Of a stretch of DNA of 64,000 nt, positions 1 through 64,000 are shown piece after piece. The DNA lies in the NCBI GenBank assembly GCA_963665815.1, contig OY762463.1:3424001-3488000 (forward strand), in the 5' to 3' direction. The notes beneath the pieces were generated by a model. It did not search any database. It saw only the letters and a program-made list of their open reading frames with translations, and had not been told where the DNA came from. A program made the position numbers and the translations under genes. This DNA is from Candidatus Cloacimonadales bacterium. GTDB lineage: Bacteria > Cloacimonadota > Cloacimonadia > Cloacimonadales > JAIOQZ01. Within the stretch, counting starts at the first letter, position 1. Each line of letters starts with the position of its first letter.

Positions 1-5
1 ATCAA

Positions 6-296
6 ATGGCAACACGGAAATACCGAATTAAAGTTAGACAAAGTTCAAACAACCTTGAAGTGTATGGTGAAGCAGTAAGTATATTAAAAAAAGCAGTAAA
101 TGGTTGGGATATATGTATTGAAATAAAAGAAAATCCCAAAAAGGGTAGTTTCAGACCATCTACAGGCTACTATTTTTATACGAATGGGATTATTGAAATA
201 CAAGATAATCCTGATTGTATGCAAAATTTTAAATCTTGGTGGATGAGTATTTCGAAGCATGTAGCTCTAAGACCAATAAAAATTTCTGAATGTTAG
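6..296 (+). CDS. Hypothetical protein (96 aa)
   Basis: ORF ending 12 nt before the next co-directional gene; no recognised motif. Confidence 0.5.
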   Translation: MATRKYRIKVRQSSNNLEVYGEAVSILKKAVNGWDICIEIKENPKKGSFRPSTGYYFYTNGIIEIQDNPDCMQNFKSWWMSISKHVALRPIKISEC

Positions 297-308
297 TGGT
301 CAGTAATT

Positions 309-3053
309 ATGAAAGAAAGTATCAATAAACTTTCAATAAAAAAAATTCATAGAGAAGACTTGTTAGATCAAATTGTAAATGAAAATGAAAAGAGAAGACA
401 CTATTGGGAATCTAAATACCCAAACCATATAGAGTGGATAAAAAAAGTAATCGCAAATCATAAGAAGAACACATATGAGAGGGTGATTCTTGGTGGTTTT
501 GCAAATATCAATAATGAGGAAGTATTTTGCTGTTCTGTAATATTGAAGAAAAATCCTTTCACAACTTTTTTAGAGATAAAAAATCTAATTCTATTTGAGT
601 CTTTACTTAAAGAATGTGCTGAAACTCAAGAAAAATTAAATAAATTATTGTTGAAGCACATTTCACTTTTTGCAGAAGAAAGAGGTTATACTAAGCTTAT
701 AATTGAACTCACCAATACAAATCTTGCTGATAATAAGTTGATTAAATTGTTTCTTGAGGAGGATTTCGTTATAGCAGGAAGTCAGACATCATTATATGCT
801 GATAACAATGATGTTGTATATCTTGTAAAGGAGTTAAGCTCTCTTTATTCATTGGATTCTTTTGATTATGATAAAATTGCCTTTTGGATTATGGATAAAT
901 ACATAGGTGGAGGAAAATTAAACTATAACATATTAAGTTATGTAAAAGTATCTACAATTGATAGACACGGTAAATCTTGTGATTATGAAGGTGCTGTACA
1001 TACATATAAAATAAGCAGAAATGAATCAGATAGTATGCTATCTAACCTTTTCTCATTAGTTATACAGGTTCTTGTAATTAATGAGAGTACAATGAATTCA
1101 AGAATAACAAAGGAAATCACGAATATAGAAAGGACGACATGCAATAATTCTAGTTTTTTTGTATTTAATTTTACAGAAATAAAAATTAAAGAGCAAGAAA
1201 ACATTAAATTGATCAATAAAAGTGAGATTGATAATCTTATAAATCTTGAAAAAATGCCTTTAATACATACTAGGTTATCTTATAGAGAAATTGGAGGACT
1301 TTTGTTAATGTCGGATCCTAAGATTTTCCCTTTTGAAAAACTAAAGGATAATATCAGGGATAATATTGTTTCTGTATATATTAAACTTGGTGCACTCGGT
1401 CAATTTATAGATAATAGGATGCCAATTTTTTTAGCTTATTTTAACTCAAAAAATCGTTTATCTATATGGGGGATATTACATCAAGACAGTAGGTTCCCAG
1501 AATCTAAGAACATTTATGAACTAGAAGGTGAAAATTCTAAAGATAAATATGAAAACTTCTATCAAGTCCTTATTCGTGATGGAACTTCTCCATTATGGAA
1601 CCTCGATGAGTTCAAAAGACATAGTTCATATAACTCATCTGGGAATTTCATATGTTACTTCATAAAGAATTTTGATGAATATCGTGATGAAGATGCCGAC
1701 AATATAATTATTGATAACTCAATAATAGAAGGATTTGAAGAAAAGTATCAAGATCAGGCATTTGATTTCTATGTCTCAAAGAAAGAAGTTAATAACATTC
1801 TTAAAAAGAAACAGGTGATTGATAACAGGAGGAATGAAATTAATATGGATAAGAGAAAAAATATTATTGAGGGCAAAATTTGCAAAGAAAAATATGATAA
1901 TGAAAATAAAGAACGATTGGGAAAAATTTTGTATAACAAAAATGTAGTGCCTTCTCTGACGGCAACTTCAAAGAAAGAATTAAGAAAAATAATCGATAAT
2001 AGTTACAATAGATCACAAGAAACAATAAACAGTATTATTCAAAAATTAAAGTCTGTGCTACCAGAATTCTTGCACAATAAAGAATACTCTAATATCTCAA
2101 TAGGATTATTTGGTTCTGTGGGAAGACTGGAGATGCATTCAAGGTCTGATGTAGAATTCGTAATTGTGTATGAGAGCAATGAGTCTGATGTAAATAAAGA
2201 ACATTCACTTCTTACATGGAACATTGTTAGAAATGCTATTGAAGAAATTGGGTTTGAATGGGAAGGAAAACAGATGTTTGAAGTCGACAGTGATTATGAA
2301 TTAACGACTGAGATTTATGATTCTTATGTTGTGGAAAATGATTTTCCTAACAAGTATCTCCCAATAATTGACATAAGAACTCTATTGAGCAAAAATATGC
2401 ATATGGACGCGAGATTGAAGTCAAGATACTATCAATTACTAACTGAGTTAACTCCAATATATAATCCAGAATTACTGGATAAGCTAAAAATGCAGATGAT
2501 TAACGACAATATTCCTGGTGAAAAAAGTTGGGGATCTATATATCATTCATCATTTTTTAATGAGATTATGGGAGATTATTATAATAACACTAGGCCAGAA
2601 AAGTTCCTTAGTATAGAGGATGTTAAAAAATTCTGCTATAGGGTTCTAAATGTTCTTATGTTTAAAATAAGTACATTGAAAAGTCTAATTAAATTTGATG
2701 CATTACATGATGAAGCTGATATATCATTGTTACTGAAACAATTTAATCAATCACCTTTTACAAGACTAATCAGTTTAATCTTTGAAAGAATTGATTGTAC
2801 AAGCAAGGAAATTGACTATCTTTTTAATGGATATATAGAAATGTTTCATTATTTCTCACACTATAAAACAACGAATGGTGATTTAGAAATTAGTGAAGCA
2901 GCAAGAATAATGATTAAAAATATAATAGAAACCATTGAAGAAATATTCAAGATAATAAAAAGACGCTATCCACAGATATTTGATAAGAGTCCATGGTTAT
3001 TCGGTGAGAATGAATTGAGTGAGTTAGCTCGTGCATTGGTCAGTGTCCATTAA
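309..3053 (+). CDS. Multidomain protein: N-terminal GNAT-like domain, C-terminal Pol-beta-superfamily nucleotidyltransferase (DUF294-like)
   Basis: GNAT-like pattern LEIKNLIL..LFAEERGYTKLIIEL..LFLEEDFVIAG; NTase motif GLFGSVGRLEMHSRSDVEFVIVY. Confidence 0.65.
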   Translation: MKESINKLSIKKIHREDLLDQIVNENEKRRHYWESKYPNHIEWIKKVIANHKKNTYERVILGGFANINNEEVFCCSVILKKNPFTTFLEIKNLILFESLLKECAETQEKLNKLLLKHISLFAEERGYTKLIIELTNTNLADNKLIKLFLEEDFVIAGSQTSLYADNNDVVYLVKELSSLYSLDSFDYDKIAFWIMDKYIGGGKLNYNILSYVKVSTIDRHGKSCDYEGAVHTYKISRNESDSMLSNLFSLVIQVLVINESTMNSRITKEITNIERTTCNNSSFFVFNFTEIKIKEQENIKLINKSEIDNLINLEKMPLIHTRLSYREIGGLLLMSDPKIFPFEKLKDNIRDNIVSVYIKLGALGQFIDNRMPIFLAYFNSKNRLSIWGILHQDSRFPESKNIYELEGENSKDKYENFYQVLIRDGTSPLWNLDEFKRHSSYNSSGNFICYFIKNFDEYRDEDADNIIIDNSIIEGFEEKYQDQAFDFYVSKKEVNNILKKKQVIDNRRNEINMDKRKNIIEGKICKEKYDNENKERLGKILYNKNVVPSLTATSKKELRKIIDNSYNRSQETINSIIQKLKSVLPEFLHNKEYSNISIGLFGSVGRLEMHSRSDVEFVIVYESNESDVNKEHSLLTWNIVRNAIEEIGFEWEGKQMFEVDSDYELTTEIYDSYVVENDFPNKYLPIIDIRTLLSKNMHMDARLKSRYYQLLTELTPIYNPELLDKLKMQMINDNIPGEKSWGSIYHSSFFNEIMGDYYNNTRPEKFLSIEDVKKFCYRVLNVLMFKISTLKSLIKFDALHDEADISLLLKQFNQSPFTRLISLIFERIDCTSKEIDYLFNGYIEMFHYFSHYKTTNGDLEISEAARIMIKNIIETIEEIFKIIKRRYPQIFDKSPWLFGENELSELARALVSVH

Positions 3054-3145
3054 ACATCTATTACTATATATATGAAATCATAATTTATTGATAGATATAC
3101 AGAAAAGAAGGATAGACCTTTTTTTAATATATTCATCCAACCGGT

Positions 3146-4018
3146 TCATGCTACTTTTACAGTATTCATCAAACCTTGGTAGTAGTTGCAAAACTCATTG
3201 CATCTACAATATTCCATACATCGTATGGGTTCTGATTGTCGGATCTCAACAACTAAGTCTGAGCGCTTAGTTTTACGGATATATTCTTCTGCTTGGGGTC
3301 TGTCATCAAAAAGCTTTGTTGCTCGTTTAGCATTTACTTTTTGTACTGCCCAGCGTATAGTCTGCCATCTTTCTTCCGGTAGACAAACAGGAATATCGTC
3401 ATCCGGGAGATTTAAAGCCATTTCGAAAAGCTTTATCCTTTTTCTAATGAATTCCTCAACTTGTTCGTTTGACCATACTTTTAGATTGATAGTCTCTATC
3501 TGACGAGGATAGTTGCATTCTCTCTTGAACTTTGACTTGCTCCAGTCTCTGAAGATCGTGATTACTTTTAGACGATTAACTGGGAATCCTGCTTTTCTAA
3601 ATAGATATGCATAGATATTAAGCTGCTCTGTCCATTCTTTAATACGTGACTTGAATATGTAAGTCCATATTGAGGTAAACTTGTAATCCGAAATAGTTCT
3701 GTTCTCATACAGGTCTACAGCACCAGATATAAGCCTTCCATCAATAGAAGCAAACAACCTTTCTTCATTGATTGAGTTTTCCCATTCTGACTTCTCAAGT
3801 ACTGCATGCATTGCAGATCCCATTAAAGACCAGATAAGATCACTGGCTTCCTCAACAATTTCTTCTGAATGTCTTTTCTCCAGAACGAATATCTTTGGTG
3901 GTTTAAGCAATCCAGTTACACTTGAAAAATGATTCACATTAGAGCCGGAATACCAGCCCTTCTTTATAGATCTAAAGATTGGATCAGGTATTCCGTTTCT
4001 ATTAGTAATAACAGTCAT
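3146..4018 (-). CDS. PD-(D/E)XK (Cas4/RecB-like) phage-type nuclease
   Basis: GSAMHAVLE, EERL..ISGAVDL..ISDYKFT, QLNIYAY and a C-terminal Cys cluster (CMEYCRCNEFC). Confidence 0.85.
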   Translation of the reverse strand: MTVITNRNGIPDPIFRSIKKGWYSGSNVNHFSSVTGLLKPPKIFVLEKRHSEEIVEEASDLIWSLMGSAMHAVLEKSEWENSINEERLFASIDGRLISGAVDLYENRTISDYKFTSIWTYIFKSRIKEWTEQLNIYAYLFRKAGFPVNRLKVITIFRDWSKSKFKRECNYPRQIETINLKVWSNEQVEEFIRKRIKLFEMALNLPDDDIPVCLPEERWQTIRWAVQKVNAKRATKLFDDRPQAEEYIRKTKRSDLVVEIRQSEPIRCMEYCRCNEFCNYYQGLMNTVKVA

Positions 4019-4023
4019 AGTAC

Positions 4024-4236
4024 TTAAGCAGCTTGTTCTAATGGTTTGTTGTATTCATAATACTGTGTGAGTATTTCCTGAACAACTTTTGCAAATGATA
4101 TTCTGTCATCACCTGCTTCTTCTCGAGCTTTCATGTCTTCAAGTACGTTTCTGATAAGTTTGTTCTGAAGGTAGATTCCTTTCGTTGTTCCACCGATTTC
4201 CGGTAAATTATCAATTTGTTTTTGGATACTTGCCAT
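4024..4236 (-). CDS. Small protein, possibly ribbon-helix-helix DNA-binding
   Basis: RBS (taggag) upstream; TKGIYL followed by two helix-like segments; sits in the operon. Confidence 0.55.
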   Translation of the reverse strand: MASIQKQIDNLPEIGGTTKGIYLQNKLIRNVLEDMKAREEAGDDRISFAKVVQEILTQYYEYNKPLEQAA

Positions 4237-4274
4237 AATTTTAACTCCTATGCGGCTATTTGGTTTAATTCTTG

Positions 4275-5123
4275 TTATATTTTACTTAATTTCGAACTGT
4301 TTGCAGTCATGATGTTTTTGTAGATTGCTTTCCCTTCATCCTCTTCTATAGCACCTACACGAATCAGCGAATAGAGTTTATCTATAGACTGGAATTGATT
4401 GTAGAAGAACTTAAGAAGTCCAAATCCTGTACCGGGATCTTTGACTTTGCTCTTATACTCATGGAATCGCTTCTCAGTCAGAGCTTTCTGTTCATACAGA
4501 GAATCGATAAACTCTAAAAGCAGGATTCTCATTGAACCCGAGTCTGTAGGCATTTCATTACGCTCCTGAGTGCTTGGTTGTGATTCTTTCGGGTAGTCCG
4601 CCGGTAATTCGGAAATCTGGGTTTCCAGTTTAGCAGCTTTCTCTGATCTTGCCCAAGAAGGTAATTCCGGTACAATCCAGAAAGCCGAGATATCCTTTGA
4701 ATAGTATGTGTGTAACTTTTCCTTTGGTATGTTATAAGGTTTGGTTCTATGAAGCTCTACAATATGCTCAGGTAGATTGTAGAGGTAACGACCAATTCCA
4801 AACTTCACTGCTGCTCTTTTCAGGGAATCCGAAAATCCACCTTTCAGAGCTTCGATATTTGTAAACTGAGCAGTATCCTGCTTGCATATCCATTCTCCTT
4901 CAATAAGAACTGATAATTTACACAATACCCCTGTAGGCAAAACTTCGTATGAGTCCACCCAACCACTTACACCAAAGATATCGTCAAGCCTGTCCATGAC
5001 AGCCCTAGATGTTATATAAGCAAGAACAACCGCTTTCTGGTTGTTCTTGAATACTCGAGCAATTCGAAACTCAATATCACTTGCCGGAAAAGGTTTCTTC
5101 AATTGTTGTTCAATATCATTCAT
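4275..5123 (-). CDS. Rad52/Rad22-family (Sak-like) single-strand annealing protein
   Basis: LKKPFPASDIEFR, LAYITSRAVMDRLDDIFG..W, KGGFSDSLKRAAVKFGIGRYLY. Confidence 0.9.
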   Translation of the reverse strand: MNDIEQQLKKPFPASDIEFRIARVFKNNQKAVVLAYITSRAVMDRLDDIFGVSGWVDSYEVLPTGVLCKLSVLIEGEWICKQDTAQFTNIEALKGGFSDSLKRAAVKFGIGRYLYNLPEHIVELHRTKPYNIPKEKLHTYYSKDISAFWIVPELPSWARSEKAAKLETQISELPADYPKESQPSTQERNEMPTDSGSMRILLLEFIDSLYEQKALTEKRFHEYKSKVKDPGTGFGLLKFFYNQFQSIDKLYSLIRVGAIEEDEGKAIYKNIMTANSSKLSKI

Positions 5124-5191
5124 TTTGTAATCCTTTGAGTCTGATTGTTATAAGACTCTAAAAGTTGTTTTCAAGATTGTAGCTTTGTCTG

Positions 5192-5413
5192 TTAGTCGGT
5201 TTTTCTGTTTGTATGATTTTGGAGTACACATTCAAGAGCTTTTCTTTCAGCCATGAATCGAGATAAACCACCATCGAATTCTATGATCCCCGCTCTTTCG
5301 ATAAACTCCTCAAGTAGGTTTTCCAATTCAATGTTGTTCTTTGCAACATCAGATAGTTTCTTGTAAATACCAGCTGATACATTTTGCTTCATATTGTGAA
5401 GATTAGCATTCAT
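5192..5413 (-). CDS. Hypothetical protein (73 aa)
   Basis: ATGA overlap with the upstream gene; same operon. Confidence 0.6.
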   Translation of the reverse strand: MNANLHNMKQNVSAGIYKKLSDVAKNNIELENLLEEFIERAGIIEFDGGLSRFMAERKALECVLQNHTNRKTD

Positions 5414-5682
5414 GATTGCCTTTCCTTAGTATAACACTCATGACATAAATATGTATCATCATCCTCACAGCTATGACATGTATCTTCAAACTCATATTTC
5501 TTACATATCTTGCATTGTTTAAACCAGCCTTCCTGAAAGCAACTTATGCAGAGAGTTCCATGGTTGATAGAAACAATATCATCTCTGTTTTCTTCATCAA
5601 AGATTGTTCCGCAGATGATGCATTGCTCCAAAATCTCTTCTCTAACTTCAATTGGTTTAATCCTTCTTGTCACTTCCTCCAT
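5410..5682 (-). CDS. Cys-rich putative zinc-binding protein
   Basis: Five CxxC pairs; RBS ggag upstream. Confidence 0.7.
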   Translation of the reverse strand: MEEVTRRIKPIEVREEILEQCIICGTIFDEENRDDIVSINHGTLCISCFQEGWFKQCKICKKYEFEDTCHSCEDDDTYLCHECYTKERQS

Positions 5683-5770
5683 TGTTTCTCCCTTTACATA
5701 TAATTAATTCACTTAACACACCAACAACAATACTAACTATGATTTTTATTACTCCTTTGATAATATCCTC

Positions 5771-6082
5771 CTAGTATTCACTTGGATATAGAAAGGTTCC
5801 TACAAAGTATTCTCCATAGTCATCAATCTTGAACCAGATAACAGAACCGAGTTTAAGACCTATCGTTTTAACGATTATCCCTTCTTTCAGGTCACCGTTT
5901 TTGAAACTATAACCTTCCAAAGTAATATTGGTTTTTGATGCTTCTCCAGGTCTGAACACGAACATATCGTAATCATGTTTTTCAAAGAGTTGTTGAACTG
6001 TTAATGTCAGTAATGGAAGGACATTTTGAAAATCATGTTGAATTGTTTGAGTAGCAAAAATGTTTAATGGTTTAATAGGCAT
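5771..6082 (-). CDS. Mobile-element protein with DUF960-like C-terminus
   Basis: Ends IWFKIDD..GTFLYPSEY; strong ggaggt RBS. Confidence 0.55.
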   Translation of the reverse strand: MPIKPLNIFATQTIQHDFQNVLPLLTLTVQQLFEKHDYDMFVFRPGEASKTNITLEGYSFKNGDLKEGIIVKTIGLKLGSVIWFKIDDYGEYFVGTFLYPSEY

Positions 6083-6108
6083 ATCACCTCCAGTTATAAT
6101 AATTAAAT

Positions 6109-6137
6109 TGACCTATAATCATTGCGATTATAGGTCA
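6109..6137. terminator. Perfect 12-bp inverted repeat (terminator or operator)
   Basis: tgacctataatc-attgc-gattataggtca; no clear U-tract. Confidence 0.5.
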
Positions 6138-6174
6138 TAATTAAAATATGAAGATAAACATAAGCTAAATACGG

Positions 6175-6759
6175 CTAATTGATTAAACTACTAAACACAT
6201 CATACGATTGCTCTATCAGATCTTCCATTGCTTCTTCAAGCATATCTTTCACAGTTGTATCTTTAATTACAGCTAATACTTTTATCTTCTTTGCTACTAA
6301 TTCGTTTACGTTGATTGTTAGCTTCACAGAACTTGATTTAATACTAACAACAGGTTCTTCGTCGAAGTTATCATAAAGTTCAGTAATTGTTTCTGCTAGT
6401 GATTCTGTTTCGTCAAGCTCATCCTCTATTTCCTCATATAACTGTATCGCCTGATCAAAATCATCCTCATGATCCTCCTGTTCTTCTTCATAGCTATCTG
6501 AAGACTTCAATTGATCTTCTTCTCCCTCAAAAATATTATGATAAGATTTATCAGTAAATGGATTAAATGTGACTGGACTAGCGACACTATCATCATTATT
6601 GTTATTATTGTTATATCCATTGATTTTATCAGCTCTATTAACATCATCTTGATCACCCTCCTTATTTTGTGTATGTGTAGCTTTTTTCGCTTGTTCAAGC
6701 ATGTACTGCCTATACTTCGCTGGATTCCTTCGTAATCTGTTATACTTCATTATTTCCAT
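6175..6759 (-). CDS. Acidic protein with C-terminal ribbon-helix-helix-like domain
   Basis: KLTINVNELVAKKIKVLAVIKDTTVKDMLEEAMEDLI; aaggag RBS. Confidence 0.7.
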   Translation of the reverse strand: MEIMKYNRLRRNPAKYRQYMLEQAKKATHTQNKEGDQDDVNRADKINGYNNNNNNDDSVASPVTFNPFTDKSYHNIFEGEEDQLKSSDSYEEEQEDHEDDFDQAIQLYEEIEDELDETESLAETITELYDNFDEEPVVSIKSSSVKLTINVNELVAKKIKVLAVIKDTTVKDMLEEAMEDLIEQSYDVFSSLIN

Positions 6760-6886
6760 TTGTTATTTTCTCCTTAAAAATTATTTAATTTTATGTTCGA
6801 AAAATCTGGAACCCGACGACTCGAAAATACGAGAGTTCAAAAAATGGTTTTGAGCTGATTTGCCCTGATTGAATGTACTGGATAAT

Positions 6887-7306
6887 CTATTGTACAGCAG
6901 CTGTATTAGTATTATGTAGATATTGTGTAATTGCAGATGTAGTAATTGATGATAATGTTTTGTCTATTTCTAAGGCAAAGAATTTTAAATCCTTTATCAA
7001 CTGTTTATCAATTAATAATGTTAACTTACCTTTATCAACTGGTCTTCTTTTTGCTTTCTTTCTGGTTATCTCTGGTTTACTCATTATTTCCTCCTCATGT
7101 TTTAAAAGTATATTCTCAATATCGACTGTAGCAGTTTCTGCAAGAAACTGGTCAGTAGAGGGATTAATTTTATGTTCACTCAGAAAACCGAAAATTTTAT
7201 CGAAAAATTTTCGAACATTATAATAATCGAAATCGTAGATTTCGGAAGAAAGGGGGATTAGGGGGTTCAAGTAGTTTAAAAAGAGTTTATGTTGGAGTAG
7301 TTCCAA
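6887..7306 (-). CDS. Protein with C-terminal ribbon-helix-helix-like domain (start uncertain)
   Basis: KLTLLIDKQLIKDLKFFALEIDKTLSSITTSAITQYL, similar to the neighbouring gene's C-terminus. Confidence 0.6.
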   Translation of the reverse strand: MELLQHKLFLNYLNPLIPLSSEIYDFDYYNVRKFFDKIFGFLSEHKINPSTDQFLAETATVDIENILLKHEEEIMSKPEITRKKAKRRPVDKGKLTLLIDKQLIKDLKFFALEIDKTLSSITTSAITQYLHNTNTAAVQ

Positions 7307-7510
7307 GAAGAGGAAGAAAAAGAGAACATTAAGAAGATAAGGGTGAACAGGGGGGATGTGTTGAATTAGGAATCAGTAAAATAACTGCTGTTAGATCAAT
7401 CTGAAATATTTTACTTGACTTATTATAGTTTATGTAAAACAAATCATAAGTTCATACAATGTATGGATTAGACTATAATGTAACAGAATTTTATGGATAA
7501 AGGAAATAGA

Positions 7511-9664
7511 ATGGCAAAGAAAAAAGCGGTGAAACAAGAACCTCTTGAAAAGCAATTATGGAAAGCAGCTGACAAATTAAGAAAGAATATTGATGCAGCA
7601 GAATATAAGCATGTAGTACTAGGTTTGATATTCCTCCGATATATCTCTGATTCTTTTGAAGACTTACATATTAAATTGAAAGAAGGTATTGGGGAGTATG
7701 AAGGAGCTGACCCGGAAGATAAAGACGAATACAAAGCTGAAAATGTTTTCTTTGTTCCACTAAATGCTCGTTGGTCTTACTTACAAAGCAGAGCGAAGCT
7801 ACCTGAAATTGGAAAAGATATTGATGGAGCAATGGATTTGATCGAAAAAGAAAATCCTTCACTCAAGAATGTATTACCAAAAGTCTATGCCAGACAAAAT
7901 CTTGATCCGACAAGTCTCGGTGAATTGATAGATTTAGTCGGTAATATTGCTCTCAGAGACACTAAAAAGAAAAGTGCTGATGTCCTTGGACATGTGTTTG
8001 AATACTTCCTTGGTGAATTCGCTCTTGCAGAAGGTAAAAAAGGGGGACAGTTCTATACACCACGATGCGTTGTTGAACTGCTTGTGCAAATGCTAGAACC
8101 ATATAGAGGACGAGTTCTTGATCCATGCTGTGGTTCTGGTGGAATGTTTGTTCAATCCGAGAAATTTGTGGAAGACCATCAAGGTAACCTTAATAATATC
8201 TCAATATACGGACAGGAAAGCAACCAAACGACCTGGAGATTGGCAAAGATGAACCTTGCAATACGTGGAATTGACTCCTCTCAGGTTAAGTGGAATAATG
8301 AAGGATCTTTCCTCAATGATGCTCATAAAGACCTTAAAGCTGATTTTGTTATAGCGAATCCACCATTTAACTCCAGTGACTGGAGCGGAGAACTACTAAC
8401 AAGTGACGGACGCTGGAAGCATGGAACACCACCAAAAGGTAACGCTAACTATGCCTGGATTCAACATTTCCTCTATCATTTAGCTCCAACAGGACAAGCA
8501 GGATTTGTCCTTGCAAAAGGTGCATTGACATCCAAAACATCCGGTGAAGGTGATATTAGAAAGAATCTGATAGAAGCTAAACTTGTTGATTGTGTAGTTA
8601 ACCTCCCAGCAAAGCTATTTCTTAATACTCAGATTCCTGCTAGTTTATGGTTTTTGAATAGAAACAAAGCTAATGGTGGATTTAGAAACAGAGAAGATGA
8701 AATATTGTTTATAGATGCTCGAAATATGGGACATTTGATTAACAGACGAACTAGAGAGCTATCACATGATGATATAATGGAAATAGCTGATACCTACCAC
8801 AAATGGAAATCCCCTGTGTCCCCTGAAGGGGAAATTAAAGCTCATATGTCCCCTGAAGGGAAAATTAATGGAATAGATGAACAAGAACGTGATAAAAAGA
8901 AACCGTCAGTTCTTAAATCATCAAATCCTGCATTATATATGGAGTTAAATGATAAAGCAGTTAAAATGCGGAATAATCCAACAAAAGCAGAAAGTAAGTT
9001 GTGGAACTTATTACGAGGGAAAAAATTAGGAGTGAAATTCAGGCAACAACATATTGTTAACAAATTCATTGTTGATTTCTGTTCTCTGGAAAAAGCTTTG
9101 ATTATTGAAGTAGATGGAGAAATTCATGAAAAACAAAAAGAAGCTGATTTACTTCGTACTGAAGTTCTGATAAATGAGGGTTATCGAGTAATTAGGTTTA
9201 CTAATGATCAAGTATTGAATGATATCGAAAATGTGTTAGCCACAATCCGAAGTGAATTATTGAAAGCCCCTAAATCCCCTAAAGGGGAAATTAAAGCCCC
9301 TGTGTTTAATGAAAAATCCCCTTTAGGTGAGGAGAAAAATCATTTGTTTAATGAAAAGTCCCCTTTAGGTGAGGAGAAAGATCATTTGTTTGATGAAAAG
9401 TCCCCTTTAGGGGATTTAGGGGCTTACGAAGACATTAAAGGTTATTGTTGTTCAGTTCCGTTAGATAAAGTTAGAGAACTGGATTATGTGCTTACTCCGG
9501 GTAGGTACGTTGGACTTGCAGAAGTAGAAGATGATTTTGATTTTAAAGAACGATTTACATCTCTAAAAGCTGAGTTTGAAGAACAATTAAAAGAAGAAGC
9601 CGTACTTAATAAAAGAATACTGGAAAATCTTTCTAAGATCAAGATGCCGGTAGATGGTAAATAA
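7511..9664 (+). CDS. hsdM: Type I RM N6-adenine methyltransferase subunit with in-frame DUF559 insertion
   Basis: [35 protein letters not shown]; start moved to the ATG behind an aagga RBS. Confidence 0.95.
8807..9425 (+). mobile_element. DUF559 (Vsr-like endonuclease) insert flanked by TCCCCT/AGGGGA palindromic repeats inside hsdM
   Basis: [40 protein letters not shown]; perfect 25-bp IR at 9264-9288/9401-9425 enclosing 39-bp tandem units; related repeats at 8807-8867. Confidence 0.8.
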
Positions 9665-9676
9665 TGGATATAATTT

Positions 9677-9955
9677 ATGTATAATGAGCTGATAACTACA
9701 CAGTCTATCAAAGATAGAATTTTCAATTTGCGTGGAAAACAAGTTATGATAGACAGAGATTTAGCAGAATTGTATAATGTTGAAGTGAAAAGACTAAACG
9801 AACAAGTAAAAAGAAATTTAGATAGATTTCCCGATGAATTTAGATTCCAATTGAATAGTAATGAAAAAAATGAACTGGTCGCAAATTGCGATCGGTTAAG
9901 CAATCTGAAGCATTCTACATCTGATATTGAAAGCAAATTAGGAAGCGAGGTGTAA
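9677..9955 (+). pseudogene. ORF6N-domain protein, apparently truncated
   Basis: IFNLRGKQVMIDRDLAELYNVEVKRLNEQVKRNLDRFPDEFRFQL; stops before the PYAFTEQG segment usual in this family. Confidence 0.7.
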
Positions 9956-9958
9956 GTT

Positions 9959-10822
9959 ATGAGTATAATTGATAATTTATCAACTTTTGAAAAGATAAAA
10001 CACATAAATGAATACGATGTTGAATTCTGGTATGCAAGAGAGTTTGCTCAAGCACTTGATTATAGTAAATGGGCAAACTTCGAGAACATTATTAAAAAGG
10101 CTAAAATTGCCTGCAAAACCAGTGGTAACGTGGTTTCCGATCATTTTGCCGACGTCGGCAAAATGATAGATCTTCCTAAGGGAGCAGAAAGAGAAATAAA
10201 TGATGTAGCTCTTTCTCGATATGCTTGCTACCTCATTATGCAAGAAGCTGACTCTCGAAAAAAAGTTGTAGCTTTAGGGAAAACTTACTTTGCCATCCAG
10301 ACAAGAAGACAGGAACTTCAGGATGAATTTGAGCAGATTTCCGAAGATAGAAAGAGACTCGCTATTAGAAATGAATTAAAAGAACACAATAAACAATTAG
10401 CTGATGCTGCCCATAAAGCTGGAATTCAAAACAACATAGAATATGCAGTTTTTCAGAATTTTGGATATATGGGACTTTATGGTGGATTGAAAGCAAAAGA
10501 TATTCATAGAAGAAAAGGGTTGAGGAAAAGTCACAAAATTCTCGATTATATGGGAAGCACAGAACTCGCAGCTAATCTTTTCCGGGCTACCCAAACAGAG
10601 GAGAAATTGCGAAGAGATAATATTAAAGGTAAAGATAATGCCAATAAGACTCATTTGGAAATTGGTAAAAAAGTAAGACAAACTATAAAAGAAATTGGTG
10701 GTACAATGCCTGAAGATTTACCAACACCAAAGAAATCAATAATAAAAATACAAAAAGAAAACTGTATCTCCTCCAATGCTCCACAGTCCAAAATCCACTC
10801 CAATGGAGAAACTGATGAATAA
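9959..10822 (+). CDS. dinD: DNA-damage-inducible protein D (Bro-N family)
   Basis: FWYARE, LSRYACYLI, YFAIQTRRQE, ILDYMGSTELAANLFRATQTEEKL. Confidence 0.9.
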   Translation: MSIIDNLSTFEKIKHINEYDVEFWYAREFAQALDYSKWANFENIIKKAKIACKTSGNVVSDHFADVGKMIDLPKGAEREINDVALSRYACYLIMQEADSRKKVVALGKTYFAIQTRRQELQDEFEQISEDRKRLAIRNELKEHNKQLADAAHKAGIQNNIEYAVFQNFGYMGLYGGLKAKDIHRRKGLRKSHKILDYMGSTELAANLFRATQTEEKLRRDNIKGKDNANKTHLEIGKKVRQTIKEIGGTMPEDLPTPKKSIIKIQKENCISSNAPQSKIHSNGETDE

Positions 10823-12002
10823 TTTTCCAAAAGAATGGAAAGAAGTAAAACTTGGTGATTATATATCTACAAATGACAGCAGTTTGAACAAAAATGATTT
10901 TCACGAGAAGATTCAGTATTTAGATACAGGATCAATTTCCAATAACAATATTGATAAATTACAAGACTTCAACCTCTGGGATGCTCCTAGTAGAGCAAAA
11001 AGACTTGTGGAGAATGAAGACATAATATATTCTTCAGTTAGACCCAATCAGCGACACTATGGATTTATAGAGAATCCTGCGGAAAATTTAGTTGTTTCAA
11101 CTGGATTTGTTGTTATTAAAACAGATAAAAAGGAATTGTATCCTAAATTCTTATATTATTTATTATCTTCTGACGAGTTAACTGAATATCTTCATACAAT
11201 AGCTGAAGCCTCAACCTCAGCATATCCCTCTCTGAAACCAAGTGATATTGAAGCTCTTGAGGTAGCATTTCCTGCCATTAACGAACAAAAAGCTATTGCG
11301 GAGGTTCTTGCCAGTCTGGATGATAAAATAGATTTACTACACAGGCAGAATAAAACCCTTGAGCAAATGGCTGAGATTCTCTTCCGCCAATGGTTTGTTG
11401 AAGAAGCTGATGATAGCTGGGAGGAAGGGAAACTTGGTGATTTTGTCTCAATTATTGATAACAGAGGTAAAACTCCACCTAATCAGAATGAGGAAACACC
11501 ATTTCCATTAATTGAAGTAAATGCACTTGGAAAATTGACACGTATTATTGATTATTCTGTAGTAAGAAAGTATGTTAGTTTAGAGGTGTTTAACACATGG
11601 TTTAGACAGTATTTAAGCAAGTATGACATTTTGCTATCAACAGTAGGAAGTATAGGTGCTATTTCAATGTTTTTATCTGAAGTTGGCAATGTTGCACAGA
11701 ATGTAATAGGTTTGAAAGCACAGAGGCTATCTCCATTGTACTTATACCAAACTTTAAAATACAGAACTGAGGAAATTATGCAATTAGATATTGGTGGAGT
11801 ACAACCAAGTATAAAGGTTCCACATTTGCTAGACTTAATTATATCAATACCTTCAAAAGATAAGCAAGATAATTTCGATGAACTTGCTTATGACTTCGTA
11901 GATCAAATGGAGAAAAATCAACATCAAATTCAAAAACTAAAAAGCCTGAGAGATACTTTGTTACCAAAACTAATGAGTGGAAAAGTGAGAGTTGTCATCT
12001 AA
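10815..12002 (+). CDS. hsdS: Type I RM specificity subunit
   Basis: Two TRDs with conserved linkers EQKAIAEVLASLDDKIDL and LRDTLLPKLMSG; start at the ATG after ggag. Confidence 0.95.
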   Translation: MNNFPKEWKEVKLGDYISTNDSSLNKNDFHEKIQYLDTGSISNNNIDKLQDFNLWDAPSRAKRLVENEDIIYSSVRPNQRHYGFIENPAENLVVSTGFVVIKTDKKELYPKFLYYLLSSDELTEYLHTIAEASTSAYPSLKPSDIEALEVAFPAINEQKAIAEVLASLDDKIDLLHRQNKTLEQMAEILFRQWFVEEADDSWEEGKLGDFVSIIDNRGKTPPNQNEETPFPLIEVNALGKLTRIIDYSVVRKYVSLEVFNTWFRQYLSKYDILLSTVGSIGAISMFLSEVGNVAQNVIGLKAQRLSPLYLYQTLKYRTEEIMQLDIGGVQPSIKVPHLLDLIISIPSKDKQDNFDELAYDFVDQMEKNQHQIQKLKSLRDTLLPKLMSGKVRVVI

Positions 12003-12016
12003 TCCAAGGAGGAATT

Positions 12017-14614
12017 ATGAGTAGTTTTTGTAGAGGTTCTGAATGGAGAAAATGGGATTTACACGTACATACTCCTTATACTTATCTTAATAAGTATAAG
12101 GCAACAGATGATGAATTTGTGAAGAAAATCATTGAAGAAAAACTCGCAGTAGTAGGATTAACAAACTACTTCAAATTCGATAAAAAAGAGTATGAACTTA
12201 AAAATATACTAGAAGGAAAAGGGATTTGCGTGTTCCTCAATTTGGAACTCAGGTTGACATATCAAAATAAAGAAGACCAATGTTGTGATATTCATATTGT
12301 TTTTGACAATGAATTACCAGAAAGTATTATTAATGATTTTCTTTCAAATTTGACTCTAAAAGTAGACGCAAATGCAGTTAAAGCAAAGGACTTATCCATT
12401 GAGAATGATGGTTTTGCAAAGGCAGTTGTAGAGTTTAATGATTTAATAAGAGTATTAGAAGATGAATCTTTAAGACTAAATAATAAATACTTGATAGGTT
12501 TTCTTTCACGAGGAAAAGGTAATTCACGCTCAAGTAATGCTTATGAAATTATTGCAAGAGAATCTAACATATTAATACATTCATCAGATAATGAGTTAAA
12601 TATTCAAAAAGATAGAGAGTTTTGGCTAGAACATAACAAGCCTTTACTACAATGTAGCGATACTCACGCAATTGAAGACATTGGGTCAAAATATACATGG
12701 ATAAAAGCAGACCCGACATTTGAGGGTTTAAAGCAGATAATCTTTGAGCCAAGAGACAGAATCCACATAGATGATGAAAAACCCGAAAAACATGGCTATC
12801 GTGCTATTGATAAAGTTATATTACGAAAAGATGAGGAAAACTTCTGGGATCAGACAATATGTTTTAACGAAAACCTGAATACTATTATTGGAGGAAGAGC
12901 TACTGGTAAATCAACATTATTGAGTTCTATAGCGAATAGATTTGGAGAAATGATCAATCCAGAAGAATATATTAAAAAGCATAGCGAGAATCTCACAGTA
13001 ATATGGAAAGACGGAGATGAAAATGATAGCAGAGAAGTAGAATTTTTCCCTCAAAATTACATGTATGATTTAGCTAGAAATGACACAGAAAGAAACAGCT
13101 TAATTAATGAAATAATTGAAGAATATGATACAGAAAGTCTTCTAAGTAATTATGTTAAGTTCGTTGAATCAAATAAAAGTAATATTTCTAAAGAAATCTC
13201 TAACTCTTTCAATATAAAAACTGAGATAGATGGAATTAATGAGAAAATTAAAGCTATAGGTGATAAAACGGGAATTTCTAAAGGTATTGAAGAAACAAAG
13301 GCAAAAATTGAAGCCAGTAAAGTTACATTATCTGAAGAAGTTAAAAAGGAATACGAGCGAGTTTCAAACTTAATAAATAACAATGGGAGAAAAATCATTT
13401 CCATTAGTGATGATATTCGTAAAATAGAAAATATTAAGGTATCTGAACTTTATAATACTTCATTAAAATACGATTTTACATCACTATCAGAAAAGTCAAA
13501 AAATAAGATTGAAAAAGTATACACAAAGCTTGTTTCTGAGTTTAAGCAAAAATGGGAAAGTGAAATTGCCAATATAGTTATACAGCTTAATGAGGATAAA
13601 CAGAGATTTATTCAAGATAATGTATCACTTATGAAAAACACTGATTACAAAAGTGGATTAGAGTTTCTTGAGAAAAATAAATATCTCAAAGGATTAGATA
13701 AAATAATAAGTGATGAGACTAAGAAATTGAATGAAATTAATATAGAAGAAAAAAAACGTGAAGAGAAGAAAAAAATCCTTGAAGAAATAATAGACAAAAT
13801 CACCTCTAATGTTAAGGAATATAAGAGCAAAATCGATGAATTAAAACAGAATTTCAGAATTGACCAAAAAGATATACAAATTGGTGTGGAATTTAACCTT
13901 GATGATATAGGCATGACAAGCTTACTATCTAAGAGTTTGAACCTTCGAGGAAATGAAAGACAGGATTTCGTAAGTCAATTTGCTCAAAGCTATAAAGAAA
14001 ATATTGTAAATTGCACAAAAGACTTCTTAATTAAAGCTTTAGATAATAAAGTAGAATATAAGGGTGAATATCTTAAAAAAAACCTTTCAAACTTTCCTGT
14101 AGAACTTATATCCGTAAATTGGTTTGATAAATCGTTTCAGTTAACCTACCAAGGTGATGTATTTGAGAACATGTCACAAGGAAAACAAGCATTTGTTATA
14201 CTCAAATTATTGTTAGAATTTAGTAAGAAGGAATGCCCTATATTGATAGATCAACCAGAGGACAGTTTGGACAATAGAGCGATTTATAATGAGCTAGTAA
14301 AATACTTAGTCAACAAAAAGAAAGAACGTCAAATAATACTTGTTACTCATAATTCAAATGTTGTAGTAAGCTCAGATGCCGAACAAGTCATTGTTGCAAA
14401 TCAACATGGAGAGAAGACACGAAACAAAAGAGGAGTGAAGTTTCAATACTTAACTGGAAGTTTAGAGAATACAAAAGTAAAAACTGTAGTATCAAACACT
14501 GAAGAGGATAAGCAAATCGTTCTAGAAAAACAAGGTGTTCGCGAACATGTTTGCGAAATACTCGAAGGTGGAAATGAAGCCTTTAAAAAAAGGGAAATGA
14601 AATATGGCATCTAA
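12017..14614 (+). CDS. PHP phosphoesterase + ABC/SMC-like ATPase (TrlF/Ppl-like anti-phage protein)
   Basis: GSEWRKWDLHVHTP, SDTH, TWIKADPTFEGL, Walker A GGRATGKS, coiled coil, MSQG, IDQPED, VTHN. Confidence 0.85.
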   Translation: MSSFCRGSEWRKWDLHVHTPYTYLNKYKATDDEFVKKIIEEKLAVVGLTNYFKFDKKEYELKNILEGKGICVFLNLELRLTYQNKEDQCCDIHIVFDNELPESIINDFLSNLTLKVDANAVKAKDLSIENDGFAKAVVEFNDLIRVLEDESLRLNNKYLIGFLSRGKGNSRSSNAYEIIARESNILIHSSDNELNIQKDREFWLEHNKPLLQCSDTHAIEDIGSKYTWIKADPTFEGLKQIIFEPRDRIHIDDEKPEKHGYRAIDKVILRKDEENFWDQTICFNENLNTIIGGRATGKSTLLSSIANRFGEMINPEEYIKKHSENLTVIWKDGDENDSREVEFFPQNYMYDLARNDTERNSLINEIIEEYDTESLLSNYVKFVESNKSNISKEISNSFNIKTEIDGINEKIKAIGDKTGISKGIEETKAKIEASKVTLSEEVKKEYERVSNLINNNGRKIISISDDIRKIENIKVSELYNTSLKYDFTSLSEKSKNKIEKVYTKLVSEFKQKWESEIANIVIQLNEDKQRFIQDNVSLMKNTDYKSGLEFLEKNKYLKGLDKIISDETKKLNEINIEEKKREEKKKILEEIIDKITSNVKEYKSKIDELKQNFRIDQKDIQIGVEFNLDDIGMTSLLSKSLNLRGNERQDFVSQFAQSYKENIVNCTKDFLIKALDNKVEYKGEYLKKNLSNFPVELISVNWFDKSFQLTYQGDVFENMSQGKQAFVILKLLLEFSKKECPILIDQPEDSLDNRAIYNELVKYLVNKKKERQIILVTHNSNVVVSSDAEQVIVANQHGEKTRNKRGVKFQYLTGSLENTKVKTVVSNTEEDKQIVLEKQGVREHVCEILEGGNEAFKKREMKYGI

Positions 14615-17600
14615 CATAAAAATCACCGAAACAACAATAGAAAACTTTGCCATAGAGCTGCTAGAAGGGCTCGGATACGAATATTTATATGGTCCGGACT
14701 TAGCACCGGAAGGAGACAGACAGGAAAGACAATCTTTTGAAGATGTATTGCTGTTGGACAGGCTGGAAAATGCTATCCGCAGGTTAAATCCTGTATCCAC
14801 AAAAGAAGCCAGGGAAGATGCTTTCAAGCAGGTTTTAAGGCTTAATTCCACAGAGCTTATAAATAGTAACAGAGATTTTCATAAGCTTGTTACAGAGGGT
14901 GTAAATGTCTCTGTAAGGGATAACTCATACGAACGTGGAGACTACATCAAGTTAATTGACTTTGATATTGTTGAGAATAATGAGTTTCTTGTAGTCAATC
15001 AATATACCATTATTGAAGATGGAAAGAATAAACGACCGGATGTAATCTTGTTTGTCAATGGTATACCGCTTGTTGTAATTGAGCTAAAGAATCCTGCAGG
15101 TGAGAAATCCACCGTTAAGTCAGCTTTTAATCAGATTCAAAACTACAAGAAGACAATCCCATCATTATTTACTTATAATGGTTTAATCGTCATTTCGGAT
15201 GGACTGGAAGCAAAAGCAGGATCACTTTCTGCAGGTTATAACAGATTTATGAGCTGGAAAACAGCTGATGGTAAAACAGAAGCATCCAGACTTGTCGGAC
15301 AAATGGAAATCCTTATCAAAGGAATGCTCAATAAGAAAGTTCTCCTTGATTTGATAAGACACTTCATTGTTTTTGAACAAACAAAAAAAGAGGATTATAA
15401 AACAAAGATCACAACTATAGAGGTTGTGAAAAAACTTGCTGCTTACCATCAATACTATGCAGTAAACAAAGCAGTTGAAAGCACAATTCGAGCTGTCAAT
15501 TTATGCGGAGATAGTGTCAGGGAATCGCCTGCTGTATATAACTTACCCAATGTAATGAATCAACCTAAAGGAGACAGAAAAGCAGGGGTTATCTGGCATA
15601 CACAGGGATCAGGAAAGTCACTTTCCATGGTTTTCTACTCGGGGAAGATAGTCCTCAAACTCAATAATCCTACAATTCTTGTTATCACAGACAGGAACGA
15701 CTTGGATGATCAGCTTTTTGATACTTTTGCATCATCTCAACAATTATTGCGTCAAGTACCTGTTCAGGCAGAAAGCCGTGAGCATCTAAAAAAGCTGTTG
15801 AGAGTCTCGAGTGGTGGTGTTGTTTTTTCTACAATACAGAAGTTTCAACCTGAAGCGGGAAATGTGTATGAGAGGCTCTCCAACAGGGAAAATATTGTTG
15901 TAGTAGCTGACGAAGCACATAGAACTCAATATGGATTTAAAGCCAGAAATGTTGATGAAAAAGACTCAGCTGGTAATGTTATAGGTAAGAAAACTGTTTA
16001 TGGTCTGGCAAAATACTTAAGAGATGCTTTACCACACGCAAGTTTTATTGGATTCACCGGAACACCTATTGAGAAAACGGATGTGAACACACCTAAGGTT
16101 TTCGGAAACTATATAGATATATATGATTTTGCTCAGGCAATAGAAGATAAAGCAACTGTACCGATCTATTATGAAAGTCGTTTAGCCAAAGTATTCCTGA
16201 GCGATGAAGGTAAGAAACTAATCAAAGAACTGGATGACCGACTTGATAAAGAGGACATGGAGTTCTCAAAAGAAGTTAAAGCAAAACGAACCAAGTTAAA
16301 TGCATTAATAGGTAGTGATGAGCGAGTAAAACAGGTTGCACTGGATATTGTTAAACATTTTGAGAACAGACAGGAAGTATCATTCGGAAAAGGTATGATT
16401 GTAACATCTGCAAGATGGATTGCAGCTAAGCTATACAGTGAAATCATAAAACTTCGTCCTGAATGGGAACATAAAGATCTTGATAAAGGTTCCCTGAAAG
16501 TTGTAATGACAACATCTTCATCCGATGGAACTAAGTTTGAGAAACATCATACATCTAAATCTGACAGAAAAGTTTTATCAGATAGAATGAAAGATGCAGA
16601 TGATGAACTCAAGTTGGTAATCGTATGCGATATGTGGCTAACAGGATTTGATGTTCCTTGTCTTCATACAATGTACATAGATAAACCTATGAAGGGTCAT
16701 AATCTTATGCAGGCAATAGCAAGAGTTAATAGAGTTTATAAAGATAAGCCCGGAGGATTGATTGTAGATTATCTTGGTATTGCGTCAGATTTGAAAAGAG
16801 CGTTGTCATTTTATAGTGAGAATGGAGGTAAAGGAGACCCGGCAGAAGCCCAGGAACAAGCAGTGAAAATCATGCTTGAAAAACTTGAGGTTGTATCACA
16901 GCTATTACATGGATTCCCGTATGAAGATTATTTTGATGCTGATGTTTCCAGAAAATTGTCAATTATCTTAGAAGCTGAAGAATTTATTCTCCAACTTGAA
17001 AATGGAAAGAAGCGATTCATCTCAGAAGTAACAGCACTTTCAAAAGCATTTGCAATTGCAGTCCCCCATGAAGAAGCAATGGATGTTAAAGAGGAGATAG
17101 CATTCTTCCAGACTGTTAAATCCAGATTAGTTAAATTTGAGCCCAAAGGATCAGGTTTATCTGATGAAGAAATGGAGACAACTATCAAACAGGTTATTGA
17201 TCAAGCTCTTGTTTCAGACAAAGTTATCGATGTCTTTGATGCAGCAGGAATTAAGAAACCTGATATATCTATTCTTTCAGAAGAGTTTCTTCTTGAAGTC
17301 AAAGGCATGAAACATAAAAACGTAGCATTGGAAGTTCTTAAGAAATTACTGAATGATGAGATAAGAATAAGAGCTAAGACCAATATTGTACAGAGTAAGA
17401 CACTTATGGAGATGTTGGAGAATGCAATCCTTAAGTATCAGAACAAGATCATCTCAGCAGTCGAAGTTATTGAAGAGCTGATTAAAATGAGTAAAGAAAT
17501 GCAGAATATGGACAGAGAACCAGAGGAAATGGGATTATCTCCGTTTGAGTATGCATTTTATTCTGCAGTTGCTAACAATGATAGTGCAAAAGAGTTAATG

Positions 17601-17822
17601 GGTAAGGACAAACTAAGAGAACTAGCTGTTGTCTTGTTTGAAAAAGTTCGAAAGAACGCAACAATAGACTGGACAATCAAGGGTAGTGTCAGATCAAAAC
17701 TCAAGGTAATAGTCAAGAGAACTCTCAGACAGTTTGGTTATCCACCGGATATGCAAAAGCTTGCAACCGATACTGTACTTAAACAAGCAGAAAAAATAGC
17801 AGATGAGTTAACAAAAATGTAA
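14604..17822 (+). CDS. hsdR: Type I RM restriction subunit
   Basis: RPDVILFVNGIPLVVIELK, WHTQGSGKS, DEAH, FTGTP, MWLTGFD, QAIARVNR. Confidence 0.97.
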   Translation: MASNIKITETTIENFAIELLEGLGYEYLYGPDLAPEGDRQERQSFEDVLLLDRLENAIRRLNPVSTKEAREDAFKQVLRLNSTELINSNRDFHKLVTEGVNVSVRDNSYERGDYIKLIDFDIVENNEFLVVNQYTIIEDGKNKRPDVILFVNGIPLVVIELKNPAGEKSTVKSAFNQIQNYKKTIPSLFTYNGLIVISDGLEAKAGSLSAGYNRFMSWKTADGKTEASRLVGQMEILIKGMLNKKVLLDLIRHFIVFEQTKKEDYKTKITTIEVVKKLAAYHQYYAVNKAVESTIRAVNLCGDSVRESPAVYNLPNVMNQPKGDRKAGVIWHTQGSGKSLSMVFYSGKIVLKLNNPTILVITDRNDLDDQLFDTFASSQQLLRQVPVQAESREHLKKLLRVSSGGVVFSTIQKFQPEAGNVYERLSNRENIVVVADEAHRTQYGFKARNVDEKDSAGNVIGKKTVYGLAKYLRDALPHASFIGFTGTPIEKTDVNTPKVFGNYIDIYDFAQAIEDKATVPIYYESRLAKVFLSDEGKKLIKELDDRLDKEDMEFSKEVKAKRTKLNALIGSDERVKQVALDIVKHFENRQEVSFGKGMIVTSARWIAAKLYSEIIKLRPEWEHKDLDKGSLKVVMTTSSSDGTKFEKHHTSKSDRKVLSDRMKDADDELKLVIVCDMWLTGFDVPCLHTMYIDKPMKGHNLMQAIARVNRVYKDKPGGLIVDYLGIASDLKRALSFYSENGGKGDPAEAQEQAVKIMLEKLEVVSQLLHGFPYEDYFDADVSRKLSIILEAEEFILQLENGKKRFISEVTALSKAFAIAVPHEEAMDVKEEIAFFQTVKSRLVKFEPKGSGLSDEEMETTIKQVIDQALVSDKVIDVFDAAGIKKPDISILSEEFLLEVKGMKHKNVALEVLKKLLNDEIRIRAKTNIVQSKTLMEMLENAILKYQNKIISAVEVIEELIKMSKEMQNMDREPEEMGLSPFEYAFYSAVANNDSAKELMGKDKLRELAVVLFEKVRKNATIDWTIKGSVRSKLKVIVKRTLRQFGYPPDMQKLATDTVLKQAEKIADELTKM

Positions 17823-17861
17823 ATGCAGAACCTGTTGGTTCTGTTATAGATAGAAGGAGGA

Positions 17862-18506
17862 ATGTTGAAAGGGTTACCGATGAAAGAAAAAAGGAAATTT
17901 GCTAAGAAGTATAATTCTATCAGAAAAATTGTTGCAGGTACATCAGCAATAATAGCAGCTATAGCAACATACAAGTTTATTTTCCATCATACTAAAAGGC
18001 GGAGGTTGATCAAGTATGGAAATATAGTAATAGATATCTATGAAAAACCGCAAACTAAAGAGTTTATAAATTTGATAAAAACTGGAATATTAAACTCAAA
18101 AGATTTGAACTCTGAAGTTGTTTCAGGTTTTAATCACCTTCTTGATAATCTAATTTCATTTGATGTCGATAAATCTTTCCACACACTATGTAAAATATTA
18201 GAGCTTGCATTAAGCCTGCATATTAGAGTAGAAAACAATAGTTTCGAATTTAGTATCAATAAAGCTCAAAAAGAAAGACTGATAACTTGGAAAGAAAGAA
18301 AGAACTTACATAAAATTCGTATTATAAGGAATAAGTTTGTACATCGAATCGGATTTAAAATCGAGTGGCAAGAATTTATTGAGTATTTCCAAGTAGCTTT
18401 CCCAGTGATTTTGAAACTATCAAGAACCGAAGCTACTATTCCGCAGGTAGAAGCTAAACCCCAAAAACTTCTATGCTCCAAAAAGAAAACTAATTGTGAC
18501 ACATAA
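17862..18506 (+). CDS. Putative membrane-anchored HEPN/DUF4145-like protein
   Basis: Hydrophobic IVAGTSAIIAAIATYKFIF; ILELAL segment and an R-x4-H motif (RNKFVH). Confidence 0.55.
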   Translation: MLKGLPMKEKRKFAKKYNSIRKIVAGTSAIIAAIATYKFIFHHTKRRRLIKYGNIVIDIYEKPQTKEFINLIKTGILNSKDLNSEVVSGFNHLLDNLISFDVDKSFHTLCKILELALSLHIRVENNSFEFSINKAQKERLITWKERKNLHKIRIIRNKFVHRIGFKIEWQEFIEYFQVAFPVILKLSRTEATIPQVEAKPQKLLCSKKKTNCDT

Positions 18507-18557
18507 AAACATTGACTTAAAAAGTCATTCTATACAGATTTACTAAAAGAACATAGC

Positions 18558-18745
18558 AAAAATTGCAACATAACTTATTGGTCAGCTTCAAAAATCGCCA
18601 AATTTAAGTAAGCCACCAGACCAACAGTAAAGTTGCGTCCATTAATATATGGGCGCGCTTTCTAATATCTTGGTGGCTGGTGTTTGGCGATACCTTGAGG
18701 CAAGAGAACGAAAGCGACGCCTTTTCTTCTTTATAGATCAATTCG
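18558..18745 (+). promoter_or_regulatory. Structured leader, copy A
   Basis: Nested inverted repeats (tcgccaaa/tttggcga, agccacca/tggtggct, inner hairpin); homologous to 19204-19380. Confidence 0.6.
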
Positions 18746-18775
18746 ATATGAAAATCAAAATTATAAGGAGGAAAT

Positions 18776-19096
18776 ATGTTCTGTTCACACTGTGGAAGTG
18801 AAATAGTTGATGATGCTGTAATATGTATCAAATGTGGAAGACAAGTCAAAACAATAACCAAGCAAGGCATTGTAAGTGATGAGAAATGGAGTATAGACAA
18901 GTTCGCTGGTCTCATTGCAGCAACTCTGTTAATTCCATATATCGGAGGATTGATAGGTCTAATTTTTGGAATCATGAGTTTAGGATCACCCGGTAAGAAG
19001 AAGCAAGGTATTATTCTAATCTACATTGCTGTCGGAGGATTCATTTTATCATTAACTTTCTGGGCAATGATATTTGGTTTCCTATCTTACTATTGA
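18776..19096 (+). CDS. Zinc-ribbon membrane protein
   Basis: MFCSHCG..CIKCG followed by hydrophobic helices; aaggagg RBS. Confidence 0.85.
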   Translation: MFCSHCGSEIVDDAVICIKCGRQVKTITKQGIVSDEKWSIDKFAGLIAATLLIPYIGGLIGLIFGIMSLGSPGKKKQGIILIYIAVGGFILSLTFWAMIFGFLSYY

Positions 19097-19203
19097 TTTT
19101 AAGGTAATTTCAGAACTAACATACATCTGCAAGCAGTTTTACAGACTAAATGTAACACTATATATATTATGATTCAAATTAATAATCATAGTGTAAGATA
19201 CTT

Positions 19204-19380
19204 AAAATTGTAACACACACATATTGATCTGCTTCTAAATCGCCAAACTAATGTAAGCCGTTGGATCAAGAGTCAAACTACATCTATTATAATGAATGCA
19301 GTTTGGTTAAAACTAACTGATATGAGGGTTTTAAAAGCATTAGGTTTAAGGCAATTCTTTCTTCAAAGTAGATCAATAGA
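19204..19380 (+). promoter_or_regulatory. Structured leader, copy B
   Basis: Aligns with copy A over ~100 nt and again at tttcttc..tagatcaat. Confidence 0.55.
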
Positions 19381-19409
19381 TTTATGATCAGGAGATCAAA
19401 GGAGGAAAA

Positions 19410-19847
19410 ATGAGAAATTTAAAGCTTTTGCTGATTTTAATTTTGTCAATATTTTGCATATTTGGTTGCTCATCCAAGAGAGTTCGAGTTGTAAAGAGAG
19501 GTACAATCCCAGGATATGACCAAACAACAATAAAGAAAGCTTTCGAAGCAGTATTTGATAATCCTAAATGGACAGAAGAAGTAACTTCTAATGGAACGGT
19601 ATTTGTCGAATTTACTGGGAACATCTCCAAAGTATTTAGACGTACAATATCTAAAGATAGAGATGGTACCGGTAGTATAATGATGGCATTAGACTCCAAA
19701 TTATGTGAAGTAGGCAAAGAGGTAACTGCTCAATGGACATTTGCTTCGGATAGAAAATCTTTTCGTTTGAGCTACATAAACAGTGATGCTTTTAGAGGTT
19801 TAGATATCCCTTGTATACTCGACATGATTTACTATGGGAAAATGTAA
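19410..19847 (+). CDS. Putative lipoprotein
   Basis: Signal peptide with lipobox IFGC; ggagg RBS. Confidence 0.8.
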   Translation: MRNLKLLLILILSIFCIFGCSSKRVRVVKRGTIPGYDQTTIKKAFEAVFDNPKWTEEVTSNGTVFVEFTGNISKVFRRTISKDRDGTGSIMMALDSKLCEVGKEVTAQWTFASDRKSFRLSYINSDAFRGLDIPCILDMIYYGKM

Positions 19848-19884
19848 CATGATTGATGCAAATAATAATATAGTAACTTAAAAC

Positions 19885-19918
19885 ATAGCGTAAGATAGTT
19901 TCAACTATCTTACGCTAT
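19885..19918. terminator. 16-bp perfect inverted repeat between convergent genes
   Basis: atagcgtaagatagtt-tc-aactatcttacgctat. Confidence 0.7.
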
Positions 19919-19919
19919 T

Positions 19920-20519
19920 TCATAATATCCTATCCAAATTAACATACACTTCGTCAATCTGATCTTGAGTAATTCCGATATATCTTAGTGTCACATCTTG
20001 TGATGAATGATTGAATATCCGCATTAGTAAACTGAGATCAACACCATTTTTGTAAGCATGATACCCAAAGGTCTTTCTTAATGTGTGCGTACCTATCTTT
20101 GACCGAATTCCTGAACGATAAGCATAATCGTTCAGGAACTGCCAGACGTATTGTCGGGTCCAAGAATTTTTCGATCCAGACACACTATTGGATTTTGACT
20201 TGAACAGGAAATCCATTTCCTCTGGTTTAACATTCTTGTACAATTCCAGAATACTTTTTTTAACATTATCAGAAAATCTGAATTGCCTACTCTTTTTCGT
20301 TTTCTTTTCTTTTATAGTTATTGATAGTCTGAAAGTCGGATCCTTACCCAAATCTGAAAAAATATCATTCCAAGTTAATCTCAGAATATCAGAAATTCGC
20401 AATCCTGTTTTTATACCAATTTCGAATAGAGTTAATTCTCGGATCTTATTTTCCTTTTTCATTAGCTTTTTCATTTTACTAAGTTTCCGGAGATCTTTGA
20501 TTGGTTCTACATAGTTCAT
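19920..20519 (-). CDS. Small tyrosine recombinase/resolvase (catalytic domain only)
   Basis: TGLRISD, K, HTLRKTFGY, FNHSS, TLRYIG (R-K-H-R-H-Y set); MNYVEPIKD start typical of short resolvases. Confidence 0.93.
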   Translation of the reverse strand: MNYVEPIKDLRKLSKMKKLMKKENKIRELTLFEIGIKTGLRISDILRLTWNDIFSDLGKDPTFRLSITIKEKKTKKSRQFRFSDNVKKSILELYKNVKPEEMDFLFKSKSNSVSGSKNSWTRQYVWQFLNDYAYRSGIRSKIGTHTLRKTFGYHAYKNGVDLSLLMRIFNHSSQDVTLRYIGITQDQIDEVYVNLDRIL

Positions 20520-20573
20520 ATAGTTGTCCTTTATTTTACTTAATGAGTTGTATGGCTCTATTTGTAATGCAAA

Positions 20574-20603
20574 ACGGATTAACAGTTGATCCTGTTAATC
20601 CGT
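20574..20603. promoter_or_regulatory. 12-6-12 inverted repeat upstream of the recombinase
   Basis: acggattaacag-ttgatc-ctgttaatccgt. Confidence 0.45.
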
Positions 20604-20718
20604 ATATATGTTATAACTATAAGAATAATATGTAGTTAACTTTCTTTTATTTACTTTACACAAAATGATTGAGGAAAGGAGAAGAGCATTTCATAAATGA
20701 CGGTTATGAATAAGTGCT

Positions 20719-20756
20719 AAAAAAATAGGCATCACTATGAAAGTCGATGCCTATTT
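20719..20756 (-). terminator. Rho-independent terminator of the decarboxylase-tyrS operon
   Basis: aaataggcatc..gatgcctattt stem with a U-tract on the minus strand. Confidence 0.7.
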
Positions 20757-20767
20757 AAGATATTAGG

Positions 20768-21049
20768 TTACTTAAATAATTTTAGATTCAAGTTCTTCTC
20801 TAAATCAAGATACTCGTAAGTTTCATTCTTTTGAAGCGGAGTTCTTACGTCATGAGTTCCCATCGGAGTATAAAGCGGTTTATATTCTCTGAGAGGATTT
20901 ACTTGCTCATTCATTATGTAATCCTGAGAATAGTTTGGTCTTAACTGTTGATGATAAAGATTATCAACTCTGAATTGTCCTTGATCAATGCGTCTTGAGA
21001 AATCAAGTTGCCTTTGTTGTGATTGATTATAGAAAAAACTCTCACTCAT
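20768..21049 (-). CDS. Hypothetical Gln/Tyr-rich protein (93 aa)
   Basis: aggag RBS directly after the tyrS stop; followed by a terminator. Confidence 0.65.
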   Translation of the reverse strand: MSESFFYNQSQQRQLDFSRRIDQGQFRVDNLYHQQLRPNYSQDYIMNEQVNPLREYKPLYTPMGTHDVRTPLQKNETYEYLDLEKNLNLKLFK

Positions 21050-21059
21050 TTCATTCTCC

Positions 21060-22352
21060 TTAGCTTAATTTAAGCATAATATAGTTTTTTTTTCCTTTTC
21101 TGACTACAACAACTTTCTTATCTATTATTGATTTGTTAAAAAGCTCATTGTAGTTGCCTGTGTTAGCTTTGACGTTATTGATGTAGAAACCACCATTTTT
21201 TACCAATCTTCTAAATTCACCATTTGAAGAAAAAATTCCTGATTTTGTAAAAGAAAATGCAATATCTGATTGCTGTTCAATCTCCCTTCTACTAATTGTG
21301 TAGATTGGGATTTGATCAAAAATGCGTAGTAATTCATCGTCAGTAAACTCACTTATATCTCCACCAAACAATGCTTTTGATGCTCTAAGAACTTTATTAA
21401 GTTCATCTACGCCATGAATCAGTTCAGTCATTGATTTTGCCAATTCTTTTTGAGCATACCTTTTTTCCGGAGCTTGCTTGTGTATTAACATAACTTGTTC
21501 AATATTTTCGAGCGTGGAAAAAGTGAAGTACTTCAAAAAATCCTCTACATCAGTATCCTCAACGTTGATCCAATACTGATAAAACTCATAAGGAGTAGTC
21601 ATGCTCTTATCAAGCCATATGGCATTTCCCATAGATTTACCAATTTTCTCACCATCTTTTGTTGTTATCAACGGTGATGTACAGCCATATACTTGTTGAT
21701 TAGATATTTTGTGTGTTAGAGCTATACCTGCTAATATATTTCCCCATTGATCGTTACCACCAATTTGCACATTTACTCCATATTTTTTGTTCAAGTAGTA
21801 GAAGTCATAGGCTTGCATTGTTTGATATGAAAACTCGGTAAATGTTATTCCATTCTCGGAGTTCAACCTTTTCTTTACACTTTCTTTGGCTAGCATATTG
21901 CTTAATTTGAAATGTTTACCAACATCTCTTAACCAGTCAACAAAGGTTATACTCCCAATCCAGTCATTATTGCGAACAATCTTTGTCTTGTTCTCTGAAT
22001 TGGGATTGATAATTGCCCTAATTTGTGTTTGTAATGATTTTACATTATTGTCTACAGTTTCCTTTGTGAGAAGAGATCTTTCGGATATCCTTCCTGATGG
22101 ATCTCCAATCATGCCTGTCGCATCACCAATCAGAACTATTGTTTTGAGTCCTCTATCCTTATACCTTTTGAGAGTCAATATTGAAAGAAGATGCCCTGTA
22201 TGAAGGCTAGGACCTGTAGGATCTACACCTACATATATTACAGGATTTTCATTTTCAATTATTTCATCCAATTTCTCGTATGAAACTTGTGCAAGCAGTC
22301 CTCTGAGTTCTAATTCTTTTAAGATTGATAAATCACATTTATGCTGATTCAT
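21060..22352 (-). CDS. tyrS: Tyrosine--tRNA ligase (island-borne copy)
   Basis: YVGVDPT, HTGH, IGDPSG, FSYQTMQAYDF, QIGGNDQWGNI, KIGKS, C-terminal S4-like RKGKK. Confidence 0.95.
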   Translation of the reverse strand: MNQHKCDLSILKELELRGLLAQVSYEKLDEIIENENPVIYVGVDPTGPSLHTGHLLSILTLKRYKDRGLKTIVLIGDATGMIGDPSGRISERSLLTKETVDNNVKSLQTQIRAIINPNSENKTKIVRNNDWIGSITFVDWLRDVGKHFKLSNMLAKESVKKRLNSENGITFTEFSYQTMQAYDFYYLNKKYGVNVQIGGNDQWGNILAGIALTHKISNQQVYGCTSPLITTKDGEKIGKSMGNAIWLDKSMTTPYEFYQYWINVEDTDVEDFLKYFTFSTLENIEQVMLIHKQAPEKRYAQKELAKSMTELIHGVDELNKVLRASKALFGGDISEFTDDELLRIFDQIPIYTISRREIEQQSDIAFSFTKSGIFSSNGEFRRLVKNGGFYINNVKANTGNYNELFNKSIIDKKVVVVRKGKKNYIMLKLS

Positions 22353-24342
22353 TTTGTTCTCCTTCATTGAAAAAATGAGTTATTGGTGAGATTTCATCGA
22401 CCTGTTTTGACGAGTCTATACCTGAATAGTATTCCTCTTTAAGCTTCTTCAAGTAGTCACAAAAAGCATCAAAGACATGCTTTTTCTCTTCACCTTCTAC
22501 TACATATGAATTAATTGCATGAGGATGCATTATGCACGTCCTGAAGTATTTTTTACCATTCATAGTAGTTTCTACGACAGAGAATCGTTTACATCCATTC
22601 ACGGGGTGCATTTTCTTTAGCATTAACTCAGTTAGATGTTCGTTATTTTGCCATCGGTATGTTAGTATGTTGCTCTGGGGAGAATTAACAACCATCCCAT
22701 CTATTTCCTTAAGTTTTCTATATAAAAGGTTCGCAGCAATGATAGATGAGCAAACATCTTTACCTAAACCTTCTTGATTTAGAGGTTTAGAAACTAATGA
22801 AAAATAAAGCGAAATCGCACTTGCACCTGGTCTGCTTCCTTCAAGAGAAAACATTCCAGTAGGTAATTTAGCTTCTTTCTGAGTCCAGAGGTAGTCTGCA
22901 TTAGACGCAATATGCATAAGAGATCTCTTGTCTTTATACAATACGACTGACGATGGGTATGGAATGTATGTTGCTTTGTGAGGATCATATGTAATTGCAT
23001 CAACATCTTTCAATGCATTAGCCTTTTTCAGAATTCTGTCTGTAAAAAAAAGGCATTCATTTTGTATCTTATTGGAATCACTGGACGAAAAGCCGTGACT
23101 AACAGCTATTTGCCTAAAATAATTCTCTAATTGGCTTTGAGAAACAAGTTTTCCTTGTTTGTCTCGTAAAGCAGCAACAAAACTGATACCATAAGCTCCA
23201 TCAACAATTGTAAAAAAGCTAATGCCATGATTTTCTTCTAATTCATTTCTGAGTAATATAATAGCTTCAATGTCATCAAAGTTTGAATTCTCAGTTGTTC
23301 CAAAAATTCCAATGCAACCCATTATCCAAGACTCACTATTAATTATTATTTTTTTTACCTTATTTAAATCAATCGCATCATTTGTATCATTTTCAACTAA
23401 AATGAGACTTTCAGATCCAGAAGATCTCATTTTCAATGCTTTAACTATACTATAGTGTGCTGATTCAGATACTATGAACTTCCAAGAATTGTTCATTACT
23501 GTAAGGGAATCGGGAAAAGCTTTCTTGCATTTACATCTAAAAGCAAACTCACCAATGTAGTTCAGTAAATATGGAGATAGTATTTTATTAGTGATTCTAA
23601 CAACGTTTTTTGATTCATTATGAGCAATAATTTGGGAGGATAGCCTGATTAAGTCTTCCTTGATACAATTCTTCTGATTTATCGGTAAATTGATAAGTTC
23701 ATGAAATGATAATTCTGAGAACTGCTTGTTTTCTCCCCAAGCATTTGTTACGAAGTAATTATGTTTCCAATGTGAGATAAATCTTGAATGTAACTCGTTA
23801 TCTACTTCTATTGTCTCGTTTTTAATTGCTAATGAAACTGATAAGGGAAATGTCTGAATATTTGTTGCGACATGAATAGAACTCATCATTCCTGTTGTTC
23901 CTCCAGTTGTAAGGTTTCCATGAGCTGTGGAAGGATTATAACCTACTAGTTTTATAGCTTCAATGATGCAATACTCTTCACACTTGCTTGAAACGGGTGA
24001 ACTTACACTATCTACTAGGTTTTCATTAACTGTCATGCCTATCATTCCACCCATTAGTGATTCAGGACTCAATCTTGAATTCATATGTGCTAAGTATCTA
24101 GTTGATTGAAAGACTGGTGTTAATTGAAAAATGTCCTTGATTACTTGATATTGCTTATGATTAATGGGTTCTCTTCGAGGTTTTAAGTCGTTTGTGTCTA
24201 ATGGAAATTGCTGACGTTGTTTTGCAAGAAGTTCATCAATAGTATTTTGAAGATTGTTGCAAATACTTGTTACTGTCCTATAATAGGACTCATCGTAACC
24301 ATCTTTTGACTCTTCTGATGTCGGTGCATCGATACGTTCCAT
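22339..24342 (-). CDS. Group II PLP-dependent decarboxylase (tyrosine-decarboxylase-like)
   Basis: YLAHM, HYS, GTTE, VDGAYG, DPHK (PLP lysine), LEGSRPGA; substrate not established. Confidence 0.85.
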   Translation of the reverse strand: MERIDAPTSEESKDGYDESYYRTVTSICNNLQNTIDELLAKQRQQFPLDTNDLKPRREPINHKQYQVIKDIFQLTPVFQSTRYLAHMNSRLSPESLMGGMIGMTVNENLVDSVSSPVSSKCEEYCIIEAIKLVGYNPSTAHGNLTTGGTTGMMSSIHVATNIQTFPLSVSLAIKNETIEVDNELHSRFISHWKHNYFVTNAWGENKQFSELSFHELINLPINQKNCIKEDLIRLSSQIIAHNESKNVVRITNKILSPYLLNYIGEFAFRCKCKKAFPDSLTVMNNSWKFIVSESAHYSIVKALKMRSSGSESLILVENDTNDAIDLNKVKKIIINSESWIMGCIGIFGTTENSNFDDIEAIILLRNELEENHGISFFTIVDGAYGISFVAALRDKQGKLVSQSQLENYFRQIAVSHGFSSSDSNKIQNECLFFTDRILKKANALKDVDAITYDPHKATYIPYPSSVVLYKDKRSLMHIASNADYLWTQKEAKLPTGMFSLEGSRPGASAISLYFSLVSKPLNQEGLGKDVCSSIIAANLLYRKLKEIDGMVVNSPQSNILTYRWQNNEHLTELMLKKMHPVNGCKRFSVVETTMNGKKYFRTCIMHPHAINSYVVEGEEKKHVFDAFCDYLKKLKEEYYSGIDSSKQVDEISPITHFFNEGEQNESA

Positions 24343-24363
24343 AGTATCCTCCATATTTAATTT

Positions 24364-24482
24364 GACACAGAAAACAGATCCCCTATAATTGTTTCGACTA
24401 GAACTACAGGGTTGGTTTCTTAGGAAACTGGCTCTGTTTTTGTGCTTTAACTAGAAAATATTCAGTATGAAGTTAATGTCAA
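24364..24482 (-). promoter_or_regulatory. Sigma70-like promoter and three-stem 5' leader of the decarboxylase operon
   Basis: ttgaca-16nt-tatttt on the minus strand, then gcacaaaaacaga/tctgttttctgtgt closing two hairpins. Confidence 0.5.
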
Positions 24483-24708
24483 GATAAAAAAACTCAAAAT
24501 ACATAAAAAAATATTCAAAAAAACATCACGAATAATTGGGTTGACTCTTTGCCTGTTGCCTTACGCGCTTTTAAAAAGCTCACAGTAACGATATTCTAGA
24601 TACTTTTAAATAAAATTTTTAACATTTTATACACAATCTCCGAAATATTTACATTATTCTTGACAAACTACTCATAAAAGTTTCAATTTGCATGAAAGGA
24701 GATTACTA

Positions 24709-26439
24709 TTGAGTGATTTTATTGATATAAAAGAATTCCTGAAACAACAAAAAGATAAGAGGAAAAGCTTTTCGATTGAAGAGTTAGCAAAGGAATTAAA
24801 AGCACAAGAAGATTTAGTAAAAAAAGAAATAGAGTCAAATATTCATGAATTTCAGATTGTATATGATCGAAGTGGAAAAGAAAAATATAAACTTGCCAAA
24901 GAAAAAACGAGTTTAGAAAAAGTACAAGAATTTTTGGTCAAGAATAGGCTAAAGTACTACACAAAGGATGAAATAGCCAAGCATACAGGCGTTGCTGGTG
25001 CGACCATGAATACTCTTTATGAAAGAAACCCCAATATGTTCGAAGTAAATAAAGTAAAGGCAAACAGTAAAACAAAACCGATAAATACTTATAAACTAAG
25101 AATTAAGAAAGCAGGGGAAATAATTGGACCTGGGGATTTTGGCTTCATCAAAAAAAACGATTTTAAGAAAGTTGATAAACTGACAAGCCCTGATAGTATT
25201 ATGGGAAATAGATTCGTTTCAATTGTTGGTGGAGTAAAAACAGGGAAAACTTCATTAGGTAATTATTATATTCAGAAATTTTGTGAAATTTTGCCTGAGT
25301 ACAAAGTTGTTGAAATAGATTTTGAAACTTTAATAAATTATTCAAATGCTGAAAGCGATATTAGTAAAACTGATGTGAAAGATGAGAGGGAACAAGGGCA
25401 CAGGTTAACATCATTGAAGTTGTTTTATGAAAATCTGCTATTGATAATACATGAGCAGATTTCAGACATAAAGATGACTATCAGATACTCGAAAGATAGA
25501 AAAAAAGCTGCTGTTGCTTGGGTAAACAAACTCAAATTGTATGGTTACAATTTTGAGGGTAATATGTTACAGGTTAATGAACCTTTCAATGAATTAAAGA
25601 TTGCTATAGGTGATGATGATAAAATGCCTTTACCGGATTCTTTGAGTGAAGTTCTGCAAATAGTATTGGAGCTGGATGATATAAAGAACGAAATTGCTCC
25701 AAAACTTGAACTTCCTGATTTTAAAAACGATGACTTATGTGCTCAAGATCTCATATATCAAGCATTAAACAAGTTTATTGCATTGATGATGAACGAGAGA
25801 TTCAATTTGTTCGTTTTCGATTGCATGGGGGCTGAGACGACTACAAACCAAAAGAATAATAGAGCTTTTAATTATGTGCAAGATAATTTCCTACATTTCC
25901 TTAGGGGAGTATACAACATGCAGTCTCATGCTGCACTAAGATACACAAAGTTCTTGTATATACTAACTGCAGAAAACGATTTAAGTGATGTATCTGTGTT
26001 CATGAAAACTCATAATAGTTGTATTAGACAACATGCTTTCAGTAAAGATAATGTAAAACATTTACTAGAAACAATGTGTATTGAAGATGAAGAATTTGTC
26101 ATTTCAGATTTAATTCATAAAAGTTTTTTGGGGCAGTGTTTTCTTACGCAATATTTTGTCCAGCATAGATCCAATGAACTTTTTGACTTAACTGAGCAGA
26201 AATTGTATTCATTGATGGATGATTTGCTATCTGAGACACCAATTATTCATTACTTCAGTAGAATTGATGATTTATTTAAGGATTTCTTTAAGGGTGACTC
26301 AATTTCTCAGGTGGATTTAAGTAATGTAAAAAAGAAAATGTTTTTGATGCAGAATAGTTTGATTAACGAGAAAGGGGAAAAGAGCTTATTTTATGAAATA
26401 CTTCTTAAAAATTTGAAAAAGGAGAATGCTGATGGATAA
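24709..26439 (+). CDS. P-loop NTPase (AAA_35/STAND-like) with N-terminal tandem HTH-like repeats
   Basis: SFSIEELAKEL and YYTKDEIAKHTGV segments; Walker A GGVKTGKTS; degenerate Walker B LFVFDC; TTG start behind aaggag. Confidence 0.7.
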   Translation: MSDFIDIKEFLKQQKDKRKSFSIEELAKELKAQEDLVKKEIESNIHEFQIVYDRSGKEKYKLAKEKTSLEKVQEFLVKNRLKYYTKDEIAKHTGVAGATMNTLYERNPNMFEVNKVKANSKTKPINTYKLRIKKAGEIIGPGDFGFIKKNDFKKVDKLTSPDSIMGNRFVSIVGGVKTGKTSLGNYYIQKFCEILPEYKVVEIDFETLINYSNAESDISKTDVKDEREQGHRLTSLKLFYENLLLIIHEQISDIKMTIRYSKDRKKAAVAWVNKLKLYGYNFEGNMLQVNEPFNELKIAIGDDDKMPLPDSLSEVLQIVLELDDIKNEIAPKLELPDFKNDDLCAQDLIYQALNKFIALMMNERFNLFVFDCMGAETTTNQKNNRAFNYVQDNFLHFLRGVYNMQSHAALRYTKFLYILTAENDLSDVSVFMKTHNSCIRQHAFSKDNVKHLLETMCIEDEEFVISDLIHKSFLGQCFLTQYFVQHRSNELFDLTEQKLYSLMDDLLSETPIIHYFSRIDDLFKDFFKGDSISQVDLSNVKKKMFLMQNSLINEKGEKSLFYEILLKNLKKENADG

Positions 26440-28681
26440 ATGTTTTGCTGATGGAGGATGTGTTGACAAGAGCAGACATATTTATGCTAGAAGAAAAGAA
26501 GATGTTAAACTTAAGGAATTGATTATTGATGATTGCAGTACCGTTTATGTTAATGGACCTAGAGCTGTTGGGAAATCAAGCTTAGTAAGAAGTGTAACTG
26601 ACGACTCAAATGAAGTAATTACAATCAATGTTGATTTAAGATTTTATTCTCGTAAGGAGTATACACCGGAAAACTGGTTCCTCATGTTGTTTCAAGCAAT
26701 TGATAGTAGTCTTAGTTTTGTTCTTCCAAATTTTAGGCATGGTGAAGTAATAAATTGGTTCAGAACATACAGTAGTGAATACTCATCACAAGCTAATTAT
26801 CTTCTTGATTTCTTTAAGTTGTTTATAAGGGGTGAAAAGAACATTAAAAGAAAATTTGTGATTGTGTTTGATGAAGTCGATGTGATTCAATCTAATGGAT
26901 ATCACACAGATAACTTTCTAACGGGAATCGTTTTACTTAATAAGGAGTTACAGAATCTTAACTTGTCTCAAGTTTTGATATCCATAAGTCACCCGATGTT
27001 CTTAGTTAGGGAGTTAAAGTACTCAGATATTAAGATAGGTACAAGGATAATTGTGAATGATTTTGAGAACATTGACGAGATAACAATGAAGGATTGGGCT
27101 GAGGGGTTATTTAACATTAATGAGGAATCTAGACTGAAATTAACAAAAGAGATTATTGAGTACACAGGGGGACATCCATATATTTCAGGTATAATTGGCA
27201 ATATTATAAATTCTGAATATTCTGGTAATATTGAAAATAACACTCTAAAAAAAATTATTGATCAATTCATTACTGATCAGAAGAGCTCATCAAATATTAA
27301 TCCTCATTTTGAAGCTCCAAGAGATTTCATTTTGATGAGACCTAGTTTGGCATATGAGGTACTCGACTTTTATGAGCAGGTTATTGCTGTTGATGGGTAT
27401 ATTGATCTAGATATAGAGAAAAAAACAGCAAATGATCCCAAACTAATTATTGCCGTATTGTCTATAACTGGGCTTGTAAGAAGACACTATTCTGGTCAGT
27501 ATAAGTGCAGAAGTTATATTTATAGGCGAATTTTCAATGATAAGTGGGTAGGTAACACTAAATCTCATCTTGGAAGTCGATTATTTTCAGGTAACGTATT
27601 GGCTTCGCACAAAAGGTCTGACCTACCCAAAATTGGATTAATTAATTGTGGTGGAACATTAGGTATGACAGAGCATGATGGAAAAATTCAAGCACCTTCA
27701 AATGAAGAGGAGTTTTATAGAATGTTCCCTTCATTAAGTCATATGGCAGATGTAAGACTTATACCATTCAGGATCAAAGATGGTGCAAACATGTTTATCG
27801 AGGATTATAGTGAGTTAGCTAAGCATATTTATTTAAGAAGAGATGATGGTTTTGATGCTTTTATAATAATGCATGGAACTGACACTTTAACATACACTGC
27901 ATCAGGTGTTGCATTTGCTTTGGGCAAAGGTTTAAATTGTCCAGTAGTCTTTGTTGCAAGTCAAGCCCCTGTTTCAGTTAGATATGGTGATGCTGAAATT
28001 AATCTTAAACGTGCTTTTGCAGTTGCCACAATGAAGATAAATGAAGTAGTCATATGTTTTAATGATTCTGTTTTTAGGGCTGTTAGAACCGAGAAATTGT
28101 CAGACTATAGATTTAATGGGTTTCACTCACCTACATATCCTGCTATTGCTACAATTAGCGAGAAGATAGAGTTAAGTGAAAAATGGTCATCTGAAAATGA
28201 AACAAATAAATCGAGTGCTCCTGAGTATATGTTAAATAATGAGTTTGAACCTAATATCCTACAGATAGTACAATATCCTGGAATAAATCCTAAGAATTAC
28301 GAGGATATTGTGTTTAGTTGTGGAAGTAAAGTTAAAGCGATTATTATTCAGAGTTTAGGTTTGGGTAATCTACCAACAATGGGTGAGTATAATTTTCTTC
28401 CATTTATAAGTAGGGCTGTTTCAAAAAATATTCCGGTTGTTATTACTAGTAAATATCCAATTCTGCCGGAGTTTGTTGAGAAATATATCCCTGCTAGTAG
28501 ACCGGTCCAATCAGGAGCTATACATGCAGGAAATATGACTCCATCTGCTGCTCTTACAAAATTATCTTGGATTTTAAAAGGGATATATAAAGAAGTAGAA
28601 ATAGGAATCACTAAAGTGGAAAATTTAATACGAGTTGTAGAGAGAAAAATGAAAACAAATTATATTGGAGAATTAGATTAA
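26432..28681 (+). CDS. AAA_35/STAND-like ATPase fused to an L-asparaginase domain
   Basis: YARRKED, GPRAVGKSS, VIVFDEVD, TGGHPY; then CGGTLGM, HGTDT, RAVRTEK, GLGNLP, MTPSAALTKL. Confidence 0.88.
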   Translation: MDKCFADGGCVDKSRHIYARRKEDVKLKELIIDDCSTVYVNGPRAVGKSSLVRSVTDDSNEVITINVDLRFYSRKEYTPENWFLMLFQAIDSSLSFVLPNFRHGEVINWFRTYSSEYSSQANYLLDFFKLFIRGEKNIKRKFVIVFDEVDVIQSNGYHTDNFLTGIVLLNKELQNLNLSQVLISISHPMFLVRELKYSDIKIGTRIIVNDFENIDEITMKDWAEGLFNINEESRLKLTKEIIEYTGGHPYISGIIGNIINSEYSGNIENNTLKKIIDQFITDQKSSSNINPHFEAPRDFILMRPSLAYEVLDFYEQVIAVDGYIDLDIEKKTANDPKLIIAVLSITGLVRRHYSGQYKCRSYIYRRIFNDKWVGNTKSHLGSRLFSGNVLASHKRSDLPKIGLINCGGTLGMTEHDGKIQAPSNEEEFYRMFPSLSHMADVRLIPFRIKDGANMFIEDYSELAKHIYLRRDDGFDAFIIMHGTDTLTYTASGVAFALGKGLNCPVVFVASQAPVSVRYGDAEINLKRAFAVATMKINEVVICFNDSVFRAVRTEKLSDYRFNGFHSPTYPAIATISEKIELSEKWSSENETNKSSAPEYMLNNEFEPNILQIVQYPGINPKNYEDIVFSCGSKVKAIIIQSLGLGNLPTMGEYNFLPFISRAVSKNIPVVITSKYPILPEFVEKYIPASRPVQSGAIHAGNMTPSAALTKLSWILKGIYKEVEIGITKVENLIRVVERKMKTNYIGELD

Positions 28682-28695
28682 TAAAGGAGATTAAT

Positions 28696-30192
28696 ATGTC
28701 AAAGGAAGTATTTAAAACAGGATATGATAAGGCAAACAAAGGAAAAGGAGTGCTTGTTATATATACGGGTGGTACTATTGGATCAATGCCTAAGGATCCT
28801 AAAGATCCTGATAGTCCACAAGTCGTAGTCGGTTGGGAAAAATACAAGGAACTTACTCCGCAGATACATGAGGAATACATCGGATTCAATGTTGATGCCT
28901 ATAGTACTGAACCGTTAGATAGTTGTAATGTTGGTCCTGTCATATGGAAAGAGATAGCAATGGTTATCAAAGAATCATATGATAAATATGAAGGATTTGT
29001 CATTCTTCATGGCACAGACACAATGGTTTATACCGCAAGTGCATTAAGCTTCATGTTGAATAATCTTGGTAAACCCGTAGTTATAACTGGTGCTCAAATG
29101 GCATACCTGTTTAATGTAAGAAATGATGGGTTTCAGAACATGATATCAGCTTTGCAAATTGCAAATCCAAAATTTTCTGGTATACCAGTTATTCCAGAAG
29201 TTACACTCTATTTTAATGGAAAATTGCTCAGAGGTAATAGAGCGAGGAAAATTAATGCATCTGGATTTAACGCATATATTTCTGCAAACTATCCACCATT
29301 GGCAACAATAGGTGAAAGTATTGTTGTTGATGAGAAGTTGATACGAGAAAAGAGCAAGTTGTCTTTTAATGCAAAAACAAGAATGGAAACTGGTGTTGTG
29401 GCTATTAATTTTTTCCCTGGTATTCAGGATGGAAAAGTGCTTGAGAGAATACTCTCTGACCCAAGTTTAAAAGGGGTTGTTTTAATGGCTTATGGTGCTG
29501 GAAACATTCCAACCGACAAAAAAGTTCTGGACTTGATCAAGAAAACGACTGATCGAGGAGTAGTTGTATTGGATGTAACGCAATGTGGTGGTGGAAAGGT
29601 AGAACTTGGAATGTATGAGACTAGTGCTCTTTTATTGGACGTTGGTGTAGTTAGCGGAATAGATATAACTCCTGAAGCAGCACTCACTAAGTTAATGTAT
29701 TTACTTGCAGATGAAGATGATAGTCCTCATGCTATTGCGCTTAAGGTAGAAAGGGATTTGGCGGGAGAACAAAGTATGAGCATATATACTGCTGAGTTTA
29801 AATCATCGGGAACTTGCAGTGTTGATTCAACTATGAATAGAAGCAGAATTCCTGCTGCAAATATTGAAGGTACTTGGAATAATAATGATATTGAACGGAT
29901 AATGTTGCGTTTTAGAAATGGCGTGATAAGTAATCCTAATATAGATGAGTATGCAAAAATTAAACTATTTATGGATATTAGTTCAGATGATGATCTTGAT
30001 GAAAACAGTGTTAATTATTTAGGATGCTTCAACAGATTACAAAATGATGATCCAACTATTTTATTCTTTGATATAACAGATAAGGCAAAAGAAATATTAG
30101 CAAAAAGAGCTTCTATTACTGTAGTAATGGATTCAGAAACCGCTTCGTTTACTTGGGAAAAGGCTGAACTAACTATTTTTGTGAAAAGTTAA
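28696..30192 (+). CDS. Type I (AnsA-like) L-asparaginase with C-terminal extension
   Basis: YTGGTIG, DS, HGTDTM, TGAQ, RGNRARK, YGAGNIP, DITPEAALTKL. Confidence 0.92.
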   Translation: MSKEVFKTGYDKANKGKGVLVIYTGGTIGSMPKDPKDPDSPQVVVGWEKYKELTPQIHEEYIGFNVDAYSTEPLDSCNVGPVIWKEIAMVIKESYDKYEGFVILHGTDTMVYTASALSFMLNNLGKPVVITGAQMAYLFNVRNDGFQNMISALQIANPKFSGIPVIPEVTLYFNGKLLRGNRARKINASGFNAYISANYPPLATIGESIVVDEKLIREKSKLSFNAKTRMETGVVAINFFPGIQDGKVLERILSDPSLKGVVLMAYGAGNIPTDKKVLDLIKKTTDRGVVVLDVTQCGGGKVELGMYETSALLLDVGVVSGIDITPEAALTKLMYLLADEDDSPHAIALKVERDLAGEQSMSIYTAEFKSSGTCSVDSTMNRSRIPAANIEGTWNNNDIERIMLRFRNGVISNPNIDEYAKIKLFMDISSDDDLDENSVNYLGCFNRLQNDDPTILFFDITDKAKEILAKRASITVVMDSETASFTWEKAELTIFVKS

Positions 30193-30230
30193 TGATGGGT
30201 AAGTTTTCTTACCCCTTTTTTTGAGGAAAT

Positions 30231-31592
30231 GTGAAGAAATATACAAAGCTAGATTACAATAAAGCTAATATGAGAAGTAATTCAGAGTTTGATGAAGAAA
30301 TCCCGTCAAATGTAAAAGTTATTGAAAGCTTATTCAGCCAATACCGGAAAGGATTTAAGTTTTCAAGGAATGCTTATGCAGGAAGTTGCAGGGATGCTAG
30401 ATCAAAGCGTTATAGACTTGGGAATCGTGGTATTCCTCTTAGCGATGAGCTAAAGTCAATAATTGGTAAAGTTGTAAATCACAAGCAGATTACCTATGTT
30501 GCCTTACATTGCAGGGGGGATATGGAAATCTGTGTTGATAACATAATTGACGTTTTGAATATCGAAGGTGAGTTTGCTGTATTAAACGCAGATGAGCTTT
30601 TTGCTGTTTTCAATATGGAATACGGTACGGTTAACCCTTTTGTCCTATCGAGCTCGGAAACGGAAAGCATAAACCAAATTTTTGATTCAAGAGTGTTTGA
30701 GCAACATGTGAAGCTTCCCGGAACAATGATGACTAATGCCGGAGATCATACTTGGGCTATAGAGTTTGATCCTCTTGATTTAAAGGTATTGATTCCTGAT
30801 ATGGTTGTTGCGAAGATCGCAGAGATAAATCAGGCTACTGAGGACTACGAAGAATTGTCTAGATTAAATCTACGATCTATTGGTTTAATTACCGGAAATG
30901 GTCCAGATTCCGGAATGGCTCTGTGGCAACTGATTAATGATAATGTAAAAGAGATAATGAGTGATAAATTTCTTGGTGACTTATCATTACCGGAAGTAAA
31001 TGTGCTTTCGGTTCCGGGAATGGGGCTATCCATGGAATTGAAACTAAGAAAGAGTGCAACTTGGAGAGAATTATCAAGAGCTGTTGAAACTCTTTGTAAT
31101 CATGGTGTTGATATTCTATGTCTAGCTTGTCATACTACTCACTACTTCTCAGATCAGATTAAAGAGATTTGTAAAAAGTATGGAGTTACTTTTCTTTCTA
31201 TGCCGGAAGTTGTTGTATCATACCTTCAGAAAAAAAAGATTACAGAATTCGCCTTATTAGGGATACCGTCGGTTGCAGACCTTGGTGAATGGAGTGCATA
31301 TTCTACTTTGAATAAGTATAATCCTGAAATTTTGGATTCTGAAACTCTTGATTCTTTTCTAGAAATAGGTTACCTAGTTAAGCAGAAACAGCCATTTGAA
31401 AAAAGCTTCCAGAAACTTATACACTTAATAAAGAAAAAGATAAAATCTGAAAATGTTATTATTGCCTTAACAGAGTTATCAATATTGCTGCAAAAGCAAT
31501 CTAATAAAAAACGAAGAAGAAACATTATTGATGCTCTTGAGCTTTATGGAGAGGCTATTGCAAAAGCTTCTTTAGGCCTAAAATGGCATTAA
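30231..31592 (+). CDS. YbaK/ProX-like domain fused to an Asp/Glu racemase domain
   Basis: ELKS, HCRGD, GTVNPF, TNAG (YbaK fold); IGLITGNGPDSG, ACHTTH, ALLG, ALTEL, IIDAL (racemase fold). Confidence 0.8.
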   Translation: MKKYTKLDYNKANMRSNSEFDEEIPSNVKVIESLFSQYRKGFKFSRNAYAGSCRDARSKRYRLGNRGIPLSDELKSIIGKVVNHKQITYVALHCRGDMEICVDNIIDVLNIEGEFAVLNADELFAVFNMEYGTVNPFVLSSSETESINQIFDSRVFEQHVKLPGTMMTNAGDHTWAIEFDPLDLKVLIPDMVVAKIAEINQATEDYEELSRLNLRSIGLITGNGPDSGMALWQLINDNVKEIMSDKFLGDLSLPEVNVLSVPGMGLSMELKLRKSATWRELSRAVETLCNHGVDILCLACHTTHYFSDQIKEICKKYGVTFLSMPEVVVSYLQKKKITEFALLGIPSVADLGEWSAYSTLNKYNPEILDSETLDSFLEIGYLVKQKQPFEKSFQKLIHLIKKKIKSENVIIALTELSILLQKQSNKKRRRNIIDALELYGEAIAKASLGLKWH

Positions 31593-31603
31593 ACAATTAA
31601 CTA

Positions 31604-31634
31604 AGTACAAGTTGGAGTTGTTCCAACTTGTACT
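31604..31634 (+). terminator. 13-bp hairpin closing the asparaginase operon
   Basis: agtacaagttgga-gttgt-tccaacttgtact right after the stop codon. Confidence 0.6.
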
Positions 31635-31770
31635 CTCCATGAGCGGTAAAACAAACCAATTACATCAGTTTCCCACACATAATTTCATTAAAACTGTCCG
31701 TTAAACGTCCGTCGGTATGATGGGTCAATTGATAATTACCTGAAAGGTATAGGGTTAGAATACATAATAA

Positions 31771-31825
31771 CCCTCCTAAGGAAAAGGTCGTGCGTTTCCC
31801 GATCCATCGGACGCCGGGGGTACCA
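31771..31825 (+). pseudogene. 3' half of tRNA-Arg(CCT), attR-like, with altered T-loop
   Basis: cc-CTCCTAA-ggaaa-aggtc-gtgcgtt...cgccgggggta-CCA; no D-arm or 5' acceptor strand upstream. Confidence 0.85.
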
Positions 31826-31985
31826 TACAAAACTTTTATATACTTAATAATTAATCATTTTACATTAAAATTTTAACTTTACTATCGCGATGAGAACGTC
31901 GACTACAAGCAGGATCCGAAATTACATAGTAATTTTGGTGCGCAGTAACAGCGTGTGAGAAGAGATTCATCACTTCGAGATAGCT

Positions 31986-32004
31986 AATCGCGCCGGGGGT
32001 ACCA
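31986..32004 (+). other. Second tRNA 3'-end copy (att relic)
   Basis: aatcgcgccgggggtacca, matching the end of the first copy. Confidence 0.8.
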
Positions 32005-32010
32005 TTTACA

Positions 32011-32157
32011 AGCTCGTAACGAAGTGAGAGTCTTGCCCAGAGCTCGTAACGAAGTGAGAGTCTTGCCCAGAGCTCGTAACGAAGTGAGAGTCTTGCCCAG
32101 AGCTCGTAACGAAGTGAGAGTCTTGCCCAGAGCTCGTAACGAAGTGAGAGTCTTGCC
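32011..32157 (+). repeat. 30-bp tandem repeat, ~4.9 identical copies
   Basis: (agctcgtaacgaagtgagagtcttgcccag)n with no spacers. Confidence 0.95.
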
Positions 32158-32443
32158 TCCGAAGTCCGCAGGATTTATCCGAGGACCATAGGAGGGGGGG
32201 GCACACTAACATTTTAGAATCTCTGGACGAAGTACCTTATCCGCTCAAAGGCCGTGTGTTTCCCGATTCATCGGGATGACGTATAAAACTTGAAATCATT
32301 GAATGAGGAATAATGAATTAAGACAATAGGATTTTAATAGTAATTATTTATATGTCTTAAGTAAAGGGATATCAAATTTGTAGAAAAAGGGAGTTCGGAA
32401 TTTATATATCGTATTTCAGAGTAATTCTGGTTTGATTTCAATG

Positions 32444-32472
32444 TTGACCTATTTCAAGTATTAATATATTCT
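32444..32472 (+). promoter_or_regulatory. Sigma70-like promoter
   Basis: ttgacc-17nt-tattct upstream of an aaggag RBS. Confidence 0.5.
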
Positions 32473-32497
32473 AGTAATAAAATATTAAGGAGTAATA

Positions 32498-33616
32498 ATG
32501 AAAAATCTAAAAATTATCTCTGTGGTAGCAATTTGCATTTTATTACTGATGGGATGTTCTTCTAACAAGAAACTTGCACAATATATAAACTTTAATAAAT
32601 CGTCATTTGAAAATCCTGATCATGGGAAATCATTGTTGTATGTTTTGAACAAGGAAATTAACAGAGTTAATATGTATATAACTATAGATGGTTTTCCAAA
32701 GGCAATACTACCTTTCAAATCATACTCATACTTCAAGCTTGAACCGGGTTGGCATATTATAGGACTTTCAAATGAGTTTCTGAATAAAGTTGAATTTTTC
32801 GAAATATTCTGTCGTGCAGACGAGACTCAAGTACTTAATCTGATGTCCTATTACAAACCAACAACTTATAATCCGGATTTACCGAGTAAACTGGAATGTC
32901 ATGGATTCATATTCAGAAGATATTTCCCAAAATATATTAATGAACTGGTTAAGGAAGATAAACTGGAATACGTAGATTTAAAACCGGAAGGAGTTGATAA
33001 AATAGCCAGTCATTTTGCTGATGCAGCAAAAAATTTAACGTATGACAAAGATACAAATATGTTGATTTATGAAAATTACAGCTTACCAAACGAGATACCG
33101 GTCTATCCTCAAGCTGGATGGACATTCCAAACGAAGGTCGGAACTACTGAATCGGGACAGTTTAAACTCGGTATGAGTAAATCATCTGAAGTAGTGTTCT
33201 CCAAAAAAGGAATAAAAATTCAGCATCCAACAGACACAGACAGGAATAAGTTCATTCCTATAGAGAACATTCTTTCCTTTGATACTCATCCCGGAAAGAA
33301 GTTAAAACATCAATTATCATATCTTGTAGTATATTATAAAGAGGACAACATTGAAAAAAATATTTTGTTCGTTGACTTCGATGAAATTTACAGATGGGAT
33401 TCCATGGAGTGCAGGCTGACAAATCTAATATCAGAGAAAAGAAATATTGAAGAATTTAAAGATATATTCAAAAAGGATTCTGATGAAGTAAAAAAACTTT
33501 CAGACTTTCATTACGCACAAGTGCACACGATTGATTTTGTAAACTATAAACACCTTACATCTATTACAGATGTTGGTTTATGGTTCAGTCATTATATTTC
33601 CAGTTTGAAAAAATAA
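32498..33616 (+). CDS. Putative lipoprotein (DUF2846-like N-terminal part)
   Basis: Lipobox LMGC; SLLYV..IDG..YSYFKLEPGWH pattern. Confidence 0.75.
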   Translation: MKNLKIISVVAICILLLMGCSSNKKLAQYINFNKSSFENPDHGKSLLYVLNKEINRVNMYITIDGFPKAILPFKSYSYFKLEPGWHIIGLSNEFLNKVEFFEIFCRADETQVLNLMSYYKPTTYNPDLPSKLECHGFIFRRYFPKYINELVKEDKLEYVDLKPEGVDKIASHFADAAKNLTYDKDTNMLIYENYSLPNEIPVYPQAGWTFQTKVGTTESGQFKLGMSKSSEVVFSKKGIKIQHPTDTDRNKFIPIENILSFDTHPGKKLKHQLSYLVVYYKEDNIEKNILFVDFDEIYRWDSMECRLTNLISEKRNIEEFKDIFKKDSDEVKKLSDFHYAQVHTIDFVNYKHLTSITDVGLWFSHYISSLKK

Positions 33617-33814
33617 TCGCTCTACTTGAGCAATTGCACACCATATAGTTATGCCTGTCTGGGAATGTCTGAATTCTTCTGAAAACCTGTCATAACAGCG
33701 ATTTATATATAGCCAGACCATGAGTTTGGCTATCTTTAAGTAAAAATTCATGTTTATAATAATTATTAATTTGCAATGATTACAAAAATGTTTAATTTGT
33801 CATTGGAGGTTAAG

Positions 33815-35926
33815 ATGAAAAACTTAATGATATTTCTTATGCTTTTGATAGTTATGAATATAAATGCTGTCTGGGAAAAGACTAACGGCCCGGACGGTGG
33901 TGTTGTCAACAGGATTATCCGACATGGTAACTACCTGTTTGCTGCAACCGGGGGAGATCTCGGTGAAAATGGCAGTGTTTACCGTTCTGCGGATAATGGA
34001 GACACCTGGGAGCTAGTAAGTTACGACTTTAATATAAACTACGGTGTTATGGATGTTGCTTCAAACAGTAATTACCTGTTCGCCGGGACAAAAGGTTTTG
34101 GATTTTACCGTTCCATGGATATGGGGAACAGCTGGGAAAACTTTAATCAGGTAGCTGATCTCATTCAATTTGATGTTAAAACTCTGTACGCTGATGACAA
34201 TATTGTATTGGCAGGTACATGGATGGATGGAATTTACAGTTCAACCGATAACGGCAGCACCTGGTCACAGTTTGGTACAGGGTTGACTGTCTCCTCACTT
34301 AGAGTTCTGGAAATCGAACAGCTTAACGGTGAATACTATATTGTAACAGCAGGTGGCGCTTATAAGCTTGTAAATAACGTCTGGACAATGATTGCAGGGA
34401 TTAACGACAATATTCTGACAGGTATAGAAACCGATGGAACATACATCTACATTTCAGGTAATGCTGATACCTACAGGTTGGATCCGCAAACTATGTCAGT
34501 GACTCTTCTTGGAGTATTCAACACAAAATGGGTTTACTATGACAGTGGAAGACTGTTCACATCAACATATCAGACAATCTATTACTCAGATGATTCAGGT
34601 GATAACTGGACTACTGTAAGCTTTGGGGAGTTATTCCCGAACCTTATCATGAATACATTCTATGCGGAGTCAGGATTCTGGATTACAGCAAACAGTATGT
34701 TCAATCTATATAAAACTGAAGATGCTGGAATAAGCTGGTCTAAGAACTCCAACGGAATCTCCACGATTACTGTAAATGACTTTGCGACATTCAATAACAA
34801 GTTGTATTCAGTGACTGAATTTGCCGACTATGGCAGGATTTTCGTTTCTGATGATGATGGAATGAACTGGACAATCACTGACAGTGGAACAGCTGCAATT
34901 GGTTTCTTCTCTGTATTCGGAAATGACAGCTTTATGCTGGCTGCTTCATTTGGTGGAGGAATGTATCGTTCTGAAGATGGTATGAGCTGGGATCTGCTTT
35001 CTCTCAACGAGCACCCTGCGTCATATGGATCTCAGATTGTAGAGCACAATGGAGCAGTTTATACAGGTGCGTTTGGCTTTAACATAGATGTATACAAAAG
35101 CACAGATAGTGGTATGACATTCCAGCCATTGAATGTACCGGGACAGGGCGATATCTATGCACTTCAATCCTGGGGCAGTAAGATAATCTACGGCAGAACA
35201 GACGATGTGTATTACTCCGAGGACGACGGTATGACCTGGAATGTTCTTGGAAATGGCTTTGACGGTTTTCCGTTTATAAAGCACTTTGCAGTCTACAACA
35301 ACCATCTATATGCGTCAGGAACAAGTTTATATATGCTGGACGAAAACAATGACTGGCAGATGATTGCAGTACCGGGAAATCCGCTGATTCAGTCGATTGG
35401 TGAAGCAGGCTCAAAGCTATTGATAGGTACCAGAGATGCGGGAATCTATGAGCTGACCGCAAATGGCATGATCACCCACAGCAGTATGGGTTTACCTGTA
35501 GGCGGCAACAGCATGTACCCCAAGGTAATGAAGTTTTATCATGATGATACATATATGTACGTAAGTCTGGAGATGTTCGGTGTATTCCGGGCACCAATAC
35601 AGGTCACAGATGTGAAAGATGAAGACGTTGCGCTGAACAGCCTAAACATGCAGGTATACCCAAACCCTGCCAGAATTTCAGGAGGATCGAACAGGATATC
35701 TGTCAGTTTCAGCCTTAAGGAAAGCTCTGATGCTACAGTATCAATATACAACCTGAAGGGGCAGAAGGTTAAGACTCTGCATAGGGGTCAATTGGACAAA
35801 GGTAGTCATGTTCTTACCTGGGATGGAAATTCAAATGCAGGTGGTAGAGCCGCAACAGGTGTTTACCTTATAAAATCAAGTGGCGGCACAGCAAACGGGT
35901 CTTCCAAGCTGATTCTGCTTAAATAG
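33815..35926 (+). CDS. Secreted BNR-repeat beta-propeller protein with FlgD-Ig/secretion-tail C-terminus
   Basis: Signal peptide, many SxDxGxxW boxes, VYPNP..IYNLKGQKVKTL..WDG..GVY..KLILLK. Confidence 0.9.
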   Translation: MKNLMIFLMLLIVMNINAVWEKTNGPDGGVVNRIIRHGNYLFAATGGDLGENGSVYRSADNGDTWELVSYDFNINYGVMDVASNSNYLFAGTKGFGFYRSMDMGNSWENFNQVADLIQFDVKTLYADDNIVLAGTWMDGIYSSTDNGSTWSQFGTGLTVSSLRVLEIEQLNGEYYIVTAGGAYKLVNNVWTMIAGINDNILTGIETDGTYIYISGNADTYRLDPQTMSVTLLGVFNTKWVYYDSGRLFTSTYQTIYYSDDSGDNWTTVSFGELFPNLIMNTFYAESGFWITANSMFNLYKTEDAGISWSKNSNGISTITVNDFATFNNKLYSVTEFADYGRIFVSDDDGMNWTITDSGTAAIGFFSVFGNDSFMLAASFGGGMYRSEDGMSWDLLSLNEHPASYGSQIVEHNGAVYTGAFGFNIDVYKSTDSGMTFQPLNVPGQGDIYALQSWGSKIIYGRTDDVYYSEDDGMTWNVLGNGFDGFPFIKHFAVYNNHLYASGTSLYMLDENNDWQMIAVPGNPLIQSIGEAGSKLLIGTRDAGIYELTANGMITHSSMGLPVGGNSMYPKVMKFYHDDTYMYVSLEMFGVFRAPIQVTDVKDEDVALNSLNMQVYPNPARISGGSNRISVSFSLKESSDATVSIYNLKGQKVKTLHRGQLDKGSHVLTWDGNSNAGGRAATGVYLIKSSGGTANGSSKLILLK

Positions 35927-35946
35927 ACTTTTCACATTTTAGCTGA

Positions 35947-35977
35947 GATCCCCGATGAAAGTCGGGGGTTTTTGTTT
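35947..35977 (+). terminator. Rho-independent terminator
   Basis: atccccgat-gaaa-gtcgggggt followed by a T-run. Confidence 0.75.
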
Positions 35978-36125
35978 ATCTTCCATCCTATGGAGGGGAG
36001 CATCACAGTAATTATGATTTTAGAAGGCTATTAACAATTCCTGACAACTTTTTACCATTATACCAAAATACTTGACGGATAGCAACCCTTGCTTAACTAA
36101 TAGTTTCATTAATGGGGAGAATGGT

Positions 36126-39100
36126 ATGACGTTTAATGAAATACTTAGTAAATACAGAAAGATAGCGTTTTCAGAAAGAGATAAAGGCGAACGTTTTGAA
36201 AGATTGATGGCTGCGTATCTGCAGACTGATCCTAATTATGGGGATCAATTGAATACAGTTTGGATGTGGAATGACTTTCCTTTCAGGGATGATTTTGGTG
36301 GAACTGATACAGGGATTGATCTTGTAGCAAAGACTAATAATAATGAGTATTGGGCAATACAGTGTAAATTCTTCGATGAATCTGCTTACATTGATAAAGC
36401 GAGTGTGGATTCATTTTTAGCAACATCGGGACGATCATTCAGAAATGAGCAGCTTAAAACGGTTAGTTTTTCTCAAAGACTATGGATTTCAACAACGAAT
36501 AAATGGTCGGTAAATGCAGAGAATGCTCTGAAGAATCAGAATCCACCTGCATTTCGTTTAAATCTCTCCGCTCTGGAAGAAGCACCTGTAGACTGGGATA
36601 AAATCAACAAGGGATTGATAGGTAAAATAGCCAGAAAATCTAAGAAGCAATTGAGGAATCATCAGATAGAGGCATTAGTGAAGACCGAAGATTATTTTAA
36701 AAATAATGATCGAGGAAAACTGATAATGGCTTGTGGTACCGGAAAGACTTTTACAGCTTTGAAAATTTCTGAAAAAGTTACAGCAGGAAAAGGATTTGTT
36801 CTTGTTCTGGTTCCGTCTATTGCATTGATTGGGCAAATGTTACGAGAGTGGACCGGTGATGCTGAAAAGAGTATAAATGCTATTTGTATCTGTTCAGACC
36901 CCAAAGTCTCAAAACATAAAAAGAGTAACAAGGAAGGTAGTGCAGTAATTGATCTGGCTCAACCTGCATCCACAGATCCGGAATATGTGAAACACCAATT
37001 AATAGGCTTCAATAATTACGATAGCCCGAGAATGACAGTTGTTTTTTCAACATATCAGTCAATTGAAGTTATTTCAAAAGTGCAGAAAGCTATAATTAAT
37101 GCAAATATTGGTTATGATGCGTTTGATCTGATAATCTGTGATGAAGCTCATAGGACAACAGGTGTAACTTTATCCGGTGAAGATGAGTCTGCCTTTGTAA
37201 AAGTACATGACAATGATTTCATCCGAGCAAAAAAGCGATTATATATGACAGCTACTCCACGCCTTTATAGTGATGATTCCAAAAGCAAGGCAGCAATTAG
37301 TGATGCTGTTCTTTGCTCTATGGATGATGAAAAGCTATACGGGAAAGAAATTTATCGAATTGGTTTCGGTGAAGCAGTTGAAAGAGATTTGCTCACGGAT
37401 TACAAAGTATTGATATTGACATTAAATGATAATGATATCTCCCCTGTGGTACAGTCAGCATTATCCGCTGGTTCAGAACTTAGTACTGACGATGCAACAA
37501 AACTGGTGGGCGTGATAAATGCTCTCTCAAAGCAAGTGCTGGGTGATAATGGATTGTTAAAGAACAGCGACCCTGAGCCAATGAAAAGAGCTGTTGCATT
37601 TTGCCAGAATATCAAGATCTCAAAGAAAACTACATCTGTCTTCAATAATGCTTCAGAGTCATATCTTGAAACTATTGATGAGAGACGAAGAAAAAAAATG
37701 GTGCAGGCTTCCTCAAAACATATTGATGGAACTATGTCTGCAACTGAGAGAGATGATTTGCTTTCATGGTTGAAAAGTAATGATACTGAATCCGATGAGT
37801 GCCGTATTCTAACTAATGTCCGTTGTTTGAGTGAAGGAGTTGATGTACCGTCTCTTGATGCTGTAGCTTTTCTTTCAGCTAGAAATTCACAGGTTGATGT
37901 TGTTCAATCTGTGGGAAGGGTGATGAGGAAAGCACCCGGGAAAAAGTATGGTTATATTATTATTCCTGTAGTTATTCCTTCAAATATTCCTCCTTCTCAA
38001 GCACTGAATGACAATCAAAGATTCAAAGTTGTGTGGACTGTTCTTAATGCTTTGAGAGCACACGATGACAGATTTAACGCTACAGTGAACAAAATCGAGC
38101 TTAATAAGAAAAAACCTGATCAGATTCTTGTTGGCGGTATTACAAGTGATAATGAAAACGTTTCCGATAATGAGAATATCGAGATAAGCAGACAGTTAAT
38201 GCTGCAGTTTGAGGAGCTTCAGGGTGTTGTTTATGCTAAAATGGTTGAGAAAGTCGGAGATAGATTCTACTGGGAGCAATGGGCGAAAGATGTTGCGGTT
38301 ATTGCAGAGAATCAGATTGAACGAATCAACACATTGATTGATAATTGCCCTGAACATAAAGATACATTTTCAGATTTCCTCAATGGACTTCAGAAGAACA
38401 TTAATCCGGGAATTTCACATAAACAGACTGTAGAAATGCTTGCTCAGCATATTATAACCCGACCTATATTTGAATCTCTTTTCGAAAACTACTCCTTTGC
38501 AAAGAACAACGCTATTTCTCAGTCAATGCAGAATATGCTGGACATGCTTGAAGGAAACACTCTGGAGGGAGAATCCGAGACATTGCAGAAATTTTATAAT
38601 TCCGTCAGGAAAAGAGCGGAAGGGATAGATAATGCCGAAGGTAAACAGAGAATTATCATTGAACTTTACGATAAATTCTTTAAGACCGCTTTCCCTAAAA
38701 TGGTTGAGCAATTGGGAATTGTCTATACTCCGGTAGAAGTAGTTGATTTTATAATTCATTCTGTTGATAATATTCTGAGAAAAGAATTTGATAGAAGACT
38801 TACGGATGAGTATGTACATATTCTGGATCCATTTACGGGAACCGGAACATTTATAACACGTTTACTGCAAAGCGGTCTGATTGATTCCGGTGATTTAAAA
38901 CGGAAGTACAGCAAGGAACTGCATGCTAATGAGATTGTTCTACTTGCATATTATATTGCCGCCGTGAATATTGAGAATACTTTCCATGATTTGCTGGAAG
39001 AGAATGCAGCCTATAAACCTTTCGACGGAATTGTGCTGACAGATACTTTCCAGATGGGAGAGGATGAAGAAAAGGATGACTGCAGGACAACGATGTTCCC

Positions 39101-41000
39101 TAAGAACTCCGAGAGAGTGGAAGCCCAGAAGCAAACACCGATAAAAATAATAATCGGAAATCCACCTTATTCTGTTGGGCAGAAATCCGCTAATGATAAT
39201 GCCCAGAATTTGAGTTATAAGAAACTTGATAGAAGAGTTGCTGATACTTATGCAAAAGACAGTAAGGCAACATCAGTTAAAGCATTGTATGATGCATATA
39301 TTAAGGCTTTTCGCTGGGCTGCAGACAGACTTGATAAAGATGGGATTATATGTTTTGTCTCAAACGGGGCATGGATTACAACAAATGGTATGGATGGTTT
39401 CAGGAAAAGCCTGCAGAAAGAATTTTCTTCAATCTATGTTTTTGACCTAAGGGGTAATCAAAGAACAAGCGGAGAAATGTCCAGAAAAGAGGGTGGTAAA
39501 ATTTTTGGTTCCGGTTCAAGAACACAAGTCTCCGTTACACTATTGGTAAAGAATAGTAAATCAAATAAAAATGCTGAAATCTTCTACTGCGATATAGGTG
39601 ATTATTTGAACAGAAATGAAAAACTAAGTCTTCTTAGAAAATATAAATCTGTTACCAGTGAAGAAATGAAATGGAGAAAACTTAAACCCAATAAGCACGG
39701 AGACTGGCTTAATCAGAGAAATGATGTTTTTTCTAATTATCTGCCTATGGCTCCGGATAAGAAATTCAGTACTAATAGCAAATCTTTTTTTGTTGTTAAC
39801 TCCATGGGAGTAAATACAAGTAGAGATGTTTGGGTTTACAATTTTTCCAGTAAATCTGTAAGAAATAATATGGAGAAGATGGTTAGAAACTACAATGAAG
39901 AAGTAAAACGATTCAAAAAGGCTAAGGCTTATAATCCTGCTCTCGAAGCAAAGACCTTTGTTGATAACAATCCTGAATATATAAGCTGGTCCAGTAGTTT
40001 ATTGCCAAATGTTGATAGAGGTAATTTCGCAGAATATGAACCTGAGAGAGTAATTAAATCAATTTACAGACCTTTTGTTAAACAAAATCTTTATATGGGT
40101 GACAAAATGATTCACAGACGAGGGCAGATGGAACAGGTTTTCCAAGATTATAAAGAAAAAAATGTTGTTATTTCGATCCATAGTTCGAGCAGTGCGAAGG
40201 AATTTTCTTGTTTAGTATCTGACATTATGATGGATTTGCACTATGTAGGAGATACACAATGTTTCCCTCTCTACTATTTTGAAGAGAAGAACGAAATGCA
40301 AAATACTTTGTTTGATATTGGAGGAAACAGTAAGTATAAGAGGCTGGATGGTGTTTCTGATTTTATTCTCAAGCAGGCAGTAAAGTTATATGGTAAGAGA
40401 GTGACCAAGGAAAATATATTTTACTATGTTTACGGAATTCTGCACAGTAGGGACTACAGAGCTGCATTTGCCAATGATCTTAAGAAGATGCTGCCGAGAA
40501 TTCCTCTTGTTGAGCGGCCTAAAGATTTCTGGGCATTCTGCCGGGCTGGAGAAAAACTCGCAGATCTGCATCTTAATTATGAGTCTGTTCCTGCTGCTCC
40601 TGGTTTGCTTATCATTGTTGATGGACAGACAGAGCAAATGAATGAGGTACGTCTTAATACAGGTAAAGAGGATCATGTGAATTTCCATGTAACAAAAATG
40701 CGTTTTCCTAAAAAGGGTGAGAGGGATAAGATAATTTACAATAGTTTATTAACTGTGGAGAATATTCCCGAAAAAGCCTATGAGTATCAGGTTAACGGTA
40801 AATCTGCAATTGAATGGATAATGGAGCGTTACCAGATTAAAACGGATAAAAAATCAGGTATCACGAATGATCCTAATGATTGGGCGGAGGAAACAGGCAA
40901 TCCTCGCTATATACTGGATTTGCTTTTGAGTGTGATTAATGTAAGCATCCAGACTGTAGATATTGTTAATAATCTGCCAGCATTAGAGTTTGATGTATAA
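36126..41000 (+). CDS. Type ISP restriction-modification enzyme (LlaBIII/LlaGI-like)
   Basis: Mrr-like DTGIDLV..AIQCK, MACGTGKT, DEAH, TAT, QSVGRVMR, DPFTGTG, NPPY, C-terminal specificity region. Confidence 0.95.
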   Translation: MTFNEILSKYRKIAFSERDKGERFERLMAAYLQTDPNYGDQLNTVWMWNDFPFRDDFGGTDTGIDLVAKTNNNEYWAIQCKFFDESAYIDKASVDSFLATSGRSFRNEQLKTVSFSQRLWISTTNKWSVNAENALKNQNPPAFRLNLSALEEAPVDWDKINKGLIGKIARKSKKQLRNHQIEALVKTEDYFKNNDRGKLIMACGTGKTFTALKISEKVTAGKGFVLVLVPSIALIGQMLREWTGDAEKSINAICICSDPKVSKHKKSNKEGSAVIDLAQPASTDPEYVKHQLIGFNNYDSPRMTVVFSTYQSIEVISKVQKAIINANIGYDAFDLIICDEAHRTTGVTLSGEDESAFVKVHDNDFIRAKKRLYMTATPRLYSDDSKSKAAISDAVLCSMDDEKLYGKEIYRIGFGEAVERDLLTDYKVLILTLNDNDISPVVQSALSAGSELSTDDATKLVGVINALSKQVLGDNGLLKNSDPEPMKRAVAFCQNIKISKKTTSVFNNASESYLETIDERRRKKMVQASSKHIDGTMSATERDDLLSWLKSNDTESDECRILTNVRCLSEGVDVPSLDAVAFLSARNSQVDVVQSVGRVMRKAPGKKYGYIIIPVVIPSNIPPSQALNDNQRFKVVWTVLNALRAHDDRFNATVNKIELNKKKPDQILVGGITSDNENVSDNENIEISRQLMLQFEELQGVVYAKMVEKVGDRFYWEQWAKDVAVIAENQIERINTLIDNCPEHKDTFSDFLNGLQKNINPGISHKQTVEMLAQHIITRPIFESLFENYSFAKNNAISQSMQNMLDMLEGNTLEGESETLQKFYNSVRKRAEGIDNAEGKQRIIIELYDKFFKTAFPKMVEQLGIVYTPVEVVDFIIHSVDNILRKEFDRRLTDEYVHILDPFTGTGTFITRLLQSGLIDSGDLKRKYSKELHANEIVLLAYYIAAVNIENTFHDLLEENAAYKPFDGIVLTDTFQMGEDEEKDDCRTTMFPKNSERVEAQKQTPIKIIIGNPPYSVGQKSANDNAQNLSYKKLDRRVADTYAKDSKATSVKALYDAYIKAFRWAADRLDKDGIICFVSNGAWITTNGMDGFRKSLQKEFSSIYVFDLRGNQRTSGEMSRKEGGKIFGSGSRTQVSVTLLVKNSKSNKNAEIFYCDIGDYLNRNEKLSLLRKYKSVTSEEMKWRKLKPNKHGDWLNQRNDVFSNYLPMAPDKKFSTNSKSFFVVNSMGVNTSRDVWVYNFSSKSVRNNMEKMVRNYNEEVKRFKKAKAYNPALEAKTFVDNNPEYISWSSSLLPNVDRGNFAEYEPERVIKSIYRPFVKQNLYMGDKMIHRRGQMEQVFQDYKEKNVVISIHSSSSAKEFSCLVSDIMMDLHYVGDTQCFPLYYFEEKNEMQNTLFDIGGNSKYKRLDGVSDFILKQAVKLYGKRVTKENIFYYVYGILHSRDYRAAFANDLKKMLPRIPLVERPKDFWAFCRAGEKLADLHLNYESVPAAPGLLIIVDGQTEQMNEVRLNTGKEDHVNFHVTKMRFPKKGERDKIIYNSLLTVENIPEKAYEYQVNGKSAIEWIMERYQIKTDKKSGITNDPNDWAEETGNPRYILDLLLSVINVSIQTVDIVNNLPALEFDV

Positions 41001-41020
41001 TCGTTTTTTTAGCAAGTGGG

Positions 41021-43032
41021 TGCATGCAACGTAGAGACACAACATCTTGTGTCTCAGGAGAGAAACCTGTGGGTAAGAAACAAAAAACGGAATAAAATTA
41101 ACGTGGTTAACATGCGGAATCATATAGTATTGGTTTTGCAGGATTTTTGAGCCACAAGATATTGTGGCTCTACAAAGCGGTTAACTCTCTGTGGATATGC
41201 ATGCAACGTAGAGACACAACATCTTGTGTCTCTGAATAGAAACCTGTGGGTGAGAAACAATAACCGGAATAAAAGAAACACGGGTTAACAGCCGGAATCA
41301 TATAATGTTTGGTTCTGCATGACATTTGAGCCACAAGATATTGTGGCTCTACAAATTGGTTAAATCTCTGTGGATATGCATGCATCGTAGAGACACAACA
41401 TCTTGTGTCTCTGAATAGAAACCTGTGGGTGAGAAACAATAAGCGGAATAAAAGAAACGCGGTTTAACAACCGGAATCATATAATGTTTGGTTCTGCATG
41501 ACATTTGAGCCACAAGATATTGTGGCTCTACAAATTGGTTAAATCTCTGTGGATATGCATGCATCGTAGAGACACAACATCTTGTGTCTCTGAATAGAAA
41601 CCTGTGGGTGAGAAACAATAAGCGGAATAAAAGAAACGCGGTTTAACAACCGGAATCATATAGTGTTGGTTTTGCAGGATTTTTGAGCCACAAGATATTG
41701 TAGCTCTACAAAGCTGTTAACTCTCTGCGGCTATGCATACATCGTAGAGACACAATATCTTGTGTCTCTGAATAGAAACCTGTGGGTGAGAAACAATAAG
41801 CGGAATAAAAGAAACGCGGTTTAACAACCGGAATCATATAATGTTGGTTTTGCAGGATTTTTGAGCCACAAGATATTGTGGCTCTACAAAGCGGTTAACT
41901 CTCTGTGGATATGCATGCAACGTAGAGACACAACATCTTGTGTCTCTGAATAGAAACCTGTGGGTGAGAAACAATAACCGGAATAAAATAAACGTTGGTT
42001 TAACAACCGGAATCATATAGTGTTGGTTTTGCAGGATTTTTGAGCCACAAGATATTGTGGCTCTACAAAGCTGTTAACTCTCTGCGGCTATGCATACATC
42101 GTAGAGACACAATATCTTGTGTCTCTGAATAGAAACCTGTGGGTGAGAAACAATAAGCGGAATAAAAGAAACGCGGTTTAACAACCGGAATCATATAGTG
42201 TTGGTTTTGCAGGATTTTTGAGCCACAAGATATTGTAGCTCTACAAAGCTGTTAACTCTCTGCGGCTATGCATACATCGTAGAGACACAATATCTTGTGT
42301 CTCTGAATAGAAACCTGTGTGTGAGAAACAATAACCGGAATAAAATAAACGTTGGTTTAACAACCGGAATCATATAATGTTGGTTTTGCAGGATTTTTGA
42401 GCCACAAGATATTGTGGCTCTACAAAGCTGTTAACTCTCTGTGAATATGCATGCAACGTAGAGACACAACATCTTGTGTCTCTGAATAGAAAATTATTGA
42501 ATCAGGAAACAATAAGCGGAATAAAATAAACGTGGTTTAACAACCGGAATCATATAATGTTTGGTTCTGCATGACATTTGAGCCACAAGATATTGTGGAT
42601 CAACAAAACGGTTAATTTTCTGCGGATATGAAAGGTCGTATAGACACAACATCTTGTGTCTCAGAATAGAAAATTATTAAATCAGGAAACAATAACCGGA
42701 ATAAAATAAACGTGGATTAACAACCGGAATCATATAATGTTTGGTTCTGTGGGATATTCGAGCCACAAGATATTGTGGCTCTACAAAGCTGTTAACTCTC
42801 TGTGAATATGCATGTATCATAGAGACACAACATCTTGTGTCTCTGAATAGAAACCTGTGGGTGAGAAACAATAACCGGAATAAAATAAACGTTGGTTTAA
42901 CAACCGGAATCATATAGTGTTGGTTTTGCAGGATTTTTGAGCCACAAGATATTGTAGCTCTACAAAGCTGTTAACTCTATGCGGATATGCATACATCGTA
43001 GAGACACAATATCTTGTGTCTCTGAATAGAAA
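41021..43032. repeat. BIME/REPIN-like tandem array: ~11 units of ~179 bp with inverted GTAG-family REP pairs
   Basis: gtagagacacaa-catc-ttgtgtctc at 41031, 41208, 41387 ... 42998 alternating with gagccacaa-gata-ttgtggctctac. Confidence 0.92.
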
Positions 43033-43062
43033 ATTATGAATTATAGTATTGGGAGTGAGTAA

Positions 43063-43701
43063 TTGGTAAAATTCAAAAACAAATATCGAATCTCAACCAC
43101 TAGATTGCATAGTTGGGATTATAGTTGGAATGCAGTATATTTCGTGACAATTTGTACTCATAATAAAGAGCATTTCTTTGGAAGAATTCTATCAGGTGAA
43201 ATGGTTTTATCAGAAATTGGACAAATCGCTGATGAATTCTGGAAAGATATTCCACAGCATTTTCCGTTTGTAAAATTAGGTGAATATATAATAATGCCAA
43301 ATCATATACACGGGTTAGTCAGAATAGATAAGGTCATAGAAGATAATTCTACTACTGTAGAAACACAATATTCTGTATCTCAAAAACAGAATATTGCACT
43401 TGAGAATAATAATGATGTAACTCCAGGACATATTTTTGGAATCAATGAGTCACAAGATATTGTGGCTCTACACCCATACTCATTAACAATGAATAAATTT
43501 GGTCCACAATCAGGGAATTTGGCATCTATTATAAGGGGTTTTAAATCTGGTGTAACAAAGAAAGCAAGAAAAATTGATCCTCTTTTCAGATGGCAGCCCA
43601 GGTATTTTGATCATATAGTCCGCAATAACAATGATTTTGACAACATAACGAGATATATTATAGACAATCCAGAAAATTGGAATGAAGATGAGCTGTTTTG
43701 A
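43063..43701 (+). CDS. REP-associated tyrosine transposase (RAYT, IS200-like Y1)
   Basis: YFVTICT, MPNHIHG (HUH), WQPRYFDHIVRN, YIIDNPENW; flanked by REPs. Confidence 0.92.
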   Translation: MVKFKNKYRISTTRLHSWDYSWNAVYFVTICTHNKEHFFGRILSGEMVLSEIGQIADEFWKDIPQHFPFVKLGEYIIMPNHIHGLVRIDKVIEDNSTTVETQYSVSQKQNIALENNNDVTPGHIFGINESQDIVALHPYSLTMNKFGPQSGNLASIIRGFKSGVTKKARKIDPLFRWQPRYFDHIVRNNNDFDNITRYIIDNPENWNEDELF

Positions 43702-43702
43702 T

Positions 43703-43912
43703 GTAGAGACACAACATCTTGTGTCTCTGAATAGAAACCTGTGGGTGAGAAACAATAACCGGAATAAAATAAACGTGGTTAACAGCCGGAATCATATAAT
43801 GTTTGGTTCTGCAGGATTTTTGAGCCACAAGATATTGTGGCTCTACAAAGCTGTTAACTCTCTGTGGATATGAAAGGTCTTAGAGACACAACATCTTGTG
43901 TCTCAGAATAGA
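43703..43912. repeat. Downstream REP unit of the same array
   Basis: One complete unit plus a further REP copy. Confidence 0.9.
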
Positions 43913-43975
43913 AAAACATTGTTCTCATTTCCCCCCCACCCGGAGCAAGATGACCCCGGGTGAAGGTATAGATAT

Positions 43976-44851
43976 TTACTTAACGGCTATGTACATGTCG
44001 AAGCCGGGTTTATCGTTGAGAACCTGGTCTACTCCGTTTTCCCAGATCGTAAATTCGTCCTTCGGAGCAAATTCGTAATTGACATTTTTTATCCATTCGC
44101 AACAAATAAAGACGTAAGCGTCACGTACGGTTTTCATGCTGCCTTTATGCGTGAAAATTGCATATTGATGTTCAGGAATAGTGTATCGGTTCAGTCCTGC
44201 CGGGGTTGGCTCAGACGGATCGATCTCTATTCCAGTTACATACTGCCATTTGTCTTCAGGTCCCGGTTCCTGATCCATAAATCTCGGATCATGGAAGCAC
44301 AGTCCCACCGCTTTTGCAATCTGAAGTTTTTGGTTTCCTGCAATTTTGTCATTCAGGTCTTTCCACATTTCATTAATCTGAGTTCCTTGAGTCTTGGTTA
44401 TAATTTCTCTTTGAAGTCCGACTAACGTAATCTCTTTTACTGTTTTGATTTTGTAATCCATTCTTTTTCCTCCTGTGTTATAGAGGCAGATCTGCACGTT
44501 CATTTTTTGTTTGTATTTTATCAGCTGATTTTTTTTTCTGAAAGCCTGAGGAGTCATACTGAAATATTTGCGGAATGCCCTGATAAAGGTTTCCGGGTTA
44601 CCGAATCCTGTTTTTTCCGACAGTGCTTTTACGGTGATATCAGAATTCAGCAGTTCTTTTGCAGCTTCGGAAAGGATGCGTTCCCGCATGTAAGTTTTGA
44701 TTCCTGTTCCGGTGAATATGGAGAACACTCTGCTGAAATGGTATTGTGAGAATCCGCAGTAATCAGCAACCTGTTCTACGGTTGGCTGAGTGAACAATCT
44801 GTTTTCGATGTAATTCACTGATCTCTGGAGTATATTCTGATAATCCGGCAT
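43976..44851 (-). CDS. AraC-family regulator with GyrI-like effector domain
   Basis: Two HTHs (FSQYHFSRVF, GFGNPETFIRAFRK) plus IPEHQYAIFTHKG. Confidence 0.92.
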   Translation of the reverse strand: MPDYQNILQRSVNYIENRLFTQPTVEQVADYCGFSQYHFSRVFSIFTGTGIKTYMRERILSEAAKELLNSDITVKALSEKTGFGNPETFIRAFRKYFSMTPQAFRKKNQLIKYKQKMNVQICLYNTGGKRMDYKIKTVKEITLVGLQREIITKTQGTQINEMWKDLNDKIAGNQKLQIAKAVGLCFHDPRFMDQEPGPEDKWQYVTGIEIDPSEPTPAGLNRYTIPEHQYAIFTHKGSMKTVRDAYVFICCEWIKNVNYEFAPKDEFTIWENGVDQVLNDKPGFDMYIAVK

Positions 44852-45016
44852 GTTTCCTCTTTTTTACATTGACTTTTCTTGCTCATACATCATAAACTTA
44901 CAGGAGTCAAGTTATTTAAGGGATCAAGTAAAATAATTGTGACATATTTCGTAAAACATAATATATTGTTGATGTCTACTTATTATGGAAAGTATGCACA
45001 AAAATCAGGAGAAAAA

Positions 45017-46777
45017 ATGCAGAAAACAAAGATTGTTTGCACACTCAGCAACAGACTTTCAAGACAAAATATAGAAGATATGATAAAAAAGGGAATGAAT
45101 GTCGCCCGACTCAATTTTTCACATTCAACTTACGAAGATGCAGAACAAATGATAGAACTGCTCAGAGATATCCAGAAAAAACTCGGTATCCCTCTGGCAA
45201 TAATGATGGATACAAAAGGTCCTGAAGTACGAATTTACGGACAGAAAGAAACGGTCTTCCTTAAGGCTGGTACAATCATTAATGTTGCTTCGTACACCGG
45301 TGAAGATATTGCAGTAAAGTTTTCAGATAAAGAGACATCTTTTTATACTAATTTACCCAATATAGGCAAGCTTGTAAATACAGGTGATACAGTTCTGCTG
45401 ATGGATGGTTTTATATCCGGGGAAATAACTGAGACAACCGACGATTCTATTCTGGTGAAAATTATGAATAAGGGAAATCTCAGACCTAAGGCTCATTTGA
45501 CAATTCCGTCTCTGGATTATCCGCTTCCATTCCTTTCAGAGAAAGACCGGGAAGACATACGCTTTGCTGTGAAACATGATCTGGATTACATTGCAATGTC
45601 GTTTGTCAGGGAGAAACAGGATATTCTGGATGTAAAGAATCTTATTATTGATGCAGATATCAATTCACGTATTAAGCTGATTTCCAAGATTGAGAATAAG
45701 CAGGCTATAAATAATTTCGAGAGTATTATGCAGCTATCTGATGGTATTATGGTTGCCAGGGGAGATCTGGGAGTAGAGCTGCCTTTGGAAGAGGTTCCGA
45801 TAAGACAGAAGGCTATAATCAAAAGATGTTATCAGTCCGGTAAACCTGTTATAACAGCCACTCAGATGCTGGAATCCATGATTGAGAATCCGGTTCCAAC
45901 CAGAGCCGAGGCATCAGATGTTGCTAATGCCTGTTATGATCTTACTTCAGGAGTAATGCTTTCAGGAGAGACAGCAATTGGGAACTATCCTGTTTTGACA
46001 GTAGAGACAATGCAGAATATAATCAAAAGAGTGGAGAACTCATTTGATTACAGGAAATTTTTCTATCAACGTGAAATTGATTTTCCTAAAACGAATTTAA
46101 CAACAATTATTTCCTATAATGCTATTTCTACAGCATATCAGTGTCAGGCAGCCGCTCTTGTAGTGCACACAATGTCCGGTTATACTGCCAGAATGCTTTC
46201 CAAGTTGAGGAGTGGGTTGCCAATTTATGCTTTTACAGCAGATAAGAAAGTGTTTAATCAATTGTCATTGAACTGGGGAGTTCATCCCTGTCTGATCTCT
46301 CAGGCAACAAATTTTGAGGACCTTGTAAAGTTATCCATGGATGTCTGTCTGAAAAAGAACTGGCTGAAAAAGGGAGATTTAGTTGTAGTTGTTGCAGGAC
46401 TTCCACTTGGTACTCGCGGAACAACCAATATGATCAGGATTGAAACTGTTGGTAAGGCAACTCTCAAGGGTAAAGTAGTTCACCCGGGGAAATCGGAAGC
46501 CCCCATTGTATTTGTAAAGAGCTATAAGGATATATCTACAAAGGATATCAATGATAAGATAGTTGTTCTGAACACGTTCAAGAAGGAGTATACACCATTT
46601 TTGAAGTATGCTTCAGGTATTATAATAGAAACAAGTGCTTATGAACATGAATTGTCATTATTGGGTCTTGCGTATGGTATTCCTGTATTGTCAAGAGTGC
46701 AGGATGCGTTTTCTCGATTGAACGATGATACTGTAATCTCAATGAATGCTGATAAGGGAATAATTATTGATATCTAA
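45017..46777 (+). CDS. pyk: Pyruvate kinase with C-terminal swivel-like extension
   Basis: KTKIVCT, ARLNFSH, DTKGPE, SKIEN, ARGDLG, ATQMLESM, PTRAE, MLSGETA. Confidence 0.95.
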   Translation: MQKTKIVCTLSNRLSRQNIEDMIKKGMNVARLNFSHSTYEDAEQMIELLRDIQKKLGIPLAIMMDTKGPEVRIYGQKETVFLKAGTIINVASYTGEDIAVKFSDKETSFYTNLPNIGKLVNTGDTVLLMDGFISGEITETTDDSILVKIMNKGNLRPKAHLTIPSLDYPLPFLSEKDREDIRFAVKHDLDYIAMSFVREKQDILDVKNLIIDADINSRIKLISKIENKQAINNFESIMQLSDGIMVARGDLGVELPLEEVPIRQKAIIKRCYQSGKPVITATQMLESMIENPVPTRAEASDVANACYDLTSGVMLSGETAIGNYPVLTVETMQNIIKRVENSFDYRKFFYQREIDFPKTNLTTIISYNAISTAYQCQAAALVVHTMSGYTARMLSKLRSGLPIYAFTADKKVFNQLSLNWGVHPCLISQATNFEDLVKLSMDVCLKKNWLKKGDLVVVVAGLPLGTRGTTNMIRIETVGKATLKGKVVHPGKSEAPIVFVKSYKDISTKDINDKIVVLNTFKKEYTPFLKYASGIIIETSAYEHELSLLGLAYGIPVLSRVQDAFSRLNDDTVISMNADKGIIIDI

Positions 46778-46800
46778 TAAATAATCGAAGATATGGATAA

Positions 46801-49800
46801 ATGAGAAAGAACACCGGAAATTTCAGACTGTCAGAATACGTCTACTGGACTGCAATAATATCTGTAGTACTTGCTATAGCGGCTATCTATCTAAGTATAG
46901 CTCATATAAGTATGCAGAATGCTGTCAGTTTGAATGAACAATTAAAGTATGCTAAACATAATTCAGATCGTAATAATCTGAGACACCATGCTTTATCGAT
47001 TCTTAGTCTGATAAAAACCGGTCAAGAAAGAGAAGATATTGAGAGTAAGCACAGACTCCGACGTGAAGCCAGAAAACTTAATATTCTGGTTAATTCAATA
47101 TACAAGAAAAACAGGCATAAGTCTCATTCTGCATTGAAAAAGCATCTGGCATCAATAATCAATGATCTGAGTAATGAGATGTCTGATTACTATTTCATAT
47201 ATGATTTTCAGAAAAAGGATTTTATTGTACCTGAATCAAAAGTTCCCGAAATTCCAAATAAGCAGTATCAGGCAGAGATGAAAGCATTGCATGAAACATT
47301 TGTGCAGGCAATATACAGTCAGAATGAAACTCTACTTGAATACAACATGATTAGAACCAGTGGCGATGAACAGCATACTCGTAGCACAACAGCTTATGTG
47401 TTCTATTTTAAACCACTTGATATTCTGCTTGGCGCGAATCTATTTCCATATGAGATGATGAGAAAGCTGAAGAAAGAGTTTCTCGAAAACCTTGATGTTT
47501 TTGAAGACAACACTCATATGCAGATATTCACGGGTAATTATAATGGAGAGATATTTATTGAATCTGATGATAGAAAGAGAAATATCATCCTTAAGGATAA
47601 AGAAGGCAAAATTTATTCTCGTGAGCTCGTAAGAGCTGCATTGAAAGGTGGTGATTACATTGAATATGAAAGCTCTGAAACACAGACGGTTGTTAATTAT
47701 GTAATTGGGATTGATGAATGGGAAATGTATTTTTGCTGTCAGATTATAATGCTGAATGACAGCAATGAAAATGGTGTGTCATTTCTTGAGGTAATGAGCA
47801 GGCATACCGGAACCTTATTAGTTTTGTTTTCCGTTCTGATTGTAATCACGATAATTGTCGGCAGCTTCTTCAAAAGGAAGATATCAAGTGATATCAGGAA
47901 TATTGAAAAATGGGTAGATGGGATTGAAAATGATTCATCTGATGATGCACCTGAATTTCACTTTTATGATCTCGAAAGGCTATTAACAGGTTTTGATAAT
48001 AACTTTAAACAGGAAAGAGAGCGATTCAGAGATGTTCAAAGAGATAATGAGTTTTTAAAATCCGTTATTGATCAAGCTCATATCGGAATACAAATCTGGG
48101 TTAGAAACAAACGAAACTCAATAAGGATAAAGTACACGAATCGTTATTACTCAAATCTTATGGATCTACTGACAAAATCTAAATTCAGCAGCAGGAGAAC
48201 CGGGATATTGAGGAGTACTGTTCATAAGTGTCTGATATCGGTCAGGAATGTGTTTGATCCTCCTCATAATAGATTGGAGAATGAAGTAACAATTGAAGAT
48301 GTAGATGGAAAGAATCTCTATTTGAATATTACTGCAACACCTGTATTTAATAAGAAACTTGAATTTGTTGCTTGTACTGAGATTGTTACAGATGTATCTG
48401 AAAAAAGCAGAGATATTGACAGATTGAAGACTTCAGAACAGAATTATAAAGAAATATTTAACACTTCTACTGATGCTATAACAATTTTTGAGCCGGATGA
48501 GTTTAGAGTTGTAGATGTGAACAAGGCAATGCTGAAACTGTTTGGCTATACTTATGAAGAAGCTTTGAGATTGAGTTATCTTGACCTCAGCCATGAGCAC
48601 TCAAAGATAAAAATTATCCAGTACAAGAATTTGTTTGCCAGTATAAAAGAGAAGAGTCCATTGTACTTTATCTGGAAAGGCAAAAAGAATAATGGAAGAT
48701 CAATAAGTCTGGAGAATGTTCTTAAGCGTGTCAATATCGGAAAAAAAGAGCATGTTCTGTTGTTCTCAAAGGATATCACAATTCAGAAAGAAGCACAGGA
48801 TGAGCTGGAAAGAACAAAATCCTATCTCGATAATATTGTGAACAGCATGCCATCTGCTCTGATAGGTGCAGATATGGATGGGAAAATAATCGAAGCTAAT
48901 AATAAAGCTCTGGAACTGGGGATAGACCAGAATGTTATTGGCAGGCATATCCTGGTAACATTCCCGTGGCTTGAGGATTATCTTGATCTTGTATTCAGCT
49001 CTATAAAAGAGAAGACGCCTAAATCCAAATCCAAGCAGGTAATCCATATTCATAATAAAAAGATGTATTTCAATATAACCTGCTATCCATTACCGTCAGA
49101 ATTTGAGAATCAGGCGGTTATTCAACTGGATAATGTAACAGATCAGGTGAGAATAGAAGAGATGATTATTCAATCTGAAAAGATGATGACAGTTGGTGGG
49201 CTTGCTGCCGGAATGGCACACGAGATAAACAATCCTCTGGGGATAATTATGCAGGCTGCAGAAAACACCCTTAGAAGGCTTTCTCCTGATTTCGATAAGA
49301 ATCGAGATATAGCAGAAAGATATCATATTGATCTGCAATCACTCAGAGATTATATGAAGGAGAGACAGGTTCTTGATTTTATAAAGAGTATACAAGATGC
49401 TTCAGGAAGGGCATCAGAAATTGTTAAGAATATGCTTAACTTCAGTCGCATGAAGACGGAACGTAAGGAGAATCTTGACATTAACTCGATAGTTAATGAT
49501 ACTATCTACCTTGCAATGCATGATTATGATTTGAAAAAACAGTATGATTTCAAGAGTATTAATCTCGTTAAAGATCTGGGAGATGCTCTGCCAAATGTGA
49601 ATGTAAGTAAGACTGAGATTGAACAGGTAATACTGAATCTCCTGAAAAATGCTGCTCATGCAATGATTAACAAAAAATATGATGATAAACCTGAGATTAG
49701 AATAAGAACCATCAGGGAAGAAAACTACTTAAAGATCAGTATTATTGATAATGGAAAGGGGATGTCTGAAAATATGCAGAAACGTATTTTCGAACCATTC

Positions 49801-49944
49801 TACACGACAAAACCTGTTGGTTCAGGAACAGGGCTTGGATTGTCAGTGTCTTACTTTATTGTTACGAATAACCATAACGGAAAACTTGAAGTTGAATCGA
49901 AGCCGGGGAATGGTGCGAGATTTACTATTTCTTTACCGATATAA
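46801..49944 (+). CDS. Membrane sensor histidine kinase with PAS domains
   Basis: Two TM segments, PAS repeats, AHEINNPL, NLLKNA, DNGKG, FEPFYTTK, GTGLGL. Confidence 0.95.
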   Translation: MRKNTGNFRLSEYVYWTAIISVVLAIAAIYLSIAHISMQNAVSLNEQLKYAKHNSDRNNLRHHALSILSLIKTGQEREDIESKHRLRREARKLNILVNSIYKKNRHKSHSALKKHLASIINDLSNEMSDYYFIYDFQKKDFIVPESKVPEIPNKQYQAEMKALHETFVQAIYSQNETLLEYNMIRTSGDEQHTRSTTAYVFYFKPLDILLGANLFPYEMMRKLKKEFLENLDVFEDNTHMQIFTGNYNGEIFIESDDRKRNIILKDKEGKIYSRELVRAALKGGDYIEYESSETQTVVNYVIGIDEWEMYFCCQIIMLNDSNENGVSFLEVMSRHTGTLLVLFSVLIVITIIVGSFFKRKISSDIRNIEKWVDGIENDSSDDAPEFHFYDLERLLTGFDNNFKQERERFRDVQRDNEFLKSVIDQAHIGIQIWVRNKRNSIRIKYTNRYYSNLMDLLTKSKFSSRRTGILRSTVHKCLISVRNVFDPPHNRLENEVTIEDVDGKNLYLNITATPVFNKKLEFVACTEIVTDVSEKSRDIDRLKTSEQNYKEIFNTSTDAITIFEPDEFRVVDVNKAMLKLFGYTYEEALRLSYLDLSHEHSKIKIIQYKNLFASIKEKSPLYFIWKGKKNNGRSISLENVLKRVNIGKKEHVLLFSKDITIQKEAQDELERTKSYLDNIVNSMPSALIGADMDGKIIEANNKALELGIDQNVIGRHILVTFPWLEDYLDLVFSSIKEKTPKSKSKQVIHIHNKKMYFNITCYPLPSEFENQAVIQLDNVTDQVRIEEMIIQSEKMMTVGGLAAGMAHEINNPLGIIMQAAENTLRRLSPDFDKNRDIAERYHIDLQSLRDYMKERQVLDFIKSIQDASGRASEIVKNMLNFSRMKTERKENLDINSIVNDTIYLAMHDYDLKKQYDFKSINLVKDLGDALPNVNVSKTEIEQVILNLLKNAAHAMINKKYDDKPEIRIRTIREENYLKISIIDNGKGMSENMQKRIFEPFYTTKPVGSGTGLGLSVSYFIVTNNHNGKLEVESKPGNGARFTISLPI

Positions 49945-50127
49945 CTTACCTATAGTTTTGTATGATAGCAAAATTAAGCAGCTTGGGTTAGAAAGAATTG
50001 ATGAGATTTATGAATTTAACAGGAAATCTTTTAAGAGAAACTCATTTTGAGGTAGTAGCTGATGAATTCTAAAATCAAGTCAACTATCCCAATTATGCAG
50101 AGGTCTTTTACCTTAACCGAGGATACT

Positions 50128-50502
50128 ATGGAAGAAACAAGGATTTTACTTATTGATGATGAAGATCAGGTCAGGCTGAATCTGAAAGCCTTTCTTGAAG
50201 ATGAGAATTTTGTTGTTGAAGAGTCTGCAACGGCGGAAGAAGGTCTTCTATTGCTTAACGAGAACAAATTTGATGTTGCAATTGTGGATATGAGGTTACC
50301 TGGAATGAATGGAAATCAGTTTATTGAGACAGCGTGTGAAATTCAAAAAAACCTCAGATTCCTGATACATACCGGATCACTTCTGTATGATCTACCGAAA
50401 CGTTTTGAAAAGATTGGAATCACCAGCAAAGATCTGTTTTACAAACCGATTCGAGAGATGAAATGGATATCTGACAGAATACAGGAAGTCATTGGGAAAT
50501 AG
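50128..50502 (+). CDS. Single-domain response regulator
   Basis: LIDDE, VDMRLPGMNG, HTG, KP. Confidence 0.92.
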   Translation: MEETRILLIDDEDQVRLNLKAFLEDENFVVEESATAEEGLLLLNENKFDVAIVDMRLPGMNGNQFIETACEIQKNLRFLIHTGSLLYDLPKRFEKIGITSKDLFYKPIREMKWISDRIQEVIGK

Positions 50503-50543
50503 TAAAGTGCCCAGACGATGTACCTGAGCACTTGTAAAAGTAA

Positions 50544-53500
50544 TTATTCTGCTGTTTCCGGGACAGCCGGAGAGGATAATCTTCTCTTGAATTCCCCCCA
50601 GGTAATCATTTCTCTGCTTTCAGAATCTATATTGTTTAGATAATCGTATATTCCTTCATAATCTCTAATTGCAATCACCTGATAAAACATCTGAGGAGCA
50701 AAAGCAGCAACTCCATTATGTGTGAATGTTGTATCTCTGACAATTGTGAGATGATAATAGGAATCGGGATCAGCCTCAAGAGTTTCACTGTAGTTTATAA
50801 CATAAAAATCAATATCAACATCTAAATTGTGTGTAGTTTTGGTAACTTCATCCCAGTTAATTACTGCATTACCGGAGTTGAGAACAAAACTGATGTTCTG
50901 AGGAGCCGGTATTGTATCATATTCTCCAGATGCATTCAGACTTACTTCTGCAACAGGCTGATTTGTTGAATCGTTTGTTATCCTGAGAGTACCATGATAA
51001 TCATTTTCCCCGTCAGGAGTAACAACTACCAATACTGTTTCAGTCTGACCGGGAGTCAAGATTATTGGGGATGAATTCAATAACTCGAAAACACTGTCTG
51101 TCGAATCTGTGAGAGTGATCTCAGTTATGTTCAGATTTACAGAACCGGTATTCCGGAATCTGCACTCCAAAGTATCTGAACTTCCATAATAAACAATTCC
51201 GGCATCAAGGGAGTCTTCAGTCAGAAATGTGATTTCTACAATTTCTTCAAACCATGGATCGAATATGACTTCCCCGTAATTCTGATTCTCATCATTATCG
51301 AATATATGATCATCAATAAGTTGGGCTGTATTGTAGTCCCACTTATTGAAAACTGCATTGACTTGATTTGCTGAGTTGTTTCTCATCTGAAATCCGTCAG
51401 AATTGTTGTTAGTTAATGTATTGAGTCCCGGGTTAGATTGTGTTTGCCCCAGATCAGGGGTGACACCACCATTTATCTCAATACCATAGCTTGTATTGCT
51501 TTTAACAGCGCAGTTTCTTACTGTAATAGATGAATTGTTGAAATTAATACCTTTGCTGTTACTATAGGAAATTTCACTGTTGTCAATGCTTCCGGTAACG
51601 TCGGCTGTAATGTATAATTCGGCTGAACCTGCAGCAGTGTATGACCCTCCATATCTCAAGATCGTATGGCTCATATCTATAGCAGCAACATTATCACTTC
51701 CTGAGTAAAATGCTATTCCTTTCCATTCCCATTGGTCTTCTGAGACAGCATTGCCATCATGCTTTGTGTCTCCACCATAGTTATCATCATGAATTGAGGT
51801 GAAAACAACAGAATCTGTTTCTGTTCCTGCCATAATAAGTGAACCTGAAACTTCCAAAGCTCCATTTGCTGATGATTTAAAAATTGAACCATTTGGGATG
51901 GTCAGAGTGACATTATCATTTACATAAAGGGTTCCTGTCAGATTAGTGACAAGATCGGAAGTCCATGTAAGGTCATTACTGACTGTACCTTCGATTCCCA
52001 GAGCATCTATGCCATTATTAATTAATGTGTTACCTGTATATGTGTAAAAAACTCCATCATCTATGAGAATAGGATACAAATTGTTGTTTTCGAAAGTATT
52101 ATTGTTTATCTGCACATCTGAACCATAAGATCTGACTCCACTGTAGCTGCTGTACTCAATTCTGCTGTTCTCTACAGTACTTTGACTATCATTTGCAAAG
52201 TATACCATTGCATTGTAATTATAGTATCCACCATAGCGAATTACACAATTATTGAATTGTCCGACACCATCATTGTTTCCATCTCCGGTGAAATACAGAC
52301 ATTGCCAGTCTCCGGGAGCAGGAATTGATGAAGTACCGTCACTATTGGTGTCTCCTCCGTAATTGTCATCTTTAATACTGGTAAATACTACAGGATTCGA
52401 CTGAGTTCCATTGGCTGTTAATGTCCCATTTACTTCAAAATTGGCACTACTGTTGATTTTAAACACAGTTCCTTCAGTTAAAGTCAGAACAGCATCATCA
52501 TTTATATAAAAATTACCTGTGATATTTGTAACTACATCAGATGGCCAGGTCAAATCACTTGTAATATTACCCTCTACTCCAAGAGCATTTATCCCGTTAC
52601 CAGTGAATGTATTACCTGAATAAGCATAAAAAATTCCACCATCAATCCACATAGGATATATATCGTTATCGGTAAAAGTGCTATTATTTATCTGGACATC
52701 AGACTCATAAGATCTAATTCCACTGTAATTACTATATTCAATGCGGCTGTTTTCTATTATACTTTGGCTTCCGCTGGTAAAATATAACATTGAACTGACG
52801 TTATAACTTCCACCATAACGAATAACACAATTACTGAACTGGCCAGCTCCTTCATTATCTCCATTACCATTGAAAAAGATTGATTGCCAGTCCCCGGGTG
52901 CAGGAATTGATGAAGTACCGTCACTATTGGTGTCTCCTCCGTAAGTATCATCTTTAATACTGGTAAATACTACAGGATTCGACTGAGTTCCATTGGCTGT
53001 TAATGTCCCATTTACTTCAAAATTGGAGACATTGTTGATTTTGAATATTGTACCTTCTGTTAAAGTCAGAACGACATCATCATTTATATAAAAATTACCT
53101 GTGATATTTGTAACTACATCAGATGGCCATATTAAGTCATTTGTAATGGTTCCGTTCACTCCAAGAGCGTTAATACTATTATCATTGAATGTGTTTCCTG
53201 AATAGACATTTATCACGCCATCATCAATTAAAACTGGATGTCCATTATTATGGGAGAAAGCATTATTGTTTATCTGGATATCAGAATCATTAGATTTTAT
53301 TCCACTGTAACTACTGTGTTCAATCAGACAGTTTTCCACTGTACTTTGACTGCCTCCGCTAAAATAAATCATGGATTGATAGCTGTAACTTCCACCATAT
53401 CTGACTATACAATTTTCAAGTTGTCCTGCACCATCATTGTCTCCATAAGAGTTAAACCATATTGTTCCCAAGTCTCCCGGTGATGGTGAAGTTGCATTGC

Positions 53501-55535
53501 CATCACTGTTTGTATCTCCACCGTATGTATCATCATAAAGACTCGTGAAAACAATAGGATTACTCTGAGTCCCAACAGAAGTTAAAGTTCCATACACTTC
53601 CATGTTTGCCCCACTGAGAGCTTTAAATATTGTTCCTTCAGTAAGTGTAAGAGTTACATCATCATTAATCGTCAGCCTATTCGTTAAACAGGTGACAATA
53701 TCTGATGGCCATGTCAGACTGTTTGTAATTGTACCCTCAATGGAAAGAGCATTTATACCATTGTTATTGAAAACATTGCCGGTATACTCATATATTGTTC
53801 CTCTATTTACTTTAACAGGATAATTAATATTGTTGTTGAAAGTACAGTTATCTATCTGAACATCACTTCTATATGTATAAACACCACTATAACTGCTGTT
53901 TTCTATCGTGCAGTTGCTGATAGTACTGGCACCTGAGCTGTAATAATAAATCATTGCCTGTGATGAATAGTCTCCGCCATAACGGAATATACAATGATTA
54001 AGATTGCTGATACCATTCAGATCTCCATTGCCATTTACTGACAGACATCCCCAGTTTCCCGGAGCAGGTGAAGTTGCATCGCTGTCATTATTGGTGTCAC
54101 CACCGATAGTATCATCGTAGCGACTTGTAAACACTATTGGGTTTGATGCCGTACCATTGGCATTGAGTGTCCCGTCTACCCATAACTTACCACTACTAAG
54201 TGATTTGAATTTTGCACCTGCAGTCAGAGTAAGAGTGATATCATCAGCAACGGTAAGAGTCCCGGATAAATCTGTTATAATATCTGAAGGCCAGGTCATG
54301 TCGCTTTCAATTGTACCTTGAATCAATAATGCATCCGTACCGTTATTGCTGAAGCTGAGACCTGAGTACGGATAGATTGTTCCATTTTCTATTACAAGAG
54401 GATAATCTCCATTATTGTTAAACGAAGTATTGTTAACTTGCACATCACTTTGGTGAGAACTTATTCCGTGATAACTGCTTTTTTCAACAATACAATTATT
54501 TACACTGCTGCTTTCGGCGTTATTGAAGTACAGCATAGAATGAAGGCTATAATCTCCTCCGTAACGGAAAACACAATTGTTAAGTGTACCGGAACCAATA
54601 TCATCAGAATATCCATAAAAGTTTATGCATCCCCAGTTACCGGGGGCAGGTGATGTTGCACTTCCATCATTATTGGTGTCACTACCGTAAGTATCATCCT
54701 TAAGGCTGGTGAAAACAATTGGATTTGCCACTGTACCGTTAGCAATCAAAGTTCCTCTCACATTGAGGTTACCTCCGGAAGTAGACTTGAATATCGTTCC
54801 TGCCGGGATTGTAAGAGTAGCATCACTGTTGAGGTCTACATCGTCGTTGAAGGTAGTTATAAGGTTTGTAGTCCAGGTCATGTCACTGGATATTGTTCCA
54901 TTCATGGCTATTGCATTAAAGGAGTTGCCGGAAGCTGCATTTGAGTTGTATGGCTTAATAGTAACATCATCAAGATCCACAGCGTATCCGTTATTATTGT
55001 TGAATGAACTGAAATTTATGTCAATCTCGCAATCATCTGCTTTTAAGCCGGAACCTGAACTGAGTTCAGATATTGAATTGAGAAATTCCGCCTGCTGACA
55101 GTAAGAAAAACGTATATTTGTGTATTGTGACTGTCCACCATATCTGATTCTGGCATAGTTAAACTCGCCTATGCCCTCACTACTGCTATATCCATTGATC
55201 ATAATTCCTTTCCAGTCTCCCGGGTTGGCATTACTATCAGATTGCGTAATGGTTTCACCCACAGTGTTATCATCAACTGATGTGAAAATTGCATAGTTAT
55301 TAGATGATCCATTAACGTCAATATGACCATTAACAGTAAGCCCGGAACCATGGGCAAATTTAATTACGGCTCCCTGTTGAACAGTTAATTGATGTCCTTC
55401 ATTAACATATATGTCGTCTTCTGCATAATATGTCTGATTAGTCAGGTTCATACCGGAAACATTACCATTGATAATGGTGTATCCGTTGAGAAGCAGGGGC
55501 AGGAAAAGAATTAAAGCAAAACTTATTTTTCTCAT
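50544..55535 (-). CDS. Large secreted right-handed beta-helix repeat protein
   Basis: Signal peptide; ~194-aa repeats with VFTSxxDDxxGGDTN..PAPGDW..RYGG; C-terminal Ig-like domains. Confidence 0.9.
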   Translation of the reverse strand: MRKISFALILFLPLLLNGYTIINGNVSGMNLTNQTYYAEDDIYVNEGHQLTVQQGAVIKFAHGSGLTVNGHIDVNGSSNNYAIFTSVDDNTVGETITQSDSNANPGDWKGIMINGYSSSEGIGEFNYARIRYGGQSQYTNIRFSYCQQAEFLNSISELSSGSGLKADDCEIDINFSSFNNNNGYAVDLDDVTIKPYNSNAASGNSFNAIAMNGTISSDMTWTTNLITTFNDDVDLNSDATLTIPAGTIFKSTSGGNLNVRGTLIANGTVANPIVFTSLKDDTYGSDTNNDGSATSPAPGNWGCINFYGYSDDIGSGTLNNCVFRYGGDYSLHSMLYFNNAESSSVNNCIVEKSSYHGISSHQSDVQVNNTSFNNNGDYPLVIENGTIYPYSGLSFSNNGTDALLIQGTIESDMTWPSDIITDLSGTLTVADDITLTLTAGAKFKSLSSGKLWVDGTLNANGTASNPIVFTSRYDDTIGGDTNNDSDATSPAPGNWGCLSVNGNGDLNGISNLNHCIFRYGGDYSSQAMIYYYSSGASTISNCTIENSSYSGVYTYRSDVQIDNCTFNNNINYPVKVNRGTIYEYTGNVFNNNGINALSIEGTITNSLTWPSDIVTCLTNRLTINDDVTLTLTEGTIFKALSGANMEVYGTLTSVGTQSNPIVFTSLYDDTYGGDTNSDGNATSPSPGDLGTIWFNSYGDNDGAGQLENCIVRYGGSYSYQSMIYFSGGSQSTVENCLIEHSSYSGIKSNDSDIQINNNAFSHNNGHPVLIDDGVINVYSGNTFNDNSINALGVNGTITNDLIWPSDVVTNITGNFYINDDVVLTLTEGTIFKINNVSNFEVNGTLTANGTQSNPVVFTSIKDDTYGGDTNSDGTSSIPAPGDWQSIFFNGNGDNEGAGQFSNCVIRYGGSYNVSSMLYFTSGSQSIIENSRIEYSNYSGIRSYESDVQINNSTFTDNDIYPMWIDGGIFYAYSGNTFTGNGINALGVEGNITSDLTWPSDVVTNITGNFYINDDAVLTLTEGTVFKINSSANFEVNGTLTANGTQSNPVVFTSIKDDNYGGDTNSDGTSSIPAPGDWQCLYFTGDGNNDGVGQFNNCVIRYGGYYNYNAMVYFANDSQSTVENSRIEYSSYSGVRSYGSDVQINNNTFENNNLYPILIDDGVFYTYTGNTLINNGIDALGIEGTVSNDLTWTSDLVTNLTGTLYVNDNVTLTIPNGSIFKSSANGALEVSGSLIMAGTETDSVVFTSIHDDNYGGDTKHDGNAVSEDQWEWKGIAFYSGSDNVAAIDMSHTILRYGGSYTAAGSAELYITADVTGSIDNSEISYSNSKGINFNNSSITVRNCAVKSNTSYGIEINGGVTPDLGQTQSNPGLNTLTNNNSDGFQMRNNSANQVNAVFNKWDYNTAQLIDDHIFDNDENQNYGEVIFDPWFEEIVEITFLTEDSLDAGIVYYGSSDTLECRFRNTGSVNLNITEITLTDSTDSVFELLNSSPIILTPGQTETVLVVVTPDGENDYHGTLRITNDSTNQPVAEVSLNASGEYDTIPAPQNISFVLNSGNAVINWDEVTKTTHNLDVDIDFYVINYSETLEADPDSYYHLTIVRDTTFTHNGVAAFAPQMFYQVIAIRDYEGIYDYLNNIDSESREMITWGEFKRRLSSPAVPETAE

Positions 55536-55734
55536 TAAAAATCTCCAGAATGTATTGATTACAAAAAAACATTAGTTACTTACCGATAGTCAGCACCAAT
55601 AATGAGTTATCATTTATTATAAACACGTTCATTAAAATGATTTTTGCATAAGCTGTCAACCATAATGTTATAAATTATTAAGCTTATGAGATAGTGATTA
55701 ATACATGAGATGTTAGATGAAAATAAGCGCATAA

Positions 55735-57591
55735 CTATTTTGGAATTTCCTCAATAATTGAGTCATAGAAATAATAATCTGCCATTTTTTGTGTGTATTC
55801 TTCCGGGGACATATCCAGAGGTTGAAGTTTATAGTAGTATCTCCAGTCAGTAAGGACAACATCATCATTGCCATCATTATCGATGTCCTTTACAAACTGA
55901 TATCTATATCCATTTGTCAGAGGTATGAATTCTTTAGCCGTTTTACCATCGAACTCATAACCAAACAAAGTTGTGTAAGGACCATCGTTTAACCAGAATA
56001 ACGGGTCATCGCAATAGTACTAAGGCACACCGTTCTCGTTCAGGTCTGCTTCGTTATAGGTAATATAATCAATAAACTGTGGATAATCTGCCTTAATAGT
56101 CCATTCGTTCTCCTGATTGATATAGAATCCCAGGGTTTCCCTATAGCCTTCATCAGCACTAAAACTGTAAAATACTGCAGCGAGTTCCTGTATCCCGTCT
56201 TTTTCTATGTCATCAAAGCTAATTTCTGCCAAGCTATAACCATTGGAATAGAATACAGATCGATTGTATTCATAGCCATGTGGCAACTCAATAAGTGTGA
56301 AAGTTTCCTGATTGCTAATGTTACAGATTTTTATTTCGGGTTTAAATATTGCTTTACTTTTTTCTACTTGGTAGCCAATTGCCAGTAAACTGTCATGAAA
56401 TGCAATGCATTCTATTGGATATTCTGAGTTCCAGGTTGAGATCAGGATATCTTCTGAAGAGTTGTATAAGAATATTTGTTTATTCTTAAAATATAAATGA
56501 CATTCCTCACCTTTATGATTAACAGGGGTATATCCATAAGTTAAGTCGTTTAGTGCTGTAATCGTATCACCGGGAACTGAACGTACAATCTCAGGGAAAT
56601 CCTCATACTTCCTGAGCAGCTCTCCTCGATACGATTTCTCTTTATATCTTATTTTAGTTTTTTTAAGCTCGAATGGTGCGAGAAGTGTTCCCTCATTTAT
56701 TGCTTTGGCAATTAAGAACCTGTTCGATACGTACTCATCATAGCAACTAAAACCAAGAAAATGTAACGCCATCTCGTATAGTTTTTTATACTGCCCTGTT
56801 TTGTATAAGCAGCTCATCATTTTAACATAGGATTCACAGTCTGATTCTTCCCTTGATGCTTTGTAAAGATCATAAGCTTCATCGTATTTTCCTGCAACCA
56901 ATAACGAATCAGCAGTAACAAAATCTAAAAGCATAAGTTGGTAGTTTTCAAGGGTGTATACGCTTTTTTTAGAATTCTTCTCTATCTCAATTAATGAGTT
57001 ACTGATATCTATCAGTATTCCATCATAATTCAGCTCTTCGGTTAAACGTCTTATACTATCAGCGTTATAAAGATGTATTTTTCCATAAGATGATGGTCTA
57101 TTTTCGTTTGTTACGATAACCGAAGCATTATTATATTTGAAGAGATTAATATCTGTGTAGAATTCGGGATAATCATATTTGCGTACATATTTCCTGTTCA
57201 TGAATAAGGTGTGAACAAAGTCATTACCTCGTAAGTAAGAATGCAATGCCCACACTTTCAAATCGTCTACAGTCATTATGGCAACAACCTTGATTGTGTG
57301 ATTTGCAGGTGAGATATTCTTATTCACGGTTAATCTTGCAAACTGAACAAAGAGTGTGTCTACAATAGTGTTTCTTGCTACTTTATCGGTTATGTCAGAG
57401 CAGTCTCTGTCAACAAATCCCTGGAACTTGTTTCTCAATAATGATAAATCAAATTCCTTTGACTTCAGGAACTTTTCTGCAATTTTAACAGAATTTATGT
57501 CATAAAATTTGTACTTATTGTTTCCACAAAATGCTGAAATTGAAAGGGATAAAAGTAAAATTACCAGTAAAATTATTTTTCTCATAAACAC
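55735..57591 (-). pseudogene. Secreted TPR/FG-GAP-like protein interrupted by one in-frame TAG at 56020-56022
   Basis: The 523-aa and 77-aa ORFs share a frame; the intervening codons are open (GVP*YYCDDPLFW...). Confidence 0.75.
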
Positions 57592-57974
57592 CTGTTTTTT
57601 TTAATTAAACCACGAAAGACACGAAACTACACGAAAAATATTGTTACAATAAACGGATTACTATACTAAGTATCTTCACCCGAACCAATGTCATATTTCT
57701 ATGGGTACTAACAAAGTATGTCAAGTTTCTTTTAACCATGAAAGGCATGTAGGTCATAGTAACAACACTGTTTTTTCCTTAGAATCTGTTCTCAGGCTGG
57801 GTAAAAAGGTAATTTTTGTTGCTTGACTCACATAAACATAATCCCTTTCGACTCCTCTCAGGGAACAATCATTTTATTATATATCAATATTTTAAGCTGG
57901 TTGAGTCCCGAAGAATCGGGAAAACCTGCGACATAAATAACAATTAACTTTAGGTAGCTTGCATTTTTACACCC

Positions 57975-58003
57975 AAAAAAAGACTGCCCTTGCGAGCAGT
58001 CTT
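57975..58003 (-). terminator. Terminator after glmM
   Basis: aagactgc..gcagtctt stem with a U-tract on the minus strand. Confidence 0.8.
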
Positions 58004-58010
58004 AAATATA

Positions 58011-59354
58011 TTACTTAGTCAGTATTTCAATTGTCTTATCACACAGCTCTCTCGAGTATTCTGTGCTTACGCTTTCAACATACACCCGGATAATTGGTTC
58101 CGTACCGGATTTCCTGATGTGAATCCAGTAATCCTCGGCAATATACTTTATCCCGTCTGTTTTGTCTTTTCTCAGCTCAGGATATAATGTATCTGCCTTT
58201 TCCATAATACCGTCGAGTTTCTCGGGAGCGACCTTAACCTTGTCTTTTGCAAAGTAGAAGTGTGGAATCTCAGTAGCAATCTCGGAAAGAGGTCTGTTTT
58301 CTTCTGCAAGCAGCCCAAGGATTAACGCTATACCTGCCGGAGCATCTCTAGTGTAATGTACTTCCGGGCAGATTATACCACCGTTTCCTTCACCGCCAAC
58401 AGCAGCTTCTATCTCCATCATCTTTTTACCAACGTTGATTTCTCCAACCTTGGTTCTGTGTACTTCCGCACCGAACTTGGCAGCTATTCTTTCTGATGCC
58501 ATGGAAGATGACAGGTTTGTAACAATATCACCCTTTTTCTTAGCGAGAATGAATTTCTCAGCCAGAAGCAGTGAGAACTCTTCACCAACACAATTACCGT
58601 TTTCATCAACAAGCGAAAGACGGTCAACATCTGGATCTGTCGCGAAACCTATATCTGCTTTGTGTTCTTTAACAGCCTGTTCGAGCTGTCCAAGATTCTT
58701 ATTCAGAGGTTCCGGTGTGTGTGCAAAATGTCCGTTAGGTTCGGAGTTGATTTCTATAACTTCACAGCCAAGTCTTCTAAGAAGCTCAGGGGAAACAAGT
58801 CCACCGGCTCCGTTAACAGAGTCTATAACTGCTTTATATTTCTTTGCTTTGATTTTCTCAATATCAAGATAGGGGATAGCCAGTATCTTTTGCAGGTGAT
58901 TTTCTATAGCATCATCTCTGCTTGTGAGCTTACCCATCTTGTCCCATGCAGCGTATTCTACAGGTTCCGGAATACTGCTGATGAGCTTTGAAGCTTTTTC
59001 AGGGAACAGGAACATTCCGTTTGCATCAACAAACTTCATAGCATTCCATTCCTGAGAATTATGTGATGCTGTAATAGATATTCCACCGTCAGCATCAGAT
59101 TCTTCTACAGCAAGAAGAACTGTAGGAGTAGAAACGATTCCGATCAGTTCAACATCACAACCGACACTGAGTAGTCCGGAAACAACTGCAGCCTGCATAG
59201 CTTCACCTGTTGTACGGGAGTCTCTACCAACGATTATCTTACCGCGATTCTGCAGGATTCCGAAATGAGCAGCAAACTTCATTGCAATGTCGGGAGTAAG
59301 AGTATCACCGTATACGCCACGTACACCGGAGACACTTGCCATTAATTTACTCAT
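58011..59354 (-). CDS. glmM: Phosphoglucosamine mutase / phosphohexomutase
   Basis: SGVRG, GRDSR, TASHN, DPDVDR, GGEGNGG, RKSGTEP. Confidence 0.85.
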   Translation of the reverse strand: MSKLMASVSGVRGVYGDTLTPDIAMKFAAHFGILQNRGKIIVGRDSRTTGEAMQAAVVSGLLSVGCDVELIGIVSTPTVLLAVEESDADGGISITASHNSQEWNAMKFVDANGMFLFPEKASKLISSIPEPVEYAAWDKMGKLTSRDDAIENHLQKILAIPYLDIEKIKAKKYKAVIDSVNGAGGLVSPELLRRLGCEVIEINSEPNGHFAHTPEPLNKNLGQLEQAVKEHKADIGFATDPDVDRLSLVDENGNCVGEEFSLLLAEKFILAKKKGDIVTNLSSSMASERIAAKFGAEVHRTKVGEINVGKKMMEIEAAVGGEGNGGIICPEVHYTRDAPAGIALILGLLAEENRPLSEIATEIPHFYFAKDKVKVAPEKLDGIMEKADTLYPELRKDKTDGIKYIAEDYWIHIRKSGTEPIIRVYVESVSTEYSRELCDKTIEILTK

Positions 59355-59361
59355 AACGCAA

Positions 59362-60531
59362 CTACCTTTTGTATTCTACTTTACCATTGATGTAGACGGT
59401 TTCTACAACAGATCTGAAATCGAACGGATCTCCGTTGAATATGTTCAGATCAGCACTTTTACCTGTTTCAATTGATCCGAGTTCATCCTGCATTCCGAGG
59501 ATTTCAGCGGGATTGAGCGTTACAGCTCTTAACCCGGATTCAGGATTCAGTCCGTATCTTATTGCAAGTCGGATATCATCGAACAGAGAGCCGATTCTCT
59601 CAACCGGAGCATCTGTCATCATGGAGAATTTAACACCTGCTTCATCAAGGATTCTAGCAGACTCAAGAGTCGCATCTTTAAGTTCAACTTTTGGTTTTGT
59701 TCCATTGATAGGTCCAATAATTACAGGAATGTTATTCTTTGCCAGGTAATCGGCAATCTTGAATCCTTCAGTACAGTGTTCAATAACAATACCGACATTG
59801 AATTCTTTTGCTAATCTGATAGCAGTCTGAATATCATCCATTCTATGTGCGTGAGCTCTCAATTTCTTTTTGTTTTCGAGAACTTCTACAATTATTTCTT
59901 TATCATATTCCGGGATGAACGGTTCTTTCGGCTCATCGTCTTTTTGTGGTTTGCTAAGCTGAAAATCTCTTTTGATTCTGTATGAATCTGCATCCTGAAG
60001 AGCTTTTCTGAGAACAGCAGCAACACCCATTCTTGTTTCCGGCATGGTACCCTTGCTTCCGTATACTCGTTTAGGGTTTTCACCGAAGGCACATTTAAGA
60101 CCAACATAGTCATTCACGAGCATTTCTTCCAGAATGTGGCTGATTGGTTTGACAACACACATTTGTCCACCGATAACGTTAGCACTTCCCGGGCCGATGC
60201 ACAAGGTTGTGACGCCATTACTTACAGCATCTTTAAAAGCTTCATCTTCAGGATATATTCCGTCGGCAGCTTTAACTTGCGGAGTGGTTGGGCTGGTAGC
60301 ATCGTTACCATCGTTACCCATGTCACCCATACCTTCATTGAAAACACCAACATGGCAGTGAGCATCAATGAAGCCGGGTGTTATCTGTTTATCTGTACAA
60401 TCTATGACTTCAGCATCTTTTGGGAGTTCAAAATCTCCTACCATCACAATTTTATTATCTTCTATAGCAACAGAACCGGTAATAGTTCCATTAGCAACTG
60501 TATGTATAACAGCATCTTTTAATACTATCAT
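59362..60531 (-). CDS. Metal-dependent amidohydrolase
   Basis: PGFIDAHCH, KCAFGENPK, HAHR, EH, TDAP, GKSAD. Confidence 0.9.
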   Translation of the reverse strand: MIVLKDAVIHTVANGTITGSVAIEDNKIVMVGDFELPKDAEVIDCTDKQITPGFIDAHCHVGVFNEGMGDMGNDGNDATSPTTPQVKAADGIYPEDEAFKDAVSNGVTTLCIGPGSANVIGGQMCVVKPISHILEEMLVNDYVGLKCAFGENPKRVYGSKGTMPETRMGVAAVLRKALQDADSYRIKRDFQLSKPQKDDEPKEPFIPEYDKEIIVEVLENKKKLRAHAHRMDDIQTAIRLAKEFNVGIVIEHCTEGFKIADYLAKNNIPVIIGPINGTKPKVELKDATLESARILDEAGVKFSMMTDAPVERIGSLFDDIRLAIRYGLNPESGLRAVTLNPAEILGMQDELGSIETGKSADLNIFNGDPFDFRSVVETVYINGKVEYKR

Positions 60532-60541
60532 TATTACTCCG

Positions 60542-62539
60542 TTATTTTACAAGGTTATCAATTATTTCGTCTTTAACAAGGTTAGGTATGGTGATATATC
60601 CCTCTCCCTGGTGTTTCTCGTTCCAGTCTTTGGTTGTTTTTATGGCATTTTCGTTTCTTGCCCAGTTTCTTCTGGCAACTCCACCCATAACATCCCAGGA
60701 AAGAGCACTTTTGATTACATCATCCATTCTTTTGGTTCCATCAAGGACAATACCGTTTCCACCGTTGCTGGATCTTCCAATACCAACGCCACCACCATTG
60801 GAAAGCACTACAAGGGTCATTCCACGGGCAATGTTACCACCAAAGCATTGAACAGACATGTCAGCAGTGATATTTGAACCATCATATATATTAGCTGTTT
60901 CTCTGAATGGAGAGTCTGTACCGGATACATCATGGTGATCTCTACCAAGCATAACAGGTCCGATGATTCCTTTTCTTATCATTTCGTTGAATTTAAGAGC
61001 AATTCTTATACGACCTTCTTCGTCTGCATAAAGAATTCTTGCTTTTGTTCCAACAACAAGCTTGTTTTCTTCTGCAGTAGCAATCCAGTGATGATTATCA
61101 CGATCAAGAGATGATCTTTCGGGATCAATACAAGCCATAGCAGTTTTGTCAGTAGCCTGAAGGTCTTTTTCTTCTCCACTGAGGCATACCCATCTGAAAG
61201 GTCCGTAACCTCTGTCAAAGCAAATAGGTCCCATAATATCTTCTACATATGATGGCCAGATAAAGCCTTCTGTAGTGTCGTTTCCGTTTTTTGATATAGC
61301 TTTTTCGCCTGCATCGAATACAGAAGCCATGAAGCTGTTACCATAATCCCAGAAATAAGCACCTTTATCGGTAAGGTTTTTAATTACTTTATAGTGTCGG
61401 ATAAGTGATTCATCTACAAGTTTGTTAAATTTATCGGGATCATTTTCAATAAGTTCACGTCCTTTTTCAAAGCTGATACCTGCTGGTGTATAACCACCTT
61501 CGTATACGGCGTGACATGAAGTTTGATCGGAGATAAGGGGCACTTCAATATTGTTTTTATCAAAGTATTCAAGCAGATCAACAACATTACCGTGGTAAGC
61601 TATAGAAGTTGAGATTCCTTCATCTTTAGCTTCCTGCATCCATTTAGCAATCTCATCAAGATTATCGGATATTTTACTGACCCAGCCTTGCTCGTAGCGA
61701 GTCTGGATTCTGCTGTAATCAACTTCGGCAATTACACCAATACCGCCGGCAATCTCAACAGCTTTTGATTGAGCTCCGGACATTCCTCCGAGACCTGAAG
61801 AAATAAAGAAAACACCGTTAAGATCTTTATCAGCAGGAATTCCGAGATATTTTCTACCGGCATTAAGCAGGGTAATATATGTACCATGAACAATACCCTG
61901 TGGTCCAATATACATCCAACCGCCTGCAGTCATTTGACCGTAGTTGGTCACGCCAAGAGCAGTAAGTCTTTTAAAGTCTTCCGGGTTATCCCATTTACCA
62001 ACCATAAGACCGTTTGTAGATATTACTCTTGGTGCTTCCGGGCGTGATGGGAATAAACCGACAGGGTGACCTGAGCTGACAACGAGTGTCTGGTCATCAG
62101 TAATTACCTGAAGATATTTCATGATGAGCTGATACTGCATCCAGTTCTGGCATACTTGTCCCGTTTCTCCATAAGTAACCAGTTCGTAGGGATAAAGAGC
62201 GATGTCAAAATCCAGATTATTGTCGATCATGACTTGTAGGGCTCTACCTTGAGTTGTTCCCTTGTATTCATGTTCAGGTTTACCTTTCAGGTTTCCTTCC
62301 GGTCTGTATCTGTAACCATAGATTCTTCCCATGGTCTTGAGTTCTTCCAGAAATTCAGGCGCAAGTGTCTCATGCAATTCTTCGGGAATGTATCGCAAAG
62401 CATTTTTAAGTGCTGTTTTTATTTCATTTTTAGTAAGGTTAAGCCCCCTGTTCGGAGCTCTTCTGATACCTTCTTTAAACTCTTTTTTAGTTGGTAATTC
62501 ATTTGATAGTTTGATATTGATAATCTTATCCGTTTTCAT
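60542..62539 (-). CDS. hutU: Urocanate hydratase (long form)
   Basis: ELVTYGETG, YGQMTAGGWMYIGPQGIVHGT, GLGGMSGAQ, DQTSCH, GPFRW, GRDHHD. Confidence 0.97.
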   Translation of the reverse strand: MKTDKIINIKLSNELPTKKEFKEGIRRAPNRGLNLTKNEIKTALKNALRYIPEELHETLAPEFLEELKTMGRIYGYRYRPEGNLKGKPEHEYKGTTQGRALQVMIDNNLDFDIALYPYELVTYGETGQVCQNWMQYQLIMKYLQVITDDQTLVVSSGHPVGLFPSRPEAPRVISTNGLMVGKWDNPEDFKRLTALGVTNYGQMTAGGWMYIGPQGIVHGTYITLLNAGRKYLGIPADKDLNGVFFISSGLGGMSGAQSKAVEIAGGIGVIAEVDYSRIQTRYEQGWVSKISDNLDEIAKWMQEAKDEGISTSIAYHGNVVDLLEYFDKNNIEVPLISDQTSCHAVYEGGYTPAGISFEKGRELIENDPDKFNKLVDESLIRHYKVIKNLTDKGAYFWDYGNSFMASVFDAGEKAISKNGNDTTEGFIWPSYVEDIMGPICFDRGYGPFRWVCLSGEEKDLQATDKTAMACIDPERSSLDRDNHHWIATAEENKLVVGTKARILYADEEGRIRIALKFNEMIRKGIIGPVMLGRDHHDVSGTDSPFRETANIYDGSNITADMSVQCFGGNIARGMTLVVLSNGGGVGIGRSSNGGNGIVLDGTKRMDDVIKSALSWDVMGGVARRNWARNENAIKTTKDWNEKHQGEGYITIPNLVKDEIIDNLVK

Positions 62540-62548
62540 TGTTTCTCC

Positions 62549-63382
62549 TTAGTCAATATATCCTGTTTTAATAATATCCTTAGGATCTGTTTTCCTGAAT
62601 TCTATAAATTCTTTGAATTTTGCTTCAATCATATTTATAACTTCAATACTTATGTTATGGTTATTTTTGCTTTTCTTCACATGTTTTCTGAGGACAAAAA
62701 TACCATCAATTGATGAGTTCTCGATATCAGGATAAAATCCCTGCTCAATAGTTTCTGTAACGATAAATACTTTTCCCTTTTCAAATGTTTTCTTCGCTTT
62801 GTTTGAGTAATGATCTACCCTGATAAAGTTTTCTTCATTGAAATTTCTAAAAGTATGTACTGTAATAAGCGGCAGTGTAATGCTATTCTTTGAGAAGTTT
62901 CTTTTACCTGCAAGTCTGTATTGAAGATCAAGCCTCTGGGCGAGCATGAGGAATTTTGGGGAATCCTTGGTCTTCATTGTAGGATTCTTTGTGCTTGTAA
63001 TCATATTCTGTTCATACAGTTTTAGGTCAGTTGTGAATTTTTGGTATCCCCATCTGATACCGGGATTGCATTTATTTCTGAATTTTTCCATGAGTATTGT
63101 AATCAAATCATCAATGTAGGCAACTGAGAACAATTCGGAATTACTTTTGAAACCGCCTTTAGCCAGCTTATCTGCTTTGTACTTGGGATTCTGTAGTTCT
63201 GTGGCGAAATCATTGAGTACATTTAAGAAAGTATCAATTTTTGCATCTTCAGCAGCGCAATAATCTTTAGCTTCCTTTTCAACCTTTCTCCATTTGATAG
63301 AAATCTCGTTCAAATACATTCTACTAATCGGGTTTTTTTCTGTTTTCTGTAAATTTTTTAAAACTTCTGTAAAGAACATCAC
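62549..63382 (-). CDS. Bpu10I-family restriction-endonuclease-like protein, probably inactive
   Basis: C-terminal pattern KVFIVTE..IDGIFVLRK resembles the Bpu10I family; ExK motif absent; no adjacent methyltransferase. Confidence 0.45.
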   Translation of the reverse strand: MMFFTEVLKNLQKTEKNPISRMYLNEISIKWRKVEKEAKDYCAAEDAKIDTFLNVLNDFATELQNPKYKADKLAKGGFKSNSELFSVAYIDDLITILMEKFRNKCNPGIRWGYQKFTTDLKLYEQNMITSTKNPTMKTKDSPKFLMLAQRLDLQYRLAGKRNFSKNSITLPLITVHTFRNFNEENFIRVDHYSNKAKKTFEKGKVFIVTETIEQGFYPDIENSSIDGIFVLRKHVKKSKNNHNISIEVINMIEAKFKEFIEFRKTDPKDIIKTGYID

Positions 63383-63390
63383 ATCTCCAA

Positions 63391-64000
63391 TTATTGATGA
63401 TTACTAAAATATTTAATGAATTGAACTCTTTCAAAGAACTGATTGTTTTCGGATTTTCCGGCAACCTTTCCTTTGAACTCAGCGATTGATTTATAATCTT
63501 TCTCTTTCATCCAGTTTTCAATGTCTGAGAGCATTTCTTTAACAATGGCAGGAGATTTAAGGTAAAGTACTGAAGCTATCTGAACGGCGTCTGCACCGGA
63601 AAGTATTTGTTTTATAACAGCTTCACCATTGTGGATACCTGTTGTGGCAGCAAGTGAACAGTTTACATGTTTGCTGCATAGTCCTGTCCATCTGAGTGAC
63701 ATTCCAAGTTGTTCTTTGGATGTGTAAGGAGATGCTGTTGTCATTTCAAGAGTACTCAGGTTGATGTCAGGATTATTAGATCTGTTAAAGAGAACAAGAG
63801 CATCGATATTGCTGTTAGAGAGCTTTCTGGCAAATCGTACGATGTTTGTGAAATAATAACCAATTTTAACAGCAACAGGGATTTTTACAACAGCTTTTAC
63901 TTTTTTGATTATATTGAAATAAGTTTGTTCTATTTCGGAGTCTTCAAGATTGGGGTCTCCCGGAATATTGAAGATATTCAGTTCAAGAGCATCTGCACCG
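63391..64000 (-). CDS. Dihydroorotate dehydrogenase-like flavoprotein (5' end outside the window)
   Basis: Frame open to the window edge: GADALELNI, IPVAVK, LVLFNR, LRW, ATTGIH, GADAVQ, FERVQF. Confidence 0.9.
   Translation of the reverse strand, partial: GADALELNIFNIPGDPNLEDSEIEQTYFNIIKKVKAVVKIPVAVKIGYYFTNIVRFARKLSNSNIDALVLFNRSNNPDINLSTLEMTTASPYTSKEQLGMSLRWTGLCSKHVNCSLAATTGIHNGEAVIKQILSGADAVQIASVLYLKSPAIVKEMLSDIENWMKEKDYKSIAEFKGKVAGKSENNQFFERVQFIKYFSNHQ

Follow-up and report, generated by a model that had tools for sequence, protein, structure and literature searches.

We describe a four-gene operon, g1-g2-g3-g4, on the forward strand of a 64,000-nucleotide stretch of Candidatus Cloacimonadales DNA (the window) that probably constitutes an undescribed immune or conflict system acting on amino-acid supply. 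We put the probability that the operon is a conflict system at roughly 70%. ORF analysis places it at 24688/24709..31592. The first gene, g1 (24688..26439, 583 aa), has a TTG start; an alternative in-frame TTG, preceded by AGGAGA, lies seven codons further in at 24709. It overlaps g2 (26426..28681, 751 aa) by 14 bases, and g3 (28696..30192, 498 aa) and g4 (30231..31592, 453 aa, GTG start) follow after gaps of 14 and 38 bases. This tight spacing, with the first two genes overlapping, is as a previous sequence-only reading had described it, and most of its domain calls stood, but a helix-turn-helix (HTH) domain and racemase activity did not. The same reading had the operon ending in a hairpin. 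An inverted repeat of 14 pairs does lie at 31603..31635, 11 bases past the g4 stop, but terminator-like sites in the region are not above chance (3 observed against 3.5 expected), so hairpins are described here and not counted as evidence. Two others were seen on the forward strand: a short GC hairpin followed by a T-run in the g3-g4 gap (30197..30214, hairpin scan), and a 14-pair hairpin with a T-run (24406..24437) in the divergent intergenic region 5' of g1, where it lies 3' of a perfect promoter-like TTGACA-16-TATAAT (24362..24389, + strand). An Rfam search of 24362..24437 returned no family match.

Two of the proteins carry type I asparaginase domains. The C-terminal half of g2 (27629..28681, +) matches Pfam Asparaginase and Asparaginase_C at 140.2 and 50.8 bits, and the N-terminal half (26426..27595, +) is an AAA_35, STAND-like NTPase module (Pfam AAA_35 30.8 bits, cut-off 27), which bears out the ATPase-asparaginase fusion proposed earlier. 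The second domain, in g3 (28696..29742, +), scores 166.6 and 88.5 bits against the same two asparaginase families and 269 bits against TIGR00519 (cut-off 260.5). The GGT and HGTDT motifs and the Lys are retained in both domains, as had been read, and the corresponding residues are invariant across homologues (T411, T485, D486 and K557 in 7 g2 sequences; T27, T107, D108 and K185 in 13 g3 sequences, where mean column identity is 61%). Among the genes of the system, g3 is the most conserved. Phylogenetic analysis separated two lineages: the g2 domain forms a clade with short stand-alone asparaginases of sister systems (A lineage, 69 tips, support 0.98) and g3 groups with long asparaginases fused to TIR domains (B lineage, 55 tips, support 0.906), both lying apart from the 64 ordinary asparaginases in the tree. 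The source genome also encodes a separate ordinary asparaginase. Some sister-locus asparaginases, including A-lineage ones, have HGTNT or HGANT replacing HGTDT. g3 ends in a beta-sandwich of about 150 aa (29743..30189, +; all-beta AF2 model, pLDDT 89.4), for which the top Foldseek matches were the C-terminal shielding domains of latent tyrosinases/polyphenol oxidases, TGF-beta prodomains and BcsB, at TM scores of 0.5-0.57 from which only the fold class is safe.

GatD, a subunit of the archaeal Glu-tRNA(Gln) amidotransferase, belongs to the asparaginase family and acts in an aminoacyl-tRNA pathway, and GatD models match g2 and g3 at 1e-41 to 1e-54. However, these matches reach 148-182 bits against cut-offs of 310-324, type I asparaginase models score g3 higher than GatD models do, and the operon has no GatE partner. 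The canonical asparaginase site accommodates a free alpha-carboxylate, which makes it unlikely that tRNA-bound residues are acted on.

In the g2 NTPase both Walker A (GK[ST]) and Walker B (DE) are intact, and they are invariant in 7/7 homologues. At E<=1e-3 the module has 2581 relatives, which carry many different C-terminal domains (WD40, TPR-CHAT, kinase, GH25 and others); some have two AAA_35 modules in a single chain. For g1, no Pfam or NCBIfam family was matched, and a Pfam scan at E 0.001 of the version beginning at 24709 gave none either; the N-terminal ~170 aa are uncharacterised, the P-loop reads GKT and a Cys follows the Walker B Asp. A profile of the gene family found upstream of g2 in other loci matches the window g1 weakly, and hhalign of g1 against this 20-member family gave a probability of 94.5% over the C-terminal 130 aa only; the family in turn aligns with the g2 ATPase at 98.6% (E 6.6e-16). 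By profile comparison, g1 is a predicted AAA_35-type NTPase, a divergent and motif-degenerate paralogue of the g2 ATPase, and Walker B reads DE in only 3/20 of its homologues. The tandem of ATPases originally proposed is therefore one intact module and one degenerate paralogue rather than two full switches. No HTH was detectable in the window copy of g1 with Pfam or NCBIfam, contrary to the original call.

g4 joins two folds. The N-terminal domain (30231..30866, +) is of the YbaK/ProX, aminoacyl-tRNA trans-editing type. Its Pfam tRNA_edit score falls just below the cut-off (24.6 bits, E 2.8e-5, cut-off 25.5), the family being matched in 11/13 g4 homologues. Searching PDB sequences with a YbaK profile gave no match, the g4 sequence being too distant from solved YbaK, and the resemblance was found by fold comparison only. 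The AF2 model (pLDDT 85.5) retrieved 1vki (1.8e-9), the H. influenzae Cys-tRNA(Pro) deacylase 1dbu (3.1e-9), ProX and the ProRS editing domain in Foldseek, with TM(target) of 0.77-0.85 for the YbaK/ProX/ProRS-type matches, which confirms the YbaK fold assigned earlier. As in YbaK/ProX deacylases, the conserved Lys and the Gly..Asn-Pro loop are kept (K75 and G132..N135-P136, invariant in 20 sequences); unlike them, the g4 domain shares its chain with a racemase-fold domain and its operon with asparaginases. That C-terminal domain (30873..31592, +) scores 27.3 bits against Pfam Asp_Glu_race, just below the cut-off of 31, and matches solved Asp racemases by profile (3ojc, 4.3e-13). At the position of the second catalytic Cys all 13 homologues have Leu or Met, and the first position holds Cys in six, Ala in six and Asp in one. 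The description of g4 as a YbaK-racemase thus survives for both folds but not for the two-Cys site, and racemase activity is not supported, the pair being incomplete in all 13. The domain is probably an Asp/Glu-binding module.

A search for four-gene synteny found the g1-g2-g3-g4 order conserved in 16 species genomes of at least six lineages, one archaeon included, and in 24/80 metagenome loci. The genome loci are the 16 of 80 kept that match g2 across both halves. A g3 homologue comes next after g2 in all 16 and a g4 homologue next in 14, the remaining two contigs ending before it; upstream of g2, the abutting same-strand gene is of a single family in 15/16 loci (a partial copy in L003). Hosts include Aminicenantes, Rhodospira trueperi and other Alphaproteobacteria, Dehalococcoidales, several Acidobacteriota classes, Thermoanaerobaculia and a Thermoplasmatota archaeon. 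In the metagenomes, g4 lies beside an asparaginase in 66/80 loci, and in the other 14 it starts at most 464 bases from the contig end. Occurrence is patchy, with a single genome in a phylum of 232: g4 was not found in 40/40 relatives, nor its YbaK-domain profile in the 231 other phylum genomes (E<=1e-10). Neither viral contigs nor plasmids yielded the system. These data support a conserved, horizontally spread, island-borne multigene system and not a chance cluster.

The surroundings of the operon include defence genes, in line with the island first noted: by Pfam, the window holds Type I (7493..17822) and Type ISP (36072..41000) restriction-modification and a tyrosine-recombinase gene of the phage integrase family (19920..20519, - strand, Phage_integrase 4.9e-27). 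Across loci, the flanks also carry restriction-modification and further TIR genes, together with mobility genes (resolvases, T4SS/conjugation genes, integrases). PADLOC run on the four genes only gave no system model and one weak P-loop match. Immune signatures are also built into the core, where TIR forms the N-terminal head of g1 in 3/34 scanned loci, two loci have a convergent second TIR-AAA_35 gene, and sister architectures fuse TIR directly to a g3-type asparaginase in place of the ATPases (7/13 long forms). XRE-type HTH domains head g1 in 8 of the 34 loci. Neighbouring genes elsewhere encode S_4TM, PycTM, SLOG, NADAR, colicin DNase and methylases, and one in L139 fuses a Pycsar-type TIR to tRNA_edit (51 bits). 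The core of type B and C loci has effector-type genes immediately beside it: S_4TM in L120 and L139, Pycsar-type TIR in L091, L096 and L160, PycTM with NADAR in L136, and the TIR-tRNA_edit fusion of L139. Such separate genes beside sister cores would fit asparaginases that make signals instead of serving as the weapon. The window operon itself encodes no nuclease, TIR or membrane protein detectable with Pfam, NCBIfam or PADLOC on the four genes, and lacking a classical effector, its own enzymes are the simplest output.

The effector-type neighbours bear on a reading that we consider rather unlikely, in which the asparaginases and g4 make or edit an amino-acid-derived messenger after infection is sensed, and killing falls to TIR heads, S_4TM, PycTM or Pycsar-type TIR neighbours. 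HGTNT in some A-lineage asparaginases and a racemase-fold domain that, without catalysis, looks like a ligand binder would both suit such a role, as would the diffusible messenger from an asparaginase-family enzyme proposed, in the portion of the preprint available, for V4R-asparaginase systems (bioRxiv 10.64898/2026.10.19.760177). Yet a separate effector gene is missing from the window operon and from most ATPase-type loci, the catalytic residues of ATPase-type loci do not vary in either asparaginase, and the four proteins contain no V4R or other known messenger-receptor domain (Pfam, E<=0.01).

These V4R-asparaginase predicted conflict systems, from that one 2026 preprint, are the closest relatives in print. 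We found no published description of the four-gene system in the literature searched, so the claim that no ATPase-asparaginase effector had been described holds for the system as such, but not for asparaginases in conflict, for which the preprint is a precedent. As far as its available text goes, both cases are computational predictions only, and both couple an asparaginase-family gene to immune-type domains such as TIR, with a predicted anti-invader role. The present operon differs in having neither V4R nor ParA but two AAA_35 NTPases, two asparaginase lineages and a YbaK/racemase-fold protein; the words 'YbaK', 'racemase' and 'AAA-35' occur 0 times each in that text. With Avs-type antiviral STANDs and AAA_35 conflict NTPases the operon shares a P-loop with Walker A and B, a helical C-terminal part, swappable fused enzymatic or repeat domains, the TIR head and residence in islands. 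Unlike in those proteins, the NTPase is split over two paralogous genes, one degenerate, and an asparaginase rather than a repeat sensor takes the C-terminal position. In a 2026 STAND-clade census, as far as available, the main text has no 'AAA_35' or 'PF14516', 'asparaginase' is counted 0 times for the paper, and the seven supplement files have no 'asparaginase', 'PF00710', 'AAA_35' or 'YbaK'.

The strongest functional clue, missed by the sequence-only reading, is the recurrence of an extra aminoacyl-tRNA synthetase beside an amino-acid-consuming enzyme. Divergent from g1 in the window lies a gene for a PLP-dependent, tyrosine-decarboxylase-like protein of 671 aa (22339..24354, - strand; Pyridoxal_deC 4.5e-15), a probable accessory whose best NCBIfam match, tyr_de_CO2_Ent (1.6e-43), is at 149 bits far below the cut-off of 905. 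It overlaps by 29 bases the gene for a second tyrosyl-tRNA synthetase, also a probable accessory (21060..22367, -; TIGR00234 387.6 bits, cut-off 113.8), which is 28% identical to another TyrRS elsewhere on the same chromosome. Synthetases occur in the flanks of 8/41 ATPase-type loci (Tyr, Lys twice, Ser three times, Pro and Gly). An amino-acid-consuming enzyme family adjoins in seven of these eight, and in four of the seven (Tyr, Lys and the Ser of L014) the family name of the enzyme agrees with the amino acid of the synthetase. The island synthetase was an extra copy in 4/4 genomes tested. A cassette of Lys decarboxylase and LysRS recurs in two loci, on opposite sides of the core, with identities of 60% and 46%. 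A spare synthetase counters starvation for its own amino acid, and the logic of such a cassette is not self-evident. The flanks are otherwise rich in amino-acid enzymes (decarboxylases, dehydratases, transaminases, S51 and S58 peptidases), with a class IV aminotransferase 3' of g4 in 7 loci, B3_4 editing-type domains in L011, L012 and L161, LPG_synthase_C domains, an NRPS in L013, and an ATP-grasp ligase with a PALP/OCD pair in L117 and L128. Taken with the XRE-type HTH heads, such flanks fit a regulated metabolic module too.

It is improbable, in our assessment, that the operon belongs to a regulated amino-acid catabolism island with no conflict role, in which a MalT-like pair of ATPase regulators controls Asn/Gln breakdown and the decarboxylase-synthetase pairs form acid-stress or nutrient modules comparable to the enterococcal tyrS-tdc cluster. 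The HTH heads, the many flanking amino-acid enzymes and the failure of PADLOC to match the four genes speak for it, and a synthetase-like gene does lie within a decarboxylase cluster of Enterococcus durans in the part of the source available (PMC3315439). As far as that source extends, the window pair resembles tyrS-tdc in placing a TyrRS gene beside a tyrosine-decarboxylase-type gene, but its decarboxylase is very divergent, it lies between an integrase and the four-gene operon, and analogous Lys, Ser and Pro pairs adjoin the same operon in other loci. No amino-acid or amine antiporter family adjoins the window, L010 or L014 pairs, and the window pair has no transporter family of other types beside it either. 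Fusions of TIR with both g1 and the asparaginase itself, patchy single-genome occurrence, restriction-modification, integrase and T4SS genes in the flanks, a separate ordinary asparaginase and a dead racemase domain all weigh against a purely catabolic island.

Extra synthetase copies are a classical mark of self-resistance. That mark, the aminoacyl-tRNA-handling domains (YbaK, B3_4, LPG_synthase_C) and the NRPS and ligase genes of L013, L117 and L128 would suit a gene cluster that makes an antimetabolite, either aminoacyl-tRNA-dependent or derived from amino acids, with the extra synthetases as its self-resistance genes, but the synthetase type varies by locus while the core is constant, no enzyme that would form a scaffold is conserved alongside the core, and TIR fusions and paired NTPases are not known features of such clusters, which makes this origin very improbable.

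We return to a conflict system acting on amino-acid supply. Its whole proposed mechanism, an NTPase-switched system that would starve the cell of amino acids and aminoacyl-tRNA, is tentative, and we hold it at somewhat under even odds. Abortive infection by metabolite depletion or translation block includes NAD depletion by TIR and SIR2, dNTP depletion and tRNA-targeting toxins such as CapRel. Like these, the operon would remove a pool needed by the invader and stop translation; unlike in known depletion systems, the pool would be Asn/Gln and charged tRNA. In our literature search, no described defence turned out to employ an amidohydrolase or a deacylase of the trans-editing type.

For the trigger, ATP gating, substrates and physiological outcome we infer the following. 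g1 and g2 would act as an asymmetric pair of paralogous AAA_35/STAND-like NTPases, g1 having a variable head, and on a trigger the pair would shift the asparaginase domain of g2 to another assembly state. In class 1 asparaginases each active site spans a subunit interface, and we therefore propose that the A-lineage g2 domain and B-lineage g3 may jointly form the active amidohydrolase, which would destroy free Asn and perhaps Gln. The YbaK-fold domain of g4 would hydrolyse an aminoacyl-tRNA, with the racemase-fold domain binding its Asp/Glu-type amino-acid moiety. The decarboxylase and spare TyrRS would be a swappable add-on, in which the enzyme drains a second amino acid and the additional synthetase compensates for the burden of having it. 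The net outcome would be rapid translation arrest, and the target of the system is most likely phages or other mobile elements.

Four ORFs on one strand occupy 24688-31592 of the window. These are g1, an NTPase (24688-26439, + strand, 583 aa), g2, an ATPase-asparaginase (26426-28681, +, 751 aa), g3, an asparaginase (28696-30192, +, 498 aa), and g4, a protein with a YbaK-fold and a racemase-fold half (30231-31592, +, 453 aa). The start at 24709 that the sequence-only reading had assigned to g1 is an in-frame TTG with AGGAGA 5′ of it. g1 and g2 overlap by 14 bases, gaps of 14 and 38 bases separate g2 from g3 and g3 from g4, and an inverted repeat of 14 pairs (31603-31635) stands at the end of the gene set. 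A small hairpin with a T-run also lies between g3 and g4; sites of the hairpin/T-run type do not exceed their frequency in shuffled sequence. The divergent region between g1 and a decarboxylase gene contains, at 24362-24437, a perfect TTGACA-16-TATAAT and, within 17 bases, a 14-pair hairpin with a T-run. This element matched no Rfam family and could be a short leader or attenuator. Comparison of the whole window with Rfam, together with a tRNA scan, gave no match; neither a T-box nor a tRNA attachment site was found.

Both asparaginases are recognised by Pfam above the cut-offs, g2 at 140.2 bits (N-terminal domain) and 50.8 bits (C-terminal domain) and g3 at 166.6 and 88.5 bits. The proposal that both keep their catalytic motifs held without exception: the residues that we take to be the nucleophile Thr, the Thr-Asp pair and the Lys of class 1 asparaginases are invariant in 7 homologues of g2 (T411, T485, D486, K557) and 13 of g3 (T27, T107, D108, K185). 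A Gly for Ser replacement in the substrate loop of g2 was considered as a family trait and rejected, as Ser is kept in other g2 homologues. The NCBIfam subfamily model asnASE_I (cut-off 260.5) places g3, at 269, among the type I asparaginases and scores g2 at 168.9; for the AnsA equivalog (cut-off 376) the scores are 287.4 and 127.2, respectively. The last 150 residues of g3 are modelled as an all-beta sandwich (AF2 pLDDT 89.4) with matches at fold-class level only. We discarded the idea of a 'latency lid', raised by matches to tyrosinase and the TGF-beta prodomain, as TM values of 0.5-0.57 support a beta-sandwich only. A complex prediction for g3 with g4 scored 0.00, which is uninformative either way.

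A FastTree phylogeny (LG+gamma, midpoint root, 346 columns) was built from 188 distinct asparaginase domains. In it, the domains of g2 group with short forms and with extra copies from two related loci, L011 and L012 (A lineage; 69 tips, support 0.98), and g3 groups with TIR-fused long forms (B lineage; 55 tips, support 0.906). Both system-specific clades are separate from 64 ordinary asparaginases, which are the tail of the one-genome-per-species g2 scan rather than a survey. The host genome of the window has a separate ordinary asparaginase.

The earlier name for g4, a YbaK-racemase, proved right for both folds and wrong for the second activity. In the window copy, tRNA_edit (PF04073) scores 24.6 bits, under the gathering cut-off of 25.5, and it is matched in 11 of 13 homologues at E≤0.01 (best E 4.8e-6). 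Against the PDB, a sequence profile of this domain gave a chance-level match only and reached no solved YbaK, so that a fold search was needed. A model of the N-terminal 212 residues (AF2, 20-row alignment, pLDDT 85.5) was matched by Foldseek to 1vki (1.8e-9), the H. influenzae Cys-tRNA(Pro) deacylase (3.1e-9), ProX and the ProRS editing domain, with YbaK-type matches spanning E 1.8e-9 to 1e-5 and TM(target) 0.77-0.85. By this model, the N-terminal domain of g4 has the YbaK fold. YbaK carries a catalytic Lys, for which K75 of g4, invariant in 20 sequences, is a candidate counterpart.

NCBIfam places the C-terminal half of g4 among amino-acid racemases. Asp_Glu_race scores 27.3 bits for the window copy (cut-off 31) and matches 11 of the 13 homologues, and a profile of these 13 matches 11 solved racemase-family chains (best 3ojc, 4.3e-13). 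Asp/Glu racemases use a two-base mechanism with two catalytic Cys, one on either side of the substrate. When g4 homologues are aligned to the solved racemases, the position of the second Cys is Leu or Met in 13/13, and that of the first is Cys in six (window included), Ala in six and Asp in one. Because the two-base mechanism needs the Cys pair, the domain is, judged by its residues, no racemase; most simply, it would be a binding module for an Asp/Glu-like ligand.

Turning to the NTPases, g2 passes the AAA_35 model (PF14516; 30.8 bits, gathering cut-off 27), and its Walker A GK[ST], whose Lys is K50, and Walker B DE are kept in 7/7 homologues. A STAND-like NTPase would also be expected to oligomerise on binding a ligand and to switch an effector by doing so. 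The window copy of g1 has no Pfam match, and its N-terminus found no usable match in the protein atlas. The genes 5′ of g2 in related loci form one family (20 g1 homologues), which is paralogous to the ATPase module of g2 (hhalign 98.6%, E 6.6e-16, 320 columns). Window g1 is a far member of this family, with a weak profile match at the P-loop and the GQ.(Y/F)LT motif and an hhalign match of 94.5% over its C-terminal 130 residues. An intact Walker A/B pair is present in g2 and only in part in g1, because the Walker A residue of the g1 family is Lys in 15 of 20 (Arg in four, Leu in one) and Walker B is DE in 3 of 20.

Searched alone, the g2 module finds 2581 relatives at E≤1e-3, a number that falls to 597 at E≤1e-10. 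Among the best 52 that we scanned, 14 carry an asparaginase and at least nine have two AAA_35 modules per chain; the other C-terminal parts include WD40, TPR-CHAT, CHASE2, PAS, Cache, kinase, GH25 and FGE-sulfatase. Given such double-module chains and the paralogy of g1 and g2, the pair resembles a tandem-NTPase architecture divided over two genes. A scan of 34 genes in the g1 position detected TIR heads in three (L001, L007, L109), XRE-type HTH heads in eight and no head in the remaining 23, window copy included. Two loci carry a second g1-like gene on the − strand, convergent to g4, with an N-terminal TIR and AAA_35 (L147:11401-13020, L155:11417-13093), and therefore have three AAA_35-type genes each.

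A word-indexed search found only six other ATPase-asparaginase proteins of similar length, and a one-genome-per-species scan gave 16 loci that match g2 over both halves. A g3 homologue is next in 16/16 and a g4 homologue in 14/16, the remaining two contigs stopping before it, and a g1-family gene abuts g2 on the 5′ side in 15/16. By record title, the carriers are Aminicenantes, Rhodospira trueperi ATCC 700224, other Alphaproteobacteria, Dehalococcoidales, several Acidobacteriota classes, Thermoanaerobaculia and one Thermoplasmatota archaeon. With 40% identity, an Aminicenantes MAG holds the closest genomic relative of the window system. No g4 was found in 40 relatives of the genome that holds the window (0/1 in the genus, 0/7 in the family), one weak racemase-only match was found among relatives in the order, and the YbaK-like domain profile was not found at E≤1e-10 in the other 231 of the 232 species genomes of the phylum in the collection. 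Viral contigs and a plasmid set contained no g4 relative; the plasmids gave one ordinary racemase.

A metagenome scan with the g4 alignment returned 141 relatives, of which 80 loci were kept and sorted with local profiles. The ATPase-asparaginase is present in 24 (one also with a TIR-asparaginase), a short asparaginase with a long one of 705-776 aa and no ATPase in 12, and an asparaginase adjoining g4 in 30, some of which are cut-off copies of the ATPase kind. In the other 14, g4 starts at most 464 bases from the contig end, and every g4 locus with enough contig carries an asparaginase. Seven of 13 long asparaginases have an N-terminal TIR by Pfam; in the other six the N-terminal 215-255 residues match no Pfam family. 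Some asparaginases of ATPase-less loci read HGTNT or HGANT (L136:8675-9802, L089:6397-7551, L119:4530-6038), as against HGTDT in the two of the window, and one asparaginase subunit may be catalytically weakened there. The family comprises more than 100 loci in bacteria and archaea and follows a clear modular grammar, in which two asparaginase lineages and the YbaK/racemase-fold protein are the core, the heads AAA_35, TIR and HTH are swapped, and a spare synthetase paired with an enzyme that consumes an amino acid is an optional cassette.

An aminoacyl-tRNA synthetase stands beside the ATPase-type core in 8 of 41 loci (or 39, when two pairs of contigs that do not differ in ORF lengths and scores are each taken as one locus). 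The partner of TyrRS in the window is a tyrosine-decarboxylase-like protein, and that of LysRS in L010 and L165 belongs to the Lys/Orn/Arg-decarboxylase family. SerRS is paired with a protein resembling L-serine ammonia-lyase in L014 and with one that has a PALP domain in L147 and L155 (L147 being counted via its 78%-identical SerRS). In L005 an amino-acid hydroxylase and a TauD-type dioxygenase accompany ProRS, and in L112 a 754-aa protein without family accompanies GlyRS. Identities of 60% and 46% link the cassettes of L010 and L165, and the side of the core on which they lie differs between the two loci. The synthetase of the island was an extra copy in each of the four genomes tested. In the window (20768-24354, − strand), the 671-aa tyrosine-decarboxylase-like gene overlaps this second TyrRS gene by 29 bases, a 93-aa ORF without family follows the TyrRS gene, and the housekeeping TyrRS elsewhere in the genome is 28% identical to the island enzyme.

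The tyramine (tyrS-tdc) cluster includes an amino-acid/amine antiporter. It shares a synthetase and a decarboxylase-like gene with the window, whereas no transporter family was found in the ORFs adjoining the window pair or beside the pairs of L010 and L014. A synthetase-like gene within a decarboxylase cluster has been reported for Enterococcus durans (PMC3315439). Our loci raise the question of whether extra synthetases in genomic islands are marks of hidden amino-acid-draining enzymes.

No synthetase was found among the ORFs scanned in the 42 loci of the other two architectures. Seven of these loci have an Orn/DAP/Arg-type PLP decarboxylase 5′ of the asparaginase (L136:5664-7118 and similar genes in L113, L114, L118, L119, L130 and L139), in the ATPase-less architectures often joined by an FGE-sulfatase-domain protein or a TIR-FGE-sulfatase fusion. 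Repeated neighbours also include a class IV aminotransferase directly 3′ of g4 (seven loci), B3_4 domains (three loci), S51 and S58 peptidases, a DAO-type oxidase and extra racemase-family genes. In L011:15347-21286 and L012:15353-21307, the genes 3′ of g4 are a run of uncharacterised ones, among them one for a B3_4 (PheRS-beta editing-type) protein and one for an A-lineage asparaginase, the third in the locus; L161 has the same pair of an uncharacterised and a B3_4 gene.

Neighbouring genes were surveyed in three scans, from which 4 of 127 ORFs (two antisense to core genes, two small), 4 of 119 (two overlapping core genes, two giant ORFs) and 1 of 106 (antisense) were dropped. Near-identical loci L115, L129 and L137 were excluded, and the 255 neighbour ORFs fell into 225 clusters, one representative of each being scanned. 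Pycsar-type TIR proteins lie immediately 3′ of g4 in L091 and L096, S_4TM proteins in the neighbourhoods of L120 and L139, PycTM with NADAR in L136, and SLOG and further TIR proteins in L130 and L007. Other neighbours across loci are TIR-FGE-sulfatase fusions, a colicin-type DNase, methylases, AbiEii and Schlafen-AlbA_2, with resolvases, integrases and T4SS and relaxase genes of mobile type. Beside the asparaginase-g4 core of L139, a single protein (L139:4649-6349) combines a Pycsar-type TIR with a tRNA_edit domain (51 bits), a fusion that, as predicted from its domains, is a direct link between TIR and YbaK.

In the window, the operon is flanked by a Type I restriction-modification operon, an integrase and a Type ISP enzyme. 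The restriction-modification operon (7493-17822) has an HsdM fused to a DUF559 endonuclease-like domain and, between hsdS and hsdR, a Bro-N gene (9959-10822) and a gene for an 865-aa protein without family (12017-14614). Proteins of 914 and 290 aa without Pfam family adjoin a Rad52/22-type annealing protein (309-3053, 3146-4018, 4275-5123), near which lies an RHH antitoxin-like gene (6175-6759); this group has the look of further cargo of mobile elements. At 33776-35926 the window encodes a T9SS C-terminal sorting domain. On that domain the organism could be taken for one of the Bacteroidota, a placement that we rejected because its phylum has no more than 232 species genomes in the collection and so is not among the large, well-sampled ones.

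TIR fusions, swapping heads, patchy spread and mobile flanks favour a conflict system as the best class for these loci, to which we give a probability of roughly 0.7. As the architecture of the window has no separate weapon gene, we read the enzymes themselves as the output. We propose that the NTPase pair would switch a mixed assembly of A- and B-lineage asparaginases that destroys Asn and perhaps Gln, and that g4 would strip tRNA of an amino acid, whose binding would fall to its dead racemase fold. The outcome would be translation arrest. The decarboxylase and spare-synthetase cassettes could drain a second amino acid and limit the carrying cost. All steps of this mechanism, trigger and substrate included, are inferred.

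The chief rival has the core trio of the two asparaginases and g4 making a messenger for separate effectors, and it fits the ATPase-less sister loci better than the window locus. In a further reading, the trio both makes and reads an amino-acid-nucleotide messenger. The asparaginases would then release Asp or Glu when needed, and a fused or neighbouring TIR would couple this amino acid to an ADP-ribose-type nucleotide, in parallel to the His-ADPR signal that a preprint describes for type II Thoeris. As receptor or eraser, g4 would grip an aminoacyl ester on an adenosine ribose with its YbaK fold and the Asp/Glu part with its dead racemase fold, and activated amino acids would alternatively come from the spare synthetases. 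We consider this amino-acid-nucleotide scheme improbable; if true, it would add a new class of signalling by aminoacylated nucleotides to immunity.

Conflict systems that are built on NTPases or TIRs and act through metabolic effectors are already known as a kind, and the enzyme set found here is undescribed. PADLOC-DB 2.0 has no model that matches the four proteins; its sole match, PDC-S01 (18.1 bits), covers 41 P-loop residues of g2. Literature on asparaginase, YbaK or synthetase in defence, TIR or STAND contexts yielded one relevant text, an October 2026 ParA preprint that, in its available text, predicts V4R-asparaginase conflict systems and makes no mention of YbaK, racemase or AAA-35 (bioRxiv 10.64898/2026.10.19.760177). 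In those systems a V4R domain is fused to the effector beside the asparaginase, whereas no V4R was detected in g1-g4 (E≤0.01) and g3 ends in the all-beta sandwich. Within the accessible files of the 2026 STAND census, the seven supplement files contain no asparaginase, PF00710, AAA_35 or YbaK terms, the main text has neither 'AAA_35' nor 'PF14516', and for the paper 'asparaginase' has 0 occurrences.

If the switched-asparaginase mechanism is true, these loci would encode a natural asparaginase with NTPase-switched activity. As asparaginases are the subject of much study, such a case would matter for the control of enzymes. Rhodospira trueperi, as a cultured carrier, makes the system directly testable. 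Should the starvation reading hold, amino-acid and aminoacyl-tRNA starvation would join the immune outputs listed so far, namely NAD, nucleotides, membranes and nucleic acids.
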